In this document: positions 1 through 64,000 of the stretch, in pieces
How positions within the stretch are numbered: the first letter of the stretch is position 1
Layout of the letters: each line of letters starts with the position of its first letter
Source of the DNA: a virus
DNA: 64,000 nucleotides
Reading direction: 5' to 3' (one strand)
Virus record (IMG/VR): IMGVR_UViG_3300018080_000105
Coordinates: 1 to 64,000 of that record
The notes under the pieces: model-generated
Databases searched by the model: none
What the model saw: only the letters and a program-made list of their open reading frames with translations
What the model was told of the DNA's origin: nothing
Position numbers and translations under genes: made by a program

Positions 1-401
1 ATGTACAGGCCTGAAGGAAGGCCATCGACATTCGCCAGTCGTCCAATGACAATTTTTCCAACGCTGTCGTCGTAATCATCGGAACCAGCCAGGGCGTAGC
101 TACGGTTCTCTTCGTGCGCGTCCTTCGGAATACTTACACTGGCAACGGTGGGGTAGTCGGACCCGTCATCGTAGCCAAGCGTGATGGTATAGCCGGTGGG
201 ATAGATCCCTAACGTTTTGAGGTAAAACTTTTCCGGTTGCACGTTCAAACCGGCATGCACCGGAAAGTCGAGCCCTACTATGAAATCGTCCGGAATCGTG
301 ATCGATGCGGAGTCATCTTCGGCCGTACCCCAATCCGCCAGCGGGTAGGACCGCTGGCTGTTGTGGTTCAGCCATTGCAGATTGAAATTACCGACAGGCA
401 T
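1..401 (-). CDS. Virion structural protein (baseplate/fibre region), runs off the left edge
   Basis: Not in the ORF track. Manual translation from ATG at 401 with GGAGG RBS: MPVGNFNLQWLNHNSQRSYPLADWG..., open to position 1; follows the 622 aa gene. Confidence 0.7.
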   Translation of the reverse strand, partial: MPVGNFNLQWLNHNSQRSYPLADWGTAEDDSASITIPDDFIVGLDFPVHAGLNVQPEKFYLKTLGIYPTGYTITLGYDDGSDYPTVASVSIPKDAHEENRSYALAGSDDYDDSVGKIVIGRLANVDGLPSGLY

Positions 402-416
402 TGCGACCCTCCTGGT

Positions 417-2285
417 CTACGATCCGGCAACGATGACCCCACTGGGACGAAGCAGTCCGATGTCGTTGTTGTACTCCGGTACTGCGAAATCTTCTCGGGT
501 CATCGTAATAAACACGGTGTCGCCCGCACTCACCGCGAACTCGCTGCTCTCCACTTCAATAGCGTTGTCTGCTGGCAGATCTGTACCACCGCCGTCGTAG
601 TCATCGGTAGGCGTCACAATATCGTAGGTCAGCGATGTCGTTGACGGCGGTACCGATGTCGGTGTCCCGGCCGTCGGCCGAGCCACGCGGGCATAGACCA
701 TCAGGATTCCGGAGAACGGACCTGTGGCGCGGCCAAAGACTTGTGTACGGATCTTCATCTGCGGATTGGTGGGCAACCCGGCCGGCGGGACACGGAACTC
801 CATGATCAATGAAGAATCACGGCCCGGCGGGAAGGCCAAGTAGGTCATACCACCCAATTCGCGTTCCAGCGTATCATTCAGTTTCGTGATGTGCGGCAGT
901 AGCTCTCGCTCTGTCGGGTCCGTGACGACGTCCACCGTGATAAGCCCACGATGGATCATTGGGTTAGACTCGCTCTCGACCTCTTCCGGGTCGGTCAACT
1001 CCTGGTTGCTGCCGGTCAGTTGCACGGCGTCAGATCCGGCAATCAACCCTTCCGCCACCCACCCGCGATTGAAGCTGAGTGTGTTATCGTCAAGTGACTT
1101 GAAAACGTTGCCGCCACGTTCATTTTCGTCCTGCACCATCGCATCGGTATCGAGTGAGGCGTACAGGTCTCCTGTGGTGGCGTCTGCGCCCTCGCAGTCC
1201 ACAAACCGTAGCGGGGCGCCCGCAGCTGGCTGCAGACTGGTGACCACGCTTTTGTCGGTCGCAAATGTCATTTTCAGGAAAGACAAGACCACACGCACCG
1301 GGGGTTCGAGCGGACAGCTTTCGCTGGATGTCGTGTCGTTGGTAGTGCTCCACGGCACCTGGTTGTAACAGTTCGTCATCCACCAGATACCAAACTTGTC
1401 GATCGTGATGTAATCGGACGGTACCCGTTCCAGGCCCTCGAATCGTTCAATCTCTGTCAGACTCGGCTGGTGCATCTCGATGATTGCGGCAGAGATGGGT
1501 ACCGGCGGCCAAACATTGTTCAGGGCGGTATGCGCGGCCATGTTGTAGCCGAACATGGCACCTTCCGGAGCGTTACCATTGAACGAGGCGTCATCCGCCG
1601 GCAGCCACCCCATCTGGGCGCTGTCCGCTGACGTGATCGTATGAGGGTTGCCGGCCGACGGGGGTGTGTGCGTACCCGCTGGTTCGGCTGTCAGATCAAA
1701 CTCGTAGTGGATGTGGTCTTCAAGGAAGTCCCGCATCTGCGGATTGATGTACACCCACGAAGCTGTCTCACAGTCATCGGCCGGGCCAAGCACGTAAAGC
1801 ACTGCCACGCTTACCGGTGGCCGCTGAGAGACCAGCTTACCGGGGTTGGCTGATGACAGGTAATACCGTCCAGGCGCGGTCGTACCGTCGATCATAGATT
1901 CCAGCACGTCATTACTGACCTGCACCATACCGACAAGGCCGATCGTACCAGCGGTGGACGATTCCTTGGTCACACAGATTCCGAGGCAATCAGACGATGC
2001 CGTTGGAAGCAGTGAGTTGACCTCTTCGTTTTCCACTACACCAGCGAGCGCTCGATCGAATCGCTTGTTTTCGTCATCCCAATAGACCGCGTCACCTTCC
2101 ACGACATCGACAGCCACGGCTTGCTCCCGGCGTACCAGGAGCTGCCCAGCCTCGATTGCGTCGATGACGGCTTTGAGATAATTGGTTCGCGCTTCCAGGT
2201 CTCGGGTTGAGGCACTGGTGTTGCCTGCACTGACCGCAGAGTTCGGTTGTACATGGCTGACGCGACTTGGAAAGTTGCTGCTCAT
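417..2285 (-). CDS. Tail fibre or baseplate-attached structural protein (622 aa)
   Basis: N-terminal RTNYLKAVI resembles tail-fibre N-terminal anchors; acidic, beta-rich composition; lies downstream of the baseplate wedge genes. Confidence 0.55.
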   Translation of the reverse strand: MSSNFPSRVSHVQPNSAVSAGNTSASTRDLEARTNYLKAVIDAIEAGQLLVRREQAVAVDVVEGDAVYWDDENKRFDRALAGVVENEEVNSLLPTASSDCLGICVTKESSTAGTIGLVGMVQVSNDVLESMIDGTTAPGRYYLSSANPGKLVSQRPPVSVAVLYVLGPADDCETASWVYINPQMRDFLEDHIHYEFDLTAEPAGTHTPPSAGNPHTITSADSAQMGWLPADDASFNGNAPEGAMFGYNMAAHTALNNVWPPVPISAAIIEMHQPSLTEIERFEGLERVPSDYITIDKFGIWWMTNCYNQVPWSTTNDTTSSESCPLEPPVRVVLSFLKMTFATDKSVVTSLQPAAGAPLRFVDCEGADATTGDLYASLDTDAMVQDENERGGNVFKSLDDNTLSFNRGWVAEGLIAGSDAVQLTGSNQELTDPEEVESESNPMIHRGLITVDVVTDPTERELLPHITKLNDTLERELGGMTYLAFPPGRDSSLIMEFRVPPAGLPTNPQMKIRTQVFGRATGPFSGILMVYARVARPTAGTPTSVPPSTTSLTYDIVTPTDDYDGGGTDLPADNAIEVESSEFAVSAGDTVFITMTREDFAVPEYNNDIGLLRPSGVIVAGS

Positions 2286-2294
2286 GTCGAACTC

Positions 2295-2936
2295 CTATTC
2301 AAACGAGACGTCCCAGGTGATTCCGATTTGACTGGAGGCGAGCTTCAGGGTTTGGTTCCCGGTTGCGAAGTACGTGCGGGCTACGACTACGTCCTGTGTG
2401 GGATCTGCAAAGTCCGGCGTAGCTACGAGTGCCACTCCGAAGACTTTGGAATTGGCCCCGGCACTGAATGATTTCCCGTGAAACCCGGTTGAACCCTGGC
2501 TCTGGGTGTAGAACGTGGCCTGGTTACCATCGACCCCTGCCGTGAAGTAGTCTTCAAAACCAGCGGCAATCGAAATGCCGGGCTCTACCAATAGAGGGGC
2601 GCGGATGAAGTCCCGGTTGGCGCTGAGCGACAAGTCGGCGTAGTAATCGTAGCCTTCGTCGCGCCCGTATGTCGGAACAGCGACCGTATCACCCGGAGAG
2701 GCGACGTTCTCGTATTCGATGTAAATCGCGTTGACTTTGAAGTTACGGTTGCCTTTGGCAATACATTGGGCTGCTACAGTGCCCCAGCCGTACTGGATCT
2801 GGTTGGCCTGTGAAAACAAATGCTCCTCTCGGGAAGGTCGATGTTCAGGCTTACGGCCGCGGTCACGTATGTTGTGACAAATACGACTGACGCTGATTCG
2901 CCCGTTGGGCCGGGCGATTCTATCCTGCGTATCCAT
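2295..2936 (-). CDS. Baseplate/tail structural protein (~213 aa; start moved to MDTQDR)
   Basis: GGAGG RBS before ATG at 2936; position between wedge and fibre genes. Confidence 0.55.
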   Translation of the reverse strand: MDTQDRIARPNGRISVSRICHNIRDRGRKPEHRPSREEHLFSQANQIQYGWGTVAAQCIAKGNRNFKVNAIYIEYENVASPGDTVAVPTYGRDEGYDYYADLSLSANRDFIRAPLLVEPGISIAAGFEDYFTAGVDGNQATFYTQSQGSTGFHGKSFSAGANSKVFGVALVATPDFADPTQDVVVARTYFATGNQTLKLASSQIGITWDVSFE

Positions 2937-2949
2937 GATTGCCTCCTGC

Positions 2950-4554
2950 TTATTGACAGGTTCCATTGACGATTCGGACGGCCACTCGCTGATCAGAGAC
3001 CAGTGAAACCGGTACGCTGTCTGCCAGCGGCTCCATCCCTGTAAACAAAGACAGCTCTTCGTCAATTTGGGTTACTGTAACGGAATCGGCTGCCACAGTC
3101 AGGTCCACTATTACGAGCATGGCACTGTGTGGCGGAGCGATTTTTCTCAGAAGTTGGGCATTTCCCAGTCCTGTCCCGTTTTGAGCTGCTGCCGCTTTGA
3201 TGCGAACGATCCACGCATTGTTGCGTAGCACGTTCTCCACCAGAAACTGCAAAGGATTGATTGTCGCGGGCAGGTGGGCAGCCTTGGGTTCGCCGATCCG
3301 CTCCTGTCGAGTGTCCAGCAGGTGTGCGATGGTCCCTACGCGGGCGTAGGTCGTCTCCTCGTCACAGTCATTTGCCGGGTAGGTAATCTTTTCTTCACCA
3401 GCACAGTCGTCCACGCCGGCTTCAGCTGCCTCGACGCCACGAGCGTGCATATCATCGAAAAACTGGGCTACGTCAAGAGGGAACCCGCCGAGTGGCCAGC
3501 TCACTTTTGTGTAACCCGAGGGGTGGTCAGTCTCAACGGTAATTGGAAGATCTTGATTTTCAAAGACCAGGTCCGAGTAGTAGCACGTGGCTAGCATCCC
3601 CTCACCAAGAGCGAGGGCCGCCAAGTCTGTCGGCGTCGTCCCCGTATTCAGCTCGTAAATTCGCAGGGCGTCAGTCAGCACGTCGCAGCGTTGTACTGTG
3701 TCACCTACTTCGACAATCGGGGTGGCGTCCAAACCGTACGTGTAAACATGCTGGTCAGTGATGATTAACAGCTTGTCGGCATCTGCGGTGATGTCTTCCA
3801 CGACTTCTGTGGTTTCTCTCACCAACGGTACACCTGTCATCGCTGACAATGCCAGTTTCATCGCCCCGCGAGTCGGGCCACCAACCATGCCGTCGTAGAT
3901 CGCGTTCATGACGTCACGGTAACCGGCGCTGGATGCCATCCGGAGCCCGAGTACATATCCGAATTGGCGATACACGGTGTCCCAGTCAAACTGGCCTTGA
4001 AACACCCAGATCAACGCCTCTGTGTCTACAGCGACGCCATCTTCGTACAGCGTCCGTTTGGCGACGCGCACATCATTGAACGGGTTATTCAAGAAGACCA
4101 CAGCATCATCTTCCAGAATGAAATCAATGCCGGGACTCAGGACCAGTGTAGGGTCTGCAAACCGATTCATCAGCAACGGGATCTCAACAAGATCTGCTGG
4201 TTTTGGGAACGAGTACAAAGGCGTCGGCCGCGGTGCGTCGTATTGGTGCCCGTCCCCGTAGTCAGTGCTGCTATCAAATTGCAGCATGGCACTGTCTGGA
4301 GTATTCAGTTCGCTCTGTTTCAGATACAGCGGGTACCAGTTGCTGGTGTGGTAAATAGGAACCGAAAAACGACTGAGGGAAGAGATCAACTCCAGCAGGT
4401 CCAACATGGTCTGCGTTTCAGCTTGGCATTTGGCGTCAACTAGCGCACTGACTTGGTCCCGCGCAGCATACTCGTCCACCCACCACGAACCGAGGACGGA
4501 GAGCAGATTCTCTGGACGATCGTAAACTGATTCCGGGAAGACGAATCCAGCCAT
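2950..4554 (-). CDS. Baseplate wedge protein (P2 gpI / T4 gp7-like position)
   Basis: Directly after the baseplate-J-like gene with a shared stop/start base; size and composition fit. Confidence 0.55.
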   Translation of the reverse strand: MAGFVFPESVYDRPENLLSVLGSWWVDEYAARDQVSALVDAKCQAETQTMLDLLELISSLSRFSVPIYHTSNWYPLYLKQSELNTPDSAMLQFDSSTDYGDGHQYDAPRPTPLYSFPKPADLVEIPLLMNRFADPTLVLSPGIDFILEDDAVVFLNNPFNDVRVAKRTLYEDGVAVDTEALIWVFQGQFDWDTVYRQFGYVLGLRMASSAGYRDVMNAIYDGMVGGPTRGAMKLALSAMTGVPLVRETTEVVEDITADADKLLIITDQHVYTYGLDATPIVEVGDTVQRCDVLTDALRIYELNTGTTPTDLAALALGEGMLATCYYSDLVFENQDLPITVETDHPSGYTKVSWPLGGFPLDVAQFFDDMHARGVEAAEAGVDDCAGEEKITYPANDCDEETTYARVGTIAHLLDTRQERIGEPKAAHLPATINPLQFLVENVLRNNAWIVRIKAAAAQNGTGLGNAQLLRKIAPPHSAMLVIVDLTVAADSVTVTQIDEELSLFTGMEPLADSVPVSLVSDQRVAVRIVNGTCQ

Positions 4555-6191
4555 TAAGTGCTCCTGTTGACAACGCTAAGCCCTACGTCCTCCGCGTAGA
4601 GAATGAATGCGGTCGTGTTCGGTGTAACCAATGTGCTCGGAGAGTCTGGAAGTGACAGAACTTGACTGTCTCGCACAACGGTCGTTTCACCATCTGGCCG
4701 CAGAATCACACCGTGCATGTCCAACGGACCAACGGCCTGGCTTCCGCTCAGATAGTTGTGGATCACATCCAGGATCTGTGAGGCATACAGCGTTCCTGGA
4801 AAGTTTAGGTTATTGACGTAGTTGGCTACCGCCGCCCGGATGTCGTTAAGTAGCGGGGCGGATTCATTGGAGTCCTTGACAATGTCACAGTTGATACTGA
4901 GGAAGCAGGGGACAGCCGCTTTGACCAAAATGTCCGAATTCAGTGGCCGATAGGCTTCGCCGGACAAAAACTCTTGGATCTCGCGGATCAACGGTTGTGC
5001 TCGAACATCCGCCACGTAAGCACCCGTATCACCGACAGTCATGTCTGTTACGTCAGTCAGTGTGTCAGCAAAGCGAATGACAGCCGTTTGGTACCGAGAG
5101 AATGCGGCTTCAATCGTCGTCACGATATCCGGGTTCCAGGCGTCGTCATCGAAATCAAAGCCACGCTCGTCGTACGTGAGAGCAAAGCCATCCACGTCTA
5201 CCGGGTCTTCTGCCCGCCGTACAGTACGTACATCATAAAAGCCCGGCAACGAGTCGCGGTCCAGCGTGAACTGCCAGATCGAATCAGTGGCCCGCTTCTC
5301 GACCAGTGCCGCTGTCACGTTCAGCTTTACCGTCTGTGGCAGTGCATCGTTGTGAGCGTACACGTCTGTCCGGCCGCCGCCGGAGACAGGGAAGATCCAG
5401 TGCTGATCACGGGTCATCTCGGGGTCACCATAACCCACGATCGACAGGTGTTTGATGTCCGCGAATACAGGCTGATCTTTTACCAGCGACTCAATGTTCA
5501 AGCGGCCAGCAGCCACCTTGGCCGGGATACCGGTCTGCATGCGTGCAACCAGCTCTGTATTCGTTTCGTCCGACGTGCCTCCGGTAAAGTCTGCGGTAGC
5601 GAACGATGTCACATACCGTGGCGGTTCCGGGTTCGGCGTGAAGCGGGAGCCCGACTGCACATTGCCTTCCTCTCCAACTTCTACCGCGGTGGCTGGCACC
5701 GTGAATTCATAAGAGCCGTCTCCGCGGTCAGTCAGCACACGGTCATTGATGTTGGTCGTGGTCGACCCGGTTGGTAAGGCCGTAATAGGAGCGTCTACCT
5801 GGAACTCTACACCGTTGGCTGTGTAAGAGGCACCGGCACCGATCACAACAGCAGAGTTACCTTCTACAACGATCGTGACGTCCCCGGCCGCACGTTCCCC
5901 CGTCCTGCGGCTAATCAGGTAGTTGGACAGCAGATGGTCCACCAGTTCTGGGTCCGCCAATTGCGGGTTGGTTTCCAATGCGAGCAACGAGCGAGACTCC
6001 AGGACGCGGTTGATCTCAGTTCGGTTGATGGCCGTGTTGATAGAACCGAAGAATTGCACAATGTCATGGATGACACCGCGCTTCAGTTCCACTTCCGGGT
6101 ATTTCTCCTGGATCATCTGCGAAAGCTCAGCCTGGATCGCTTCCACCTGGTCAGCGCTGAGTTCGTCGATGCTGGTTACTGTCAGGGCCAT
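4554..6191 (-). CDS. Baseplate J / T4 gp6 / Mu gp47-like wedge protein
   Basis: Typical pattern: ISRRTGERAAGDVT, FTVPATAVEVGEEGNV, FTGGTSDETNTELVAR, then a C-terminal wedge domain. Confidence 0.85.
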   Translation of the reverse strand: MALTVTSIDELSADQVEAIQAELSQMIQEKYPEVELKRGVIHDIVQFFGSINTAINRTEINRVLESRSLLALETNPQLADPELVDHLLSNYLISRRTGERAAGDVTIVVEGNSAVVIGAGASYTANGVEFQVDAPITALPTGSTTTNINDRVLTDRGDGSYEFTVPATAVEVGEEGNVQSGSRFTPNPEPPRYVTSFATADFTGGTSDETNTELVARMQTGIPAKVAAGRLNIESLVKDQPVFADIKHLSIVGYGDPEMTRDQHWIFPVSGGGRTDVYAHNDALPQTVKLNVTAALVEKRATDSIWQFTLDRDSLPGFYDVRTVRRAEDPVDVDGFALTYDERGFDFDDDAWNPDIVTTIEAAFSRYQTAVIRFADTLTDVTDMTVGDTGAYVADVRAQPLIREIQEFLSGEAYRPLNSDILVKAAVPCFLSINCDIVKDSNESAPLLNDIRAAVANYVNNLNFPGTLYASQILDVIHNYLSGSQAVGPLDMHGVILRPDGETTVVRDSQVLSLPDSPSTLVTPNTTAFILYAEDVGLSVVNRST

Positions 6192-6201
6192 ACCTGGGCT
6201 C

Positions 6202-6687
6202 CTACAACGAAAGGTTCACGGGCGTAATGGAGATCGGGAGAATGACTTTTCGAGAGTCTCCTGCTCTGCTGGTCAACGTGACACCCAATTCCAACTGGCC
6301 AGGAGCCAGCCCAATCTCGTCAAGGCTCACGCTGCCAAACCGCTCCTCGTCCGGCATTGTGTCATCTTCTTCCAGCAACAACTGCGTACGAGTCTGCTCA
6401 GCAGCGAAGCCAAAGTAGGCCGTGACGTCATATTCGGTTCGCAGAATACCGCTGCGAGCCCACGTCATGAATTCACTGCCACGTGTTGCCATGTGAAAGC
6501 CCATAGACCCTTGCTCGGTCATGAACTCCAGCAACCAACGCTGCGCGAGCTTCTGTATGCCGGTACAGACTTCGCCGCCAACATCAGCCCCAAACAATGA
6601 CTGTTCGAGATTGATGTCGCCGCGAGATTCTGCCCCGCGAAACGCGAGTACATCAAAGAGGCGGCCGGCGTAGTCAGATGCACTCAT
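6202..6687 (-). CDS. gp25/gpW-like baseplate wedge (sheath initiator)
   Basis: TGIQKLAQRWLLEFMTEQGS...RGSEF and PDEERFGSVSLDEI...LELGVTLTSRAG pattern; upstream of the J-like gene. Confidence 0.7.
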   Translation of the reverse strand: MSASDYAGRLFDVLAFRGAESRGDINLEQSLFGADVGGEVCTGIQKLAQRWLLEFMTEQGSMGFHMATRGSEFMTWARSGILRTEYDVTAYFGFAAEQTRTQLLLEEDDTMPDEERFGSVSLDEIGLAPGQLELGVTLTSRAGDSRKVILPISITPVNLSL

Positions 6688-7151
6688 TAAGCTCCTCCGG
6701 CCGCGATGATTGATGTAATTTCCCGTTCCACTCCTTTACCAGCGGCCCACAGGATGCCCTTGCCCTGGCCTCGTCGCCGTCCGTGCCCGAGGCACATAGC
6801 CCGACACAGGCTCATGTGCCGGTGGCGAAAAGCTCGTTCTTCCATGGCGTTGTAATCAATTTGGAGCTTCAGGGCGATAACATCTCCGGTGGTGCCGGCG
6901 TTTGCTGGGTCATTTGTCGCACTATCGTACTCGTTGTTCATGTCCTCCCGCTCGAAAGCCGGCTCGTGCAGCTTCTCGACCTCCAGCAGTGATGTGCTCA
7001 TTTCTTCAGGAATTTGCCAGGATCGCTGGCCGTTTCCCTGAAAAGCATCCTGCATCGCATCAGCATTCTTCTGCAGCTCACGGAGCCGCTTTGTGAATGT
7101 GACGGAAACACTTGCCTTAGTTGTGCCGCGAGGGCCGCCTCCAGCTGTCAT
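6687..7151 (-). CDS. Hypothetical protein (154 aa)
   Basis: Coupled to both neighbours by overlapping stop/start codons. Confidence 0.6.
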   Translation of the reverse strand: MTAGGGPRGTTKASVSVTFTKRLRELQKNADAMQDAFQGNGQRSWQIPEEMSTSLLEVEKLHEPAFEREDMNNEYDSATNDPANAGTTGDVIALKLQIDYNAMEERAFRHRHMSLCRAMCLGHGRRRGQGKGILWAAGKGVEREITSIIAAGGA

Positions 7152-7954
7152 GCTCCACCTCCGAAGACGTTGTTCGTGGTGCGTTCATCCAACATCGCCT
7201 GGATCTTGGCTTTTCGCTGACTAATTGCTCCTGCGGAAAGACCTAGCCGCTGTGCGATTTGCTGGGTGCTCAATTGCGGCGAGCCCCGCAACCCGAGTGA
7301 GTAATCCATGATGGCCTGGTCGACACGCCCCAGGTCATGATAGACCATGTCCTGCCAGGCGTCTGCCGCACTGGTGTCGCCAGGAATATGAGATGCTGGG
7401 GAATACGGCATACCCGCGTCGTCCAGGATAGAGCCCGTGTTCGTGGCTCCGTGCGCTCCTCGCACGTATCCGATCCGCTTCAGCGACAATCCGGTGTAAT
7501 CGGCGATCTCTGCGTCACTGGGTGCCCGGCCCAGTTCGTCCTGTAGCTGCTGCTCCGCCTGTGACAGGTGCTGACGGTCAAGAGCCACGCGTTCCGGGAT
7601 ACTGATGACTTGGGCTGACTGGGCTGACGTACGTTGCAGACGCCGCAGATTGGCCAGTAGATGGTTCTCCATACTGCCGCGGTTGGGGTCGTATGTCTGG
7701 AATGCCTGCATTGCCAACAACTTGGCCTGACTTCGCGCTGCCGGGCCGGGGTTCTTGCCAGCATAGCTTTTGACGCCCTTGTCGATAGTCGGCTGCATCA
7801 CCCGCAGCAGTTGCCCGCGGCTCTTCGGCGTGTCGTTGTCTTTCCACGCGGTATAGGCTTCGTCGATCTTCGGCGCGGGCGTTGCTTTGCCGCCAGAACC
7901 AAATGGTAGTTCGGGGTCGAGGATCGATTTTGGCAGGTTGCTGTATGCTGGCAT
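7148..7954 (-). CDS. Sigma70-family RNA polymerase sigma factor (regions 2, 3, 4; FliA/SigB-like size)
   Basis: Region 2 MQAFQTYDPNRGSMENHL; region 3 ISIPER...LQDELGRAPSDAEIADYTGLS; region 4 HTH LSTQQIAQRLGLSAGAISQRKAKI. Confidence 0.88.
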   Translation of the reverse strand: MPAYSNLPKSILDPELPFGSGGKATPAPKIDEAYTAWKDNDTPKSRGQLLRVMQPTIDKGVKSYAGKNPGPAARSQAKLLAMQAFQTYDPNRGSMENHLLANLRRLQRTSAQSAQVISIPERVALDRQHLSQAEQQLQDELGRAPSDAEIADYTGLSLKRIGYVRGAHGATNTGSILDDAGMPYSPASHIPGDTSAADAWQDMVYHDLGRVDQAIMDYSLGLRGSPQLSTQQIAQRLGLSAGAISQRKAKIQAMLDERTTNNVFGGGA

Positions 7955-9585
7955 TATGAGGTCTCCGGTCCTGGTGCGCTAGGTATGAGCTTCGCCCCTC
8001 TCCATGCCTGTTGATACAGCGGAGGACCAGAAATGGCGAAACCGGGTGTATTATTCTCCCCTTCTGTACGGAGGTGATCAATACTGAAGGCTGTCCCTGC
8101 TTGCTGCGACTCAGCGTTGATGGATGTTGTTACCTGCAGCACAGTTCCGTAAACGTCCTGTGACAGCTGGGACTGGTTCGGAATCCCGACCCCGCCTTTT
8201 GCGTTGACACGCACTGTGGAACCCGGGGCGATATCGAACCGGAGCTTGCCGCCGACCTCGCCCATCCGTGCTTTCAGGTTCTCGACAACGTACCACTGCT
8301 CTGCGAACTTGTTCAGCAGAAATTTGTAAGCACTGTCAGCTTCTTTGGGGTCTGGACCGGTAGAGTCCTCACCAGTGCCTTCTTCATCCACGGCGGTGTT
8401 CGTTGTCTGATCATCCCCGATCGCTTCTGCATCGAATGAATGTTGCGGAGCCTGCAGGGTGTCTGTCAGCCACTTCGGTGGCCGCTTCAGCATCACCATG
8501 CCAGCCTCCTGCCCTGCTGGTTCAAACCACCCTGCCAGGCCGCCCCGGTCGATAGGGGTGGTGCCTTGCCCCAGGTCAAGGCCGGTGGCCGAGATCGTCG
8601 GGTGTGTGATGCCGACGCCTTTGAGAATCTGCGACATCTGAACGTTTAGATTCTCAGACGCCCAGTCTTCGCCACCAATGACAGCCCAAGGCTCGCCAGA
8701 CAAAGAGCCCACGTATGGAACAACCAACGCATCTTCGACACGTGGCACCACACAGAACCAGTAAGCAGGTGCCCATTCGCCGATCAGCTTGCCCCACAGG
8801 GTTGTGTTGATCCAGTTCCCGAATGTCTCGTTCGTCAATGCCTGCGTGATACCTGACGCGATCTGACTGGCGTTGTAACTACCGCTCACCAGTTGTAGCG
8901 GGACACCGTCCCCGCCCGGTTTCATACGATCAATCGCATCCAGCACTTTCGGATCGCCGCCGCCCTGTCCGCCGTTGATGGCCACATCGAACGGGTCCAT
9001 CTTGGAGACGGTCTCCATCCATTTGTGCAGCACGTTGCCCCAGATGTCAGACAGCCCTGCCGCCGAAATGGCGTCAAAGTTGATCGACGGCACCCATGAC
9101 GCTCTCGACGCCGCGGCAGTCTGCCCTGTCGGGTCCATCGTCGTGTACACACCTGGGTAAATGAAGTTTGCCGGATTGCCGGGGTGGCTCGTAGCAGATG
9201 CCGCAGAGGCGTAGTTGATATGTGACAACCAGTGCAGCAGATTCAGCCGGAAACGAGCACCGCCGGTCGTCCGCATCCAACCTGCCCCCACTAGCACACC
9301 CTCGAAGACCAACACTTCACTCTGCGGAACGCCGAAGTCTGCCTCAAACTCCGTCACCTGAAACGATCGCAGATAGACACGTGCTTCCATGCGGGGCGCT
9401 AACCCGTCCGCAGCTTGGTGAATGGTCGCCAAACTATCGTCATTAACAGATCGACCCACGGCGACCGTAACGGATGCCATAGGGATGCTGTTCAATGCGA
9501 ACGTACTATCGAAGGCAACGACATCATCAAACACGAAGTCGCCAATGATGGCTCGCAGACGTAGTTTACCACTGGCACTCGACAT
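7954..9585 (-). CDS. Baseplate hub protein (gp27/gpD-like; start moved to MSSASG)
   Basis: Hub-like N-terminus (FDSTFALNSIPMASVTV, VLVFEGVLVG) and C-terminus (GGKLRFDIAPGSTVRV...GTVLQVTTSI); position after the tape measure block. Confidence 0.65.
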   Translation of the reverse strand: MSSASGKLRLRAIIGDFVFDDVVAFDSTFALNSIPMASVTVAVGRSVNDDSLATIHQAADGLAPRMEARVYLRSFQVTEFEADFGVPQSEVLVFEGVLVGAGWMRTTGGARFRLNLLHWLSHINYASAASATSHPGNPANFIYPGVYTTMDPTGQTAAASRASWVPSINFDAISAAGLSDIWGNVLHKWMETVSKMDPFDVAINGGQGGGDPKVLDAIDRMKPGGDGVPLQLVSGSYNASQIASGITQALTNETFGNWINTTLWGKLIGEWAPAYWFCVVPRVEDALVVPYVGSLSGEPWAVIGGEDWASENLNVQMSQILKGVGITHPTISATGLDLGQGTTPIDRGGLAGWFEPAGQEAGMVMLKRPPKWLTDTLQAPQHSFDAEAIGDDQTTNTAVDEEGTGEDSTGPDPKEADSAYKFLLNKFAEQWYVVENLKARMGEVGGKLRFDIAPGSTVRVNAKGGVGIPNQSQLSQDVYGTVLQVTTSINAESQQAGTAFSIDHLRTEGENNTPGFAISGPPLYQQAWRGAKLIPSAPGPETS

Positions 9586-10364
9586 TAAGCAGCCTCCTGC
9601 GGCAACGTAGATGTGTGGCGAGCAATCGCCAGCAACAATGCGGCAAATCGCCATGCTGTTGCTGGGTGCGTCCGCCAGACTTCTTCCCACTCAGAGACAG
9701 GTTCTGCTGCTCCCGGCGGAAACAGTTTCACAATGTCACTGGAACTGAGTGTCTGCGTGACACGAGTCATTAACCGTGACAAGTCCAGCGTCGGACGGGC
9801 AACTGATCGTACCCGTGCTTTGAATCCCGTAACCGCGTCCGCCATGTACAGCAGTAACTGGGAGTCAGGCAGAATCACTGGCGAGCTGGCGTCGAAAGAG
9901 AGTTGCTGACTGATCAACGACCCCCGTCGTAAATCAACGTTAGCTACGCCAGGAGCAGTTACCTCCACATCCCAGATCGCCTCAGTACGCCCCAGGCTGT
10001 AATCGGCTTCGTACACACCGCCGACTGTCACGACAGCGGCAGGCCCTTCCAACCGTGTGACGGTTGTGCCGAACGCCTCAGTGAACAGCTCGGCATTGAA
10101 CGGCAGGTACGTGATACGTCGATCATCCAGAGTTACATCTCGCCCCAGCGGGGTCGCATGTAACAGCTGCATGATCTGTCGTGCCCGGTAATTCAAATAG
10201 ATCCGGTCTGGCTGCGTGCCAAACAGAATCCGTTGAATTCGAGCAATCATACTGTCAGCTTGTCGCGGCACGAAATCGGCAGGGATGTACTCCTCGCCGG
10301 GTGTGTCGAGACCGCTCCCTTCTCGGCTACGATTTAGCAGCAGCGTCCTGACATGGTTAATCAT
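9585..10364 (-). CDS. Hypothetical baseplate-region protein (259 aa)
   Basis: Translationally coupled within the tail operon. Confidence 0.6.
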   Translation of the reverse strand: MINHVRTLLLNRSREGSGLDTPGEEYIPADFVPRQADSMIARIQRILFGTQPDRIYLNYRARQIMQLLHATPLGRDVTLDDRRITYLPFNAELFTEAFGTTVTRLEGPAAVVTVGGVYEADYSLGRTEAIWDVEVTAPGVANVDLRRGSLISQQLSFDASSPVILPDSQLLLYMADAVTGFKARVRSVARPTLDLSRLMTRVTQTLSSSDIVKLFPPGAAEPVSEWEEVWRTHPATAWRFAALLLAIARHTSTLPQEAA

Positions 10365-10837
10365 ATCGACTCTCGTGGGAATGTGTTAAACCGGAAAGAC
10401 CATTCACCAAGTTGCAACTCAGGGTTCGACACGTTCAACGACAACCCGACCAGAAATGATCGGTAAACCGTTGTTCCAAAACTTACCAGTACCGGGGCGG
10501 CTCTTGTTGCGATCCGATTCACACGGTATCGCTCCAGCACCTGTTCCATACCGCTCTCCCCGCCGCTACAAGGGTTCGCAAAACAGATCCCTGAGACAGT
10601 CAGCTCTCCGATGCGGTCACCGAAGATGTATGCGTAGATCGTCTCACTGACAGTGTGCAGGAACTGAACGTTTCCTTTTTCGTTGATACTGGCAGACGTA
10701 ACAATCGCATTGACGTTCTGAGAACCAATGCCCACGCCTTGCATCAGAACACGAAACGGCAGTACGCCACCGCCTCCGCCGTTCTGGCTAGTCACGCGAA
10801 CTACCGCGCCACGGTCATGTGCAAAGAAAGCTGGCAT
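10361..10837 (-). CDS. Tail tube initiator / tube-fold baseplate protein
   Basis: Directly after the tape measure; beta-rich (YIFGDRIGELTVSG...FLVGLSLNV...WSFRF) like gp48/gp54/gpU-type proteins. Confidence 0.5.
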   Translation of the reverse strand: MPAFFAHDRGAVVRVTSQNGGGGGVLPFRVLMQGVGIGSQNVNAIVTSASINEKGNVQFLHTVSETIYAYIFGDRIGELTVSGICFANPCSGGESGMEQVLERYRVNRIATRAAPVLVSFGTTVYRSFLVGLSLNVSNPELQLGEWSFRFNTFPRESI

Positions 10838-13800
10838 TATCCAATCCCCACAGCAGACATCATGCGATCGATAATTCCCTCACCTTCACCTTCCACTGTC
10901 GCGGTTCCGTCTTCGTTGAGTGTGAGGTTTCCACTCTTCAATGTGATAGTCATCTTCTGATCTTCGGTCTTTTCTTCTGGCGCCGCACCCTGAATCCCGC
11001 CGATACGCCCCAGCAGATCATTGATAAGATCAGCCCCGTCTGCATCTGTGCCGAGACCGCTCATGCCGCCAGCACCTTCCTGCATTCGTTCCAGATCTGC
11101 TCTCTCTTCGTCAGTCAGGTCCAGATCAGATATCAGGTCGTATGCTGATGCACGCTCGTCGTCGGTGAGCTGTGACAGGTTCGTTTTGTCTCCGAACGCA
11201 CCACGCGACAATCCCATCCGCAGCATCTCTTCGGTGTTGCGACCCATGCGAGCTACGGCCCCGCCGCGGTCGCCTTCCGTCATAGCCTCCAGTAGCCGTT
11301 TGCGGCTTGTGGGGTCCTGCAACATTGCGGCGTCTTCGGCGGACATAACCGACGACAGCTGATCCAGGGCAGCTTCCGAACGAGCATCCCGCGTGCCGTG
11401 CATCCCGCGGAACCGCAAGTCTGCGTCGAGAGCGTCCTTTTCTGACTGAGTCATAGCTTCCTGGTCATTGGAGCCTTTGCCCGGCAAGAATCCACCAGCC
11501 TCTTCTCGGCGTTCCGCAATTTCGTCGCCCGCATCGGTAGCCTTGTCATACAGTGCTTGTGCTTTTTTCCGGGCCGTCCGCCCCGCTTTGCCGTCGAGCA
11601 ACTCACTCACAGTGACTCCGTGTTCGGCCGCCAGGCCTTCCAGCTCACGGGTACTCTGTGACAACGTCTGTGCCAGCGCTAGGCCACCACGCCCGAGGCC
11701 TTCCATGGAAGCCCGGTCGCCCATCAGCGATCGTGCTCGTGCGCCTGCACCTTCAACCCAGACATCGAGATCTTCGCCTTCCAGGTCTTGGCCACCCGCC
11801 ATAGTAGCGATCTGTTCGTCTGTCATAGTTGCGCCAACCATGGCGCCCATGTTTTCTACCTGAGCACTGACACTTTGCCCGCTACCGGCGGCGTCCAACA
11901 GCTCCAGCAACTCTTCGCTGCCGTATGTAAAGGAGCCGTCATCAAGACGAGCAGCTCGCATCTTCTTGGCTTCAGCCTCTGCGGCCGGGCCACCATCCAC
12001 CAGTGCTTTCATGATTGCGGTGTTTCGCTGGATCTGTGCAAATTCTGCTTCGTCTCGCGGATCCAGGCGGTTGTTGTCCTGGGCCAGGCCCAGCAGTGCG
12101 GCCACTGGGCCGTCGGGAGATGCACTCATAAGGGCTTTGTACTCAACGCCGCCCAGCGTGTCGGTAATCAAATCACCGATATCGGTGTCTGAGTCAGCTG
12201 TCTGGACGGCATCCATCAGTCGCTGGATCGGGCCGGACGCGCCTAAGTGAGACATAGCCGACTGCCGCATAGCGGTTGCCGACGCCTGCCGCCCGCGGCT
12301 GGCTGCTTCCTCCATCACACGCTCGTTGTTCAGGCCATAGAAACCCTGTGCGTTCCGCCATATAGGATTCTTGGATGCCTGCGCGTTGATCGTGGCATAC
12401 GTGGCTTCGCCGATTGCGTTTATTTCGGATGCAGGGGCCACCTGATCCAACAACGCATCGATTTCCGCAGCACCTGCATCCGGCATTCGTGCCTGCAAAG
12501 CTGCACGCATGTTTTTCCGGTAGGCTTCCCCCAGTGCTTTTCGGCGAGCTTCTGGATCACGGACAGTGGCTTCGTCCATCTTCAGGAATTCCAGCCCCAT
12601 CTGGCTGCCGATATCGTCTGCCAGCTTGGCAACATCAGCTTCGTTGACCACAGCCCCGGAAGAGATCAGTGTCTGGTCGGCTCCGTCGCCTGCCAGGATG
12701 CCGCGGTACCGGTGACCCAGCATCGGGCTGATGGATTGGTCCAGCGCCTCCATTGCCTGAATCTTGCGAATCACGTTCGTCGTGTTGTACTTCTGTCCGA
12801 ATTCCTGGTTGCCATTGTAGTCTGACAGCATGGTGTACGCTTCGGCCGCTGACACGCCGCCGTCCCGTTCCATCATCTGAGTTAGATCGGTCCACGCCAT
12901 TGCCACGCTGCGGGACTTCCCGTTGAAGGTGTAAGCATCCTTTCCCTGGCGGATAGCATCCAGCATCGCTGCCGTCTCTGTGCCTGCAGCGGCATTTAGC
13001 ATACCGGTATCGGCCATTCGGAGCATGGCGTTCATCTGGTTGGCCAGTGGGCTGGCAGCGGCGTGCATACGCAGTTGCTGGTCTGCCAGCGTCAACTGTT
13101 CCTGGCTCATGGCACCCCAGACTGGAATGTCCATTCGCAACGTGGAGCCGGCCGCTGCCCCGTACAAAGCAGCACCTTGTGCGCCACTCACCACGTAAGA
13201 ACGGTCCAGGCCGAGGGCATCTGCCAGCGGGGCGCCAAACTGTCCCTGCATTAACCCCATCATGCCGCCGACGCCGATCCCCGTCTGACGGGCAATCGTT
13301 TGTGTGCGGCGGACCATCATTTCCAGGTCACCAGGATTCATCGTGGACAAACCGCCCTGCGTCAGAGCTTCCAGGCCGTTGATCAGCTCTCGCATTGGGG
13401 CGTTCGGATTACCCATGTCGCCGAAGATGTCCCGCATGGCCTTCACAGCACCAGACAGGTTGCGGAGCTTCGAGCTGATGCGGTCGGCATCAGCTGCTCG
13501 AATGATCTCTTGCCCGCCAGGCATGTCTTCCAGATCTTCTGCGAACATCTGTTGTGCCGGGTCGATCAGCTGCGAATGGCTATCCCGTACCGTGTCACGG
13601 GCCTGTTGCAGCATCGCTTCACTGGGGGTGCCACCCTCGGCCAGCACATCACGAATTTCCGGAAGCGTCTCTGCAATCCTATTGACCAGATCATCTGCCA
13701 ACTGTTGCGGCAAGGCTGCTCGCTGCTCCTGGAAGCTCATAGCACCCATCGGCGTGCCGAGCATTCCGCGAGCCTGCAACTCGCCGGCAAGGATACCTGC

Positions 13801-14478
13801 CTGGCCGGCGGACATGCCTCGAAGCGCATCAATGTTGGCATCAGGGCCATACAGGTTGTCGTAGATCTCCTGCGTGACGCGGCCAGACGAAGAACCGCTG
13901 TACCCGACCATTCCCGTTACCGGGTCCAGGCTGGTACGCATTGCATTGTGAATCTGCTGTGCGAACACCGTCGCGGAACCGCGGGAACCATGCAACCGAT
14001 CGACCATGTCCGGCCCGAGCAATTGCGTCATGACGGGCATGAACTGATTCATCATTTGGGACATACGGAAGTTCTGAGCTTCCTGTGCCTGCGTCAGCGG
14101 CTGCCCAGTCATCATCTGCTGCACGCCGCCGAGCATGTTCTGCATCGCAGCCATGTCGCGGTTAGCTGCGTCCTGCATCGCCGACTGTTGATCCATGAAG
14201 TGCCGGGTGGCCTCCATCTGGTCGTACAGATTCTGCTGCGGGAAGAACTGCCCTGCAAAACCGCCACCTGTGAAGCCAGACATAATTGCCGGCATCAACA
14301 TCTGCAGCATGCCCATGTTACCGCCGCCGAAGTTGAACGGGCCGGTAAACGTGTGACCTGGATCCATTGCAAACATAGGCGTGTGGCCGAGCATCCCTGA
14401 CGCCATACTCGGCGGCATTCCGCCGGAGGGCATTCCTGGCCACGTCGTTTGCGGGTATGGATACATAGGGTGCCTCAC
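10837..14478 (-). CDS. Tail tape measure protein (1213 aa)
   Basis: Longest tail ORF; Ala/Gly/Met/Gln-rich and helical; follows two chaperone-like ORFs; no Cys. Confidence 0.8.
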   Translation of the reverse strand: MRHPMYPYPQTTWPGMPSGGMPPSMASGMLGHTPMFAMDPGHTFTGPFNFGGGNMGMLQMLMPAIMSGFTGGGFAGQFFPQQNLYDQMEATRHFMDQQSAMQDAANRDMAAMQNMLGGVQQMMTGQPLTQAQEAQNFRMSQMMNQFMPVMTQLLGPDMVDRLHGSRGSATVFAQQIHNAMRTSLDPVTGMVGYSGSSSGRVTQEIYDNLYGPDANIDALRGMSAGQAGILAGELQARGMLGTPMGAMSFQEQRAALPQQLADDLVNRIAETLPEIRDVLAEGGTPSEAMLQQARDTVRDSHSQLIDPAQQMFAEDLEDMPGGQEIIRAADADRISSKLRNLSGAVKAMRDIFGDMGNPNAPMRELINGLEALTQGGLSTMNPGDLEMMVRRTQTIARQTGIGVGGMMGLMQGQFGAPLADALGLDRSYVVSGAQGAALYGAAAGSTLRMDIPVWGAMSQEQLTLADQQLRMHAAASPLANQMNAMLRMADTGMLNAAAGTETAAMLDAIRQGKDAYTFNGKSRSVAMAWTDLTQMMERDGGVSAAEAYTMLSDYNGNQEFGQKYNTTNVIRKIQAMEALDQSISPMLGHRYRGILAGDGADQTLISSGAVVNEADVAKLADDIGSQMGLEFLKMDEATVRDPEARRKALGEAYRKNMRAALQARMPDAGAAEIDALLDQVAPASEINAIGEATYATINAQASKNPIWRNAQGFYGLNNERVMEEAASRGRQASATAMRQSAMSHLGASGPIQRLMDAVQTADSDTDIGDLITDTLGGVEYKALMSASPDGPVAALLGLAQDNNRLDPRDEAEFAQIQRNTAIMKALVDGGPAAEAEAKKMRAARLDDGSFTYGSEELLELLDAAGSGQSVSAQVENMGAMVGATMTDEQIATMAGGQDLEGEDLDVWVEGAGARARSLMGDRASMEGLGRGGLALAQTLSQSTRELEGLAAEHGVTVSELLDGKAGRTARKKAQALYDKATDAGDEIAERREEAGGFLPGKGSNDQEAMTQSEKDALDADLRFRGMHGTRDARSEAALDQLSSVMSAEDAAMLQDPTSRKRLLEAMTEGDRGGAVARMGRNTEEMLRMGLSRGAFGDKTNLSQLTDDERASAYDLISDLDLTDEERADLERMQEGAGGMSGLGTDADGADLINDLLGRIGGIQGAAPEEKTEDQKMTITLKSGNLTLNEDGTATVEGEGEGIIDRMMSAVGIG

Positions 14479-14954
14479 ATCCTTGCGGCGGCAGCCTTCC
14501 GGGCCTCACGGCGAGCCCGTCGAGCAGCGCGGTCTTGTTCCTTCTGCCTCTGCGTCAGTTTGCCCCGAGCAAACTCCTTCGTCAGGGCGTCGACCATCGC
14601 TTCATATCGTGGTTCACCCGGTCGTCCCACCATCTCATGGTAATCTGCAACAGCTTGTTCCCGGGCCGTCTGTGCTCCAACTTCTCCAATCTGTTCAGCA
14701 AACCACGGGTAGCTTAATCGAAGAACCTTGTTCAACGCACTACCAGCGTTGCCTCTAAATGTCTCGTAAGCCTCCTCTTTCACCCGCGGATTCGCTGCCA
14801 ACGTGGCCCAATACATGGCTTGTCGCTGCATCAGGTCTCGGTCGTCTCGATCTCCTACCTCTTTGAGGACCCATCGCAGTTTTCGCCAAGCCCAAAAATC
14901 CCAGGGATCAAACCGGCTGAAATCGAACGCCCCGCTGACGTCCGCTCGCAGCAT
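14475..14954 (-). CDS. Tail assembly chaperone, second ORF (gpT-like)
   Basis: Between the chaperone and the tape measure; ATG at 14954 overlaps the upstream TGA (TGATG); in the -1 frame relative to the upstream ORF. Confidence 0.55.
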   Translation of the reverse strand: MLRADVSGAFDFSRFDPWDFWAWRKLRWVLKEVGDRDDRDLMQRQAMYWATLAANPRVKEEAYETFRGNAGSALNKVLRLSYPWFAEQIGEVGAQTAREQAVADYHEMVGRPGEPRYEAMVDALTKEFARGKLTQRQKEQDRAARRARREARKAAAARM

Positions 14955-16129
14955 CAGACGGATGGTTCGATCCCTTTCCAAAAATCCGAATCATTTGCCA
15001 TCGCCTCCAGTGCCTCCACCAGGCGTTGGAATTCCTGATGTGCCTTCCCGATCATTCGCCGAAGCGATTCTGTCTTCGCGGCCCCTTCGTAGAATTTATG
15101 CCGCATGATCGGCAAAGCTGTGATCGGCATGATTTTCGGGCGGGCTGGGTCTTCTTTAATATCCTCATCTTCCAGCACACCTGCTCGATACACGTGATTC
15201 CCGCCTACAACCAGTTGTGCCACACTGGCGACCATACGCAATTCCATCAGGTTGAGCAGGTATTCGCCCTGCCCAGCACTGGTGCCTTCACGCATCATGT
15301 GACCTATTTCCAGCATAACCGTTTCGGTCTCACGACTGGTGAGGCTGCGGAACCGCACAACAACACTACCTCCCAGTAGCGTGTAGTCCTTCTCAAACCG
15401 GTTGAGGCCCAACATCGCTGCCATGAACTGTTGTTTGTCCTGCGTCGTAATCTCGACATCAAACGGTGTCCGAACCGGCCACTGACAACGTGGACAGTTT
15501 TTCGGCCCGGGCGGTAATTCCGCCATTGGGGACGGAGGTGTTTCACTCCTGGGGGCTGTTTCACTCGCTGGTGAAACAGGTGGTTCCAGTAAATCTTCAC
15601 GGTCGTCAATGACAGTGGACTGCTGCATCCGCGCCGCTTTCGCCTGCTCGCCTAACTGGATTTGGTTCCGCATGATGTCACGTTGCTCACCCTGCACACT
15701 GGGCGGGATCTGTGCTTCGATCTCGTCAGCGTGGGTCTGCACACGAGCCTGTTCTGCTACTGTCGCTTTGTACTCCTGCAGGTAAGCAGCTACTTCCTGC
15801 TGTTGTTCTTCCGGCAACTCTGTGATGTTGACGATCTTCGCTTCCACCGGCTTCCAGTTGCGAGCCAGTTCGGTGTCTTCCAGTCGTACCTCCTTCGCCA
15901 GCTCTGCTTGAATCTCTTTCAGTCGCTGCCCCAGATCAGATGGTATCGGATCGCCTTCCGTCCAGCCCACCGCCTCCAATTGCTCGCGAGTGTGCGGTGT
16001 CACGTGTGCTGACTTCGCTTTGTGAACCTGCCCGGTCTGTAGTGGCGCTCGTCCTGCTCCCGGAAGTTTTTCGGGAGGAATGCCGCCGTTTGCGGGCGGG
16101 GGTACTGGTTTAGGTCGCATTTCGTCCAT
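14954..16129 (-). CDS. Tail assembly chaperone (gpG-like) with Pro-rich N-terminal extension and CxxC
   Basis: C-terminal part (FEKDYTLLGGSVVVRFRSLT) resembles myovirus tail chaperones; upstream of the tape measure. Confidence 0.5.
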   Translation of the reverse strand: MDEMRPKPVPPPANGGIPPEKLPGAGRAPLQTGQVHKAKSAHVTPHTREQLEAVGWTEGDPIPSDLGQRLKEIQAELAKEVRLEDTELARNWKPVEAKIVNITELPEEQQQEVAAYLQEYKATVAEQARVQTHADEIEAQIPPSVQGEQRDIMRNQIQLGEQAKAARMQQSTVIDDREDLLEPPVSPASETAPRSETPPSPMAELPPGPKNCPRCQWPVRTPFDVEITTQDKQQFMAAMLGLNRFEKDYTLLGGSVVVRFRSLTSRETETVMLEIGHMMREGTSAGQGEYLLNLMELRMVASVAQLVVGGNHVYRAGVLEDEDIKEDPARPKIMPITALPIMRHKFYEGAAKTESLRRMIGKAHQEFQRLVEALEAMANDSDFWKGIEPSV

Positions 16130-16133
16130 GGCT

Positions 16134-18914
16134 CTACCTGATCACGGTGTACTGATTGAGTGATACGGGGTTCGCTGCCCCGAACTTCGGTTCCTTGTAC
16201 TCGTCGGATAGCGAGGGCTGTTCGCCACGATCTTTACTGTGTCCTGCAGATGCGTCAAACAACTCCAGGTCTTGTTGAATGAAATTGTCGTCAGAATCAA
16301 AGGCTTCTTTGCCCGGGTACGGATAAGTGTCCTGGCCTTTGAACGTGACCGGCCGCTCCTGCCAGGTTGCCGACGCCTTGCCAGTGATTCGCCCCAGCTG
16401 CTGCCAGACGTCTTCGTACAGTTTGAATTCTTCGGTGCGGTAGTCTTCCTGGATCCGGAGGCTGAAGCTGACGTTCTCGATGACTTCGTCACTACCTGGC
16501 CGCTGGCTCTCGTAGAATCTCGGCTTCAGGACGCTGTCCATCGTTTGCTGGCCGATTTGCTGCGGAATGAGTTCTTCTCGGTAGTTCTTGGCTTCCTCCA
16601 GGGCATCCTGCACTGCTGTGAGCGCGTCACCTTCCAGAGGGGCCACGAACGGGTAGACCACCCCGGAATAACCACTGGTCGAAAGAACCGATCCGTCGAA
16701 CATCCCCGAACCTTCAGCGATGATGGATCCACCGCAAAAGACCGTACCAGGCAGTGACGTGGTGTTATCGGTAATAGAGGCAGAAGGGCCATCAACCGTC
16801 TCATCGTTGGTGTTGAAGTGCCAGTAGGTGCCGTTCTTCACGTAGTTCTGGGACTGCTGGGCATACATCGTGATCATGCCCTCGCCCTTTCCGGCATCCA
16901 GCACGATCGGCCCGTTCGACAGGTCGCCACCTCCCGTTCGCAGGTAAATCTCGCTGGACCAGCTGACGAACGGGGCGTATTGCGACCGGATGCACACACC
17001 GGCCAACTCTGTTTTCTCGCCAGGCTCGTCGAACTTGTACTCGCCAGCCCCGCGGCTCTCCAACAGGATCCCGCCAATACCTTGATTACCGCCCAGGGCC
17101 ATCAAGTTCTTCTCGGCCTTTAGCCGGCCATCCCCCTCTGAAGAAGTGATGTCCCAACTATTCTTGGCGCGAATGATCGCGTCCTGTCCCGCCCAGACAT
17201 TGCAGTTCCGGCCGCCTTTCATCCAGACATCACCAGGAGCCGAGATTTCGACGCTACCGCCTGTCATCCGGATTGAGCCTCCGTAGCCGTCGGTGATCAG
17301 AACTGTCCCGTCGTCGAGCAGCTCGAAGCCACAGGACAGCGTGTAGAAGCTCTGCTCCCCGTACCGGTGGTCGATATTCCAGGTCTTTTTGTAGTCTTCG
17401 GCGTCAATGTACGACTCCGAAGCGAGTTTCCCGTAATCCGGTACTTCCGCACTCTTTCCTTCACTCCAGCTGGCGTCGCTCTCCTGATAGACCTTGTAGT
17501 CCTCGGCGTGGTAGAAGAACGGATGCAGGCCGGCATAGTTGAAGAAGTAGGCGTGCATGTCCCGGATACCCGCTGCACGGGTAAACCCGCTGTGTTGATC
17601 CTCGGGTACTTCGATGTCGCCGGTGATCTCGTGGTCCTCACCGCTGCCTTCTTGGCCGCTGGCTTTGTAATTCTCCTCAGTGTCTCCCTGGGCGTCCTCC
17701 GGCCGCCGTCGCCGCGTGGGCGCCATGATCGCGGCTCGTTTGACCAAGGAGATGCCTTTGGCCGCCTGAACGCACCAGCGGCCGTCTGCGGTGACGAAAG
17801 AATCGAATAGCCCTGGGTGACGGGCATCCGGGACACCGCCGCCGTCAGCGTACGACGCGAACGCGTCGCTGGACGCTAATTCTTCTGCCGGAGCCACTAC
17901 AATTCGTTTGCCGCCCTGGCCCAGGTAACCGTGGAACTCACGCTCTCGGTGCCACGGCATCATGTAGTTGTCTTTCGGCTCCATAGTGCCGTAGTACGGC
18001 TCGTCGACCTGCCATTCTGAAGCCGACTTCACCACTGCCGGGTTGCCCTTTGCTCCCATCCCCAGCTGTTCCCACGGGTACATGGCATAGCCGGTCCAGT
18101 CCAGGGTCTCTTCCTGGTCATTCATGGACTCGTGCTCACGACAAGCTGTCCACATCTGGAACTGGTACGTGGCAAGCCTTGCCAACATGTCATGGTGGTA
18201 GAACGTGAGCTGGTTGCACTCTTCACCGCCAATCTGGGCCATGAAGGAATCCACAAATACTCGCAGGCCGGTCTCGGAGATGTAGCCTGCCTCGCCGCCG
18301 TGAGTGGCGTCGTATGGTCGCCCAGCCAGGAATGCCGGAATGTTTCCATTGTTCTCCATACGAAATGGAGCTTTGTGAGCTTCGTCCACACGGGCGCGTG
18401 TCGCCTGGCTGAGGATTGCGTGCAGGTTTTGGTTCGAGGCCGTACCTACACCAGGCACTACCCCGATAATGCCAGCGAACGGGAGCTCGTCATACCAGAC
18501 GCAGACCACCATGGTTCCGGGGCGTAGCGTTGCCAGGTCACGAGCACCGAACGTACCGGTGGAGAGGCGTGAATTGTAGAAGGCGACGACCGGCTGTTTG
18601 AGGCCGTCGAGCTGGACGCGGTAGGCGTTTCCGATCGCCGTACTGTCCGAGATCATCCCCAACAGGAGACGCCCAGTTTCACCCAGACTGAGAAGCGATG
18701 CGGCGGACTGACTCTGTGGGTCCTGCCGAGGCTGGGTCTGTGCGTACGCACCAGGCGTACTGTGCTGATTTTCCAACATGCGGAGACGCAGCTCACGCAA
18801 CGTAGAGCCGTGTCCGCCGGATAAATGCCCGGGTCGTGTTCTCATTGTCCACCTCGAAAGGCGATATCGTGGGTTGAAGAAACCCCAACCCCGGGCCGTC
18901 TGGCCCGGGGTCAT
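16134..18914 (-). CDS. Baseplate central spike (gp5/gpV/VgrG-like: OB-fold plus beta-helix); start uncertain (18914, 18845 or 18779)
   Basis: OB-fold-like AYRVQLDG...LRPGTMVVCVW...IIGVVP; Gly-periodic beta segments (GGSIRMTGGSVEISAPGDVWMKGGRNCNVWAG); follows the tube gene. Confidence 0.7.
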   Translation of the reverse strand: MTPGQTARGWGFFNPRYRLSRWTMRTRPGHLSGGHGSTLRELRLRMLENQHSTPGAYAQTQPRQDPQSQSAASLLSLGETGRLLLGMISDSTAIGNAYRVQLDGLKQPVVAFYNSRLSTGTFGARDLATLRPGTMVVCVWYDELPFAGIIGVVPGVGTASNQNLHAILSQATRARVDEAHKAPFRMENNGNIPAFLAGRPYDATHGGEAGYISETGLRVFVDSFMAQIGGEECNQLTFYHHDMLARLATYQFQMWTACREHESMNDQEETLDWTGYAMYPWEQLGMGAKGNPAVVKSASEWQVDEPYYGTMEPKDNYMMPWHREREFHGYLGQGGKRIVVAPAEELASSDAFASYADGGGVPDARHPGLFDSFVTADGRWCVQAAKGISLVKRAAIMAPTRRRRPEDAQGDTEENYKASGQEGSGEDHEITGDIEVPEDQHSGFTRAAGIRDMHAYFFNYAGLHPFFYHAEDYKVYQESDASWSEGKSAEVPDYGKLASESYIDAEDYKKTWNIDHRYGEQSFYTLSCGFELLDDGTVLITDGYGGSIRMTGGSVEISAPGDVWMKGGRNCNVWAGQDAIIRAKNSWDITSSEGDGRLKAEKNLMALGGNQGIGGILLESRGAGEYKFDEPGEKTELAGVCIRSQYAPFVSWSSEIYLRTGGGDLSNGPIVLDAGKGEGMITMYAQQSQNYVKNGTYWHFNTNDETVDGPSASITDNTTSLPGTVFCGGSIIAEGSGMFDGSVLSTSGYSGVVYPFVAPLEGDALTAVQDALEEAKNYREELIPQQIGQQTMDSVLKPRFYESQRPGSDEVIENVSFSLRIQEDYRTEEFKLYEDVWQQLGRITGKASATWQERPVTFKGQDTYPYPGKEAFDSDDNFIQQDLELFDASAGHSKDRGEQPSLSDEYKEPKFGAANPVSLNQYTVIR
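18889..18910 (-). other. GC-rich stem-loop (9 bp stem, 4 nt loop)
   Basis: CCCCGGGCC-gtct-GGCCCGGGG; the following minus-strand U-tract is imperfect. Confidence 0.6.
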
Positions 18915-18940
18915 TGTCCACCGTTACGGTGCGTCTCTGC

Positions 18941-19375
18941 TTAGTAGTTCAGGTTGACGAAGATGAACTGAAGCGACTCGTTCACCACGACATCCTGTGC
19001 CGTCACCGTGACCCCGAGTGTGGTCAGCACGGCATCTTCCAGCGTGTACTCCGTTCCGCCAGCTTCGCAACCGGCGCTGGCATCAAAATTGATGTCCTGC
19101 GGACTACACAGATCGTTGAACCGAGTAATGAAGTCCCCGGCCAGAGGCGACGGCCCCACCACGCGAGCCAGTGAAGCACTTCCCTGTGCGCGGCCACCGA
19201 CGTAGTACACGTTGGATGAACCGATCTCGTACAGAGTGCTCACCTGCTGAGCGTATGAGAACTGAACCTGCTGAACCAGGAAACCGTTGACGTCCGTCCC
19301 GCCAAACTGCAGCGAGACCTGGTCCGCACGGAAACCTCCGTTATGAGTTTGCGCTCCTGAAAAGACCGCTGGCAT
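18941..19375 (-). CDS. Tail tube protein (144 aa)
   Basis: Directly after the sheath; LVQQVQFSYAQQVSTLYEIGS...GRAQGSASLARVVG is a tube-like pattern. Confidence 0.85.
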   Translation of the reverse strand: MPAVFSGAQTHNGGFRADQVSLQFGGTDVNGFLVQQVQFSYAQQVSTLYEIGSSNVYYVGGRAQGSASLARVVGPSPLAGDFITRFNDLCSPQDINFDASAGCEAGGTEYTLEDAVLTTLGVTVTAQDVVVNESLQFIFVNLNY

Positions 19376-19391
19376 TTTATCACCTCATGTG

Positions 19392-19457
19392 AAAAGAGGG
19401 CCGAAGCCCAAAACGTGGCTGAAAACAACCCCTCCCCCGGCCACCGGGCCGGGGGAG
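19392..19457 (-). terminator. Two tandem hairpins between sheath and tube (11 bp stem; cUUCGg hairpin followed by UCUUUU)
   Basis: CTCCCCCGGCC-accg-GGCCGGGGGAG at 19432-19457; on the minus strand GGGC-TTCG-GCCC-TCTTTT at about 19392-19409. Confidence 0.55.
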
Positions 19458-19467
19458 AAACAGTACG

Positions 19468-22395
19468 TCAGATTACGAGATGCAATTCAAGGAAGTTGAG
19501 CGGTGCCGGAACCGTCAGGTTCAGCACGATCTCAACACGGTCAGCCGCCAGCGGATGAATCCGCACGATTGGCTGGCCTTCACTATCCAGTGCAATCTCG
19601 CCAGAGATCAGCTGCGGGCCGAGTTCGTCGGTGTAACCATTGCTCGTGAGGAACTTGATTACCTGGCGAACTTCGTAACGCAGTTTCCGCAGCATAGTTT
19701 CCGTTGCGTTGGCTCGGCCGATGAACGGCTCCAGTCGACGCAGGAACACATAGCTGATGGAGTCCACGTTTCGGCGGATCATCTCTTCCTGAGAGTTCAG
19801 GTCCGTGGTACTCGTGGTCAGAGCGTGCCGCGTATGCGGTGTTCCGTCACGGTCCTCGGTTGCGATCCAGACTCCACCTTCAGCCAGATTATCCAGCTGG
19901 CTGGCAGTGAAGAGTTCCTTCGTTCGAGAGGCCAGGTCGTCAAACCCGGAGATCTCGACATTGGTCAGACCCTGGTGTGGCACCACGCCAGAGACCAGGC
20001 CGGCGAGCGCTGCACCCAGGAAGTAACCTTCCTGAGAGTTGCCAGCTGTGCCGACAATGTCCGGCCAGACTGCGACGACGCGGCGATCCGCGAACGCCTG
20101 AGCCTTGTCGACAATGTCGGTGACCATCTCGTCCTTGGTCTGAGTGTGATAGATCTCGACCATCTGCGGGACGGACACAGGAGCTGTGTTACCGGCCTGC
20201 AGCAGCAGAGAGCTTTCGGACAGCACTCGATCCACCACAAACTCAGAGTAGGTCGCGTCGCCGAAGGCGTCGATCGAGAACAGGTAGCGAACAACGTCGC
20301 CAGCCTGAACTCCATGAGTGACGAATCCAGCATTGTTGGCCGGCACACTCAGTCGCGTGTACTGAGTCCCGCTGGACTGCGGGTCGTCGTCCAACGTAGC
20401 CAAAACCGTTTCGCCATCGACAGACGTCGGTGTCAGAGCCTGAGTGTCCGCGTCGCTCTTGCCGACCACCATTCGTACGGACGGAGTCTGCAGGTTGACG
20501 AACATGGCTTTCCAGTTGCCCGCTTCGGCACTGGATTCCGCCGTCACCTGAGCGTGGAACAGGTTCTGAACCTCGGTGTCGTAGGTCAGTGGCACGAAGT
20601 TGTAAACGTCGTCCCGGCCAGACAGTTGCTCCAGCACATCCTGCCATGAATCCAGTGAAGTCGGATCCGCGACAGCGGTGTAACCCACCTTGGTGCCGTT
20701 GGCGTTCTGCAGTGCACGGTAGACACCCCACTTCAGTGGGTTGCCTTCGTCCAGCTGTCCCGGGATCTGATCGATATCCGCGATATCGTCGATGAACCCG
20801 ATCGCGCCGGTGAGAGCTGTCAGCCACTCAGCGTATTCGATGTAAACCACACCGAACTCGGTTGAGCTGGAAGCTGTACCAGACACGCCGTCCCAGACCG
20901 GCATGGCCTGCTCAACGCCGGACTTAGTCCAGGTGGCGTCGTAGGCAGTAATGCCGGCCTTGGTGATCAGCTGGGTGGTCTCAACTTCGTAGTTGACGTT
21001 TGGCGGAGAGCTCAGACGGTTTTCCGTGACCTCGATGGTCTTCGGAATGAACAGTCGAACGTCCAGGTCGGTTGCATCCTGAAGGTCTGTCGGGAGGTCG
21101 TCCCGCAGGATCAGGGTGCGAACCGGGCCATTGCTTCCGCTCACCACAGAAATGTGGAACTTGTCGCCCTTCCGCAGACCAGCGAGGGTGTCGTCACCCA
21201 TGCCGAAGCTGAAGGTAGCAGACGAGCTGGAAGACAGGTTCCCGCAGTCCTTGAACTGAGCAGTCAGTCCGTTGGAACCGACAGGGAAGCTGACGTTAGC
21301 CGCCGTGATGACAGTCGGGCCGGACGTATCCAGTCCCTTCGCCGTGGTCACAGAGACTTCAGGGAGTTCAGCCCACAGGCCGCCCTTCGTCACTTCGATC
21401 ACGTAGGTGTCATCGAAATCACCAGTGTACGTGGAACCTTCTTCGATGCAGGCTCGCTCGAACGCCTGGGTGACTTCCACAGTCCATTCCTGGCCGACAG
21501 TCAGTTCGCCGTCTTCGATACCGGCGGAGCTGGCAGAGTCAGAGCAGGTACCGGCAACGTCGCTGAACGTCACGGTCAGTCCACGAGTTCCGATGGTCGT
21601 GGGAGATCCCAGATCCGCCGGAGTCACGTCGTCAGCGTTGTCCGTACCGCTGTCGCTCACCACACGCAGGCGTGCAGCATTACAGCCGGAGACCGCAGAC
21701 TTGGTCACGGTGATCGTGTAGGTCTCACTGACGTAACCGTCAGCCAGGCCATTATAGGAGCCGCCAACGGCCGCCGCGATACAGTTGATCGGACCAGCGG
21801 TCTGACTTACTGAGCTGGCAGCTGTTTTAGAACCCTGGTTGTTGGTGTCATTCGTAGCACCAAAGATCGTGGCAGTCCCTTCTTCCGCCACAAAGCCGTC
21901 GATGTACGTCCAAAGTTCTTTTTCCGTACATTCGTCTTCTTCGCCGGCTACACCGCGAATGTAGGCCACGTCGCCAACCTGGGCGTCGCGGTCGTTCAGC
22001 AGAGCTGATCGCGGGTAAGATGTGCCGTTGGACTGGTAAGAGATCGTCGAGCTGGTCACGCGGTTTTTGTAACCAGCAACCGGCGTGTTGACTCCGCGAC
22101 CACCGGAACCATCTCCGATGACGTCCTCGAAGTACATCAGCAAGGCGTTTTCGATCCACACCTTGATGCTGTCTGGATCAACCAGACTGCCAGCGGTGCG
22201 ATCGGGCCACGGGTAGTTTTGGTCAGTGAGGCGATCATACGCCCCGACGTCGATATTCGCCTTTTCAGCTGCTTCCGAGTAACGGTGCAGCATGGCGTTC
22301 GCGCCGGAGATATGGGCTCGCAGCGGGTCTACTACCTCAGAAGAGGCCAGGCTGAATTCCTGGAAGACCTGCACTTGGGGCTTAACGTAGGACAT
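19468..22395 (-). CDS. Contractile tail sheath protein with large insertion domains (975 aa)
   Basis: N-terminal YVKPQVQVFQE; C-terminal LDNLAEGGVWI...EEMIRRNVDSIS...DRVEIVLNLTVPAPLNFLELHLVI; strong GGAGGAG RBS. Confidence 0.92.
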   Translation of the reverse strand: MSYVKPQVQVFQEFSLASSEVVDPLRAHISGANAMLHRYSEAAEKANIDVGAYDRLTDQNYPWPDRTAGSLVDPDSIKVWIENALLMYFEDVIGDGSGGRGVNTPVAGYKNRVTSSTISYQSNGTSYPRSALLNDRDAQVGDVAYIRGVAGEEDECTEKELWTYIDGFVAEEGTATIFGATNDTNNQGSKTAASSVSQTAGPINCIAAAVGGSYNGLADGYVSETYTITVTKSAVSGCNAARLRVVSDSGTDNADDVTPADLGSPTTIGTRGLTVTFSDVAGTCSDSASSAGIEDGELTVGQEWTVEVTQAFERACIEEGSTYTGDFDDTYVIEVTKGGLWAELPEVSVTTAKGLDTSGPTVITAANVSFPVGSNGLTAQFKDCGNLSSSSSATFSFGMGDDTLAGLRKGDKFHISVVSGSNGPVRTLILRDDLPTDLQDATDLDVRLFIPKTIEVTENRLSSPPNVNYEVETTQLITKAGITAYDATWTKSGVEQAMPVWDGVSGTASSSTEFGVVYIEYAEWLTALTGAIGFIDDIADIDQIPGQLDEGNPLKWGVYRALQNANGTKVGYTAVADPTSLDSWQDVLEQLSGRDDVYNFVPLTYDTEVQNLFHAQVTAESSAEAGNWKAMFVNLQTPSVRMVVGKSDADTQALTPTSVDGETVLATLDDDPQSSGTQYTRLSVPANNAGFVTHGVQAGDVVRYLFSIDAFGDATYSEFVVDRVLSESSLLLQAGNTAPVSVPQMVEIYHTQTKDEMVTDIVDKAQAFADRRVVAVWPDIVGTAGNSQEGYFLGAALAGLVSGVVPHQGLTNVEISGFDDLASRTKELFTASQLDNLAEGGVWIATEDRDGTPHTRHALTTSTTDLNSQEEMIRRNVDSISYVFLRRLEPFIGRANATETMLRKLRYEVRQVIKFLTSNGYTDELGPQLISGEIALDSEGQPIVRIHPLAADRVEIVLNLTVPAPLNFLELHLVI

Positions 22396-22444
22396 CGAGT
22401 CTCCTCCTGGAACAGGATGATTGAATTCGAGTTTAACTGCGGTA

Positions 22445-23164
22445 TCAGTACCCCGCCAGAACTTGCGACGTTCGCCACGTGATTCGTTTGATCCGCGGTG
22501 CTTCTTCCTGCAGTGTCCAGAATTCAGGGACAGCGTAGGCGACAGTCAGCGGAACAACGTAATTCTCCGTGGACTCCTTCAGGGCTGATACAGATCCGAT
22601 TGAAACAGGTACAAAGCGCTGAAGTTCCAATGCAGAAATGATCTGACTGGAGAACCACAACAGGCACTTCATAGTCTCGATGGCAAGCGTCTGAGCCTCC
22701 CGACCGCCATTCGCGATGGCGAAGATCGTATGAGTACCGGTCCAGTAGCCACCAAAGGTCTGAATACCTGACCTGAATTCGGTGCCTGCTTTGTCTCCGA
22801 TACCCAACCGCAGCCAACGCCACTCCCCTTCCTTCAGGATCAGCGCTGGTCTCGATTCCGTGAGCTCGGGCCGCCACCGATGCAGAGACTCAATCATGAG
22901 TCCGTTCTCGTTGTCCGGGCTCCACACCCCGTCGCGTTCCATCATTGCTCGCATGGATCGTGACAGGATGTTATTGCTGTCTGCGTAGTGCTGAATCAGC
23001 ACCTGCCGCAAGGCTCCCTGCATGACCAGTGGCGACTGGCCATAAGAGCAAAGCGACGAGATCGACTCGACTCGTTTCTCTGGCTTAGAACCCTGGGGAT
23101 ACCGGGACTCCACCGATTCGGGATTGTCCGGTTGTTCCGGGCATGTTTGCGAAATCGGGGCCAA
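22445..23164 (-). CDS. Tail completion / terminator-like neck protein (TTG start)
   Basis: Directly upstream of the sheath; AAGGA RBS 7 nt before TTG; alternating beta/alpha pattern. Confidence 0.55.
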   Translation of the reverse strand: MAPISQTCPEQPDNPESVESRYPQGSKPEKRVESISSLCSYGQSPLVMQGALRQVLIQHYADSNNILSRSMRAMMERDGVWSPDNENGLMIESLHRWRPELTESRPALILKEGEWRWLRLGIGDKAGTEFRSGIQTFGGYWTGTHTIFAIANGGREAQTLAIETMKCLLWFSSQIISALELQRFVPVSIGSVSALKESTENYVVPLTVAYAVPEFWTLQEEAPRIKRITWRTSQVLAGY

Positions 23165-23303
23165 AGGTGAATCCTTCCTTGGTTTCGGCAGGTAGCTTTC
23201 CCAGAGCTGCGTTTATTGCATCCTGGTCCGGCTCGAACTCGTGCATCGACAACTTCGGCAGAAAACCCATTTTGACTTTCTTGTCTCGGTCGTCGTCTGA
23301 CAT
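23085..23303 (-). CDS. Small hypothetical protein (72 aa, MSDDDRDKK...)
   Basis: Strong GAGGAGG RBS; overlaps the next gene by about 80 nt. Confidence 0.55.
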   Translation of the reverse strand: MSDDDRDKKVKMGFLPKLSMHEFEPDQDAINAALGKLPAETKEGFTFGPDFANMPGTTGQSRIGGVPVSPGF

Positions 23304-23354
23304 GATTGCCTCCTCGCGTAGGATAAACGCCGGGACGCGTGACAGCAATACCGG

Positions 23355-25100
23355 CTAGAATCCGCCAAAATCATCTTCAAAGTTGAAACGCTTACCTGCG
23401 TCATTTTGAGGGAGCCGTGGCGGTGGAGGCGGCGGGTTGCCGGCGGGAGGGGCGGCTGTGAGAGGAGCGGCGTCGCCAGCAGTGGCTTCGATACCGGTGA
23501 TTTCGACTCCGATGTAATTTAACAGCATTTCAGCCGAACGGTGGCCTGCCCGAAGTTCGACCCCGACCTGGAAATTCTCAAAATCAGAGGCATTCCAGAC
23601 GCCGGTAAACGTGACTACCTCAGTCTTCTCGCCGTCATCGTTGTCGAAATTGACTTGCAGAATAGACGACCAACCACCTCCGGCGTAAATCCGCACAAGA
23701 ACATCAAAGTCACTACTTGTAGCTTCTGCTTTCACAGACACATCGACTTGGGTAATACCATTGTCTATGTACGTTTTTACCGGGTTGGTTGTGCCGAAAA
23801 TACTCTGCTGGTATTCCGCAGAGTCATCAACAAAGACCGTAACGAGGTCATCGGCATGTAATGCGTAATAATTACCCCAAGGAACTGCGAAGTCCTCGTT
23901 CAGCACCAGCATCTCAGACGTGGTGAGTCCTGTCGATGACTGTGAGCTACAGTCTTCCGTGACTACGACAGTGGCTGTATCCGGACCAAATTCACCTGGC
24001 TTCTCAAATTGCAGTACATACGTATCGGGGACCAACAACATTGCCGTCGTCCACATCCCGTTCGCGTCTGTCTGGCTGGAAGCGACAGCATAATCCGGCG
24101 TACGGTTATTGGCTTCCCAGTTTGACTGCGTAAAGGCCAGGATTGTAGCGCCATCGATCGGGCAGCAGTCTGCTGCCTGGTAGATGTACTCACCTGCCCC
24201 ACAATAGTCGTGATCGATGCGGACGCATCCGGTGCCATCAGTTGGCTGGTAGTCTTCACCGCCTTCCCCGGTGGCAGGGTCGTACGACATCCCAGTCACA
24301 GGGATCTTGTACACAACATCGTTGTACGGCAGCAGGTTGATGGTCGCTTCAACGACCAGCGGAACACCGCGAAGTTTGGCCACGACCTGTACTTCATCGA
24401 TGCTCCATCGCTGATCGTTGCGAGCATCGACCCAGACATCTTCCTTGGAAATGGCAGGAAACCCGATAAACCGAGCACGCACAGTTCCGGGCCGGGAGCT
24501 GTACTGGGCAATGTTGTCACCGCCGCGCTTCTCAGCAATGAACTCCCCGGTCATGTCAGCCATGACCGGAACAGGTGGGTGGTACCCAACCTTAAAGGCG
24601 GTGCCCCATGTGGATAGGTCACCGCTGTCAATGACTTCGTCTGTGAGGAAGTCAGTGTTCTTCTCGCTCTTCACGCCATACCGCATCTTGCGGATCAGGT
24701 AGCCGTGACTGCCAGCCTGTTTCAATCGCAGCGATTCTTTGCGTACGATCTCTCGGGCCAGGTTCCAGTCCTTCGACTCCAGCAACCCCCAGATGCTTTC
24801 CGGGCCGGAGACGTAACGATGGCGAGAGGTTGTAAGGACAATCCGGTAATGTGTCCGAAGAGTCTTACCGGATTGCTCCCGGGAGGTATCATCGTCCAGG
24901 TAGGCTGGATTGACCGCAGCAGAACCAACGTCGACCCAGTCGAGCGCGTTGTCCGTGCCGGTATAGCTGGCCTGCAGCTGGAACGTGTACGGGTGAGGAT
25001 CACCAAAGGTATCCGCCAACTCCCACCAGATCCGAGAGGATCCATGGAACATGTGGTCGACCATAAGACGTTTGAACGGCCACCTATGACTCGAAGGCAT
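23355..25100 (-). CDS. Head-closure (neck) protein fused to additional beta-sandwich domains (581 aa)
   Basis: FN3-like N-terminus; neck-like core (TAFKVGYHPPV...RARFIGFPAISKEDVWV...RWSIDEVQ); carboxypeptidase-regulatory-like segment and a further C-terminal domain. Confidence 0.55.
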   Translation of the reverse strand: MPSSHRWPFKRLMVDHMFHGSSRIWWELADTFGDPHPYTFQLQASYTGTDNALDWVDVGSAAVNPAYLDDDTSREQSGKTLRTHYRIVLTTSRHRYVSGPESIWGLLESKDWNLAREIVRKESLRLKQAGSHGYLIRKMRYGVKSEKNTDFLTDEVIDSGDLSTWGTAFKVGYHPPVPVMADMTGEFIAEKRGGDNIAQYSSRPGTVRARFIGFPAISKEDVWVDARNDQRWSIDEVQVVAKLRGVPLVVEATINLLPYNDVVYKIPVTGMSYDPATGEGGEDYQPTDGTGCVRIDHDYCGAGEYIYQAADCCPIDGATILAFTQSNWEANNRTPDYAVASSQTDANGMWTTAMLLVPDTYVLQFEKPGEFGPDTATVVVTEDCSSQSSTGLTTSEMLVLNEDFAVPWGNYYALHADDLVTVFVDDSAEYQQSIFGTTNPVKTYIDNGITQVDVSVKAEATSSDFDVLVRIYAGGGWSSILQVNFDNDDGEKTEVVTFTGVWNASDFENFQVGVELRAGHRSAEMLLNYIGVEITGIEATAGDAAPLTAAPPAGNPPPPPPRLPQNDAGKRFNFEDDFGGF

Positions 25101-25284
25101 CAGTATCTTCTCCCCAGCAGGATTTTTGAATGTCTTCGATTATATCTTTTGGTGCGTGTACAACCGGTTGTGCGAGGGGTATGCGCGGTATCAACTTCTT
25201 CGCCAGCAGTAGCGACTCTTTTAGCGGTAGGTCTGCCGGAAGAGGGCGAGGAGACACAGGCACCCCGAAAAGATATTCAGTCAT
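25084..25284 (-). CDS. Small hypothetical protein (66 aa)
   Basis: ATGA-type overlap with the upstream gene; fills the gap in the operon. Confidence 0.45.
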   Translation of the reverse strand: MTEYLFGVPVSPRPLPADLPLKESLLLAKKLIPRIPLAQPVVHAPKDIIEDIQKSCWGEDTDAFES

Positions 25285-25619
25285 GAAAAGTCTGCCTGCG
25301 CAAGTTTACTGGTGGCGCCGATCACCGCGCCGAGAACTTCCCGACGATAACCGGCGTCGTATAATCGTTGATTTTCTTCTACGGTACGATTCTTCTTCTT
25401 CGCCAATACATCCAGTTCTGCAGCTTCCGGATCTTCCAGATTGAGAAGTGCACGGCGTTCTTCCGGTAACAAGTCCTCTACCGGGACCGTGTCAAAACAT
25501 GCCCCGAAATCCTTACCAAACAGAATCATCTTCTCGCCAATCGTCTCGCGGACGTAGGCCTCAACGCGGTCCAACTCACCGCGGATCGAATAGAACGTGT
25601 GATTGATCACCTCGGTCAT
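25281..25619 (-). CDS. Hypothetical protein (~112 aa; start moved to MTEVIN)
   Basis: TGATG coupling to the adaptor gene. Confidence 0.6.
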   Translation of the reverse strand: MTEVINHTFYSIRGELDRVEAYVRETIGEKMILFGKDFGACFDTVPVEDLLPEERRALLNLEDPEAAELDVLAKKKNRTVEENQRLYDAGYRREVLGAVIGATSKLAQADFS

Positions 25620-26644
25620 CACGAATACCTGTATGGAGAACCGACGCCGCCGTAACAATTCTCCAGGTTGATGGTTCCCTTCTGACGAGCTACGAAGATC
25701 TTGAATTCATCAAGTCGTCGCTGAGCGGCCTTCTCGTAGTTGGGTTCCTTGTCCTGGTCGTTAATGTTCACTCCTGCCGCAGAATACTGCAAGTTGTTCC
25801 GCCGCATTTGTTCTGCAGCAGTCAGAAACAGATAGCCGGAGATCGCCATCAGCCAGTGGTAGCGATACGGGAAGTTGGAAGTGGTATGAATGCTGACCGG
25901 CGGCGGGATCTCGTTCCAATACTGCACCGGCAACCAGATTGCCTGCATGATCTCTTCGTCAGAGAACGCCAGGTTGTCGAGCAGGTAGCTCTCTGCCGGA
26001 TCTGTGTCTCGCAGGTGCATCCGGATCTCGGGCAAAGACGGCGGACCCAGCGGGCCGTGCGAGCCCATGCGGTTATTCCACAGGTTCCGGCCAATGTGGA
26101 CATACACAGTGTTCGAGAAGACCGGGCGGTCCAGGTCTTCAGTGTCTGTCGTACATTCCACCAACACGAACTGCCCGAAGTACACACCCGGCGTACAGGT
26201 TGCCTCTTCTGGCAGGACAGCTGTGACGGAGCCGGCTGCGGCATCCGCCACTGTCACGGGATAATCAACGCCACTGCCGCCACTGAGGTATTCGTTAAGG
26301 CGGAAGACCATGTTGTAAGCGCACGCACAGTCTGACTCCGAAGAAGATTCGGACAGCGACAGTGAGCCGCCTTCGTCAGTACAAAGGCAGCCACTCAGAT
26401 CCACAGGGCTGCCGTCAGCATCCCGCATGATGTGAGAGATTTCGGCCTTCTGCTGACCCGGGATCTCGATGGCCCGAGTGCGGGTCAGCAGAGGCGTACC
26501 GGTTGACGGTTCCTTTGGCTCACGAGGAGCCAGCACATGTTGTCCGACGCACGAAACAGGGGACGGGTTCGGGAGAACTGCTCCCGGCGTACCATCCACG
26601 GTGCATGTTTCCGGGTTTCCTGCTGGTGTTCCAGTGATAGGCAC
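25619..26644 (-). CDS. Head-tail adaptor (connector) with N-terminal BppU/Ig-like domain
   Basis: C-terminal EIRMHLRD...FSDEEIMQAIW...YWNEIPP...RNNLQYSAAGVNINDQDK is a connector-type pattern; AGGAGG RBS before GTG. Confidence 0.65.
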   Translation of the reverse strand: MPITGTPAGNPETCTVDGTPGAVLPNPSPVSCVGQHVLAPREPKEPSTGTPLLTRTRAIEIPGQQKAEISHIMRDADGSPVDLSGCLCTDEGGSLSLSESSSESDCACAYNMVFRLNEYLSGGSGVDYPVTVADAAAGSVTAVLPEEATCTPGVYFGQFVLVECTTDTEDLDRPVFSNTVYVHIGRNLWNNRMGSHGPLGPPSLPEIRMHLRDTDPAESYLLDNLAFSDEEIMQAIWLPVQYWNEIPPPVSIHTTSNFPYRYHWLMAISGYLFLTAAEQMRRNNLQYSAAGVNINDQDKEPNYEKAAQRRLDEFKIFVARQKGTINLENCYGGVGSPYRYS

Positions 26645-26662
26645 GGCAGCCTCCTGATAGCT

Positions 26663-26701
26663 AAAAAAAACCGGACCGGACGGGCCGAAGCCCGCCGCGG
26701 T
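26663..26701 (-). terminator. Rho-independent terminator with cUUCGg loop
   Basis: Minus strand ACCGCGGCGGGC-TTCG-GCCCGTCCGGT-CCGG-T8. Confidence 0.85.
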
Positions 26702-26723
26702 TCAGTTTAACAACGGATCCGGA

Positions 26724-26903
26724 TCAGGGGTAGATCGGGCCGCGGGACTCCAGAGAGTCAGGAATCCGTGTCACAGCAGTCAGAGGTGCCGACTCGGGAT
26801 AGACGGCGTCATAGAGCAGAATGCTCGTGAGTGACATGAGGGCGCCCAGCATGCAGGCAGTGAACACGGCGTACGCTGAAATCAGAAACTTGGGAATGTA
26901 CAT
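26724..26903 (-). CDS. Small membrane protein (59 aa), not in the ORF track
   Basis: Manual translation MYIPKFLISAYAVFTACMLGALMSLTSILLYDAVYPESAPLTAVTRIPDSLESRGPIYP; one TM helix; shares the island leader motif. Confidence 0.65.
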   Translation of the reverse strand: MYIPKFLISAYAVFTACMLGALMSLTSILLYDAVYPESAPLTAVTRIPDSLESRGPIYP

Positions 26904-26950
26904 GAGAGATCCTTTGAAAATGGTTCACGAAAAGAGGGTACTTTTGTGAA

Positions 26951-27196
26951 TCAGTCGCGGTTGACAGACGCTTCCAGATTGCGGAGCAAGTCTTCCATGT
27001 CGTTCGCTTCGGGCAGCGTGTTCACAAGCCCTCCTTTGTACGCTACGCGGTGGACGTGCTCAGCCACGTTTTCAAGATCACCGCCCACCGTGCTGAAGGT
27101 TTCAGAAGCGGAGTGTCCATTGAACCAGCCAAGAACGACCAGGCCGACACAGATCAGGCCAAAGGCCATAACAGTATTTACAACGAATTCTTTCAT
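26951..27196 (-). CDS. Small membrane-anchored protein (81 aa)
   Basis: N-terminal TM segment; TTTGAAAG-N8-ATG leader. Confidence 0.7.
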   Translation of the reverse strand: MKEFVVNTVMAFGLICVGLVVLGWFNGHSASETFSTVGGDLENVAEHVHRVAYKGGLVNTLPEANDMEDLLRNLEASVNRD

Positions 27197-27240
27197 GAGG
27201 GTAACTTTCAAAGTGAAGTGAGGTGAAAAGTGAGGTGGAA

Positions 27241-27456
27241 CTAAAAAGACTCGTGGTACGCCCCGTATTCAGTCACGGCGTCCATGACTTCCTGCTGCCA
27301 GCGGCTCTCTTCGAGCAACTCCTGGTAAGCCGGTTCGTCCAACGCATCCATCTCGTCGCGAAGGGCACGCAGGTTCTCCAGTTCTTCAATGTCAGTGGCG
27401 CGTTCGATGGCAGCTTCCACACCAGCCTTGCGGCGTTTGAGATCAGCAGTAGTCAT
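27241..27456 (-). CDS. Small acidic helical protein (71 aa)
   Basis: TTTGAAAG-N8-ATG leader; coiled-coil-like composition. Confidence 0.7.
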   Translation of the reverse strand: MTTADLKRRKAGVEAAIERATDIEELENLRALRDEMDALDEPAYQELLEESRWQQEVMDAVTEYGAYHESF

Positions 27457-27467
27457 AACAGTAGCTT

Positions 27468-27701
27468 TCAAACAAGGGTTTTACGGAGCCGTTTAACTGC
27501 ACATGTCCATCGCAGCCGATAACGCTGATTTTGCATGGACAGTGGGACATCCCGGTAACAACAGGGACAGAACGCATACTTCAACTCTTTGTCGAACAGC
27601 GAGTTGTAGAACTCGGTGTCTGGGACCGCTGCGGGCGGCACCGGCCGCTGGCATACTTCACAGAGTTGAAGCTGCAGCAACTGCATGGCGAGTCCTGGCA
27701 T
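27468..27701 (-). CDS. Small Zn-ribbon protein (77 aa)
   Basis: CEVC...FCPCC; CAGGAGG RBS before ATG at 27701. Confidence 0.65.
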   Translation of the reverse strand: MPGLAMQLLQLQLCEVCQRPVPPAAVPDTEFYNSLFDKELKYAFCPCCYRDVPLSMQNQRYRLRWTCAVKRLRKTLV

Positions 27702-27773
27702 AGTGGCCTCCTGCGGTGAGTGGTAAATAAGAACCACCGCGAGCATGGCGTCTCGCGGTGGCTTTCTCTGTTC

Positions 27774-27790
27774 GACAGGTAATACCTGTC
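27774..27790. promoter_or_regulatory. Perfect 17 bp palindrome (operator or hairpin promoter candidate)
   Basis: GACAGGTA-A-TACCTGTC between the upstream terminator and the first island gene; contains TATTAC on the minus strand. Confidence 0.55.
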
Positions 27791-27830
27791 TACTTCACAT
27801 GCCGCATTTTCGCCGTTTGTTTAGCGCACG

Positions 27831-27860
27831 AAAAAAGGACGAGTCCGAAGACTCGCCCTT
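27831..27860 (-). terminator. Rho-independent terminator with cUUCGg loop ending the capsid transcript
   Basis: Minus strand AAGGGCGAGTC-TTCG-GACTCGTCCTT-TTTT. Confidence 0.88.
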
Positions 27861-27901
27861 AATATCCCAGGCAGGATGGGATCTCATTTTTCAGAGGAAG
27901 G

Positions 27902-28264
27902 TTAGACAGCCGCGTAGCTGTCTGAGTCATCTGAGGCGTAAGTTGGGTCAACGGTCCCGAGGGAACCACCCACTACGCTCAAAGAGACTGGCTGCTCGTC
28001 GGTGGTGTCCCACAGGACGGGAGCCGGCCGACTGTTGATCCGGATGTCCTGTGCTTTCACCGCTCGTTCGAGTCCGTCGAACGGTCGGCGTCGGCCGCCC
28101 TGCTGGACTTTGGAGCCCAGAGAGGCGATCAGGTCACCAGGAATGTTCACGACTTCCCCGGCACCCAACCTCATTCCGCGAGGGCCAAGGAACCCGAAAG
28201 TACGTTCACCGCCGGTGAGGTTTTCAACCACGGTGTACAGTTCGTCAGTAGAAGGATTCGCCAT
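27902..28264 (-). CDS. Putative capsid accessory protein (120 aa)
   Basis: GGAGGG RBS; last gene of the capsid transcript; beta-rich. Confidence 0.6.
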   Translation of the reverse strand: MANPSTDELYTVVENLTGGERTFGFLGPRGMRLGAGEVVNIPGDLIASLGSKVQQGGRRRPFDGLERAVKAQDIRINSRPAPVLWDTTDEQPVSLSVVGGSLGTVDPTYASDDSDSYAAV

Positions 28265-28324
28265 AATGGCCCTCCGTTGAATTTATGGTGAAGTGCGTCG
28301 TTCGCACGTCGCCGGACAGGCAGG

Positions 28325-28705
28325 TCAGGCACTCGCGGCGTGAGTATGAATACTCAGAATCGCGTGAGCCAGTTCCTGGTCTTCCTTTGACAGGTGAGCG
28401 GCAGCCACTTTGATGTTGTCAGTCTGAGGATCTTCTGCCAGTCCGGAGTCAACAAGCTGAGCATCGAGTGCCTGGCTTGCAGCATCCAGCATGGAGTTCG
28501 GTGACTGTGCAGCGGCTTGCTTTTCGTGAGCGTTCCGCAGTTTGCCAGCCATCTGGAGCATCTGTGCAGCCTGTTCGTCGTTCTCTGGTCGGATGTTGAA
28601 ATCCTGGGCCAGCTTGGCGAAGAAAGGCGGCGTGTACAGACGGTGCATCACCATTGAGTGAGCATCGTCAAACGACATTGGATTGTTGGGAGTCTGATCA
28701 GTCAC
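28325..28705 (-). CDS. Small head protein with K-x-A motifs (126 aa)
   Basis: AKLAQ, EKQAAA, IKVAAA; directly after the capsid gene. Confidence 0.7.
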   Translation of the reverse strand: MTDQTPNNPMSFDDAHSMVMHRLYTPPFFAKLAQDFNIRPENDEQAAQMLQMAGKLRNAHEKQAAAQSPNSMLDAASQALDAQLVDSGLAEDPQTDNIKVAAAHLSKEDQELAHAILSIHTHAASA

Positions 28706-28794
28706 GAGACTGGTTCCTTTATGAATTGAGGCTGCGGGAGAGGCACCCAGCAGAACGCCTGCCGGGTGCTCTCATCAGTCCCGATGAACAGAGG

Positions 28795-29724
28795 TCACGC
28801 GAAGTCCGCCCGCGCCAGGCCGCCAGAGTGGCCAATGGAGCCACCACAGGTTTCATAGCTGAAGAACTCCAGCATGTAGGCCTCGCGTCTCACGTACATC
28901 GTTGTATCCTCCAGAAGGTAGGATTTCCCGATGAACTTGGGGTCTGCGAACATGAACATCGTGTCATCTGGGACCAAGTCTCGCTTGATCGTGATGATCC
29001 ATCGCATGTTCATGAATTCGGTTTCAGCCCAGCCGTTCTTGACGACGTCCTGGCTGAAGTCACCACCCATTTCGTCACGACCGAACTTCTCGACTTCCTT
29101 GATCGTAACGTTGTTGATCAGTGCTGTGTGAGCTTCCAGATGGCTTGGCCCACGAGGCATGATCTTACGGGCGTCCTGCAACGTCTCACGAGTGATACCA
29201 CCGGAGATCGTTTCCCACTGCACAACGTTGCCGTTGTACGGTACAGGAGTGTCCGGGCCGATCATGGCCTGATTCACGGCAGACAGGAATTTGCTGTCTT
29301 CCTCTGCCAGCATATCCTTGATGGAGTTATCCGACAGAACCTGTCGAATGTCCATCACCCAGGTACGCAGCTCGTCAACGTCTTTGACGAAGCGAGGGGT
29401 AACGATGCGGTCGAACATCACGCGGTAGCGAGGACCACGGATGTACACGTTCGACGGCAGAGTTGCGAACGGGATAGAGATGGCTGCCGGTGAATCCGGT
29501 TCCTTGTCGACGATCTTCACTGGCTTGTCAGTGTCGTACTGACGGTCCAGTTCGTCGTTGCTGATTTGCAGCGGGGGAAGGATTCGACGGTAAACGCCAT
29601 CTTCCCGCATGGTTGTGCGGGTGAAGTCGTTGACCGCGTCGATAGCCTGTTTCTCCATTCCAGGAGTGTTGAGCTGCTCAAACAGTGTTTCGTTGAGCAT
29701 GTCGATTTCGGCACGAGTCGCCAT
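28795..29724 (-). CDS. Major capsid protein, HK97 fold (309 aa)
   Basis: Follows protease, scaffold and decoration genes; backbone-helix pattern RIVTPRFVKDVDELR...DIRQVLSDNSIKDMLAEEDSKFL; strong GGAGG RBS; EKQA at residues 24-27. Confidence 0.85.
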   Translation of the reverse strand: MATRAEIDMLNETLFEQLNTPGMEKQAIDAVNDFTRTTMREDGVYRRILPPLQISNDELDRQYDTDKPVKIVDKEPDSPAAISIPFATLPSNVYIRGPRYRVMFDRIVTPRFVKDVDELRTWVMDIRQVLSDNSIKDMLAEEDSKFLSAVNQAMIGPDTPVPYNGNVVQWETISGGITRETLQDARKIMPRGPSHLEAHTALINNVTIKEVEKFGRDEMGGDFSQDVVKNGWAETEFMNMRWIITIKRDLVPDDTMFMFADPKFIGKSYLLEDTTMYVRREAYMLEFFSYETCGGSIGHSGGLARADFA

Positions 29725-29784
29725 TGTATTTCCTCCGTGAAAGTCCCGCTGTGAAGCGGGGCGGATTAGTTTGAAACTACTTCA

Positions 29785-29812
29785 ACTAAGGGAGCCCGCA
29801 GGCTCCCTTAGT
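29785..29812 (-). other. 12 bp stem-loop upstream of the capsid gene, no U-tract
   Basis: ACTAAGGGAGCC-cgca-GGCTCCCTTAGT; likely an mRNA stabiliser or processing site. Confidence 0.6.
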
Positions 29813-29827
29813 GAAAGATCAGGTTAC

Positions 29828-30412
29828 CTACGCGGCAGCTGCCGGCAGGTAGACAGGCCAGAAGGCGAGAACGTCAACGCCGTGCTCGTTCTGGAACTGA
29901 CCGCGAGAGACAACGCCACAAGCAGCTTCCTGGTACTGACGAACAACACCAGAAGATCCACCGGCACCAGCGCGGTCGTTGGACAGAACTCCGCCAGTTG
30001 CCTGGACAGTGTTACTGGCCAGCGCCGTCAGAAGCTGGTTAGGCGCGTATGCAGTGTCCGGGGTCGTATCGAACTCGGTTGATTCGAGTTCGTACCCACC
30101 AGTGGCGACCAGCCCAGACATCGCACCGGTCGGAGCGATGGCCTGGTGCATGAAAGTACCAGAGCCGGTGGTTCCCGGGTTGCTGACGTCGTAGTCGGTA
30201 TCAGCCTGCAGAAGAAAGATTGGCATCGCCGCACCGGAGATACCCATTTCAAACTCGCCGCTGGAGTTCAGGTGAACAACGCGGCCACCGTAGGCTTCGA
30301 TGGTCACGGCTGAGGCGAGTTTGGCAACAAAGTCCAGAGCGGCAGGCTCGAACCATCCCTTGGGGTGGCTAAGTGCGTGCTCGAACATCAGAGAAGGAGA
30401 TGCGCCAGGCAT
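29828..30412 (-). CDS. Head decoration/cement protein (194 aa)
   Basis: Immediately upstream of the capsid gene; beta-tulip-like pattern (GRVVHLNSSGEFEMG...ELESTEFD...YAPNQLLT...CGVVS). Confidence 0.65.
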   Translation of the reverse strand: MPGASPSLMFEHALSHPKGWFEPAALDFVAKLASAVTIEAYGGRVVHLNSSGEFEMGISGAAMPIFLLQADTDYDVSNPGTTGSGTFMHQAIAPTGAMSGLVATGGYELESTEFDTTPDTAYAPNQLLTALASNTVQATGGVLSNDRAGAGGSSGVVRQYQEAACGVVSRGQFQNEHGVDVLAFWPVYLPAAAA

Positions 30413-30494
30413 AAGATTGAACCTCCATATTCAGTGAACTGCTCACCATGAGCAGAGGGTCGAAAACGTGTGTGACTGCTTCGTGCTGTGTCTA

Positions 30495-30956
30495 CTACTC
30501 GGTCGGCGGTTTGAGTCCCAGCCCTTTGAACAGGTTGACGCTCGACTGCTTTTCGCGAGTCGTTCGCTGACCAACAAAGGGAGTCGTAAGACTCGCACCG
30601 GGATCATGACTGGTGCCGGCAGCCGAAGCCTGCTTGACACCTGTACCGAGCTGTGATTCGTCTCGGTTGCGGTGACCCGCGGCCTTGATCAACAGTTCAA
30701 GGGCCTGGGCCGGATCTTTGAGCATTTCCGCACACTTCTCAGCCTGACTCGGCTGAATGCGTTCATGCTTCACAAGGGTCTCAACGACTTGCGGGATCAG
30801 GCTATCAACCTGGGCCTGCTTTTCGTTGGTTGCCTGCTCAGCCGCGGCGGCTTTTTGCAGGGCTGCATCAGTTAGACGGACGTGCTCGATTACACGTTCA
30901 GGCATTGTCATGCCGTCGGTGTCGATCGCAGCAGCGTTATCAGATGGAGTAGGCAT
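30495..30956 (-). CDS. Scaffold-like helical protein (~153 aa; start moved to MPTPSD)
   Basis: GGAGG RBS; QKAAAA, IKAAG, VKQASA. Confidence 0.65.
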   Translation of the reverse strand: MPTPSDNAAAIDTDGMTMPERVIEHVRLTDAALQKAAAAEQATNEKQAQVDSLIPQVVETLVKHERIQPSQAEKCAEMLKDPAQALELLIKAAGHRNRDESQLGTGVKQASAAGTSHDPGASLTTPFVGQRTTREKQSSVNLFKGLGLKPPTE

Positions 30957-31015
30957 CGTTTCGATTCCTCCGTGATTGCCTGTTTGAAACTGGGTCAAGC
31001 GGAAACCGCGTACGG

Positions 31016-32455
31016 CTACTTACCGTACGCCATCATCTCCTGAATGTGGCTTTTCAGATGGTTACGCAGCTGACGCTCCGTGGTGCCATCTTCGGCGGCC
31101 TTTTGCTCGTACTTGCCCTGGCGTTTGAAGTCCTGGACAGCCTGAGCGATTTTCATACCTTCGGTCATTTCCGGAGGAGCAGGTGCTCCACCTTCCATCG
31201 GAGGCATGTTGGCGTCCGGGCCGGCAAGACCAGCTGGAGCACCTTCCAGACCGCCACCTTCGAGAGGAGCTTCCGCGGGAGCACCGGCACCAGCCAGTTC
31301 TTCCAGAGGAATACCCAGTTCTTCCAGGGCAGCCACCAGCTGCATCAAAATCTCTTCCTGGGAAGCCCCGGCAAGTGGATCTCCACCGCCTTCGGCCAAC
31401 GGGTCACCGCCAGCCATGGGATCTTCACCGATAGCAGGAGCTGCTTCTCCGCCGCCTATCAGGCCGCCGAGATCACCACCGCCTCCGAGATCTTCCTCGC
31501 CGCCGCCCGCGGGGGCACCTTCTGCAGGAGCGGCCTCAGACTCCCCCGGCGTTTCTCCCCCGGCACCTTCAGCTTCGCTGGCGCCCGAAGTTACATCACC
31601 GGCTTCGTCATGGTCTTCACCGTCAGCAGCGTCAGCAGCCTGCTTGTTGAAGCCAGTCAGGTAGTTGCCGAGAAGCTCAGCATCCAGACGGGCATCTTCG
31701 AGCACGGCAGCAATCTCGTTGCCAACCAATTCCTGAGCAGCTTGCTTTTCGATGCCGAGCTGAGCCGCGAGCTGGTAACCAGCCGCCAGATCAGCGTCGA
31801 CTTCTTCGTTGCCACCTTCAGCAACAGCAGCCGCAGCTTTTTCAATCAACTGAGAAGTCTCAGTGATCTCGTTGGTGTCGGCAGCAGGAGCAGCGTCAGC
31901 CGCTTCCTTGGTTGCAGCTGGTGCGGGCTGTTCGGTCAGTTGATTTCCCTGACCGGTTGCCAGGTCCGCGAGGATCGAGTTTGCCAGCTTCGTATGAACT
32001 GACAAAGAATCCTGCAGACTCAGACTGGCATACTTGTGCCCGTCAAGCGAGTCGTTGTCGGTGCGAGCCGGGTGAGATGATCCAGGATCATCTTTGCCAC
32101 CCTTGTAGTCGTCCTCTGTCCCAGGGTCTTCCCCGGTGGCCGACTGGTTCGTGCCGATGTTCAGCTGGACATCGTCCTGCTGGCCAGGCTTAGCATCGGA
32201 AGCCTGATTGACTCCCGGAGCGCCCTGGTCTTTGTTGACATCGGCGGTGTGTTCGGATCCGCGAGAACCTTCCGACGCTTCCTGGCCGCGGTTGTCCACG
32301 TCCTTGGTCGCGTGAGTGGTTGCTCCCTGGTATCCACCGGGATCATCCGGCGTTGGGGTTTCTGCTGCTTTCTCAGCAGCAGCTTTTTCCTGGCCGTCGA
32401 TCGGCTGAACGAGTTTGTTCAGAGAATCAAACAGGCTTTGGGTCTGTGTACTCAT
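31016..32455 (-). CDS. Prohead scaffold/core protein (479 aa, acidic, low complexity)
   Basis: Between protease and capsid genes; largely disordered; at least nine K-x-A motifs. Confidence 0.7.
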   Translation of the reverse strand: MSTQTQSLFDSLNKLVQPIDGQEKAAAEKAAETPTPDDPGGYQGATTHATKDVDNRGQEASEGSRGSEHTADVNKDQGAPGVNQASDAKPGQQDDVQLNIGTNQSATGEDPGTEDDYKGGKDDPGSSHPARTDNDSLDGHKYASLSLQDSLSVHTKLANSILADLATGQGNQLTEQPAPAATKEAADAAPAADTNEITETSQLIEKAAAAVAEGGNEEVDADLAAGYQLAAQLGIEKQAAQELVGNEIAAVLEDARLDAELLGNYLTGFNKQAADAADGEDHDEAGDVTSGASEAEGAGGETPGESEAAPAEGAPAGGGEEDLGGGGDLGGLIGGGEAAPAIGEDPMAGGDPLAEGGGDPLAGASQEEILMQLVAALEELGIPLEELAGAGAPAEAPLEGGGLEGAPAGLAGPDANMPPMEGGAPAPPEMTEGMKIAQAVQDFKRQGKYEQKAAEDGTTERQLRNHLKSHIQEMMAYGK

Positions 32456-32499
32456 GAGTCTGTCAACTCCTTTTGACGCTGGAGCCTCCTGGCAAAGTC

Positions 32500-34008
32500 T
32501 TAGGCTGCGTAATTCTGCAGCAAGACCAGATCGGCTGTCAACGCTAAATCGGGTTTATGGGTAGGTTGTGCCCCGAGAAAACTCAGTTGGTACAGGGCAT
32601 ATTCTTCGGCCAGCTTACTCACATCACTGTTATCGGAAGCAACCTTCTCGTTCCCACTACGAAGAACAGGAGCTTCTTCCAGGTACAGTGCTGCTCGCGT
32701 CACTCGATCCTGCACGTGTGCCGGATGTAGTGAGAAGTGGCTGGCCAGCTTGGCTGCCCACGTCTCGAACCGGGGCGGTGCGACGGCAACTGACGGTGCG
32801 TAGTGACTTTTCTTCACTCGCGCCGGCAGATCTCCCTTCTCCAACATCCGTGTAAAGATCCCCGGGAGTTCCCGGGAAACCAACGCTGACACGGTCGCCG
32901 CTTTCTCGTGAGAGATATCGGTCGTGGCAGCGAGGAACGCGGACACTGGAAGGCAGATCTGCTGATCTGCCATTGCGCGCAGAGCGTACGCAAACTTATA
33001 GCGGAACTGTGGAGGCAGTTCCAAGTCAGCGTCCTGCACAGAGTCCCGAAACGCTAAGGCAGAAGTCGCCGACAGCGTATTCGGATCCTCGTGTATCTGG
33101 CTTTCTCGGGCGGCCAACAGGTAGGCCGTTTTGATCAGATGCTCGACTTCTTTGGGATAATCACCCTGCAGCATCATTTCGATTGGTTCCACAATGCCCA
33201 TCTGATGGGCCAGCTCGGCGCTCTTAATCACACGCCCATGAACGGCGGCGGATTTCTCCAGAGCGCCCATCACATAAGCGATGCGGTCAGCCGGCCGGTA
33301 GACGTTGCTGATATCGAAGAAGCTGGGTTGTGGGTTGTCAGCGTGCAGATGGTGGATACCGCCATCAATCTCGATCAGCGACCCAATGTTGTCGCGAAGC
33401 CCACCAGCTTTGCACATACCACCCTGGTAGGTCCCGGAACAATAATCAGCAGTAGTAGGAGCCACGTTCGCACAATACGAACAAACGTCGTGCGGAACGG
33501 AGCAGGCCATTGAGACAGCGATCTCTTTGTTCGCTGCCAGCTTTTCCATCTCACGATCAGCAATCAGCCCGCCGTTACGCCGGGCCGCGGCCTCGTTAGC
33601 GTTGAGAGCGACCAGCAGTTCGATCCGCTTCATGGGATCATGCCATGCAGATTTAACCACACGGCCGTAGCTCTTCTTGGGATCTTTGTTCTGATGGTTG
33701 CGATAGAAGCGAGCGAACTTCTCAAAGGTCGGGTGGTACTCGCGACAAACAGAAGCACGGAACCCATCACCGTTACGGTTCGGCCCGTAGAACTCCGTGG
33801 CGCCCATTGCCAACATGTGGACGAGCACCTCGTCGGACGCCACCTTCTCGCGGATACGATCAATGTCCCGGAGCAGGTCGTCAGAAGCGCGCTTCACGAA
33901 CGCATCACGGTCGCTGCCCGTTAGGCCGCGACCTGTGAGTTTGACTTCGCTTACCACGGGCTCGTCGTAATTGAGCGAGTCCGGAGTGACAACTTTGACG
34001 ATGCTCAT
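32500..34008 (-). CDS. Prohead maturation protease (HK97 gp4/S78-like fold) with Cys-rich insert and long C-terminal extension
   Basis: GPNRNGDGF, His in FYRNHQNKD...SYGRV, Ser in AVSMAC, closing FFDISNVYRPAD; CSVPHDVCSYC...C...C insert. Confidence 0.8.
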   Translation of the reverse strand: MSIVKVVTPDSLNYDEPVVSEVKLTGRGLTGSDRDAFVKRASDDLLRDIDRIREKVASDEVLVHMLAMGATEFYGPNRNGDGFRASVCREYHPTFEKFARFYRNHQNKDPKKSYGRVVKSAWHDPMKRIELLVALNANEAAARRNGGLIADREMEKLAANKEIAVSMACSVPHDVCSYCANVAPTTADYCSGTYQGGMCKAGGLRDNIGSLIEIDGGIHHLHADNPQPSFFDISNVYRPADRIAYVMGALEKSAAVHGRVIKSAELAHQMGIVEPIEMMLQGDYPKEVEHLIKTAYLLAARESQIHEDPNTLSATSALAFRDSVQDADLELPPQFRYKFAYALRAMADQQICLPVSAFLAATTDISHEKAATVSALVSRELPGIFTRMLEKGDLPARVKKSHYAPSVAVAPPRFETWAAKLASHFSLHPAHVQDRVTRAALYLEEAPVLRSGNEKVASDNSDVSKLAEEYALYQLSFLGAQPTHKPDLALTADLVLLQNYAA

Positions 34009-34019
34009 AGTTTCCCTCG

Positions 34020-35030
34020 CTAGTTCACGCCACTGCTGAGAGCCGTACCAGCGTTCCGGTAGGCGTTCGTCAGGTCGCGGCCAAACATATAGTTGCCGAG
34101 CAGGCCGACGCCTGCGCCCATAAGTCCGCCGCCAATTTTCCCGCCTATGCCGCCAAGTCGCGGGGTGTATCTACCCACACCTGTACGAGGCGCCAAATGT
34201 CCTGGCATCGCAGACGTACCAGCTCGCAATCGTTCCGCAACAATAGAATTCGGGCGTACGCGTTGCCGCAATGCCTTCCGCTCTGCTTGTGATTGTGAAC
34301 TGTAGCGGTCAAGGTCGCGCTGTGCCCTGTTCGGCAGCGCCGCTCGACGCTTTTGCTGTTGATCCCGAATATACTCTTGCTGAGCAAGCATGGTTTTCTG
34401 GTCACGCAAATTTTGCACGTTGCGAGCTTCTGCCGGATCCGGTTTATTGCCGAACAACTCTTCAACATTGTACTTGCCAACTGCCTGCCGAACTTTACGC
34501 GTATCATGCACGCGGTCAGCTACGTGCCCAGCCGCTGCGCCCGCCGCACCACCTGCCGCGGGCATCCCCCAATCAGTTGCCATCGCCAAATTACTTTCAG
34601 CAGTCGGCGACAATCCGGCCTCGTCTTGATAAGTCTCAGGCGTTATCTTATCGCCAGTACCCGCAGCGTCGAATCGACGCTGCACCGATTCAGGAGTCTC
34701 GATCCCTCCGTTATTGTACTTACGAGGTTGCTCACGAACCCCGGGAGCCTGTCGCTGATCCCACCAGTTCTTGCCAGCAGCACCAGACGCGCCAACGCCC
34801 GCACCCAGCAGCGAACCCAGGATCGCATTACGGAGCCATCGCTTTTTCTTACGCTTGCTCAGCGCACTTGCCAAGAGCCCGGTGCCAAGGCCGACACCGC
34901 CACCAATCAACGCAGAGCGACCCACATCGACCGCCTGCTTCTCATGGCCCACACTAAGCACAGCCTGGATTGCCACGAGACGTGACGCGTCATCAAGCGT
35001 CAGTATATTGGGGTCAAATGATTGAGGCAT
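34020..35030 (-). CDS. Glycine-zipper putative internal (ejection) protein (~336 aa; start moved to MPQSF)
   Basis: EKQAV followed by GGGVGLGTGLLASAL, GSLLGAGVGASGAAG and C-terminal GGIGGKIGGGLMGAGVGLLG; no Cys. Confidence 0.6.
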   Translation of the reverse strand: MPQSFDPNILTLDDASRLVAIQAVLSVGHEKQAVDVGRSALIGGGVGLGTGLLASALSKRKKKRWLRNAILGSLLGAGVGASGAAGKNWWDQRQAPGVREQPRKYNNGGIETPESVQRRFDAAGTGDKITPETYQDEAGLSPTAESNLAMATDWGMPAAGGAAGAAAGHVADRVHDTRKVRQAVGKYNVEELFGNKPDPAEARNVQNLRDQKTMLAQQEYIRDQQQKRRAALPNRAQRDLDRYSSQSQAERKALRQRVRPNSIVAERLRAGTSAMPGHLAPRTGVGRYTPRLGGIGGKIGGGLMGAGVGLLGNYMFGRDLTNAYRNAGTALSSGVN

Positions 35031-36402
35031 GTTGACTTCCTTGTGAGAGTGCTGCCTGATCACGAAGTTTCTTGTCGGCGTCAAGGATCTGATCCTGCTC
35101 GAATGTGTCGAGAGCGCCCTGCTGGAGCTTCTTCCGCAGAAGACTCTGTACCAGCATCCGCTGCCCGGCAATGTTCGGCGACAACTGCACCAGATCGTTG
35201 TATGCGTCGGTCACTTCCGGGGCATCGTAGCCAGAAATAACCTCGTCGTTCAACATGAGGTCCTGCAGAGTGGCTTGCGAATTGATTGCCCGCATCTGCG
35301 CCTCGTGCTCAGGATCGTGCAAACTAGCCAATGCCCCGCTCACCCGTTCATCTTCCGACGGCCCGCCCAGCTTCCCGAGACCTTCCGCAAGGTTAGTCGC
35401 GGCAGAGGCTCCGATCAGCGTCGTAAAGGGGTCCATCGACTGCTTTTCCCGCTCGTCAGATGATGAACCCAAGATCGAAGGGCTGACGAGGGGTTCCACG
35501 AAAGGGGCCAGGTCGTGCTCCTGATGGGCAGCCGCAGCCTTATTGGCTTCTGCCAGCTCGCCAGCAGCGATTCGGACATCTTCCGCAGCTTTCAGGACAC
35601 GGTTGACGATCGTGAATGGCGCCTCAGTGGCGTCCAGGTCATCGACAGTTACCGGAAAGGCGTGGCGGCCGGGACTCAGCACAGAGTGACCCAAGTGGTG
35701 GTCTGACAGCTTGGTCAGCCCCGGGTTGACGCTGATCAGCTCGTCCATGACCCGCTTGCCTTTGTTGCCGTGCATCAGCACAACTGCTTCCTTCACAACC
35801 GGAATCGGGTGAGCACCCGGCCGGCGGAAGTAGTCAGTCAGATCGTTGAACGCACTACCCAGTTCATCGAACGCACTGGCATGCTTGCGGCGAGCATCGT
35901 CACAAGCCCACTGCAGCCGCCGCTGTTCGTTGAGTACCGGTCGGAATTCGTTCTTCTCAGATGGCAGGTCTTCCGCCTTCTTGATCAGCATGTCACGAAG
36001 TTGCGACCACTCAGGCAATGATGCCTTCTTCATCAAGCGATGCCGCCGTTGCAGCATAGCTCGCGGACTATAGTTGTACTCCGAGGAGACCACCGTATCG
36101 ATCACAGAGGCTGAGGCCTCTTTGGTCTGTGGCGGGTACAGCGTGTGCTTGACCACTTGCAGGTCTGCCAGCGGGAACTCCGCGCGCTTCTGCAACAAGT
36201 CTTCATTGCTTTTCCGCTGGTGAGTCGTCTGGCCGACGTTGTACGCGTGCACAACCAGGTCGAGTTCTCCCGGGCGCAACTGCATCTCGCGAGCAACCTT
36301 GACGATTGCTTTGTTCGGATCTTCTCCGGCAAGCACGGCATCGGTGGTATGCGAAATCGCATCCATCATGCGTCGCTCTGTTTCCGGTGCGATCTTTTTC
36401 AT
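35014..36402 (-). CDS. Putative internal head protein (462 aa, helical)
   Basis: Multiple K-x-A sites (KKIAP, KEASA, KKASL, KKAED, KHASA, KAAAA); located in the head module. Confidence 0.6.
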   Translation of the reverse strand: MKKIAPETERRMMDAISHTTDAVLAGEDPNKAIVKVAREMQLRPGELDLVVHAYNVGQTTHQRKSNEDLLQKRAEFPLADLQVVKHTLYPPQTKEASASVIDTVVSSEYNYSPRAMLQRRHRLMKKASLPEWSQLRDMLIKKAEDLPSEKNEFRPVLNEQRRLQWACDDARRKHASAFDELGSAFNDLTDYFRRPGAHPIPVVKEAVVLMHGNKGKRVMDELISVNPGLTKLSDHHLGHSVLSPGRHAFPVTVDDLDATEAPFTIVNRVLKAAEDVRIAAGELAEANKAAAAHQEHDLAPFVEPLVSPSILGSSSDEREKQSMDPFTTLIGASAATNLAEGLGKLGGPSEDERVSGALASLHDPEHEAQMRAINSQATLQDLMLNDEVISGYDAPEVTDAYNDLVQLSPNIAGQRMLVQSLLRKKLQQGALDTFEQDQILDADKKLRDQAALSQGSQHASII

Positions 36403-36404
36403 GG

Positions 36405-37367
36405 TTACGCCTCCAGAATCTGGGTCGATTCAGTTTGTGGGAACTCCAACCGTCGTAATACCTCGGGCCGGATGATGTCCTTTCCAACGGACACACGCAT
36501 GGTTTCTTCGTACGTCAGTTCAGCTGCTGTAGTATTGAACTCGTGAGTCACGCTGAACAACTCTTCCTTCTTCCGTCCAATACTGAACGGCAACGTCGTC
36601 ATCATCGCATGGATGTGATCGAGTACCTGTTCCTGTGCTTTACCCGCACTGTCTGTGTTTCGTTCGACTTCAACAAACTTCGTGAACTGTTCCATCAACG
36701 CCAGTTGTGTACCCTGGTTGACGCTGACAGTTTTGGCTGCCAACGCTGCTTTCAGCTTCAGCGTACTGACCGCGTCGTCCAAAACACTGGCACCTACGGC
36801 ATCTGGTGTGCCACACCATACAGGATTTGCGAACTTACTCTCCAGAGCGTCTACGATGTAAGGCCCCAGAAAATATCCATACAGCTTCCAAAGCAGGTCG
36901 TGTTCTCGTTCTGACAAGCCCCGGTGAATCGCTGGCCCCATGACACAGTTCAGAATGTACGAGCGATGTTCCAGCTTCTCTTTGACGTTGAAAAACAAGG
37001 CTTCGTAAGCCGTGATCACCGCCGGGTCCATGTCGCAGCGGAACGCGATAGAGAAATCATCGGTCCGAGCCAGAAGGTGGGCTTCGATCAGGTGCTTCTG
37101 AACATTGGTCGCGGAACTCCAGGCAGTGTGCGCCCAGAAGATGTGAGGTCGTTTAGTAGCCAGGCGGGCCAGTGCGGCTTCGTCCTCAGACGCTCTCTGG
37201 TAGGCACGCAAAAACGATACGGCTTTATTGATCCACTTAAAGCCTTTGAGCCCGTCGCGCTTTCGAGAAGCACGCGGGCCGTCGCGATCGACAATCTCTA
37301 CCGCCCGTTGCCACATCCAGTCGGCGGGGCGGAAGGGATTGCTTGCCATAATGTGGAGAGCGGGCAT
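36405..37367 (-). CDS. Hypothetical protein (320 aa)
   Basis: Clean ORF tightly packed in the operon. Confidence 0.7.
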   Translation of the reverse strand: MPALHIMASNPFRPADWMWQRAVEIVDRDGPRASRKRDGLKGFKWINKAVSFLRAYQRASEDEAALARLATKRPHIFWAHTAWSSATNVQKHLIEAHLLARTDDFSIAFRCDMDPAVITAYEALFFNVKEKLEHRSYILNCVMGPAIHRGLSEREHDLLWKLYGYFLGPYIVDALESKFANPVWCGTPDAVGASVLDDAVSTLKLKAALAAKTVSVNQGTQLALMEQFTKFVEVERNTDSAGKAQEQVLDHIHAMMTTLPFSIGRKKEELFSVTHEFNTTAAELTYEETMRVSVGKDIIRPEVLRRLEFPQTESTQILEA

Positions 37368-37371
37368 GTGA

Positions 37372-37794
37372 TTATCCGTTCAATGCCGACGGTTCAATCA
37401 ACAGGCTGAGGCCGTAGGTTTCCGTCCCAGAACCTCCACTGTTGATACGCATCCACAGCCGCCGTACAGGGTTTGTCGGCGTGCCGTCTCTATTGATGTA
37501 AGGGTAGTCTACCGCCGCCCGGTACGCCCCGCTCGTAATGGACACTTGTCCATTCGTAATCGAGTGCGCTTCCGGGTCACCGCCTTCCGTGGCAGAATCG
37601 GCAGACGAGCCAGCTGTCGCCATCGCCGCTACTTCGGAATCATAGATCTCGAAGTTGCCGGCGTCGGTGCCAGAGAGCTGTTTCAAATTGATCTGTTTGA
37701 TCGTCCCACGATGCGGCACATCAAGTCGCACGATCTCTTCCTGTCCAGCCTCGACAGAAAACTGAACAGGGCCATAACCCCATTGGTTACTCAT
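37372..37794 (-). CDS. Small beta-rich putative virion protein (~140 aa; start moved to MSNQW)
   Basis: ATG overlaps the HNH stop; jelly-roll-like composition with a SSADS loop. Confidence 0.6.
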   Translation of the reverse strand: MSNQWGYGPVQFSVEAGQEEIVRLDVPHRGTIKQINLKQLSGTDAGNFEIYDSEVAAMATAGSSADSATEGGDPEAHSITNGQVSITSGAYRAAVDYPYINRDGTPTNPVRRLWMRINSGGSGTETYGLSLLIEPSALNG

Positions 37795-38518
37795 GGTCGG
37801 TTCCCCAAAAGATGTTGAATTCGTCAGCGGCCTGCGCGATCTTGATAGCCATCTCAGGCGGGAGTTCAGAAAGGTCTTTGGCGCCCTTCTGCGAGTTGCA
37901 GACACGGCACAATGTAACAGCGTTGCCTGGTCGAAGGCCGTGCCCCTTGGACAACGGCTTTACGTGGTCAGTACACAGACTACGCTGACTGTTACAGTTC
38001 ACGCAGGCCGGCTGCGACTCCCGGAGAGCCTGCTCCATTTCAAGAGTCCACGCGGCATCCAACTGCTGTTTCCTTTCCATCCTCTCGCGGACTTTCATAC
38101 GAGCATACGCAGGCGTCCTTGACTGTCCGTGCGTGCTATTAACCGCACTAGCCCGGCTCCGCTGATAGCACCCGCAGGACTGTGTGTGCCCGTTGCGGAG
38201 CTTGGCAGCCATCACGGCAATCTCACGACCACAGTCACAAAGACATGGCCAGAAATTATTTCCAGGAGCAGGCCGGCGAAGAATCATCAGCCGACCGTAA
38301 CGAGCACCTACTACGAGACGCGATGGCAAGTTGTCCAAGTGCTCTCTCAGAACACAACCACAAGACGTGATCTTGCCCTGCTGGAGGTCCCCAGACCTGA
38401 TCGACTTCTCATTACCGCAGGTACAAACGCATAACCAATACACGCCCTTCCGCGAGGTGTCTCGCTGAAGGACGGTCAGCCGTCCATATCTTCGTCCTGT
38501 GCGGTCAATGAGTTTCAT
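37787..38518 (-). mobile_element. Free-standing HNH homing endonuclease with duplicated N-terminal DNA-binding repeat
   Basis: Two GxRYGRLxx...WxCxCxCG...SCGC repeats; HNH core CVNC...TDHVKPLSKG...NAVTLCRVCNSQK. Confidence 0.88.
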
Positions 38519-40974
38519 CAGTTTGCAACATCCCGAAGACTAAGGTCAGAACTGTCTTCTTCTGGGTACGGTTCAATTGTCTTTTGCTTTAAGAAGAGCA
38601 CGATATCGCCAGTCGACTCGAACGCGTTCCGCAATGAGTCTTCCAGTTCGGGCATATCCTGCTTGCCGTACCTATCGGCAAACTGCTCCTGGTGCCAGTA
38701 GAACTGGAACAGGATACGCCCTAATCGATCAACCGACCGGATGATATCAGGAATGTACCGATCAATCATCGTATCGTCTCGCACAGCTTTCAGCATGGAG
38801 CCGATCATCGCTGTGTCGAAGACTTCCTTCTGACCGGAAGCAGCTGCGTCTGCTACAGCTGCGTGATCCATCGGTCCCGGTGTGGCGCCAGGGCGTACAT
38901 CATAAACCGAAGGATCGGTGTTAGCTGCTGACAACGCCTCGACAGGAACCTCTTCTTCCTGCATGGCGATCGTGTTGCCCTGGAAGCCCATCGGGTTGTA
39001 GCCGCCCTGCATCGCTTCCGGGAATGATGGAGCCATCGGGGCTCCCTCGGTCAGGAAGGGATTAGCGTACTTCACGCGACAAACCATGCCGTTACCAGCA
39101 TGGCTTTTGTGCTTCGCAGTCTTCAGCAGTTCCTGAGAGGCCGGCACAGAAAGCCCGTGGTCATAAACCAGGTGGACCTGTGCATCCCGCGGAGTTAGCC
39201 GGTGACCATTGACGATGTAGCGGGTGCCCTCGTCTACGATTCGCAGCTTTGCGGTTTTCTTCATGATGTTCGCAGTGGCGTCGAACAGGTTGCCAGGCTG
39301 GATCGGCGGATCCTTGCTCGTGGTGTCGTCAGCACAGCAAGGCTCGATATGAGCCTTGTTCTTCCGACGCTCATCCCAGTTCGTCATCTGGACTTTGACA
39401 ACCTTGCAACCCTTCGGCACAAACAAGTCGCCTCGACTGGACCGCATATCGGTTCCGTCTTTGGCATCCAGATGAATCCGTTGCCCGTCAGACCATTTGC
39501 TATACCGATCATAGTTGGATGACGTATCGTAGTCTGTCCAACGACGCATACCCACTTCACGACTACGCGGGTGGTCAGTCTCGAAGTCGACTTTGTAAGA
39601 GTCATCGCCGATCGAATCTTCCACGCGGAACGTACAGGTCGCGTTGCGTCGCGGTCCAACAAGCATGTAGCGATCACCAACAGTCAGAGAGCTGGCGTCA
39701 GACTGACTATCGAGCCAGTCTTGCCAATTCTCTTCGCCGCCCATTTCTTCTTCCTGGCCGGCGGTCCAGATGTCGTGGCGGTCGAAGTTGCCCCAGCTCT
39801 TGTCCCCTTCAAGCCGCACAACCAGGCAGGTGCTTTCACGCCCATCTGGGCCGACTGGGTTGATGACTACCAGACACTTATCGAACTCGCCCGGCTTCGT
39901 CAGCACCTGATAGATGCCAGTTTCACCAGGATTGACGAGCTTTTGTTCGACCTGCAGGTTTACCGCCACAGAGATCTCATCGCCGGAGCGGTGATCTTTG
40001 ATCAGCATGCCGTCTCGCAGCAGCTTTTCCTGGTCCTCTTCGGCGAGGTCCTCGGGCGGCCCGTCCACCATACTCTGTTCGCTGGTGATGATACGGATCT
40101 TCTGACGTGCGTCCGGGCCGTCGTCATCGTCGGCCGCAGTCTTCTCGCCCAGGATGGAACCGGTGATGATTTGGTTCTTATTTACCGAAGCGTACGGGTC
40201 ATCCATCACGGAGCTGATGTTGCTCCGGTTGCGTGCCTCTGACACGGCATCGGTCAGCACATCCATCCCGTGCCAGTTAGCGAAGGCAGCTGCGATCTTG
40301 GGCTTCCGCTGCATCATTTCCACAACCGCCTGCAACGCTGGCAGGCTGGCTTGCTTCATGAAGTCACTCAGATCGAGCTTCGTTTGACAATGATCCGCAA
40401 ATTCGGAGATGCTGTCTTGCAGAGGCCGTGTCGCTAAGTGCCCAAACACTGGCATGAACGCAGCGACAGCAGACGCGTACTTGTGCGGCGACTCGCGGAG
40501 CTTCGAGAGTTCTGGCTGGCTCACGCCGATAGCCGACAGGTTACGGTCAATACCTGCGCCAATGATGTTCGGCTTACGATTGATGACGTAGTTGAGCCAG
40601 TTCTCTTTGAGCGGGACAAACATGTCCTGATTCTTCAGGTACAACAGTTCGTGGCCCTTCAGCTCACCTTGAAGAAAGAACACTGGAGCAAACAGCTGAG
40701 AGCTGCCTACCTTAAAGGCCATCACACCGACAGCCTGGGTGTTCTCTTCGTTGCGGTCGAGCAGCTGGAAGCCCAGCTCGTGATCGAGCAGGGTCGGAGC
40801 TTTATCCCGCATGTAAGCGTGAGCCAAATTGGAGAAGGCCTGCTCAAAGGGAGCGTCGGCACCATCTCCTCCCAATTCGGCTACTTTGATCGTCTGTTCC
40901 GGCGCGTGTGCGTAGTCACGGACACGGTTCATCCAGTAGTCGATTTCATGAGTCTGAGGCATGGGGCGCTCCAT
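38518..40974 (-). CDS. Large putative internal head polyprotein (818 aa)
   Basis: Segments separated by IKVAE, KYASA, KQASL, EKTAA, KKTAK, KYANP; lies between RNAP and the head genes. Confidence 0.6.
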   Translation of the reverse strand: MERPMPQTHEIDYWMNRVRDYAHAPEQTIKVAELGGDGADAPFEQAFSNLAHAYMRDKAPTLLDHELGFQLLDRNEENTQAVGVMAFKVGSSQLFAPVFFLQGELKGHELLYLKNQDMFVPLKENWLNYVINRKPNIIGAGIDRNLSAIGVSQPELSKLRESPHKYASAVAAFMPVFGHLATRPLQDSISEFADHCQTKLDLSDFMKQASLPALQAVVEMMQRKPKIAAAFANWHGMDVLTDAVSEARNRSNISSVMDDPYASVNKNQIITGSILGEKTAADDDDGPDARQKIRIITSEQSMVDGPPEDLAEEDQEKLLRDGMLIKDHRSGDEISVAVNLQVEQKLVNPGETGIYQVLTKPGEFDKCLVVINPVGPDGRESTCLVVRLEGDKSWGNFDRHDIWTAGQEEEMGGEENWQDWLDSQSDASSLTVGDRYMLVGPRRNATCTFRVEDSIGDDSYKVDFETDHPRSREVGMRRWTDYDTSSNYDRYSKWSDGQRIHLDAKDGTDMRSSRGDLFVPKGCKVVKVQMTNWDERRKNKAHIEPCCADDTTSKDPPIQPGNLFDATANIMKKTAKLRIVDEGTRYIVNGHRLTPRDAQVHLVYDHGLSVPASQELLKTAKHKSHAGNGMVCRVKYANPFLTEGAPMAPSFPEAMQGGYNPMGFQGNTIAMQEEEVPVEALSAANTDPSVYDVRPGATPGPMDHAAVADAAASGQKEVFDTAMIGSMLKAVRDDTMIDRYIPDIIRSVDRLGRILFQFYWHQEQFADRYGKQDMPELEDSLRNAFESTGDIVLFLKQKTIEPYPEEDSSDLSLRDVAN

Positions 40975-41043
40975 CCATGGTCGCGGGATTGCGTTATCAC
41001 CGAATTATGTTAGCAGGGCGAGGTTTTTGAGACTACCTCAGCC

Positions 41044-42939
41044 CTACGGGGTCGTTTTGTTAGTGTCAAGATCCTTCCAGCCCTGGGTTGCTCCATGCTC
41101 CCCAAAGCCAGCTCCGTGGGCCAGGGCCGGCACATAGCTGGTCCCGCCCTCGTCCGATACAGCACCTCGTCGGGCGCCTTCCAAAAGACTGTTTTTCTGG
41201 TAACTACCCAACATCCTGGTCATCCAGTCCGGGTCATGTGCCGCATTCGACATTCCCCGAATCATTTCCGGCTGAAACGGAGGAGGCTCGGTATGTGCGT
41301 AAATCGACCGAACTCCGTGTTTCTGCAGATGTTTTACCATCGAAGGCTGGATCTTGGTACCCACGGAATAATGTAGGACGGGTCGTTCGAGATATTTTCC
41401 TGCTGCCTGGTTCGGTGTAATGACCGCGTGGCCCTCACGCGGTTTCCACTGTCGCTCCAGTAATTGGTAAGGAACCACATCATCCTGGACCCAGTCACCC
41501 ATCTCTTCGGTGAGCCTGACATGGTTGATCAGGCCCCGAGAAAGCAGCTCGATATTACGTCGGTGACCACGTGTTCCCATACCGTCAAGCGTGTCGCGGA
41601 ATGCCTTCACAAAGTACCGTCGACCTTCTCCGACGCCTTTATGCTTTACGACTTCGGCCGGGTTGGGGATTCCTTCGGAGATAACATCTCCGGCTTCGAC
41701 CGTGTCACCCTTTTTGACTTTGAGCTCGTAGCCGTGACCAACATAGTGGTCTTCGTTCCCAATGTGGACGTAGTGTCCGCCCTGCGGAGCTTCTCGCACA
41801 GAGTGCACAGTCCCGTCCAACTGAGCATGTGCCGCACCCGCGGCGAATTTCTTAGGGACTTGCACCAGCTGGTTGATGAACTGGAAACCTGAGATGGCAC
41901 CCGCCCCTGCTCCCGCCACGCCCCCAGAATGCTTTGAGGAAATTTGGGCCTGCGTGATCGGTTCCGCGAGTGCCTGGGCCGCGGCAATACCAACATAGTC
42001 ACCGATTGGCGACAATCCTCCACGTTCGCGATATCCCAAATCACGGGCATAAACTCCGCCGTCCTGCGGCCCGCCCACGGTCGGACTGCGAACAAGTATT
42101 TCATCAATGCCATCAGCTTCCAGCTCTTTCAAAATCTTCGGTGTCAGGACCGTATTGCGTTTGTACCCGCCGATCGGGTGCGCCAGCAGTGAACCAGCTG
42201 TATCTGAGTCGTTCGTATTTACCGGCAAACCGCGTGGCGTAGATTCGTCGTAGGGATCGTCATCATCGTCTGACGTAACCAGCAGGCGATGAGTTGCCTG
42301 CACGAGCTGCTTTGCCAGGAATCCGGCATCCTGTGTCGCACTCTTCAAGTCCTGAATCCCTTTCCTCGCACCGAACGCCCCGGCGAAATACTCATAGGGC
42401 TTCAGTCCCATGGAATAACTGCGAAGCACAGGAATCGGCAATGCGTTGCCGCGGTGGTCGGTGTACAGGAGGTCAGCTCCGCGAAGAGAATTCAGATTTA
42501 CGCTGTTACCCCGCGAACCAGACTGTACCTGCATTGCAAGCGGGTTGCCTTCGTCCTTGGATTCCTGCAGGACATCTTTGTGCAGCTGTCCCTGATATTT
42601 CTGCACAGCGAGCAAGACTGCGGTGTCCTTTTGTTCGTCAGACATGTTGGACGAATAGATCTTGTCCAGTTCCTTCTGCATCTTCATCCGCATCTGCCGC
42701 CCAGCCAGTGACTGTCGCAGAGATTTCAATCCAAATGAATAGCCACCCTCGGAGAACGAAGCATCCCGCCCAATGTCAGACAGGCGTTTGGCGACTTCGC
42801 GATATTTATCCGGGTGTTTATCGGCTACTTCCTGGAGCAAAGCACGGATGCCTTTCTTGTCCAGTACCCGGTCGTGGTCGACCAAGTCTTCTGGCAAGAC
42901 ACTGTTGATCCAGAGTTGTCCAAGAGTCGTTTCCAGCAT
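41044..42939 (-). CDS. rpoC: Two-barrel RNA polymerase, beta' C-terminal subunit (bridge helix, trigger loop)
   Basis: ETTLGQ (TTxGR); bridge helix GARKGIQDLKSATQDAGFLAKQLV; trigger loop AAAQALAEPITQAQISSKHSGG; C-terminal LLEGARRGAVSD. Confidence 0.93.
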   Translation of the reverse strand: MLETTLGQLWINSVLPEDLVDHDRVLDKKGIRALLQEVADKHPDKYREVAKRLSDIGRDASFSEGGYSFGLKSLRQSLAGRQMRMKMQKELDKIYSSNMSDEQKDTAVLLAVQKYQGQLHKDVLQESKDEGNPLAMQVQSGSRGNSVNLNSLRGADLLYTDHRGNALPIPVLRSYSMGLKPYEYFAGAFGARKGIQDLKSATQDAGFLAKQLVQATHRLLVTSDDDDDPYDESTPRGLPVNTNDSDTAGSLLAHPIGGYKRNTVLTPKILKELEADGIDEILVRSPTVGGPQDGGVYARDLGYRERGGLSPIGDYVGIAAAQALAEPITQAQISSKHSGGVAGAGAGAISGFQFINQLVQVPKKFAAGAAHAQLDGTVHSVREAPQGGHYVHIGNEDHYVGHGYELKVKKGDTVEAGDVISEGIPNPAEVVKHKGVGEGRRYFVKAFRDTLDGMGTRGHRRNIELLSRGLINHVRLTEEMGDWVQDDVVPYQLLERQWKPREGHAVITPNQAAGKYLERPVLHYSVGTKIQPSMVKHLQKHGVRSIYAHTEPPPFQPEMIRGMSNAAHDPDWMTRMLGSYQKNSLLEGARRGAVSDEGGTSYVPALAHGAGFGEHGATQGWKDLDTNKTTP

Positions 42940-42944
42940 TCGTA

Positions 42945-43196
42945 TCAGCCAGATTTGATCTGAGGTTGCCCCGGGGCATTAACGTCGATGACTGCGACCG
43001 TCTTATCGATACCAAGGTTACGCAGTACCTCGTTGAACTGTCGCTGCGTAGATTCCTGTGCAGTCTCTGCGATGATCAACTCATCTCCAAGTTCTGCGGC
43101 GACGGCGATCGGATTGTCGAACTTATCAAGAACAACGACCCGAGTGACTTCTTTGGTTGTGAAGTCGCCCAGGCCATTGTGAAACATGATCTTCAT
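42945..43196 (-). CDS. Small hypothetical protein inside the beta' split (83 aa)
   Basis: TGATG-coupled to the upstream gene. Confidence 0.65.
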   Translation of the reverse strand: MKIMFHNGLGDFTTKEVTRVVVLDKFDNPIAVAAELGDELIIAETAQESTQRQFNEVLRNLGIDKTVAVIDVNAPGQPQIKSG

Positions 43197-43879
43197 CAGA
43201 CCTGCGTCCTCTGCCGCATAATTGCCGCCACAGCCGCAGCCCCGGTCTCGGGGTCGTAGTTGTTGAGAACATCACGCACAGTCAACTGTGCTGCCTTCTC
43301 GCCTCCGCCCCCGGCCAAGCCGGCCTGCATCGGGTTAATATCTGGAATCGGTCCACCGCCGTCATCCGCTGGAGCCATTGCAGCTCCCGGATCCTGCGGC
43401 CCGCCAGGCACTGCCGCTTCCGCGACAGGTGTCGGCGAGCCTGGAGGTGTGATCAGGGCACCCGGATCGAGCTGAATGCCCTGTGCGTTCATAATAGCCG
43501 TCAATTGTTGCTGCAGATTGTACAACCTGAAGTCCAACATCTGCATCATTTGCTCGGGCTTCATTTTTGGCGGGGCTGCTCCAGCACCGCCGGCGGCAGC
43601 TGCCGCCGGGTCGGCTGGAGGAGCGGCACCAGCTGCCATCGCTGGGTCCATCGCACCACCGACCATAGCTGGATCAACAGGAGGCGCCGCTCCGGGCATT
43701 GCTCCAGCCATTGCCGGGTCCATCGGGGGCATGCCGCCTGCAGCCGCCATAGCCGGGTCCATCGGGGCGCCGGCGGGCGCTGCAGGAACGACTGCAATCT
43801 TTTCCATTGAAGGACCGCCTTGATCCTTCCACACACGATGCTGCGCGAGTTCAAGAAGAGCAGGGTTGTAACCGGTCAT
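43196..43879 (-). CDS. Pro/Ala/Met-rich low-complexity protein inside the beta' split (227 aa)
   Basis: PMDPAMA-type repeats bracketed by MEKIAV and GEKAAQ. Confidence 0.7.
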   Translation of the reverse strand: MTGYNPALLELAQHRVWKDQGGPSMEKIAVVPAAPAGAPMDPAMAAAGGMPPMDPAMAGAMPGAAPPVDPAMVGGAMDPAMAAGAAPPADPAAAAAGGAGAAPPKMKPEQMMQMLDFRLYNLQQQLTAIMNAQGIQLDPGALITPPGSPTPVAEAAVPGGPQDPGAAMAPADDGGGPIPDINPMQAGLAGGGGEKAAQLTVRDVLNNYDPETGAAAVAAIMRQRTQV

Positions 43880-44487
43880 CAGTTGATCTCCGAATCAGAT
43901 TGGCACGGGCATACGCCGTCATTCATCTTCTTGCCGAAATTGCAATTTGCGCACAACGTCTGCAGAGTATCTGGGAAACCATTCTGAATAGCCCAACGAT
44001 ACAAGTTCGTGGGACCGATTTCCTTCCGGTGAAGATACCCGTCATCGTTCACATGGTCAATTTGTAAGAAATACTCGCGAGTTTCGCCACAGCAGACGCA
44101 TTTCCGTCCGTAGTGATCAAAGACTTGTGACTTCTGCCGCTGATACCGCTCAACCTTCTTGGCCTTGCAGCCCAAGCAGTAAACTCCCGTCTCTACCGGA
44201 GTAGTACAGGTCGGACACAGGCCGGCTTCTCTCCAGGCTGCTCTCCGTTCGTTACTGTTCCGCTGCTGGCTCTTGGCACAGACGGCGCATCTTACACGCC
44301 CAGCTCGGGGTGAGCGAACCCCGCAGTTGACACATTTCCCCGAATTCTTCCGCCGTTCTCGCCGGTCCCTGGATTTCGCCTTGGCGATCTCCGCACAGGC
44401 AGGGCACAGAGCCTTGTCGGTCGGAGTCTCGCACTCAGTGCACTGACCCGCAGCACGACGCCGCCTGTATTGCATGAGGGAAGCCAT
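43879..44487 (-). mobile_element. HNH endonuclease with multiple CxxC zinc fingers
   Basis: CTEC, CPAC, CVNC, CAVC, CPTC, CLGC; HNH core CVCC...LQIDHVNDDG...LQTLCANCN; single-base overlaps with both neighbours. Confidence 0.85.
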
Positions 44488-47400
44488 TATTTCTCCATGA
44501 TCTTGACCCGCCGACCGACGCCGATCTTGCCCTGTTTGTAGGCTTTGACCGCATCCTGGACAGTGGCGAAAGTGGCGGGGGCGTTCTTCTTGTCCTGCTG
44601 GGCCGAGGCTTCGTAGAGGCCTCCGATATATTCTTGGGAAGGTAAAAAATGTACGCCAAAAGAAGCTGCGCTAAACAAATTCCTGGATGGCAACATTTTC
44701 TGCAGCGCCTCTTCCTTCGCGTCGTCGTCCAGCGGGACGTGATACTGCATGGCGTCCCCGTCGAAATCTGCACCAAATCCGCCCACCACGAGAGGACTAA
44801 TCTTCAAAACGGTGCCTTTCACCAGCCGTGGACGGGCTGCCATGACACCATACCGGTGCAACGTGGGAGCCCGGTTGATCACCACCACGCCACTTTCCAT
44901 CTCGTCCATCATGGCTTTTCGAGCTGTCGGGGTCTTATCTTCAACAGCCCGAGCAGCATCCACACGACTCATACCGCGTCGCACCATCCGGCGAATCATC
45001 GTCGGGCGATAGATCTCCCAGGCTGTCTCTTCCGGAATACCCACTTGATCCATATCGAGGTCAGGGTCCGGGGCAATCACTGAACGACCAACCATGTCTG
45101 TAGAGGAACCCAGCAAACGACGCTGAACCGTCCCGGTCTTTGGGGACGATCCAAAGATGTGTTTCAGAATTCCTTTGACCTTCCGCTCCTGATTCTTTGG
45201 GTGCGTCGGATCACCGAGACCTGTCACGGCTTTGAACGCCTCGTATGTTGCGAGACGTTCATCACCAATATCCTCTTCGTCAAGCTGTTCAGACAACTGC
45301 TTCAGATTGTTGTTTGCATCCCACAGCTCTTTGTAGAGATAGTTCGGGTCCGCAACGAGTGGTAACTTCTTCGCACCCATCGTCGACACCGGACGAAACG
45401 CCGGAGGCAAAACAGGGGCGCGCTTCAGCACCCAGTCTCGCGGATGGATGTTGAGACGCTTTGCACTCTTCAGATATCCGAGCCGGCGGACCGCTTTGTC
45501 TCGGTGAGTCTTCTTCCCGCTGGCGATCTCAGCTCGTGCCCTCGCAATCTCCTTGTCGAGTTCGAGCCCGTTGAGTGCGGCGGCAACAGCGCCCGGACCG
45601 ACACGTCCGTTGAGCTTCTCGCGGCCCGCCAGAATGTCGTTGAACTTGTTCTTTGTCAGCCCCAGCAGCCGCCTGATCGGTTCCTCCATCACAGGGTTCG
45701 GCATGGGTTCCGCAAGTTTGATCGCTGCCCATCGGTTTCCTCCTCCATCGGCGGTTTGGTGCCCGCCAGTCAGCGACTGGTCAAAGAGTCCGCCTTTTGA
45801 CGGCTCCATCGTCTTCCAGTCTACGGTTTCAACATTCTTCAATTCGCGTTCGCCAGCCAGTTCATCAACGTCCTTGTCGGTGAGTGCCATGATATGCACT
45901 TTGTCACCGTTGCGGACCACGTTGATCCCTGACGCTTTCAGACTGTTCACGAACTTACGGTACACATGCGGCACCTCCGGAGTCGGAGGTTTGAACCCGC
46001 TCATATACTGTGCCCAGTAATCCGGATTGGCCTGGCCCCGGATGATGCTGCCGTCTCGAACCACCGATGTAGCTCCGTGTGACAGCAGTGCGTTTGTTTC
46101 CAACATCCCGACACGTTTAGCGCCAGTCTTCCCGCCCTTCGCCGGCGTACGCTCGGCGGTGTATGAGCCAATGCCGCGACCCTGCGCTTTGGAATCAGCT
46201 GTGTGGTGCAGCTTCATCACCCAACGATTACCGGTGAAGATGTCATTCACCTTCCGGTCGTTGGTTGGGTCGATGATTGTCTCCGTGTCTTCCAACCCGG
46301 CTTTCTGAAGTTCGCGTAACGCGAACTCGATCATGTCTTCCTCGTCCTGGAAGTCTGGAACCTTGAATGGCTCACCACGTTTGGCCGCGATCTTTCCAAG
46401 AGCAGCTTCCACAATCTGAGCAGGATTGGTACGGCTGATGACACCCAACGGGTTAAGCAACAGATCGTAGGCTTTGCCATCCTGGTCGGTCGGCATTTGA
46501 TCGTCGGGAATGACGTGGCTGATGATCCCTTTGTCGCCATACCGTCCGCTCAGCTTGTCGCCGACCTTCATTGGGATAGATGCCTTCACAACCACCGACG
46601 CACCCTTCGGCGTCTGGACTACATCAATCACTTCGCCATCGTAGTCGTGGTCCCACTTTAGACTGACGTCCTGAAAGCTGGGCTTCCCACCTTTCAGCAG
46701 ACTCTTCTTGTTTCGTTCCTTTTCACGCGCCACCAGGATCAGTGGGTCGCCTTCTGAGACTTTAGTACCGGGCTTTACCACACCTTCATCGTCGAATCGC
46801 TCCAGAATGTCGCGCCCGTACTTCGACGGAAAGATCGACTGGAACGATTTACGTCCGCGGTGGTCACTCTTCTCCCAGTCATGCGAGTTCTGGTAAGTGT
46901 GCTGCGACGACATTCGCTTCGCGAACGATGCACTGATGACATTGGCATCTTCAAAGTTAAGGCCACCCCATGGAACGTACGCCACACGGGCATTCATTCC
47001 GAGAGCAGTAGTACCCTGTTCGTCTGTGAAGTTAGAGCGCGCCAGCAACTGTCCAGCCTCAAACTGATCACCAGGTTGGACAGTGGCTGTCTGATGCAAG
47101 CTGGTCTTCCGATTGAACGGGAAGTTGTTGTACAGAGGTAGCTCTGCCTTTTTCCCGTCGGCGTAGCGAACCTTGATCCCGTCCGGCGACACCGCTTCAA
47201 CCACCCCTGGCTGGTCAGCGTGAAGGGCGCCCATCTTGTCGGCATACTCTTGCTCGAAGCTGCGACCCTCAACGCCGGGCATCCCTGATTGCACGAGAGG
47301 AGCCTCGGCACCATCCAACGGCATAGCCTGCGTAAGCATTCGTGCGGCCATCACCGCTCGCTGCCCCTTCACCATGGATTTCATGGGGATCATGTTGCCG

Positions 47401-48914
47401 AGAGGACTGAACGTGTCCTCCATATCGGGCACCTCGAAGTCAACCTGTGACTTGTTGACGGTGCGGACCTTGCCGCGAACCAGCGCTCGCACAAAGTCCT
47501 GATCCTTATTCATCTCATTCGGGAACGCTACCACAGAGTCCGCAAAGTCTCGCGGCGATTTGTACACGGTCTGACCGTCCAGTGTCTTCACTGGCGTGTA
47601 CAGTTGTCCGTCTTCCCCTTTGACCGCTCCACGGGCTAATCGCACATCCACGCCAACCTTGCCGCTCTCCGGGGTCCGGAGGAAGTCGATGAAGCCGAAC
47701 TGAGATGGCTGAACCGCGCGGCTCTCGTCCGGGATAGCGTCCAGCGACGTGATACCGCCCTCGCCCATCCGCGTTACACGAGACTGCTGGTCGTACACCT
47801 CGGCCGGGTTGATCTCTTCCAGCGGAGATGCCAGCCCGGAACTCATGAGCGTCGACATCACCGTGTCCTGGTAGGGACTGGTCGCCAAGTTGTCGAGATT
47901 CTTCCGCGGCGTTGCCTTCCACAGCATCTGCCGGGCCACGTTCTTAGCTCGCGACAACCGATCAGCAAACAGGTCTTCGGGACCGTACAGCTTCTGATAA
48001 GCCAACGCGTCACGGTCATCCTCTTCGTCTTCGTCTTTCGCCACACGGATCAGTTTACGGGTGACTTCCAACAGCGTGTCCGCATTGACGTTCTTTACCC
48101 CACGGCCCAGTGTTCGCTGCGTCACCTCCGGATCCAGTTCCATCTCTTCAAACGACTTCACAACAGCAGCCACCTGCCCGAGATCGTCGGCAGTGCCGTT
48201 GCGGTGCAACTTTTTGTACAGCTTACCGATCGCACCTTTGTCGAGCTTCTTCATATTCTCGGCGGTCAGCTCGTTACCCCAGGCCTCTCGCAGCTGCCGG
48301 TCTTCGACACCCATAGCCTTCAATAACGGCATCAGCGGAATACGAGCCTGTCCCATCTGAATGCGGAACACACCGGTCGCGGGGTCGAGGTACAGACGAT
48401 GGCCGTACCCTTTGGAGACATTGACGTGGCTCTCGATCTCGCCGTTGCTCTTCCGGCGAGTGAAGATGCCAGGCCGCAGCCGGGCCTGGTGAGCCATTGT
48501 GTACTCGTTACCGTTCAAAATGAACGTGCCGCGCTGGGTCATGTACGGGACCTTCGCCAGCTGCATGCTACGGCGGGAGACCTCGTTGCCTTCCAGATCT
48601 CGCAGCACGGCATCACCAGTCAGCTTCCTCGCGAGAGTCCCGCGGGCCAGCAAGGCCTTCTTCTGCGCAGCAATGTCGTAGCTGTCCGGCCCGGCCCATC
48701 GCGGGTTTTCGATCGCCAACTGATACTGAGAGTTGCTGACTGGCTCAAACGACTTCGCTGCGGCCAACACGTTGTCAAAAATCATTTGACGCGTACGGGC
48801 GGCGTCTCCGAACCGCCGAAAGTTCCCCGGCCCAACCGCCGGAGCGGGAGCCACTGGAGTTGTCGGCGTCGGTGCGGGTTCTTGATCGTCCAGAATACTG
48901 GGATCAGGCCGCAT
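44487..48914 (-). CDS. rpoB: Two-barrel RNA polymerase: full beta fused to beta' N-terminal half including the catalytic DFDGD
   Basis: Beta motifs YMTQRGTFILNG, RTPESGKVG, NFEDA, GDKLSGRYGDKG, LLNPLGVISRTN, KLHH...GAKRVGMLE; beta' motifs GGLFD, PVLPPAFRP, GRSVI, NRAPTLHR, GADFDGDAM, PSQEYIGGLY. Confidence 0.96.
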   Translation of the reverse strand: MRPDPSILDDQEPAPTPTTPVAPAPAVGPGNFRRFGDAARTRQMIFDNVLAAAKSFEPVSNSQYQLAIENPRWAGPDSYDIAAQKKALLARGTLARKLTGDAVLRDLEGNEVSRRSMQLAKVPYMTQRGTFILNGNEYTMAHQARLRPGIFTRRKSNGEIESHVNVSKGYGHRLYLDPATGVFRIQMGQARIPLMPLLKAMGVEDRQLREAWGNELTAENMKKLDKGAIGKLYKKLHRNGTADDLGQVAAVVKSFEEMELDPEVTQRTLGRGVKNVNADTLLEVTRKLIRVAKDEDEEDDRDALAYQKLYGPEDLFADRLSRAKNVARQMLWKATPRKNLDNLATSPYQDTVMSTLMSSGLASPLEEINPAEVYDQQSRVTRMGEGGITSLDAIPDESRAVQPSQFGFIDFLRTPESGKVGVDVRLARGAVKGEDGQLYTPVKTLDGQTVYKSPRDFADSVVAFPNEMNKDQDFVRALVRGKVRTVNKSQVDFEVPDMEDTFSPLGNMIPMKSMVKGQRAVMAARMLTQAMPLDGAEAPLVQSGMPGVEGRSFEQEYADKMGALHADQPGVVEAVSPDGIKVRYADGKKAELPLYNNFPFNRKTSLHQTATVQPGDQFEAGQLLARSNFTDEQGTTALGMNARVAYVPWGGLNFEDANVISASFAKRMSSQHTYQNSHDWEKSDHRGRKSFQSIFPSKYGRDILERFDDEGVVKPGTKVSEGDPLILVAREKERNKKSLLKGGKPSFQDVSLKWDHDYDGEVIDVVQTPKGASVVVKASIPMKVGDKLSGRYGDKGIISHVIPDDQMPTDQDGKAYDLLLNPLGVISRTNPAQIVEAALGKIAAKRGEPFKVPDFQDEEDMIEFALRELQKAGLEDTETIIDPTNDRKVNDIFTGNRWVMKLHHTADSKAQGRGIGSYTAERTPAKGGKTGAKRVGMLETNALLSHGATSVVRDGSIIRGQANPDYWAQYMSGFKPPTPEVPHVYRKFVNSLKASGINVVRNGDKVHIMALTDKDVDELAGERELKNVETVDWKTMEPSKGGLFDQSLTGGHQTADGGGNRWAAIKLAEPMPNPVMEEPIRRLLGLTKNKFNDILAGREKLNGRVGPGAVAAALNGLELDKEIARARAEIASGKKTHRDKAVRRLGYLKSAKRLNIHPRDWVLKRAPVLPPAFRPVSTMGAKKLPLVADPNYLYKELWDANNNLKQLSEQLDEEDIGDERLATYEAFKAVTGLGDPTHPKNQERKVKGILKHIFGSSPKTGTVQRRLLGSSTDMVGRSVIAPDPDLDMDQVGIPEETAWEIYRPTMIRRMVRRGMSRVDAARAVEDKTPTARKAMMDEMESGVVVINRAPTLHRYGVMAARPRLVKGTVLKISPLVVGGFGADFDGDAMQYHVPLDDDAKEEALQKMLPSRNLFSAASFGVHFLPSQEYIGGLYEASAQQDKKNAPATFATVQDAVKAYKQGKIGVGRRVKIMEK

Positions 48915-49851
48915 TGACGGTGTCTTCCTCAGTTGTTGCCATCAGCGATACAGGTGCCCGAGACGCCTGCTGCTGTCGGCGGAGCTTCAGTGCTTTGTCC
49001 AACACAGCTTTGTCGGTACTGTCACGACCCCAGTTGTACCCTGCTTTACCGCCAGCCAGCAGTGCCAGCAGCTCCCCGCCGTGAATAGCCCCTCGCGTAG
49101 CGGCCCACCGGTCAGCATTCATACCCGGGGCCTTCGAGATGAGACCATTTTTACGCGTGATCTCGCCCAGCACCGGAATGTTATCAAGCAACGGGAAGAA
49201 TGCCTGCTTCTCCTGCCCATTAGCAACGGCGTCGGCATACTGGTCGGCCAGATCGTTGATGCCCAGGTCGTCACCGGCATTCTTGGCCGCCATTGCTGAC
49301 GCATATTGGTCGCGAATCGCCTGCTGGTATTCACCTTGGGCGGCGTCAACATCTTGTTGATCTGACCAGGCTTTCTCTTTACCGAGCAACCAGTCAATCA
49401 GCTTGTAGCCGCCAAGAGCCCCGGCGCCGCCAACGCCAATAGTCGCCGGTACGCCCCAGTCATTAGCCAATGGATTGGACGTATCACTGACAGGCATCAA
49501 CTTTGAACCGGCATCAAAAGCCTTCTGCCCCAGCTGTTGGGCGCCTCGGCCGATATTCTGAACCGTGTCGCCGAGATCGAACGCCTGTTTGTCCTGCCGC
49601 GGCGGCCCTTGCACGCGCACCGGCTGGGCCTGGTACATCGGCGGCACCACAGTTTCCTGGGTATCGCGAACCATATCCCCGATGCCTTTAAGGCCGCGGT
49701 ACGCCGCACCGCCGGCCGCCCCCACACCAAACGTCAGCAGCAGTTTCCGAAGAGCTTCTCGCTGCAGAGCTTGATTCATCTGTGGCGAGGCTTGCTTCTG
49801 AATGTTACGCAAAAGCGGTTTGCGCTGCGATGGCTTGGATTGTGGTTCCAT
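48904..49851 (-). CDS. Glycine-zipper putative internal protein (~315 aa; start moved to MEPQSK)
   Basis: GGAGGG RBS; QKQAS, DKQAF and EKQAF each followed by Gly-rich amphipathic segments; no Cys. Confidence 0.65.
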   Translation of the reverse strand: MEPQSKPSQRKPLLRNIQKQASPQMNQALQREALRKLLLTFGVGAAGGAAYRGLKGIGDMVRDTQETVVPPMYQAQPVRVQGPPRQDKQAFDLGDTVQNIGRGAQQLGQKAFDAGSKLMPVSDTSNPLANDWGVPATIGVGGAGALGGYKLIDWLLGKEKAWSDQQDVDAAQGEYQQAIRDQYASAMAAKNAGDDLGINDLADQYADAVANGQEKQAFFPLLDNIPVLGEITRKNGLISKAPGMNADRWAATRGAIHGGELLALLAGGKAGYNWGRDSTDKAVLDKALKLRRQQQASRAPVSLMATTEEDTVNAA

Positions 49852-50224
49852 GACTCCCTCCTGGAGTTGTGCCGTTGGGTGATTTGGCGTTTGGTGACTC
49901 ACCGTAGATCTGCACCCATTCGAGGATAACGTGCAGGCCCTGGTGTTCTTCGTTCCAGTTGTCTGTTCTTTTGGACACTGCGTACCAACCATTGACCACT
50001 CGGTCCATGATCGTCGCAAACTCCTTCATGTCATCTTCCTCCCACAGCTTGAACTGCTGGATGTGGAAGTCCATCACATGAGGAAGGTTCTCGAACTCTT
50101 CTCTGCGAAGGTCTGCTTTACCACCACGAACAGGGAATCCGCCAGCGGTGCCTGGCCAGTGAAGGTCGCCACCATGTTGCGGACCCCCGTGTTCGCCGTG
50201 ATACTTCTTTCTGCTAAACGTCAT
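49805..50224 (-). CDS. Hypothetical protein (~139 aa)
   Basis: Clean ORF between the KOW genes and the Gly-zipper gene. Confidence 0.6.
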   Translation of the reverse strand: MTFSRKKYHGEHGGPQHGGDLHWPGTAGGFPVRGGKADLRREEFENLPHVMDFHIQQFKLWEEDDMKEFATIMDRVVNGWYAVSKRTDNWNEEHQGLHVILEWVQIYGESPNAKSPNGTTPGGSHGTTIQAIAAQTAFA

Positions 50225-50232
50225 GCTGCTGA

Positions 50233-50442
50233 TCAACCTGAACAGTTACTGTAGCTGATCGGATCCGTTGATGTGATCACACGCATTTGAGCGGTGAGCA
50301 ACGATACACGCGAGTTGCAACCGTGACCGGAGAGACGCACTTCATGCGAATCGCCGGAGACGGCCTTCACAACCCCACGCTTGTTGCGGTACTCAGAGTT
50401 CTGGTCAGTGACCAGGACTTTGTCATCCACACTGTGGGCCAT
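50233..50442 (-). CDS. Stand-alone KOW/SH3-like protein, paralogue 2
   Basis: VDDKVLVTDQNSEYRNKRGVVKAV...EVRLSG; GGAGG RBS. Confidence 0.6.
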   Translation of the reverse strand: MAHSVDDKVLVTDQNSEYRNKRGVVKAVSGDSHEVRLSGHGCNSRVSLLTAQMRVITSTDPISYSNCSG

Positions 50443-50492
50443 GATTGCCTCCAGAAAGAAAAGAGATCGTAAGCAGCAAACGCTGCCGTCGA

Positions 50493-50699
50493 TCAGTAAG
50501 TGATGGGTGAAGCGTGACCCGTCGTGTGCAGTTCGCTGTCACTCAGCCCAACGGTTTTCCCGACAGCATAGCCATCAAGACGAACCTGGTTGAGAGAGTT
50601 GGGATCAGCGGCAGCCGCAATTTCAACCGTGCCGAGTTTGCCTCGCCATGGTGATTTTTGACTGGTCACTTTGACACGGTCGTCAGCATTGAACGCCAT
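50493..50699 (-). CDS. Stand-alone KOW/SH3-like protein, paralogue 1
   Basis: FNADDRVKVTSQKSPWRGKLGTVE...QVRLDG...VGLSDSEL; GGAGG RBS. Confidence 0.6.
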   Translation of the reverse strand: MAFNADDRVKVTSQKSPWRGKLGTVEIAAAADPNSLNQVRLDGYAVGKTVGLSDSELHTTGHASPITY

Positions 50700-50709
50700 G
50701 GTAGGCCTC

Positions 50710-51120
50710 CTATGACATGAGTTGAGGTTCAGCAGGCACGGGAGCCTGCCGGTAACTGCGCTGCTTGGCTCGCTGCCGAATGCGATCTGCGTGCATTCGA
50801 TACAACGCCGCCAGTTCCTGCTGTTTGATTTCTTCGGGGTCGCGGGCCTCGCCCATGGCTTTGCCTAATTGCCGGCCACCATACAACCCCAGTGCCCCGG
50901 CCCCGGCCATGCTGGCACCAACCCCGTACACGGGATACTTAACCAGCCAACTCGCCAAGTTGGTGAGGTGGTCTGTAAAGCCTTCAGCTTCTTTGATCAG
51001 CCGAGGTAGTTCCTTGGCCAGTTTGACGCGTGTTTGGATCTCGTCCCGGTCGCAGCCTTCCTCAGCGCAACGCAGCAGGAAGCCCATCCGAAAACGCTCC
51101 TGTTGTGTCAGTCCATCCAT
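50710..51120 (-). CDS. Small glycine-zipper protein with K-x-A motifs (136 aa)
   Basis: VKLAK, IKEAE; YGVGASMAGAGALGLYGG. Confidence 0.7.
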   Translation of the reverse strand: MDGLTQQERFRMGFLLRCAEEGCDRDEIQTRVKLAKELPRLIKEAEGFTDHLTNLASWLVKYPVYGVGASMAGAGALGLYGGRQLGKAMGEARDPEEIKQQELAALYRMHADRIRQRAKQRSYRQAPVPAEPQLMS

Positions 51121-51135
51121 GGTCTGGTCCTCGCG

Positions 51136-51768
51136 TTATGTGATCAGTCCGCTACGGTTCTTGCGGACAGGTTTCTTGTGGAGCTTCACGCCTTGCGTCA
51201 CGTTCTGCTGTGGCACGCTGCTACCGATAACGCCGGCACCCGCGCCGAGAGTTGGCAATTGAGGGTAACCAGCCGCATCGCAACCCGCACTCAGCGAGAC
51301 CGAAGAATTTCTCTGGTGACGTTGCCAATACGCCTGCACTTTCGGGTCGCTCGGATCACCCATCTCGCGAGCCTCGCGAATGCACTCCATGCAGTTCTCA
51401 GCACCCTGGATGCGTTTGTCCATCTGTGCACGCTGAAACTTGTCGAGCTGAGCACGGGTCTTGCCGCGGTATGGCTGATTGACCGCTGTAATGCGTTCCT
51501 TCAGCTCTTTGGGCGTGACGATGTTAGCTTGACCTTCGTCCTTGCCAGGACGTTCGTCAATAATGCAAATCAGGCCCTCGCACGCGAACACGGATAAATC
51601 CATGAACTTACGAACGGGACCAGTACGGGCATCAACAGACCAGGCAGGTTTTTTCATTGGGGCTCTCGGCTTCTCGGGAGGCGGCGAGGATAACAAATCC
51701 CAGAACGCACTACCAGAGAATAGCAACTCAGGAACCGCCTGAGTAGGTCTCTGCATAGCCGGCGGCAA
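51136..51768 (-). CDS. Hypothetical protein (start uncertain)
   Basis: CxxxxC and CxxC present; fills the operon. Confidence 0.55.
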   Translation of the reverse strand: MPPAMQRPTQAVPELLFSGSAFWDLLSSPPPEKPRAPMKKPAWSVDARTGPVRKFMDLSVFACEGLICIIDERPGKDEGQANIVTPKELKERITAVNQPYRGKTRAQLDKFQRAQMDKRIQGAENCMECIREAREMGDPSDPKVQAYWQRHQRNSSVSLSAGCDAAGYPQLPTLGAGAGVIGSSVPQQNVTQGVKLHKKPVRKNRSGLIT

Positions 51769-52195
51769 TCATCATCTGATTGATATTTACCTTCCGGCCC
51801 CGATTGTCCGCTCCGTAGAGCGTCACCAACCACCGGCCGAACTTCCCTTTTTCCGACGCTGGCAGATCATCAAACCACTTATTGTGGCCTTTCTCCGTGC
51901 GGATTTTGAACTTCAGTCCCAGCTGTCGTGTTTCAGAATCGTGCCGATTGAGGGCGTACCGCGTCAACAGCTTCTGCAGGTGATTTCTGGCTCGCTCACC
52001 CGCTTTCCGCGTCACGAGAGGCCAGATCTCCGGGGAGTCGATATCCAAAAGGCGGCCTGTTTGAAAGGCCGCCCAGTGGTTGTAACCGAGATCCGCGTGG
52101 TAGTAGACCGTGTCACCGTCGTAGACGTCGAAGATGTAACAGTCAGATTCGTACCGCGGTTTCAGTGACTCAGCAATGTCTTCCGGAAAAGCCAC
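51728..52195 (-). CDS. Thermonuclease (SNase) family protein (~155 aa; GTG start)
   Basis: VYDGDT, RLLDIDSPE, GKFGRWL, INQMMIAAGYA. Confidence 0.85.
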   Translation of the reverse strand: MAFPEDIAESLKPRYESDCYIFDVYDGDTVYYHADLGYNHWAAFQTGRLLDIDSPEIWPLVTRKAGERARNHLQKLLTRYALNRHDSETRQLGLKFKIRTEKGHNKWFDDLPASEKGKFGRWLVTLYGADNRGRKVNINQMMIAAGYAETYSGGS

Positions 52196-52196
52196 T

Positions 52197-52535
52197 CTAC
52201 CACTCTTGGTAATAGACACGCCTACCGCCGCCGAGCAAGCCAAACAGGCCGGTCGGCTGATAATTCCACACGTACCCACGTGGACGGCGAAGCGGTACTC
52301 TGACCGGTACTTTTGGGTAAAAGTATTCCGGGCCGAGGACACAGTGCGAAGAACCTGCATTACCGGTGTTACACGGACAATCATCTCCACATTTGCAACC
52401 TGGCCCGCAAGGACAGACGTCCCCGCAGCGGCAGCCTTTGGCATCAGCTGTTTCATAAAAACCAGCGAAAGTAGCTGGCGAAGCACACAACAGCAACATG
52501 ATTGACGCAACAATAACCTTCATGATTTCCTCCAT
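52197..52535 (-). CDS. Secreted small protein with metallothionein-like CxC cluster
   Basis: Signal peptide MKVIVASIMLLLCASPATFA; GCRCGDVCPCGPGCKCGDDCPC. Confidence 0.7.
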   Translation of the reverse strand: MEEIMKVIVASIMLLLCASPATFAGFYETADAKGCRCGDVCPCGPGCKCGDDCPCNTGNAGSSHCVLGPEYFYPKVPVRVPLRRPRGYVWNYQPTGLFGLLGGGRRVYYQEW

Positions 52536-52540
52536 GATGT

Positions 52541-52906
52541 TCAGGCTGGCGGTGTTTCCGGCAGCCTTCCATTAGCTCTGAGAATGTCCTGGGCTTGCTT
52601 CTCTACGGCGCTTTTGAAGTCGTCGTCGAGAGCGGCAGCCGCAATCATCTCTGATGCCCACCGCGAATGCCATAGCATCTGCTCTTTGTAGTACGGATCG
52701 GCCGCGATTTCCTCCGGAACCGGAACCGTAGGCCCAGGCAGGACGTATCCTTTCGCTACGCGATCTCGATGGTCAGCCAACAATTTGAACAGCTCCTCAT
52801 TGGCTTGGGCCTGGTTGGCTTGCATCTGCTCAATCCCCTTTTGAAGGATTGAGGAGATTGGAGACGGCTGCGGAGGCTGCTGATCTGATCCAACTGGGTC
52901 AGTCAT
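52541..52906 (-). CDS. Hypothetical helical protein (~121 aa; start moved to MTDPVG)
   Basis: Coupled to the upstream gene. Confidence 0.6.
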   Translation of the reverse strand: MTDPVGSDQQPPQPSPISSILQKGIEQMQANQAQANEELFKLLADHRDRVAKGYVLPGPTVPVPEEIAADPYYKEQMLWHSRWASEMIAAAALDDDFKSAVEKQAQDILRANGRLPETPPA

Positions 52907-53579
52907 CTTCGGATTCCGTGAGAGTTTCTGCGATCTGCTGCATGACCTGTTCACGCAACGCAGGGTTTTTCTGGAATGCTTCCAGTGTCTTTTCACCCAG
53001 CGGTGTTCTGGGAGCACTCAGACCTTCCGAACGAAGAAGGCTCAGCGTGTCGGCGTCGGCTGCCACGGGGTCCGCAGGAGCAACCACGGCAGGAGGTTGC
53101 GGGGCTGGTGGTTCGTCGCCATCCGGCCACAGCGACCACAGGGCGGCGACGGCCGCCAACCCTGGCACGCCAGCCAGGCTGCCGATCGTAGCCAGCTTCC
53201 CGAGAGACAGATCAGTCTTCCCGGCAGCAACTTTCTCAACTTGCTGGTTTTGATGCTCCATCGCTACCTGGCGTTCGATCTGCGAGTTGGTCTCTTTCTG
53301 ACGTAGCAAGCCGACCAGGTCCTGCACAGTTGTGTCGACCTGCTCGGTTTCAACTTCATCATCCAGAATGACCCGCTCCCCAGCGCTTGGCAGCCCGTGC
53401 CGGATAGCTGACATCTGCTTAATCATGTGGTCAGCGTCTAATTGCGTCTGCAGAAACGCTCGTCGTTCTTTGGGGGTCATCTGAGACAGCAGGTTAGTTC
53501 GCCGAGTACGTGTTGTAAGCGGTACAACAGCTCCGGAACCGGGAGTTGCTGCGGGGGCCTGATCAGACATAGTGATCAC
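52899..53579 (-). CDS. Membrane-anchored hypothetical protein (226 aa)
   Basis: One TM segment LATIGSLAGVPGLAAVAALWSLW followed by a Pro-rich linker. Confidence 0.65.
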   Translation of the reverse strand: MITMSDQAPAATPGSGAVVPLTTRTRRTNLLSQMTPKERRAFLQTQLDADHMIKQMSAIRHGLPSAGERVILDDEVETEQVDTTVQDLVGLLRQKETNSQIERQVAMEHQNQQVEKVAAGKTDLSLGKLATIGSLAGVPGLAAVAALWSLWPDGDEPPAPQPPAVVAPADPVAADADTLSLLRSEGLSAPRTPLGEKTLEAFQKNPALREQVMQQIAETLTESEDD

Positions 53580-53866
53580 TCCTGCGTGAGTGGGCTTTCC
53601 GGCTCCTCGCCCGCTGACTCCCCCTCGGTGGTTACTCCGGGGGCAGCTTCCGTGACGTCTACCGGTGCGTTCGGGTCTGCATCAGTGAGTCTCGCGCCAA
53701 TGCGAGCCTGCTGCAGCAACATGATGTTCGTGGCGTTCGCTCCCTCGTTCGCCCGTGCAATCTCGTCCAGGTCTTCTCGCCGCTCCTTGCGTGCATCCCG
53801 AATAAATGCGAGCATTTCGTTTGGACTCATGATCGACTTTCTACTTTGCAGGTTACGTAACGGCAT
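53576..53866 (-). CDS. Hypothetical acidic protein (96 aa)
   Basis: Overlapping coupling on both sides. Confidence 0.6.
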   Translation of the reverse strand: MPLRNLQSRKSIMSPNEMLAFIRDARKERREDLDEIARANEGANATNIMLLQQARIGARLTDADPNAPVDVTEAAPGVTTEGESAGEEPESPLTQE

Positions 53867-54161
53867 TCAGTCCGGCGAAGCTCACCATATCCTGCGACTT
53901 CTTCAAGGTGTCAGCAACCGCCGCATCGAGCGGCGACAATTCCGTCACTGACTTCAAAAGGCTCATACTACCTTGCTGCACGCCCAATGTCAGCATGGCG
54001 GCGTTGGCCGCTACATCATTTCGAGCAGCCATCGCGTTGACTTCAAAGTTGTGACGCCCCATTGACAGAATCTGTGTCGTGATCTGGTCTGCCACTGCCG
54101 GGTCGAAATCCGGACGATCATCGTTGGCGTAGGCATTTGAGAATCCAGAATCAAAAGGCAT
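53853..54161 (-). CDS. Ala/Gln-rich small protein, paralogue B (possible Reb-like; ~102 aa)
   Basis: AAGGAG RBS; aligns by eye with 54249..54539 along most of its length. Confidence 0.7.
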   Translation of the reverse strand: MPFDSGFSNAYANDDRPDFDPAVADQITTQILSMGRHNFEVNAMAARNDVAANAAMLTLGVQQGSMSLLKSVTELSPLDAAVADTLKKSQDMVSFAGLNAVT

Positions 54162-54183
54162 CGTATTCTCCTTGTGGTGAATC

Positions 54184-54217
54184 AAAAGATGCCGCCCCAC
54201 CCGCAAGCAGGGCGGCA
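54184..54217 (-). terminator. Stem-loop with short U-tract between the two paralogues
   Basis: TGCCGCCC...GGGCGGCA followed on the minus strand by TCTTTT. Confidence 0.45.
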
Positions 54218-54248
54218 CCTATTACGTCGGCAGATCCTGCCGCATCAC

Positions 54249-54539
54249 TTAACCAGTGATGGCGCCGGACTTAGGAATCCCTGCCGCAGTATTCAAGCCA
54301 GCAAAGTGGCTCGGATCCTGTGACGAGCGGACGTTAGCAGCAGCAGCTGCTTCCATCGGGTCCAGTGAAGTCTGCTGCTTCAGACTTGCAGAGTTGATCT
54401 GCTGTACGCCCAGAGTCAGAACGGTACCCGCAGCGGCCGTCATGTTACGGTCCATTGCGCCGTTCAGCTGCTGAGCATTCTGTGCAGAAACCAGCGTCAG
54501 CTGAGTCAGCTGGTCTGCGATGGCTGGGTCCAGTGCCAT
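54249..54539 (-). CDS. Ala/Gln-rich small protein, paralogue A (possible Reb-like; 96 aa)
   Basis: GAGGAGG RBS; LDPAIADQLTQ N-terminus. Confidence 0.75.
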   Translation of the reverse strand: MALDPAIADQLTQLTLVSAQNAQQLNGAMDRNMTAAAGTVLTLGVQQINSASLKQQTSLDPMEAAAAANVRSSQDPSHFAGLNTAAGIPKSGAITG

Positions 54540-54618
54540 AGTTATTCCTCCTCATGAGAAATGACCCATTCCTGTCAGCCCTGCCATCACGCGATGACAG
54601 ATCTCAACTGCCAGGGTG

Positions 54619-56391
54619 TCAGAATTCGTCGCGAACAATCTTCTGGAGAATCTTGGAAACTCCGTCAGTGCCTTTGACGATCTCTGGTTCCCCCGTACCT
54701 CCAACGGGGTAGACGACGATCTGCGGCAATTCTTTGAACCGAAGTCCCTTGCCTTTCACGTCGTACAGGACGATGGCTGGATACTTGGCCTTGGCAGCTT
54801 CGTACTCACCCTTCATTCTGTTCCAATGGTCAGCGGAAGTATCCGTTACAAGTACCATGTGGTCAACGCCAGTGCTCTGCTGGAGCGCCCAGAGGACAGA
54901 AACGTCAACGTAGGCGGGACTGATGTAACGCCCTGATTCGACTTTGAGCGTGACGGCCGCCTCTGATGGATTATCCCGAAGCTCCCGTACCAATTCCAAA
55001 ATCTTAACCTGGTTTTCCTGAAGCCCCTGAATGCCCTGTAGCAACGATTCATGCTCACCGCTGGGTGCCGATAGCTTCCCAGACAACTCGTCCTGTTTAT
55101 CCGCCAGTCCCTGGATCAGTTTGATTAACTGCTCGTGATCCCTTCTCAACGAGTGCTGGTTCTCGATAAGCACGTTGATCGGATCCAATAGGCCAGGAGC
55201 CGGTGTCGGATTGTTGGCCGGCGGGCCTGTCGGCGTGTCCGGGTTGCCAGAAGGCGGATTGCCTGATGGCGGGGTGTCCGGCACAGAATCCGGGACAGGT
55301 TCAGTAACAGGTTCCGAAGGAGGAACAACAACGGGCTGCTCACCACCCAAATCTTCCGTGGGATGCGGGAAAACTTGCGGAGGCGGCGACTGCGGGCGGC
55401 TTCGAGGCGGCTGCGGCGAAACAGGGCGACGTGGCTGCGCGCGAGGCTGAGGATAGTATGGGTAGCATGGTTGCGACGGATAACACGGCTGACAACTCGG
55501 GGATGATGGCGGACAACACCAGGCATACGTTTCACTGACCTTCGTTCCGAGGAACGTTGTGATCGTGCCGGCATAGGTCCCTATCGATCCAGAGGAGTCC
55601 CCGCCCCAGAACACACCAACCAGTTTTCCGTTCGTATCGAACATCGGGCCGCCACTGTCACCTCTACGAAGATGACCAGACGCCACCAGCAACTGATTGT
55701 TGCCGCTCGTCACAAACTGATGCGAAGGGTGTCCCGGAACAAACTTACCAGGCGAGTCCGCTTTGTAGCCGGCGGAAGTGTAACCTTGCAGCGCGCCAAA
55801 GTGTGCCCGGTAAATGTTGCGTGTCCCGCCGAAACCCGCCACGCCAATGTTAGGCTCTTTATCTGGATCAATGATCTTCGTATTGATCTCCATCGGGACA
55901 GTGCCTTTAGGAGCATACACTGCCAACGCACACAAATCATTTTCCCAGTCAAGCGCCAGCACCTTGGCACTTGACCGCATGCCTTTGAACTCTGCGACCG
56001 GTTTCTGCGATTCGGCACATTGAATATCACCGCACTCAAAGATGTGAGCGCACGTCAGAATGACCGCGGTGACCCGTCCATCTTTTTCCGGACGAGTGGC
56101 GATAACCGTCCCAGTGCCCAGCGAACGAGTCCTGGTCATGTGCAGCCGCACGACCGAACTACGAACGCGATTGTACAGCGCAACCGCTTCTCTATCGCTC
56201 GCCTTCGGAGACCACACGGCACCGCCCGAAGCACGGTTACGCGCAACCTTGTAACTGCGCGTCGGGGAGTTCGGATCCTGTGGGACCCGAAACACATGAA
56301 ACCCTTCCGGATTGAACTTCACCGGGAGGGCGGCATAGGTCTGTGACACCAGCATGACCACTGCCACGAGAACGCTGAAAATCCGTTTCAT
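54619..56391 (-). CDS. Secreted trypsin-like serine protease with Pro-rich linker, coiled coil and C-terminal domain
   Basis: Signal peptide; catalytic triad ILTCAH, NDLCAL, GDSGGP. Confidence 0.88.
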   Translation of the reverse strand: MKRIFSVLVAVVMLVSQTYAALPVKFNPEGFHVFRVPQDPNSPTRSYKVARNRASGGAVWSPKASDREAVALYNRVRSSVVRLHMTRTRSLGTGTVIATRPEKDGRVTAVILTCAHIFECGDIQCAESQKPVAEFKGMRSSAKVLALDWENDLCALAVYAPKGTVPMEINTKIIDPDKEPNIGVAGFGGTRNIYRAHFGALQGYTSAGYKADSPGKFVPGHPSHQFVTSGNNQLLVASGHLRRGDSGGPMFDTNGKLVGVFWGGDSSGSIGTYAGTITTFLGTKVSETYAWCCPPSSPSCQPCYPSQPCYPYYPQPRAQPRRPVSPQPPRSRPQSPPPQVFPHPTEDLGGEQPVVVPPSEPVTEPVPDSVPDTPPSGNPPSGNPDTPTGPPANNPTPAPGLLDPINVLIENQHSLRRDHEQLIKLIQGLADKQDELSGKLSAPSGEHESLLQGIQGLQENQVKILELVRELRDNPSEAAVTLKVESGRYISPAYVDVSVLWALQQSTGVDHMVLVTDTSADHWNRMKGEYEAAKAKYPAIVLYDVKGKGLRFKELPQIVVYPVGGTGEPEIVKGTDGVSKILQKIVRDEF

Positions 56392-56404
56392 CTTACACCT
56401 ACCT

Positions 56405-57244
56405 TTACGACGGTTTGAGGGTGAGTTCCATTCCGTCCAGATTGATGGTGACCGTCCCTGTCACATCGAACGGCCCTTCAGGAAAGGCCGGAGCGCAAGG
56501 CTCAGAAGCATTGGGTGCCGGGGTTGGGGTTTCTTCCAAACCATAGACACGGGCCAGCCTGGCCTTGTCGCCTTCTTGTGGGTAGATCACCTGGGGATTG
56601 TAGTAAGGAGCCATCAGGTCGGCCGGATCAGCACTGTGCTCCAAGCCCATCAGATGGCCAAGTTCGTGCAACCACACGGCCCTCATAATGACACCTGGGC
56701 CGGACTCACGCAAGTTCCATGGCTCCGTATCGTCGAACATCGACAAAAGCTGAGGGTCGCCAGCCCTGCAAGGCAGCTCCGCCCAGGCCAGGACATTTCC
56801 GGGGCCGTCAAAGTCCCATCTACTGCCCCGTCCACGACCTACGCGTATATCTGCCTCGTTCCAATTATTGATTTCAACAAAGGTCTTACCCGTCAACGCC
56901 TCGTAGTAGGTGAACCCCTCCCGCACGATATTCTTGCTTTTCTCGACCTGCCCAGCCAACCGAAACTTGCTGCCAATCGAGTACGTGATGGTGTCCTTTT
57001 CCCATTTGCAATGATTCCCGTCAACCCTTACAGGCTGCCGCAGCGGGCCGTCGCCCCTCGCGCACCGAAACAACCCCATCGCCCGACGTGTCACCGGGCC
57101 AGCAATTGCATCCTCCACCAGCCCGTAGATCTTTTGCATCTGTACAATCGCTTTATCGAACTCATCGGCTGTCGGGTAACGTGAGAGCAGATACCCAAAA
57201 TGATGCAACCAGGCGATCGTCTTCTGCGGCGTATCAATGGGCAT
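56405..57244 (-). CDS. Matrixin (M10) zinc metallopeptidase with N-terminal peptidoglycan-binding-like pro-region
   Basis: HELGHLMGLEH plus Met-turn LMAPYY; AIVQMQKIYGL...GIAGPVT-like helix and RCARGD (cysteine-switch-like). Confidence 0.88.
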   Translation of the reverse strand: MPIDTPQKTIAWLHHFGYLLSRYPTADEFDKAIVQMQKIYGLVEDAIAGPVTRRAMGLFRCARGDGPLRQPVRVDGNHCKWEKDTITYSIGSKFRLAGQVEKSKNIVREGFTYYEALTGKTFVEINNWNEADIRVGRGRGSRWDFDGPGNVLAWAELPCRAGDPQLLSMFDDTEPWNLRESGPGVIMRAVWLHELGHLMGLEHSADPADLMAPYYNPQVIYPQEGDKARLARVYGLEETPTPAPNASEPCAPAFPEGPFDVTGTVTINLDGMELTLKPS

Positions 57245-57968
57245 TCAATCGCTCCGAGTTCAAAGCTGCTGTGGCTACCGCTTCGCCGCCGGCATGCTGG
57301 CCGGCGATTGTAAACTGGTACTTGTAAAACAATGAGTACGTCAACATGGTCGGCGTTACCAGGTAATGAGGGCACCGCGGCACTGGATCGACACGGCCGC
57401 CCAAATGTGTAGCTAGACTGACGGCATGAGAACAGAACGGTTGACGGATAGGCTTACCATCTACAGGCAACTGGTCGTTTGTCGTTGGCGGGTACAACCG
57501 CCACAGAAACGGTGTACGACGGGCCGCCATTCGCCAGATACCGAACCAACCGTATTCGTGATCAGTGAGTCTTCGCATAGCGGTTGCCGCGCCGTCACCA
57601 TCAAACTCAGACCACCGCACCGTGTCAGGTGCGAACACATCAATCCGCTGTGGCTGTGATAAGTGATACGCCAACGTACGGCGCTGTCCGCCTTTGAACT
57701 CTCTCAACTCCAGCACGTCAATCTTGCCGCCGCCATTTTTGAGGAACATAGCACTGTGCGAGTGCACGCCCTGCGTACTATTACGGATCAATCGCGACAC
57801 AAACGTGTCAGACAGATATTGCCCAATCCACCCGCTCTGGATCCGTGACGCAGCATACTCCTCCGTGACCCAAAAAGGAGCCTCAACGTCAAACTGGCGA
57901 CCCCGAAGACCCCCCATGATCAACCTCCGATAATAGTTCTGGATGCGGCGACGGCGAACGGCCAGCAA
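57234..57968 (-). CDS. Permuted NlpC/P60 (YiiX/YaeF-like) cysteine amidase/peptidase; start uncertain
   Basis: His first (HSHSAMF), YGWFGI, Cys last (PFCSHAV). Confidence 0.75.
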   Translation of the reverse strand: MLAVRRRRIQNYYRRLIMGGLRGRQFDVEAPFWVTEEYAASRIQSGWIGQYLSDTFVSRLIRNSTQGVHSHSAMFLKNGGGKIDVLELREFKGGQRRTLAYHLSQPQRIDVFAPDTVRWSEFDGDGAATAMRRLTDHEYGWFGIWRMAARRTPFLWRLYPPTTNDQLPVDGKPIRQPFCSHAVSLATHLGGRVDPVPRCPHYLVTPTMLTYSLFYKYQFTIAGQHAGGEAVATAALNSERLNAH

Positions 57969-58452
57969 TGAACATCTGGATCCGACTCAACGCGGCATTA
58001 TATGTCTGCTCCTCGACCGCCGAAAGCTCTGCACGTACCGGGCGTACATTCTTCTTGTTCCAGTCATCACCTGTGGGATCCGGCACAACCAAATCGTCAT
58101 CGATACGATGCAGGTCCTGAGTAATGGCGTACTGCTTGTATTCAAAAATACGAGAAACAAACCATTGAGCAACACCAAGTTGCTCTCGATCGAGCCCCGT
58201 TTCCGGGCCAAATTCATCGAAACCCTCGACCGGCGAAAGCGTAAGCATTTCATCAATTTGCGAACCTGCCAGGTCAACACGAAAGGTCCAATCACCGTTC
58301 GCAACCGTAAACCCTTCAGAATCCATCGCTACGAGCTGCCCCGTAGGGTCACCGGTATCGTTGATTTTTTGGTAGAGATCCGGAAATCGTTCCTGCATGG
58401 TACTCAACAGCTTGTCGGATAGACGCACACGATCACCAGGCTTGAAACTCAT
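57889..58452 (-). CDS. Hypothetical protein with SH3/KOW-like N-terminus (187 aa)
   Basis: FKPGDRVRL...TGQLV start. Confidence 0.6.
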   Translation of the reverse strand: MSFKPGDRVRLSDKLLSTMQERFPDLYQKINDTGDPTGQLVAMDSEGFTVANGDWTFRVDLAGSQIDEMLTLSPVEGFDEFGPETGLDREQLGVAQWFVSRIFEYKQYAITQDLHRIDDDLVVPDPTGDDWNKKNVRPVRAELSAVEEQTYNAALSRIQMFIAGRSPSPHPELLSEVDHGGSSGSPV

Positions 58453-58456
58453 TCGG

Positions 58457-60121
58457 TCACCTTAGTCCAAGAACAGAGCCAGTTACACCGCGAATCATAC
58501 CGCCCCACAATCCCATGTTCTGCAACTTCTTCTGGGCTTGTGGTTTGAGACCGCCAAGAACTCCAAGAACGCCACCCGCGATATGTGCCGTCGCCAAATC
58601 CACGCCGGCTGTCGCCAACCCGCGAATGAAATGCCGCGGCGACAACATCGACGGATTACCATGTAGTTGCTGCACGCCGGTAACCAGTCCGGAAGCAGCC
58701 GCTGCGTGCATCGGTGGAGTGTGGCGACCAGCATCACCCCAAATTGCACGATTAAACGCGTCAACCGGGACAGACTGTAACGCTACCCCGCGACTGCCCG
58801 TGTACCCACTGGAGTTCACTGCGCGTTTAATTCGGTTGACACTTTTCTCAAACTGATCGGACGCTGTGAGTCCCAACGTGTCGAGGTAATCCAAAGCCTG
58901 CTGCTGCGCGCTGGCCTTGTAGTGATTCATATAATCAATTTCGCTCGGAGCGATGTTCTGCTGCGTGACCGGCTGCAGGAATGACTTCCGCCACTGCGGC
59001 TTCCCGGTCGCGTTCTGGTTCATCTGTGCATTAGCCAAGCCTTGTGGGACATGTAAAGCCGCGCCGCCAAGCCCGCCGAGTATCGCCAGGTTCCGTCGCA
59101 GTTTACCGCGTTCCAGGTACTCTTCTGGCAGCAACTGCTCAGCAAGCCAGCCACCGCCGTAACCCAGCCCGGCGCCCAGCAACCCAGACACGATGGAGTT
59201 GGACATTGCCGAAGGCCCACCGGTCAGCTTACCCGCCGCACGGTATGGCAACCCCAGGTACTCCAGCGCAGAGGCTTTCTTGACCATGATCCAATTATCA
59301 GAGTCAGACGGGCCAACCTCAGATTCGGCGATGACTTTGTCGACCCCGTCGATCGAGTTGACGGCTTTCTCCCACTGCTCATAAACCTCTCGGCCGTCAG
59401 AGTCACCAAGCACGATCCACGCCGTCTTGTTTTCCGGATGCCAGTAAACGTAACCGTAACCAGGCATAGCCGGCAGATCTTTAATCGCCGTCTTTAGGGC
59501 GTCCCGGATGGCAGCCGCGAGCTTTAAGCGTTGGGTGACAAGTGCCGGGACCTGTCGCCACAGCGACAGTTCGCCCTTTTTTTCGATGCGTTTGATAGTT
59601 TCATCAGCCACGGTTTTCCATGCCCTCCTGGCGTCTACTGCGCGGTCGTCGAGATAGAGGTCCGCTACAACTTTGTCTGAGGCATCTTCCGGCTGGTCTG
59701 GGTTCTCGTTGATATGGTCGAACGGAATATCGTGTTCTTCCAACCAGCTGCGAACCAGTTTTTTGTCACCACGCACCGTGTTAATGATGATCTGATAACC
59801 CTCGTCCCGAAACCGCTGCATACTCTTCTTGGCGCCCGGCCTCGGCTTCTCGATCTTCTTCGGATCGAACTTGTCGTACATCGAAGCTAGCGTGCCGTCG
59901 AGATCTACAGCCACTGTGGGGAGTCGGTCCGCACGCGACTTCCCCGCAGCGGACTTTCGTCGCCCATCCAACACAGCACTGAGGCCGTCCAGCGGCAGAG
60001 AGGCTTCGGGGGTTTGTATGATCGTGGATAGTCGCGACATTGCGTTTCCCATGACTCCATGGCCTCTTTGAACCACTTCCAGAAAGCCGCGATCGCTCGC
60101 CGCCTTTGTTTGCTTCTCCAC
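58457..60121 (-). CDS. HAD-phosphatase / glycine-zipper multidomain protein; true start probably further upstream
   Basis: HAD motifs VAVDLDGTL, IINTVR, K, LYLDDR; C-terminal Gly zippers; K-x-A linkers; no Cys. Confidence 0.8.
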   Translation of the reverse strand: MEKQTKAASDRGFLEVVQRGHGVMGNAMSRLSTIIQTPEASLPLDGLSAVLDGRRKSAAGKSRADRLPTVAVDLDGTLASMYDKFDPKKIEKPRPGAKKSMQRFRDEGYQIIINTVRGDKKLVRSWLEEHDIPFDHINENPDQPEDASDKVVADLYLDDRAVDARRAWKTVADETIKRIEKKGELSLWRQVPALVTQRLKLAAAIRDALKTAIKDLPAMPGYGYVYWHPENKTAWIVLGDSDGREVYEQWEKAVNSIDGVDKVIAESEVGPSDSDNWIMVKKASALEYLGLPYRAAGKLTGGPSAMSNSIVSGLLGAGLGYGGGWLAEQLLPEEYLERGKLRRNLAILGGLGGAALHVPQGLANAQMNQNATGKPQWRKSFLQPVTQQNIAPSEIDYMNHYKASAQQQALDYLDTLGLTASDQFEKSVNRIKRAVNSSGYTGSRGVALQSVPVDAFNRAIWGDAGRHTPPMHAAAASGLVTGVQQLHGNPSMLSPRHFIRGLATAGVDLATAHIAGGVLGVLGGLKPQAQKKLQNMGLWGGMIRGVTGSVLGLR

Positions 60122-60325
60122 AACGTATGTGATTTCCTGACTGACTTTGCTGCCCGCCGATAATCTTTCGGGGGAACCTTCCTCTGCAGGTTTCGCCGGC
60201 GGCGAGCTCTCTGCTTCGGGGTCATCGGACGCTTCACAGGTTGTGTTGAAACCATGCTTTCTCCTGAATAAAAGGATCGTCAGAAGTGCGGCGGGGCAAG
60301 TCTACCAGATCACACGCAGATGCCG

Positions 60326-61243
60326 CTATGTGCCTTTTCGAGGCCGCTTCTTCGGAGTCTTCTTCGGAGTCTTCTTCGGAGTCTTTTTCCGTGGTGGAAT
60401 TTCGGGAACTTTTCGCTTTGGACGTTTCTTTCGCTTGGGTTTCTTCAGTACGTGTTTTGGTGCCTTCTTTTTTCGCTTTTCATTCTTTCCCTCCAACACG
60501 TCCTGCCGGCCACGGGCTCTTTTCTTCCTGCGACGCGGACCTTTTGGTTTACCGTCCGGATGATCTTCCTTCCACAGCACCTTCTCTTCTCTCACCATAG
60601 GCGTCTTACCATCGACGTCGACTGGAATTGGCTGTTCCTCAATCGACGGCAACACGGGAAGATCATCGAGGTCAATCTCCGGAGGCACAATCACTCCGTT
60701 CCGAATATCTTCAGCAATCTGCATGTGAGTGTACGGGTACTCACCGTTCTCGGCTTTCCACTCGTCGTGAACTTGTTGCACAAGATCAGGCAACAACGCC
60801 GCAGAGCCATTGTTGTCGATGACAATGTCACAGTCTTCCGGACGAATTTGACAAGAGTCCACATTCTCCGGCGGATGACGTTGCGACGCATCAACCCAAA
60901 TGGACACATCCACCAGACCGATATCTTTCAACGCCTGCAACTCAGCAGTGCGGCGGATGCCTTCAAGAATGTCATTCTCTTCCAGCATGTCAACGTAGAG
61001 TGTCAAACCGCTGGGCTCGTTGTACTGCCAGATGATGTCGGCCCACTCGGCACGGTGGTTGTGGCGATCATCCCAGCACTCCTCGATGCTCTGATAGCCG
61101 TAAACCGACTTCAAAGTCTCATAGACGACACGTGCCGCGCCTTCGCTGGTGGATTCTTTGTACGCAAGGCCACTGATGCTGGAAAGAATTCGTGCTGTTG
61201 TACCTTTGCCGTGCCGGCCGTAGCCGCAAATCGCAACTGCCAT
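60326..61243 (-). CDS. dNMP-kinase-like P-loop protein with a very basic C-terminal tail
   Basis: ICGYGRHGKGT P-loop, EGIRR..EL, DIVIDNNGS; tail KPKRKKRPKRK...KKTPKKTPKKTPKKRPRK. Confidence 0.7.
   Translation of the reverse strand: MAVAICGYGRHGKGTTARILSSISGLAYKESTSEGAARVVYETLKSVYGYQSIEECWDDRHNHRAEWADIIWQYNEPSGLTLYVDMLEENDILEGIRRTAELQALKDIGLVDVSIWVDASQRHPPENVDSCQIRPEDCDIVIDNNGSAALLPDLVQQVHDEWKAENGEYPYTHMQIAEDIRNGVIVPPEIDLDDLPVLPSIEEQPIPVDVDGKTPMVREEKVLWKEDHPDGKPKGPRRRKKRARGRQDVLEGKNEKRKKKAPKHVLKKPKRKKRPKRKVPEIPPRKKTPKKTPKKTPKKRPRKGT
60348..60383. repeat. 12 bp tandem repeat, three copies, encoding (T)PKK units
   Basis: TTCTTCGGAGTC x3 on the plus strand. Confidence 0.9.
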
Positions 61244-62371
61244 TTATCGCACTCCCTGCAGGAAACGGTCCAATGGATGATGCACCAGTGGCTTCCGTTG
61301 ACCTGACAGGTATGAAGACAGCTGACGCATGGAACGATCTGGATCAGCAGCATTTGCCAGCCGATCCTGTGCGGCAGCCTCGCTGATTGCTCGGTCACCG
61401 CGATGCTTGACCGCCCCCACATGGTTTACCAGATTATCGAGCACTCCGCGAGTGTGGTCGTACTGAAACGGAGTCTGATTGATTGCATTCATGTAGACGC
61501 TGCCGGCCTGCTTGGGTTCGCCGTACGGTTTTCCTTTGTACTGGTACTTCAACGGCCCCAGCACATTAGTTGTACGAACATAGTCAGCCGTCAGCTCCTC
61601 GCCAGAGACAATGTCTCGCAGAGCCCGCATCTGGACATACCCGTCACCTTTGACAATTTCAGTGTTCGGACTGTCCGAGTGATTGGTGTAACGAGCGTCA
61701 TCTGATTGTTCATAGACGTGCTTGCCGTCTTCGTTATCCGGCAAAACTGTCATCAGGCGATCAACGATGATGTCGCCATCGCTGAACTTCTGCGCAGCGA
61801 ACAAACCTTTACCGTGAATAGCCGACTCCCCCACACGGACGGACCTCGCGGCCGCCTTTTGCATGTGGATCATCGACGGCTGTCGTCGTTTCTTCTTACG
61901 GATAGCAAACGTCACATGGAACGGATACTGCGGCGGGCCGAGGCCCAGGTTACGACGAAGCTCCATCAGCCCCGGCGACTTGGCTTCCAGCGCCCAGCAC
62001 TTGGAAACACCGTCCCACGTATGCGGTGTGATCTTTCGGACCACGCCCAGGTTGAACCCGAACATTTGCCCGCGTTCTTTGATCCCGTCCGGGCCGCCGA
62101 TCGATTCCAACTCTTCAGGACGCGCCACAGAGATGTGAGCGTTGTACTGCCCGCTGGAGTCCTGTTTCGGTTGCTCGACCCCGGGTTCGTCAAGAGCCTG
62201 AAACGCACCATTCCCGATTGCATTGGGAACGTCAAGCAAAAGCCATCCAGAGTTGGAAAGGTACAGCTTCCCTTTCATCGCATATGACAGCGGGGGACGT
62301 GCGTCCGCCTGTTTATCTCGCTGCGACAATAGAACAGCCGCTTCCCCGATATCGTATAACGATGCAGACAT
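61244..62371 (-). CDS. 2H phosphoesterase + SET domain + C-terminal domain fusion
   Basis: 2H motifs HIS (H79) and HVT (H152); SET motifs SAIHGKGLFA, RYTNHSDSPN, ALRDIVSGEELTADY. Confidence 0.85.
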   Translation of the reverse strand: MSASLYDIGEAAVLLSQRDKQADARPPLSYAMKGKLYLSNSGWLLLDVPNAIGNGAFQALDEPGVEQPKQDSSGQYNAHISVARPEELESIGGPDGIKERGQMFGFNLGVVRKITPHTWDGVSKCWALEAKSPGLMELRRNLGLGPPQYPFHVTFAIRKKKRRQPSMIHMQKAAARSVRVGESAIHGKGLFAAQKFSDGDIIVDRLMTVLPDNEDGKHVYEQSDDARYTNHSDSPNTEIVKGDGYVQMRALRDIVSGEELTADYVRTTNVLGPLKYQYKGKPYGEPKQAGSVYMNAINQTPFQYDHTRGVLDNLVNHVGAVKHRGDRAISEAAAQDRLANAADPDRSMRQLSSYLSGQRKPLVHHPLDRFLQGVR

Positions 62372-62376
62372 ACCAG

Positions 62377-63135
62377 TTACTTAAAAGAGTTGGCGGCACC
62401 TTTGAGCCGGCCTGCCAGCAAAGTGCACCGCAAAAATGTCGCGTCTGAGATACTGCCTTCATGAGCAGCGAAAGAACAATATGTAACCGCCCGGGACTCG
62501 CTATTCGGTAAGTCCCGATCTTCAATGTGAAACCATGCTGACGCGGATACACCTTCTGCCTGGTAAATCTGTTTGATGCCCACGTCGTCCGGAAGGGCGT
62601 CCACATCAAAACGGATTTTGCCCGTACGAGAGATTTCCTGCAATCGTAAAATATAGTCACTGTCCAGTTCGTAATGCACGTAACTGATTGGCTCTTGCTG
62701 CCCTTGTCGCACCTGCAATACCGCCGTCGTCCATCTTGGTGACAGCACACCATTCCACGCCCGCAGGATCAGGAAACGATCGATATTGGTGTTTTCCATT
62801 AAATTGTCGAGCTCGCTTACAACATCCGACCATTCTTCCATGAACGAAGAAAAATCCAAGCTCGCAACTTGGAACTCCATCTCGTTCTCAGCCATCACCC
62901 GTGCTTGGTTGTGCTTCAACACCCCGAGGTAGCCGAAATAAGCGGTGACGCAAACGCCCGCAAAACCAATCCCAGCAACGATGACTTCTGTTGAGAGTTT
63001 GTGATCCTTAAAGGACTGCACTCCGAACGTGATGCCAACCGTCACAAGCACAGAGAGTAACGCTACGACCACGAGAAGAGCTAGATGGGCGGGGAATGTA
63101 AGCGGAAGAACATAATCCTTTTTACGGTCACTCAT
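62377..63135 (-). CDS. Two-TM membrane protein with GAF-like soluble domain (~252 aa; start moved to MSDRKK)
   Basis: Two hydrophobic helices, then an alpha/beta domain ending GVSASAWFHI...TYCSFAA. Confidence 0.55.
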   Translation of the reverse strand: MSDRKKDYVLPLTFPAHLALLVVVALLSVLVTVGITFGVQSFKDHKLSTEVIVAGIGFAGVCVTAYFGYLGVLKHNQARVMAENEMEFQVASLDFSSFMEEWSDVVSELDNLMENTNIDRFLILRAWNGVLSPRWTTAVLQVRQGQQEPISYVHYELDSDYILRLQEISRTGKIRFDVDALPDDVGIKQIYQAEGVSASAWFHIEDRDLPNSESRAVTYCSFAAHEGSISDATFLRCTLLAGRLKGAANSFK

Positions 63136-63379
63136 CGGCGCTTTGCATCCTTTCGGCGACGACACAACGACAACTATCGGACCCCCTGCCATCCCCGAGC
63201 GACAGGGTCCGGGCTCTCAAAGAGAACCACAACAGCGGCATACTCGGGTACTTCCACTGCTCCACCTCCCCCACCGTAGGCGTTTACCAGATGAGGTTTC
63301 CAAAACTCCCTAACGAATCCATTTCGCTGGATGTTCTCTACCGGTCGGTACCTCGACCAATCCGATAACTGTCGTTGTA

Positions 63380-64000
63380 TCAAGTACGCCCTAGAAAGGC
63401 GTTCTGCGCTTCAGGTGACATCGCTCGCAATTTTTCCATATTGGCTCGCTGATCGTCCGACAGGAAGGTGCTCCAGACTGACTCTGGCAAAGTCTCCACA
63501 GCCCAGTTTTTCGCACCATCCTTCATCCTATCAAACCAACCTTGTTCGCCAGCATCTGATGTCGCAGGCTGTGGAGCCTGTTCGCCGCTTCCCTGGCTTC
63601 CGAAGAGACCAGAGATCGCGTTCTGTGCTCCTTCACCGAACATCCCCGCACCGGCAGCCGCGGCTCCTGCCCCGCCCAGTCCCAGGGCCGCCATCAGCCA
63701 AGACTCAATCCCGCCATCAGACAACGCACTAATCAACCCGATACCGCCAAGCGTCACGCCGAGCCCAAGTAACCACTTCATTGGCGTGTCCATGTTGTTC
63801 CACATCTCGGGGATCTGTTCCATGCTAAAACCGTTCTTGGCCAGTTCAGCTGTACCAGTTTCCTGCATTCCCGGAGTCATCTCGCCAGTCTCTAACGCTT
63901 TAGCGACTTCCTCGTTGCCCGACCACATGTCTTTGATCTTGGTACCCAAGTCAGTAGCCATCGCCGTCGCTTGCTGCGGCATGGACGCGACGAAATCAGC
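63380..64000 (-). CDS. Glycine-zipper membrane-type protein, probably 5'-truncated by the window edge
   Basis: Frame is open to position 64000; WLLGLGVTLGGIGLISAL and AALGLGGAGAAAAGAG; no Cys in the visible part. Confidence 0.65.
   Translation of the reverse strand, partial: ADFVASMPQQATAMATDLGTKIKDMWSGNEEVAKALETGEMTPGMQETGTAELAKNGFSMEQIPEMWNNMDTPMKWLLGLGVTLGGIGLISALSDGGIESWLMAALGLGGAGAAAAGAGMFGEGAQNAISGLFGSQGSGEQAPQPATSDAGEQGWFDRMKDGAKNWAVETLPESVWSTFLSDDQRANMEKLRAMSPEAQNAFLGRT

Follow-up and report, generated by a model that had tools for sequence, protein, structure and literature searches.

A candidate virion-cargo polyprotein of an uncultured phage, with 2H and SET enzyme domains and K-x-A motifs at the domain joints

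Virion-delivered phage proteins and the 2H-SET gene

The internal proteins and Alt of phage T4 carry an N-terminal capsid-targeting sequence that is removed by gp21 (MEROPS S77) at L/I-x-E. The protein described here is similar in that a short N-terminal leader ends in a candidate head-protease motif, the fold of the prohead protease matches that of gp21 (Z 11.2), the motif is common to scaffold, protease and capsid, and the cargo would include anti-defence and host-modifying enzymes. However, the motif here is K-x-A, not L/I-x-E. Furthermore, K-x-A is also present between the enzyme domains and before the C-terminal module, which, unlike the situation in T4, implies a polyprotein.

The phiKZ gp175 and SPN3US gp245 systems of head protease, ejection proteins and virion RNA polymerase (RNAP; PMC10052503, PMC5694885) also belong to large phages with a multisubunit virion RNAP, many internal head proteins and a motif-directed maturation protease, but their motif is A/S/G-x-E, and the present phage has an RNAP of a different lineage, in which beta and beta' are fused. 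In addition, the cuts mapped in SPN3US concern N-terminal propeptides only (PMC10052503), whereas K-x-A here also lies between domains. Herpesvirus assemblin (MEROPS S21), which acts at V/L-x-A|S maturation and release sites, is comparable in having Ala at P1 and Ser or Ala at P1', in its protease-scaffold fusion and in its fold (VZV protease, Z 6.1), whereas P3 is Lys here, no sequence similarity is detectable, and the scissile bond in the present phage is one that we infer.

Polyvalent proteins (Iyer, Burroughs, Anand, de Souza and Aravind 2017, J Bacteriol, PMC5512222) combine several effector enzymes per polypeptide in variable architectures, include 2H and InPase (PF22547, PF18823) as phage-type modules and are encoded among virion genes. 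The present protein likewise combines 2H and SET, and its homologues shuffle InPase, SNF2, LigD_N, HAD and C39 domains. In contrast, Iyer et al. (2017, PMC5512222) do not mention SET in polyvalent proteins, ascribe processing to built-in zincin-like MPTase domains rather than to a linker code for the head protease, and do not describe a fixed 2H head and a fixed tail around a variable middle. An anti-nucleotide-signal or RNase role was already proposed there for the 2H domains of polyvalent proteins.

The gene belongs to an uncultured phage represented by a 184-kb record (89% complete), of which a stretch of 64,000 nucleotides (the window) was analysed:

61244..62371, minus strand: whole gene, 375 aa plus stop (ORF list and translation, Pfam, AF2 model)

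Both gene ends are tightly coupled to the neighbouring genes, with an upstream TAA followed by five bases and the ATG, and with TAAATG downstream. The gene is part of a co-oriented block upstream of virion-type RNA polymerase and head genes. Both here and at locus L002, a distance of 9-12 kb separates it from the fused beta-beta' RNAP downstream. In the cultured relative, Salmonella phage Arash, no virion protein is more abundant than the orthologue of this RNAP (PMC10585845).

We favour, with a probability of about one half, the reading that the gene product is a polyvalent virion-cargo protein which is probably processed at h-x-K-x-A-(A/S/G) by the head protease. The broader proposal can be put forward only tentatively, namely that widespread uncultured 150-230 kb phages possess a true effector polyprotein and a gp21-fold protease with a previously undescribed K-x-A specificity, and that in-capsid cutting yields active enzymes, among them a lysine methyltransferase whose target is a bacterial protein.

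Domain make-up of the 375-residue protein

The polypeptide consists, in order, of a leader helix, a 2H-SAK phosphoesterase, a minimal SET domain and a helical tail. In an AF2 model of moderate confidence (mean pLDDT 71, from an alignment of 15 sequences), these appear as a helix at 5-18, a predicted 2H fold at 28-158, a SET domain at 178-283 and helices at 292-371. The domain map given in the preliminary description, with K-x-A at every boundary, agrees with Pfam, the sequence and this model. An NCBIfam scan of the protein, the prohead protease and the scaffold-like proteins gave no match. A tblastn search of 50,697 phage records returned a single weak SET match and no 2H-SAK relative, indicating that cultured phages lack the protein and that none of them could provide its proteomics.

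61898..62290, minus strand: 2H-SAK phosphoesterase domain, residues 28-158 (Pfam PF22547, invariant residues)

The PF22547 match covers residues 55-160 and is barely above the cut-off (27.6 bits against 27.0); all 78 scanned homologues match the same model, with a best E of 7.9e-14. The catalytic pair is formed by H79-I-S81 (H79 at 62135-62137) and H152-V-T154 (H152 at 61916-61918), about 70 residues apart. H79 and H152 are invariant in sets of 15, 27 and 78 homologues, T154 is also invariant, and S81 is nearly so (at least 90% conserved). The sole Cys of the protein, C124, is within this domain. The sequence profile of the 2H family found no meaningful match in the PDB. The whole-model Foldseek and VIA lists were full of SET proteins, and their single 2H-type row was the BFVD entry 'Swiss Army Knife 2H' (rank 50, TMt 0.51).

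Like the 2H-SAK domain, T4 Acb1 (gp57B, PMC9117128) belongs to the 2H superfamily, has two H-x-T/S motifs and is phage-encoded. Unlike it, Acb1 is a free-standing protein of 152 aa (PMC9117128), whereas the 2H domain here is a module of a 375-aa protein, and comparison of the 2H family profile with gp57B by hhalign gave a probability of 1.7% over 39 columns, that is, no family-level similarity. The link to Acb1 made in the preliminary description therefore finds no support at the family level, and, with Pfam assigning the domain to 2H-SAK, anti-CBASS activity becomes just one option at the level of the superfamily, an option that Iyer et al. (2017, PMC5512222) had put forward in a general form for polyvalent-protein 2H domains.

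61523..61846, minus strand: minimal SET lysine methyltransferase domain, residues 176-283 (Pfam, PDB profile, Foldseek, VIA)

The PF00856 match (residues 222-264) is well defined, at 41.6 bits against a cut-off of 22.4. The SAM-binding and catalytic motifs of SET enzymes (GxG, NH and the Tyr of ELxxDY) are all present, as G187-K-G189, N230-H-S-D, E259 and Y264; 2H-SET homologues keep G187-K-G189, N230, E259 and Y264 without exception, and H231 in at least 90% of cases. There are no pre-SET or post-SET Cys clusters, and no Cys occurs beyond residue 124; both the NHSD in place of NHSC and the missing post-SET cysteines, as previously noted, were seen in the sequence. A post-SET Cys cluster occurs in many SET enzymes but is not universal, and the viral enzyme vSET also has none. 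Considering that vSET is likewise minimal, the missing cysteines do not exclude membership in the SET family. PDB profile matches (E 9e-12) include MLL1, SET8 and vSET, the solved vSET comprising 119 residues. VIA aligned 95 residues to the MLL1 SET domain (Z 12.5, rmsd 2.6) over residues 172-269, and Foldseek gave TMt 0.66 for vSET and 0.81 for a marseillevirus SET. With PBCV-1 vSET and other minimal viral SETs the domain shares a core of about 110 residues, the absence of pre- and post-SET zinc clusters, the catalytic Tyr and NH(S), but differs in being an internal module of a bacteriophage candidate cargo protein. Histones being absent from the bacterial host, some other protein has to serve as substrate. 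The literature searched contained no description of a SET lysine methyltransferase at work in bacterial cells at the onset of infection.

61247..61504, minus strand: conserved helical C-terminal tail, residues 290-375 (AF2 helices 292-371, family position; no known family)

This tail module, of about 86-88 residues, is found at the very C-terminal end of most of the long proteins in the family, regardless of their middle domains. An Atlas structure search with residues 285-375 returned only generic helical look-alikes under the lead threshold. The tail is a candidate anchoring or packaging module.

The K-x-A motif in the protein, its family and the head module

K-x-A occurs exactly three times in the protein (K20-Q-A, K172-A-A and K287-Q-A), in the following features:

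62306..62371, minus strand: N-terminal leader, residues 1-22, with an amphipathic helix at 5-18, ending in K20-Q-A22 at 62306-62314 (AF2, family alignment)

61847..61897, minus strand: basic flexible linker, residues 159-175, with K172-A-A174 at 61850-61858 (pLDDT<50, homologue conservation)

61505..61513, minus strand: third junction motif, K287-Q-A289 (within the pLDDT<50 stretch 285-289)

Only three residues separate K172-A-A174 from the first SET strand, and the homologues keep K-x-A-(A/S) in this linker. In the AF2 model, pLDDT falls below 50 at 21-24, 63-75, 158-175 and 285-289 only, and three of these four stretches hold a K-x-A, which places all three motifs in flexible linkers. It could be argued that a protein rich in Lys and Ala had acquired three K-x-A near its domain borders by accident, and the count itself is at chance level (3 against 1.93 expected, p = 0.3, Poisson test). 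Since this count is not significant, it was dropped as evidence, and position and conservation were used instead. About 13% of tripeptide positions overlap the pLDDT<50 stretches, which gives a probability of about 0.002 for three out of three motifs to lie there, and the same junctions are kept in more than 100 homologues; being contradicted by these family data, coincidence is hardly credible.

A family search gave more than 1000 matches at E<1e-3, in which leader and 2H domain are N-terminal in proteins of 166-1627 aa. Among 78 members, the partner domains are InPase (31), SET (30), SNF2 (4), LigD_N (3), HAD (2) and C39 (1). The common plan is a constant 2H head and a C-terminal tail, with middles that vary (SET, InPase, SNF2, LigD-PE, HAD). 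The positions of K-x-A at the joints are shared by over 100 homologues (35-86% identity). The leader, which is homologous across the family, ends in K-x-[AG] in 120 of 126 members. At the joint after the 2H domain, 90 of 143 homologues have K-x-A at 10-24 residues past the second catalytic His, the number rising to 115 if K-x-[AGS] is accepted, as compared with 12% of control windows. The junction logos read L-(E/V/T)-K-x-A/G-(A/G)-D for the leader and N-(E/D)-V-S-K-A-A-S for the post-2H joint. K-x-A is enriched 1.48-fold in the variable parts of the family as well. One relative, P0120, begins at S-L-I-H right past the 2H/SET joint, which may be a natural split or a gene-calling artefact.

The same motif characterizes the head module. 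In an unbiased dipeptide scan, in which about 1200 patterns were ranked by their enrichment in head-module proteins, K-x-A came first in this phage (55 against 19.6 expected, p 4e-11) and also in gp217-225 of Arash (46 against 22.8, p 1e-5), where the sites read h-x-K-x-A-(S/A). The positive control, T4 gp67/68/21/22, returned I-x-E first, L-x-E second and K-x-A twentieth, and I/L-x-E, the T4 code, was not among the enriched patterns of the head module here. Across the whole 49-66 kb gene block, K-x-A showed no enrichment. Two head genes carry the motif as follows:

32500..34008, minus strand: prohead protease, gp21/assemblin fold (residues 1-238) plus a helical scaffold-like half (AF2, Foldseek, VIA)

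28795..29724, minus strand: HK97-fold major capsid protein (MCP), with K25-Q-A27 near the N-terminus (PHROG and NCBIfam capsid matches)

The protease contains 13 K-x-A against 3.4 expected. Its model (pLDDT 83) has T4 gp21 (5jbl) as the best Foldseek match, and VIA aligned 151 of 165 residues with the same structure (Z 11.2), the VZV protease being second (Z 6.1); on this modelled fold, the product of 32500-34008 is a candidate processing enzyme. In 120 MCP orthologues K and A of the motif are fixed and x is variable, the Arash MCP having K27-E-A. The virion table of Arash (Table 2) lists coverage only (86.6% for MCP), and neither shows nor excludes the removal of an N-terminal peptide (PMC10585845).

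Alternatively, the protein may be an intact multi-domain enzyme in which K-x-A stays uncut and acts as a conserved linker or as a docking site that serves packaging, the binding of a partner or the capping of a domain, or only the leader may be removed. The Lys after the 2H domain keeps a nearly constant spacing (+18) to the catalytic His, and many members have a conserved S-L-I-H behind it, which means that this Lys could belong to the domain itself or serve in docking instead of marking a cut site. Furthermore, all mapped head-protease cuts of SPN3US, self-cleavage aside, remove N-terminal propeptides and do not split domains (PMC10052503), and the polyvalent proteins of Iyer et al. (2017) are delivered whole or self-processed via MPTase domains (PMC5512222). 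However, K-x-A lies outside the Pfam 2H model and inside the pLDDT<50 linkers, is also found before the tail module, on both sides of inserted InPase domains and at the ends of leaders of unrelated proteins, and tops the ranking in scaffold-like and protease proteins just as I/L-x-E does in T4. We regard the intact enzyme as a real possibility, but a doubtful one.

The three lysines might also be methylation targets of the SET domain instead of protease sites. SET enzymes read short lysine motifs, and vSET methylates histone H3K27, which stands in a K-S-A context (A-R-K-S-A). It is noteworthy in this respect that vSET, an H3K27 methyltransferase, is a close structural match of the SET domain here. 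This explanation nevertheless appears very improbable, given that K-x-A is equally enriched in Arash, for which the search for a SET homologue was negative, and that SET is present in just 30 of 78 family members whereas K-x-A is present in nearly all.

The preliminary description had interpreted the gene as a capsid-loaded cassette, cut into enzymes that are delivered at injection, and as the clearest single example of such cargo. This interpretation is supported in part, by the domain map, the conserved linker signal, the head-module motif, the gp21-fold protease and the position of the gene upstream of the virion-type RNA polymerase, but the Acb1 link was not upheld, and neither was the exemplary status of this protein: head-protein sites prefer a hydrophobic residue at -2 and A/S at +3, and its first and third sites, at the N-terminus and before the tail, have neither and thus match the extended consensus poorly. 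The case for K-x-A joints is carried by the family, not by the 375-residue sequence by itself.

Possible course of infection, significance and neighbouring genes

If the protein is a processed virion cargo, it may be regarded as a constant head (leader helix and 2H-SAK) and a constant helical tail with exchangeable enzymes between them, here SET, in which each joint is a flexible linker with h-x-K-x-A-(A/S/G), the signal common to the scaffold-like proteins, the protease and the capsid N-terminus. We infer the following course. The leader, the tail or both would assist the entry of the precursor into the prohead, and the prohead protease would then cleave the K-x-A joints, probably after Ala by analogy with T4 (cut after L/I-x-E) and herpesvirus (V/L-x-A, cut before S). 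The leader would be removed, and the products probably freed would be the 2H enzyme (about 17 kDa), the SET enzyme (about 13 kDa) and the tail (about 10 kDa). Together with DNA and virion RNA polymerase, these fragments would exit the capsid, to act within the first minutes of infection. The 2H enzyme may hydrolyse 2',3'-cyclic or 2'-5'/3'-5' phosphodiesters, either in defence signalling nucleotides or at RNA ends, and the SET enzyme may methylate lysine on a host or co-packaged protein.

Should the joints be cut, this would represent a modular polyprotein system in which several host-takeover or anti-defence enzymes are loaded into the phage head by means of an address-and-cut code that is both simple and portable. 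It could then be predicted directly from sequence which proteins are injected by a phage group that is very abundant but uncultured, and the K-x-A code could be used for loading foreign proteins into capsids. The findings also point to a SET lysine methyltransferase active inside bacteria at the earliest stage of infection, and bring in a large 2H family whose members are candidates for degrading defence signals or damaged RNA ends. Virion LC-MS/MS data of the cultured relative, Salmonella phage Arash, are already published, and the K-x-A code is directly testable there.

As to function, the 2H domain could instead be the cyclic-phosphodiesterase arm of an RNA end-healing kit formed with two genes nearby; the task of the kit would be to mend tRNA or mRNA after cleavage by host anticodon nucleases, not to break down defence signals:

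60326-61243: P-loop kinase, adjacent to the 2H-SET gene (closest named family dNMP kinase)

58457-60121: PNKP-like HAD phosphatase (PF25109, E 0.0027; phrog_415, E 4.5e-8)

Three healing-type activities are encoded side by side, the partner domains in the family include LigD 3'-phosphoesterase and HAD, and Arash virions contain RNA ligases (PMC10585845). However, those ligases, gp120 and gp143, have no homologue in this phage, and neither PF09414 nor RtcB (PF01139) was detected in the 184-kb record (89% complete), while the controls for both matched; a search of the record for the RNA ligase PF09511 gave no match, its control being equally silent. The kinase and HAD neighbours are not kept beside 2H-SET at either L001 or L002, the kinase is closest to dNMP kinase and not to Pnk, and the 2H versions of polyvalent proteins were never seen associated with RNA ligases (Iyer et al. 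2017, PMC5512222). Taken together, a role in RNA healing seems unlikely.

The HAD domain of 58457-60121 is itself an add-on that precedes a conserved K-x-A leader, which presents a second case of the same logic.

Domains and joints of the 2H-SET protein

The coordinates in the preliminary description proved exact by ORF call and translation, and its 2H plus SET map agrees with both Pfam and the AlphaFold2 model.

61244-62371, minus strand: 2H-SET gene, 375 aa (ORF translation)
Residues 55-160 of its product: 2H-SAK phosphoesterase domain PF22547 (Pfam, barely above threshold)
Residues 222-264 of its product: SET domain PF00856 (Pfam, far above threshold)

The gene is part of a long, closely packed, co-oriented operon on one IMG/VR virus contig of 184 kb (CheckV completeness 89%), and all the large genes of the window are on one strand. 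The upstream gene stops 5 bases short of the 2H-SET ATG, and the 2H-SET TAA directly adjoins the ATG of the next gene (60326-61243; TAAATG). That upstream gene (62377-63192, minus strand) encodes a 271-aa phrog_29276 protein with hydrophobic membrane-like segments, which is missing from the corresponding place in the related loci L001 and L002.

Both H-x-T/S motifs of the 2H domain are invariant in homologue alignments, and no other 2H Pfam family scored on the protein at E up to 1. The kinship with T4 Acb1 (gp57B) suggested earlier was not supported, the family profile reaching an hhalign probability of only 1.7%; judged by sequence, the domain appears to be a 2H enzyme, yet no Acb1 relative. 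Structural match lists for the whole protein were all filled by SET, with a VIA Z of 12.5 to MLL1 SET (residues 172-269) and Foldseek TMt values of 0.66 (PBCV-1 vSET) and 0.81 (a marseillevirus SET). The GxG and NH motifs and the catalytic Tyr264 are intact. As had been noted, NHSD replaces NHSC and post-SET cysteines are lacking, there being no Cys beyond residue 124; without zinc clusters, the module is therefore a minimal viral-type SET. A look-alike search found no informative relative of the helical tail.

The protein contains exactly three Lys-x-Ala (K-x-A) motifs, at K20, K172 and K287. Their count is not above chance (1.9 expected), but their placement is. The AlphaFold2 model (15 homologues, mean pLDDT 71) has four folded pieces: a helix (5-18), a mixed alpha/beta domain (28-158), the beta-rich SET (178-283) and helices (292-371). 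pLDDT falls below 50 solely at 21-24, 63-75, 158-175 and 285-289, and every K-x-A lies inside one such stretch, as expected from the earlier claim of a motif at each domain boundary. Since ~13% of tripeptide positions overlap these stretches, the chance of all three motifs doing so is about 0.002. We regard the sequence comparison across homologues as decisive for K-x-A joints above chance.

K-x-A joints across the family

A full HMMER scan returned >1000 relatives (257 below 1e-30), ranging from 166 to 1627 aa, in which the leader and 2H domain form the N-terminal head. The leader is closed by K-x-[AG] in 120 of 126 leader-bearing members (logo L-(E/V/T)-K-x-A/G-(A/G)-D). In the 143 relatives whose second catalytic His could serve as an anchor, the 17-residue window after the domain contains K-x-A in 90 and K-x-[AGS] in 115 (logo N-(E/D)-V-S-K-A-A-S), versus 12% for control windows elsewhere. 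In the 2H-SET subfamily, K-x-A is also found ahead of the C-terminal tail and on both sides of an inserted InPase domain.

All 78 longer members carry 2H-SAK, joined to InPase (31), SET (30), SNF2 helicase (4), LigD 3'-phosphoesterase (3), HAD (2) or C39 peptidase (1), and in most long members the 88-residue helical tail forms the extreme C-terminus regardless of the intervening domains. The shared head and tail and the changing partners point to a plan in which the ends are constant, the middle varies and K-x-A marks the joints. One relative, P0120, is a 392-aa SET-InPase-tail protein beginning M-T-S-L-I-H, a stretch that fused forms have just after their first post-2H K-x-A; this start reflects either a natural break at the joint or an error of gene calling.

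The family falls among the 'polyvalent proteins' described by Iyer et al. 2017 (PMC5512222), who list 2H and InPase as phage-type modules and do not mention SET in these proteins. Polyvalent protein processing was ascribed to built-in metallopeptidase domains (PMC5512222), whereas the 2H-SET family has K-x-A joints, a candidate head-protease code. There is precedent for polyvalent cargo proteins, for 2H modules and for motif-directed head proteases. Our literature search found no description of a K-x-A code, of a polyvalent phage protein with SET or of the fixed-ends architecture; what is new is that the K-x-A code also marks enzyme-module joints across a large protein family.

K-x-A as a candidate head-protease code

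When all residue pairs with gaps of 0 to 2 (~1200 patterns) were scanned against composition, K-x-A ranked first in the head-module ORFs (28-41 kb; 55 observed versus 19.6 expected, p 4e-11) and was not among the top patterns in the rest of the genome. It also ranked first in gp217-225 of Salmonella phage Arash (46 versus 22.8, p 1e-5; site consensus h-x-K-x-A-(S/A)), which represents the lineage of the only cultured relatives (capsid 29%, RNA polymerase 30% identical). In the T4 prohead core proteins gp67, gp68, gp21 and gp22, used as positive control, the scan placed I-x-E first, L-x-E second and K-x-A twentieth; I/L-x-E is the experimentally known T4 gp21 code. The capsid protein itself has K25-Q-A close to its N-terminus (K27-E-A in Arash), with K and A fixed and x variable in 120 orthologues.

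32500-34008, minus strand: candidate protease-scaffold fusion, 502 aa, 13 K-x-A versus 3.4 expected

In the model of this protein (pLDDT 83), residues 1-238 resemble T4 gp21 protease most (Z 11.2, 151/165 residues), followed by the VZV and HCMV assemblins, and the C-terminal half is helical. Together with its 13 motifs, this indicates that the phage has a predicted gp21/assemblin-fold protease-scaffold fusion, itself studded with K-x-A like self-cleaving head proteases with their own motif; the orthologue in Arash is gp222. The assemblins of herpesviruses cleave at V/L-x-A|S, and by this analogy cleavage would be expected after the Ala of K-x-A. The protease domain also carries a Cys-rich insert resembling a zinc ribbon, in which C169, C176, C179, C190 and C199 are invariant or almost invariant, and several orthologues contain LAGLIDADG/Hint inteins.

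We give about even odds that the 2H-SET protein enters the head as a precursor and is processed at K-x-A; loss of the leader is more likely than separation of all the pieces.

Genome context and likely function

A fused beta-beta' RNA polymerase lies ~12 kb downstream of the 2H-SET gene, in the direction of transcription, embedded among head and structural genes. Its Arash orthologue is the most abundant protein in purified virions by spectral count (PMC10585845). L002 also has a 2H-SET gene (36% identical), followed ~9 kb downstream by a polymerase of this kind. The backbone is conserved among the window, L001 and L002, and unrelated enzyme genes vary between backbone genes: kinase, HAD, crotonase-fold protein, matrixin and trypsin-like protease in the window, and PAP2, papain-like peptidase and Band_7 in L001/L002.

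44487-48914 and 41044-42939, minus strand: RNA polymerase, 1475-aa beta-beta' fusion and 631-aa beta'-C chain
54619-56391, minus strand: trypsin-like serine protease, 590 aa, N-terminus resembling a secretory signal peptide
56405-57244, minus strand: matrixin (M10) metalloprotease with peptidoglycan-binding domain, adjoining the trypsin-like protease
58457-60121, minus strand: PNKP-like HAD phosphatase (residues ~60-183) fused N-terminal to a conserved Gly-rich protein
60326-61243, minus strand: P-loop kinase, phrog_38514, weak dNMP-kinase match, strongly basic tail containing TPKK-type repeats

The Gly-rich protein (~400 aa) stands alone in L001 (13896-15092) and L002, and K200-L-A after the HAD aligns with K23-E-A, which closes the short leader in the L001 orthologue that lacks HAD. 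By this alignment, the fusion appears to be a second local example of the joint logic seen in 2H-SET.

The kinase and PNKP-like HAD genes neighbouring 2H-SET would fit a role of the 2H domain in RNA end healing, but they are not conserved partners of 2H-SET in L001 and L002, no RNA ligase was found in the 184-kb record (89% complete), and the 2H forms in polyvalent proteins were noted never to occur together with ligases (PMC5512222). These three points make end healing unlikely and lead us to lean, tentatively, to nucleotide-signal degradation or RNA-directed action. The SET domain may act on a host protein of the nucleoid or of translation, or else on a co-packaged one, the adjacent TPKK-tailed kinase being an example. 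A tail of this kind would be in keeping with a DNA-bound protein that is packaged too, or with a protein methylated by SET.

Upstream of the RNA polymerase, the trypsin-like protease and matrixin genes belong to the variable island of enzyme genes. The best match to the Arash portal (27% identical along 487 aa) is outside the window, at 125101-127161 (minus strand) of the full record, and is separated from the head module by ~80 kb; the Arash portal gene adjoins the RNA polymerase gene.
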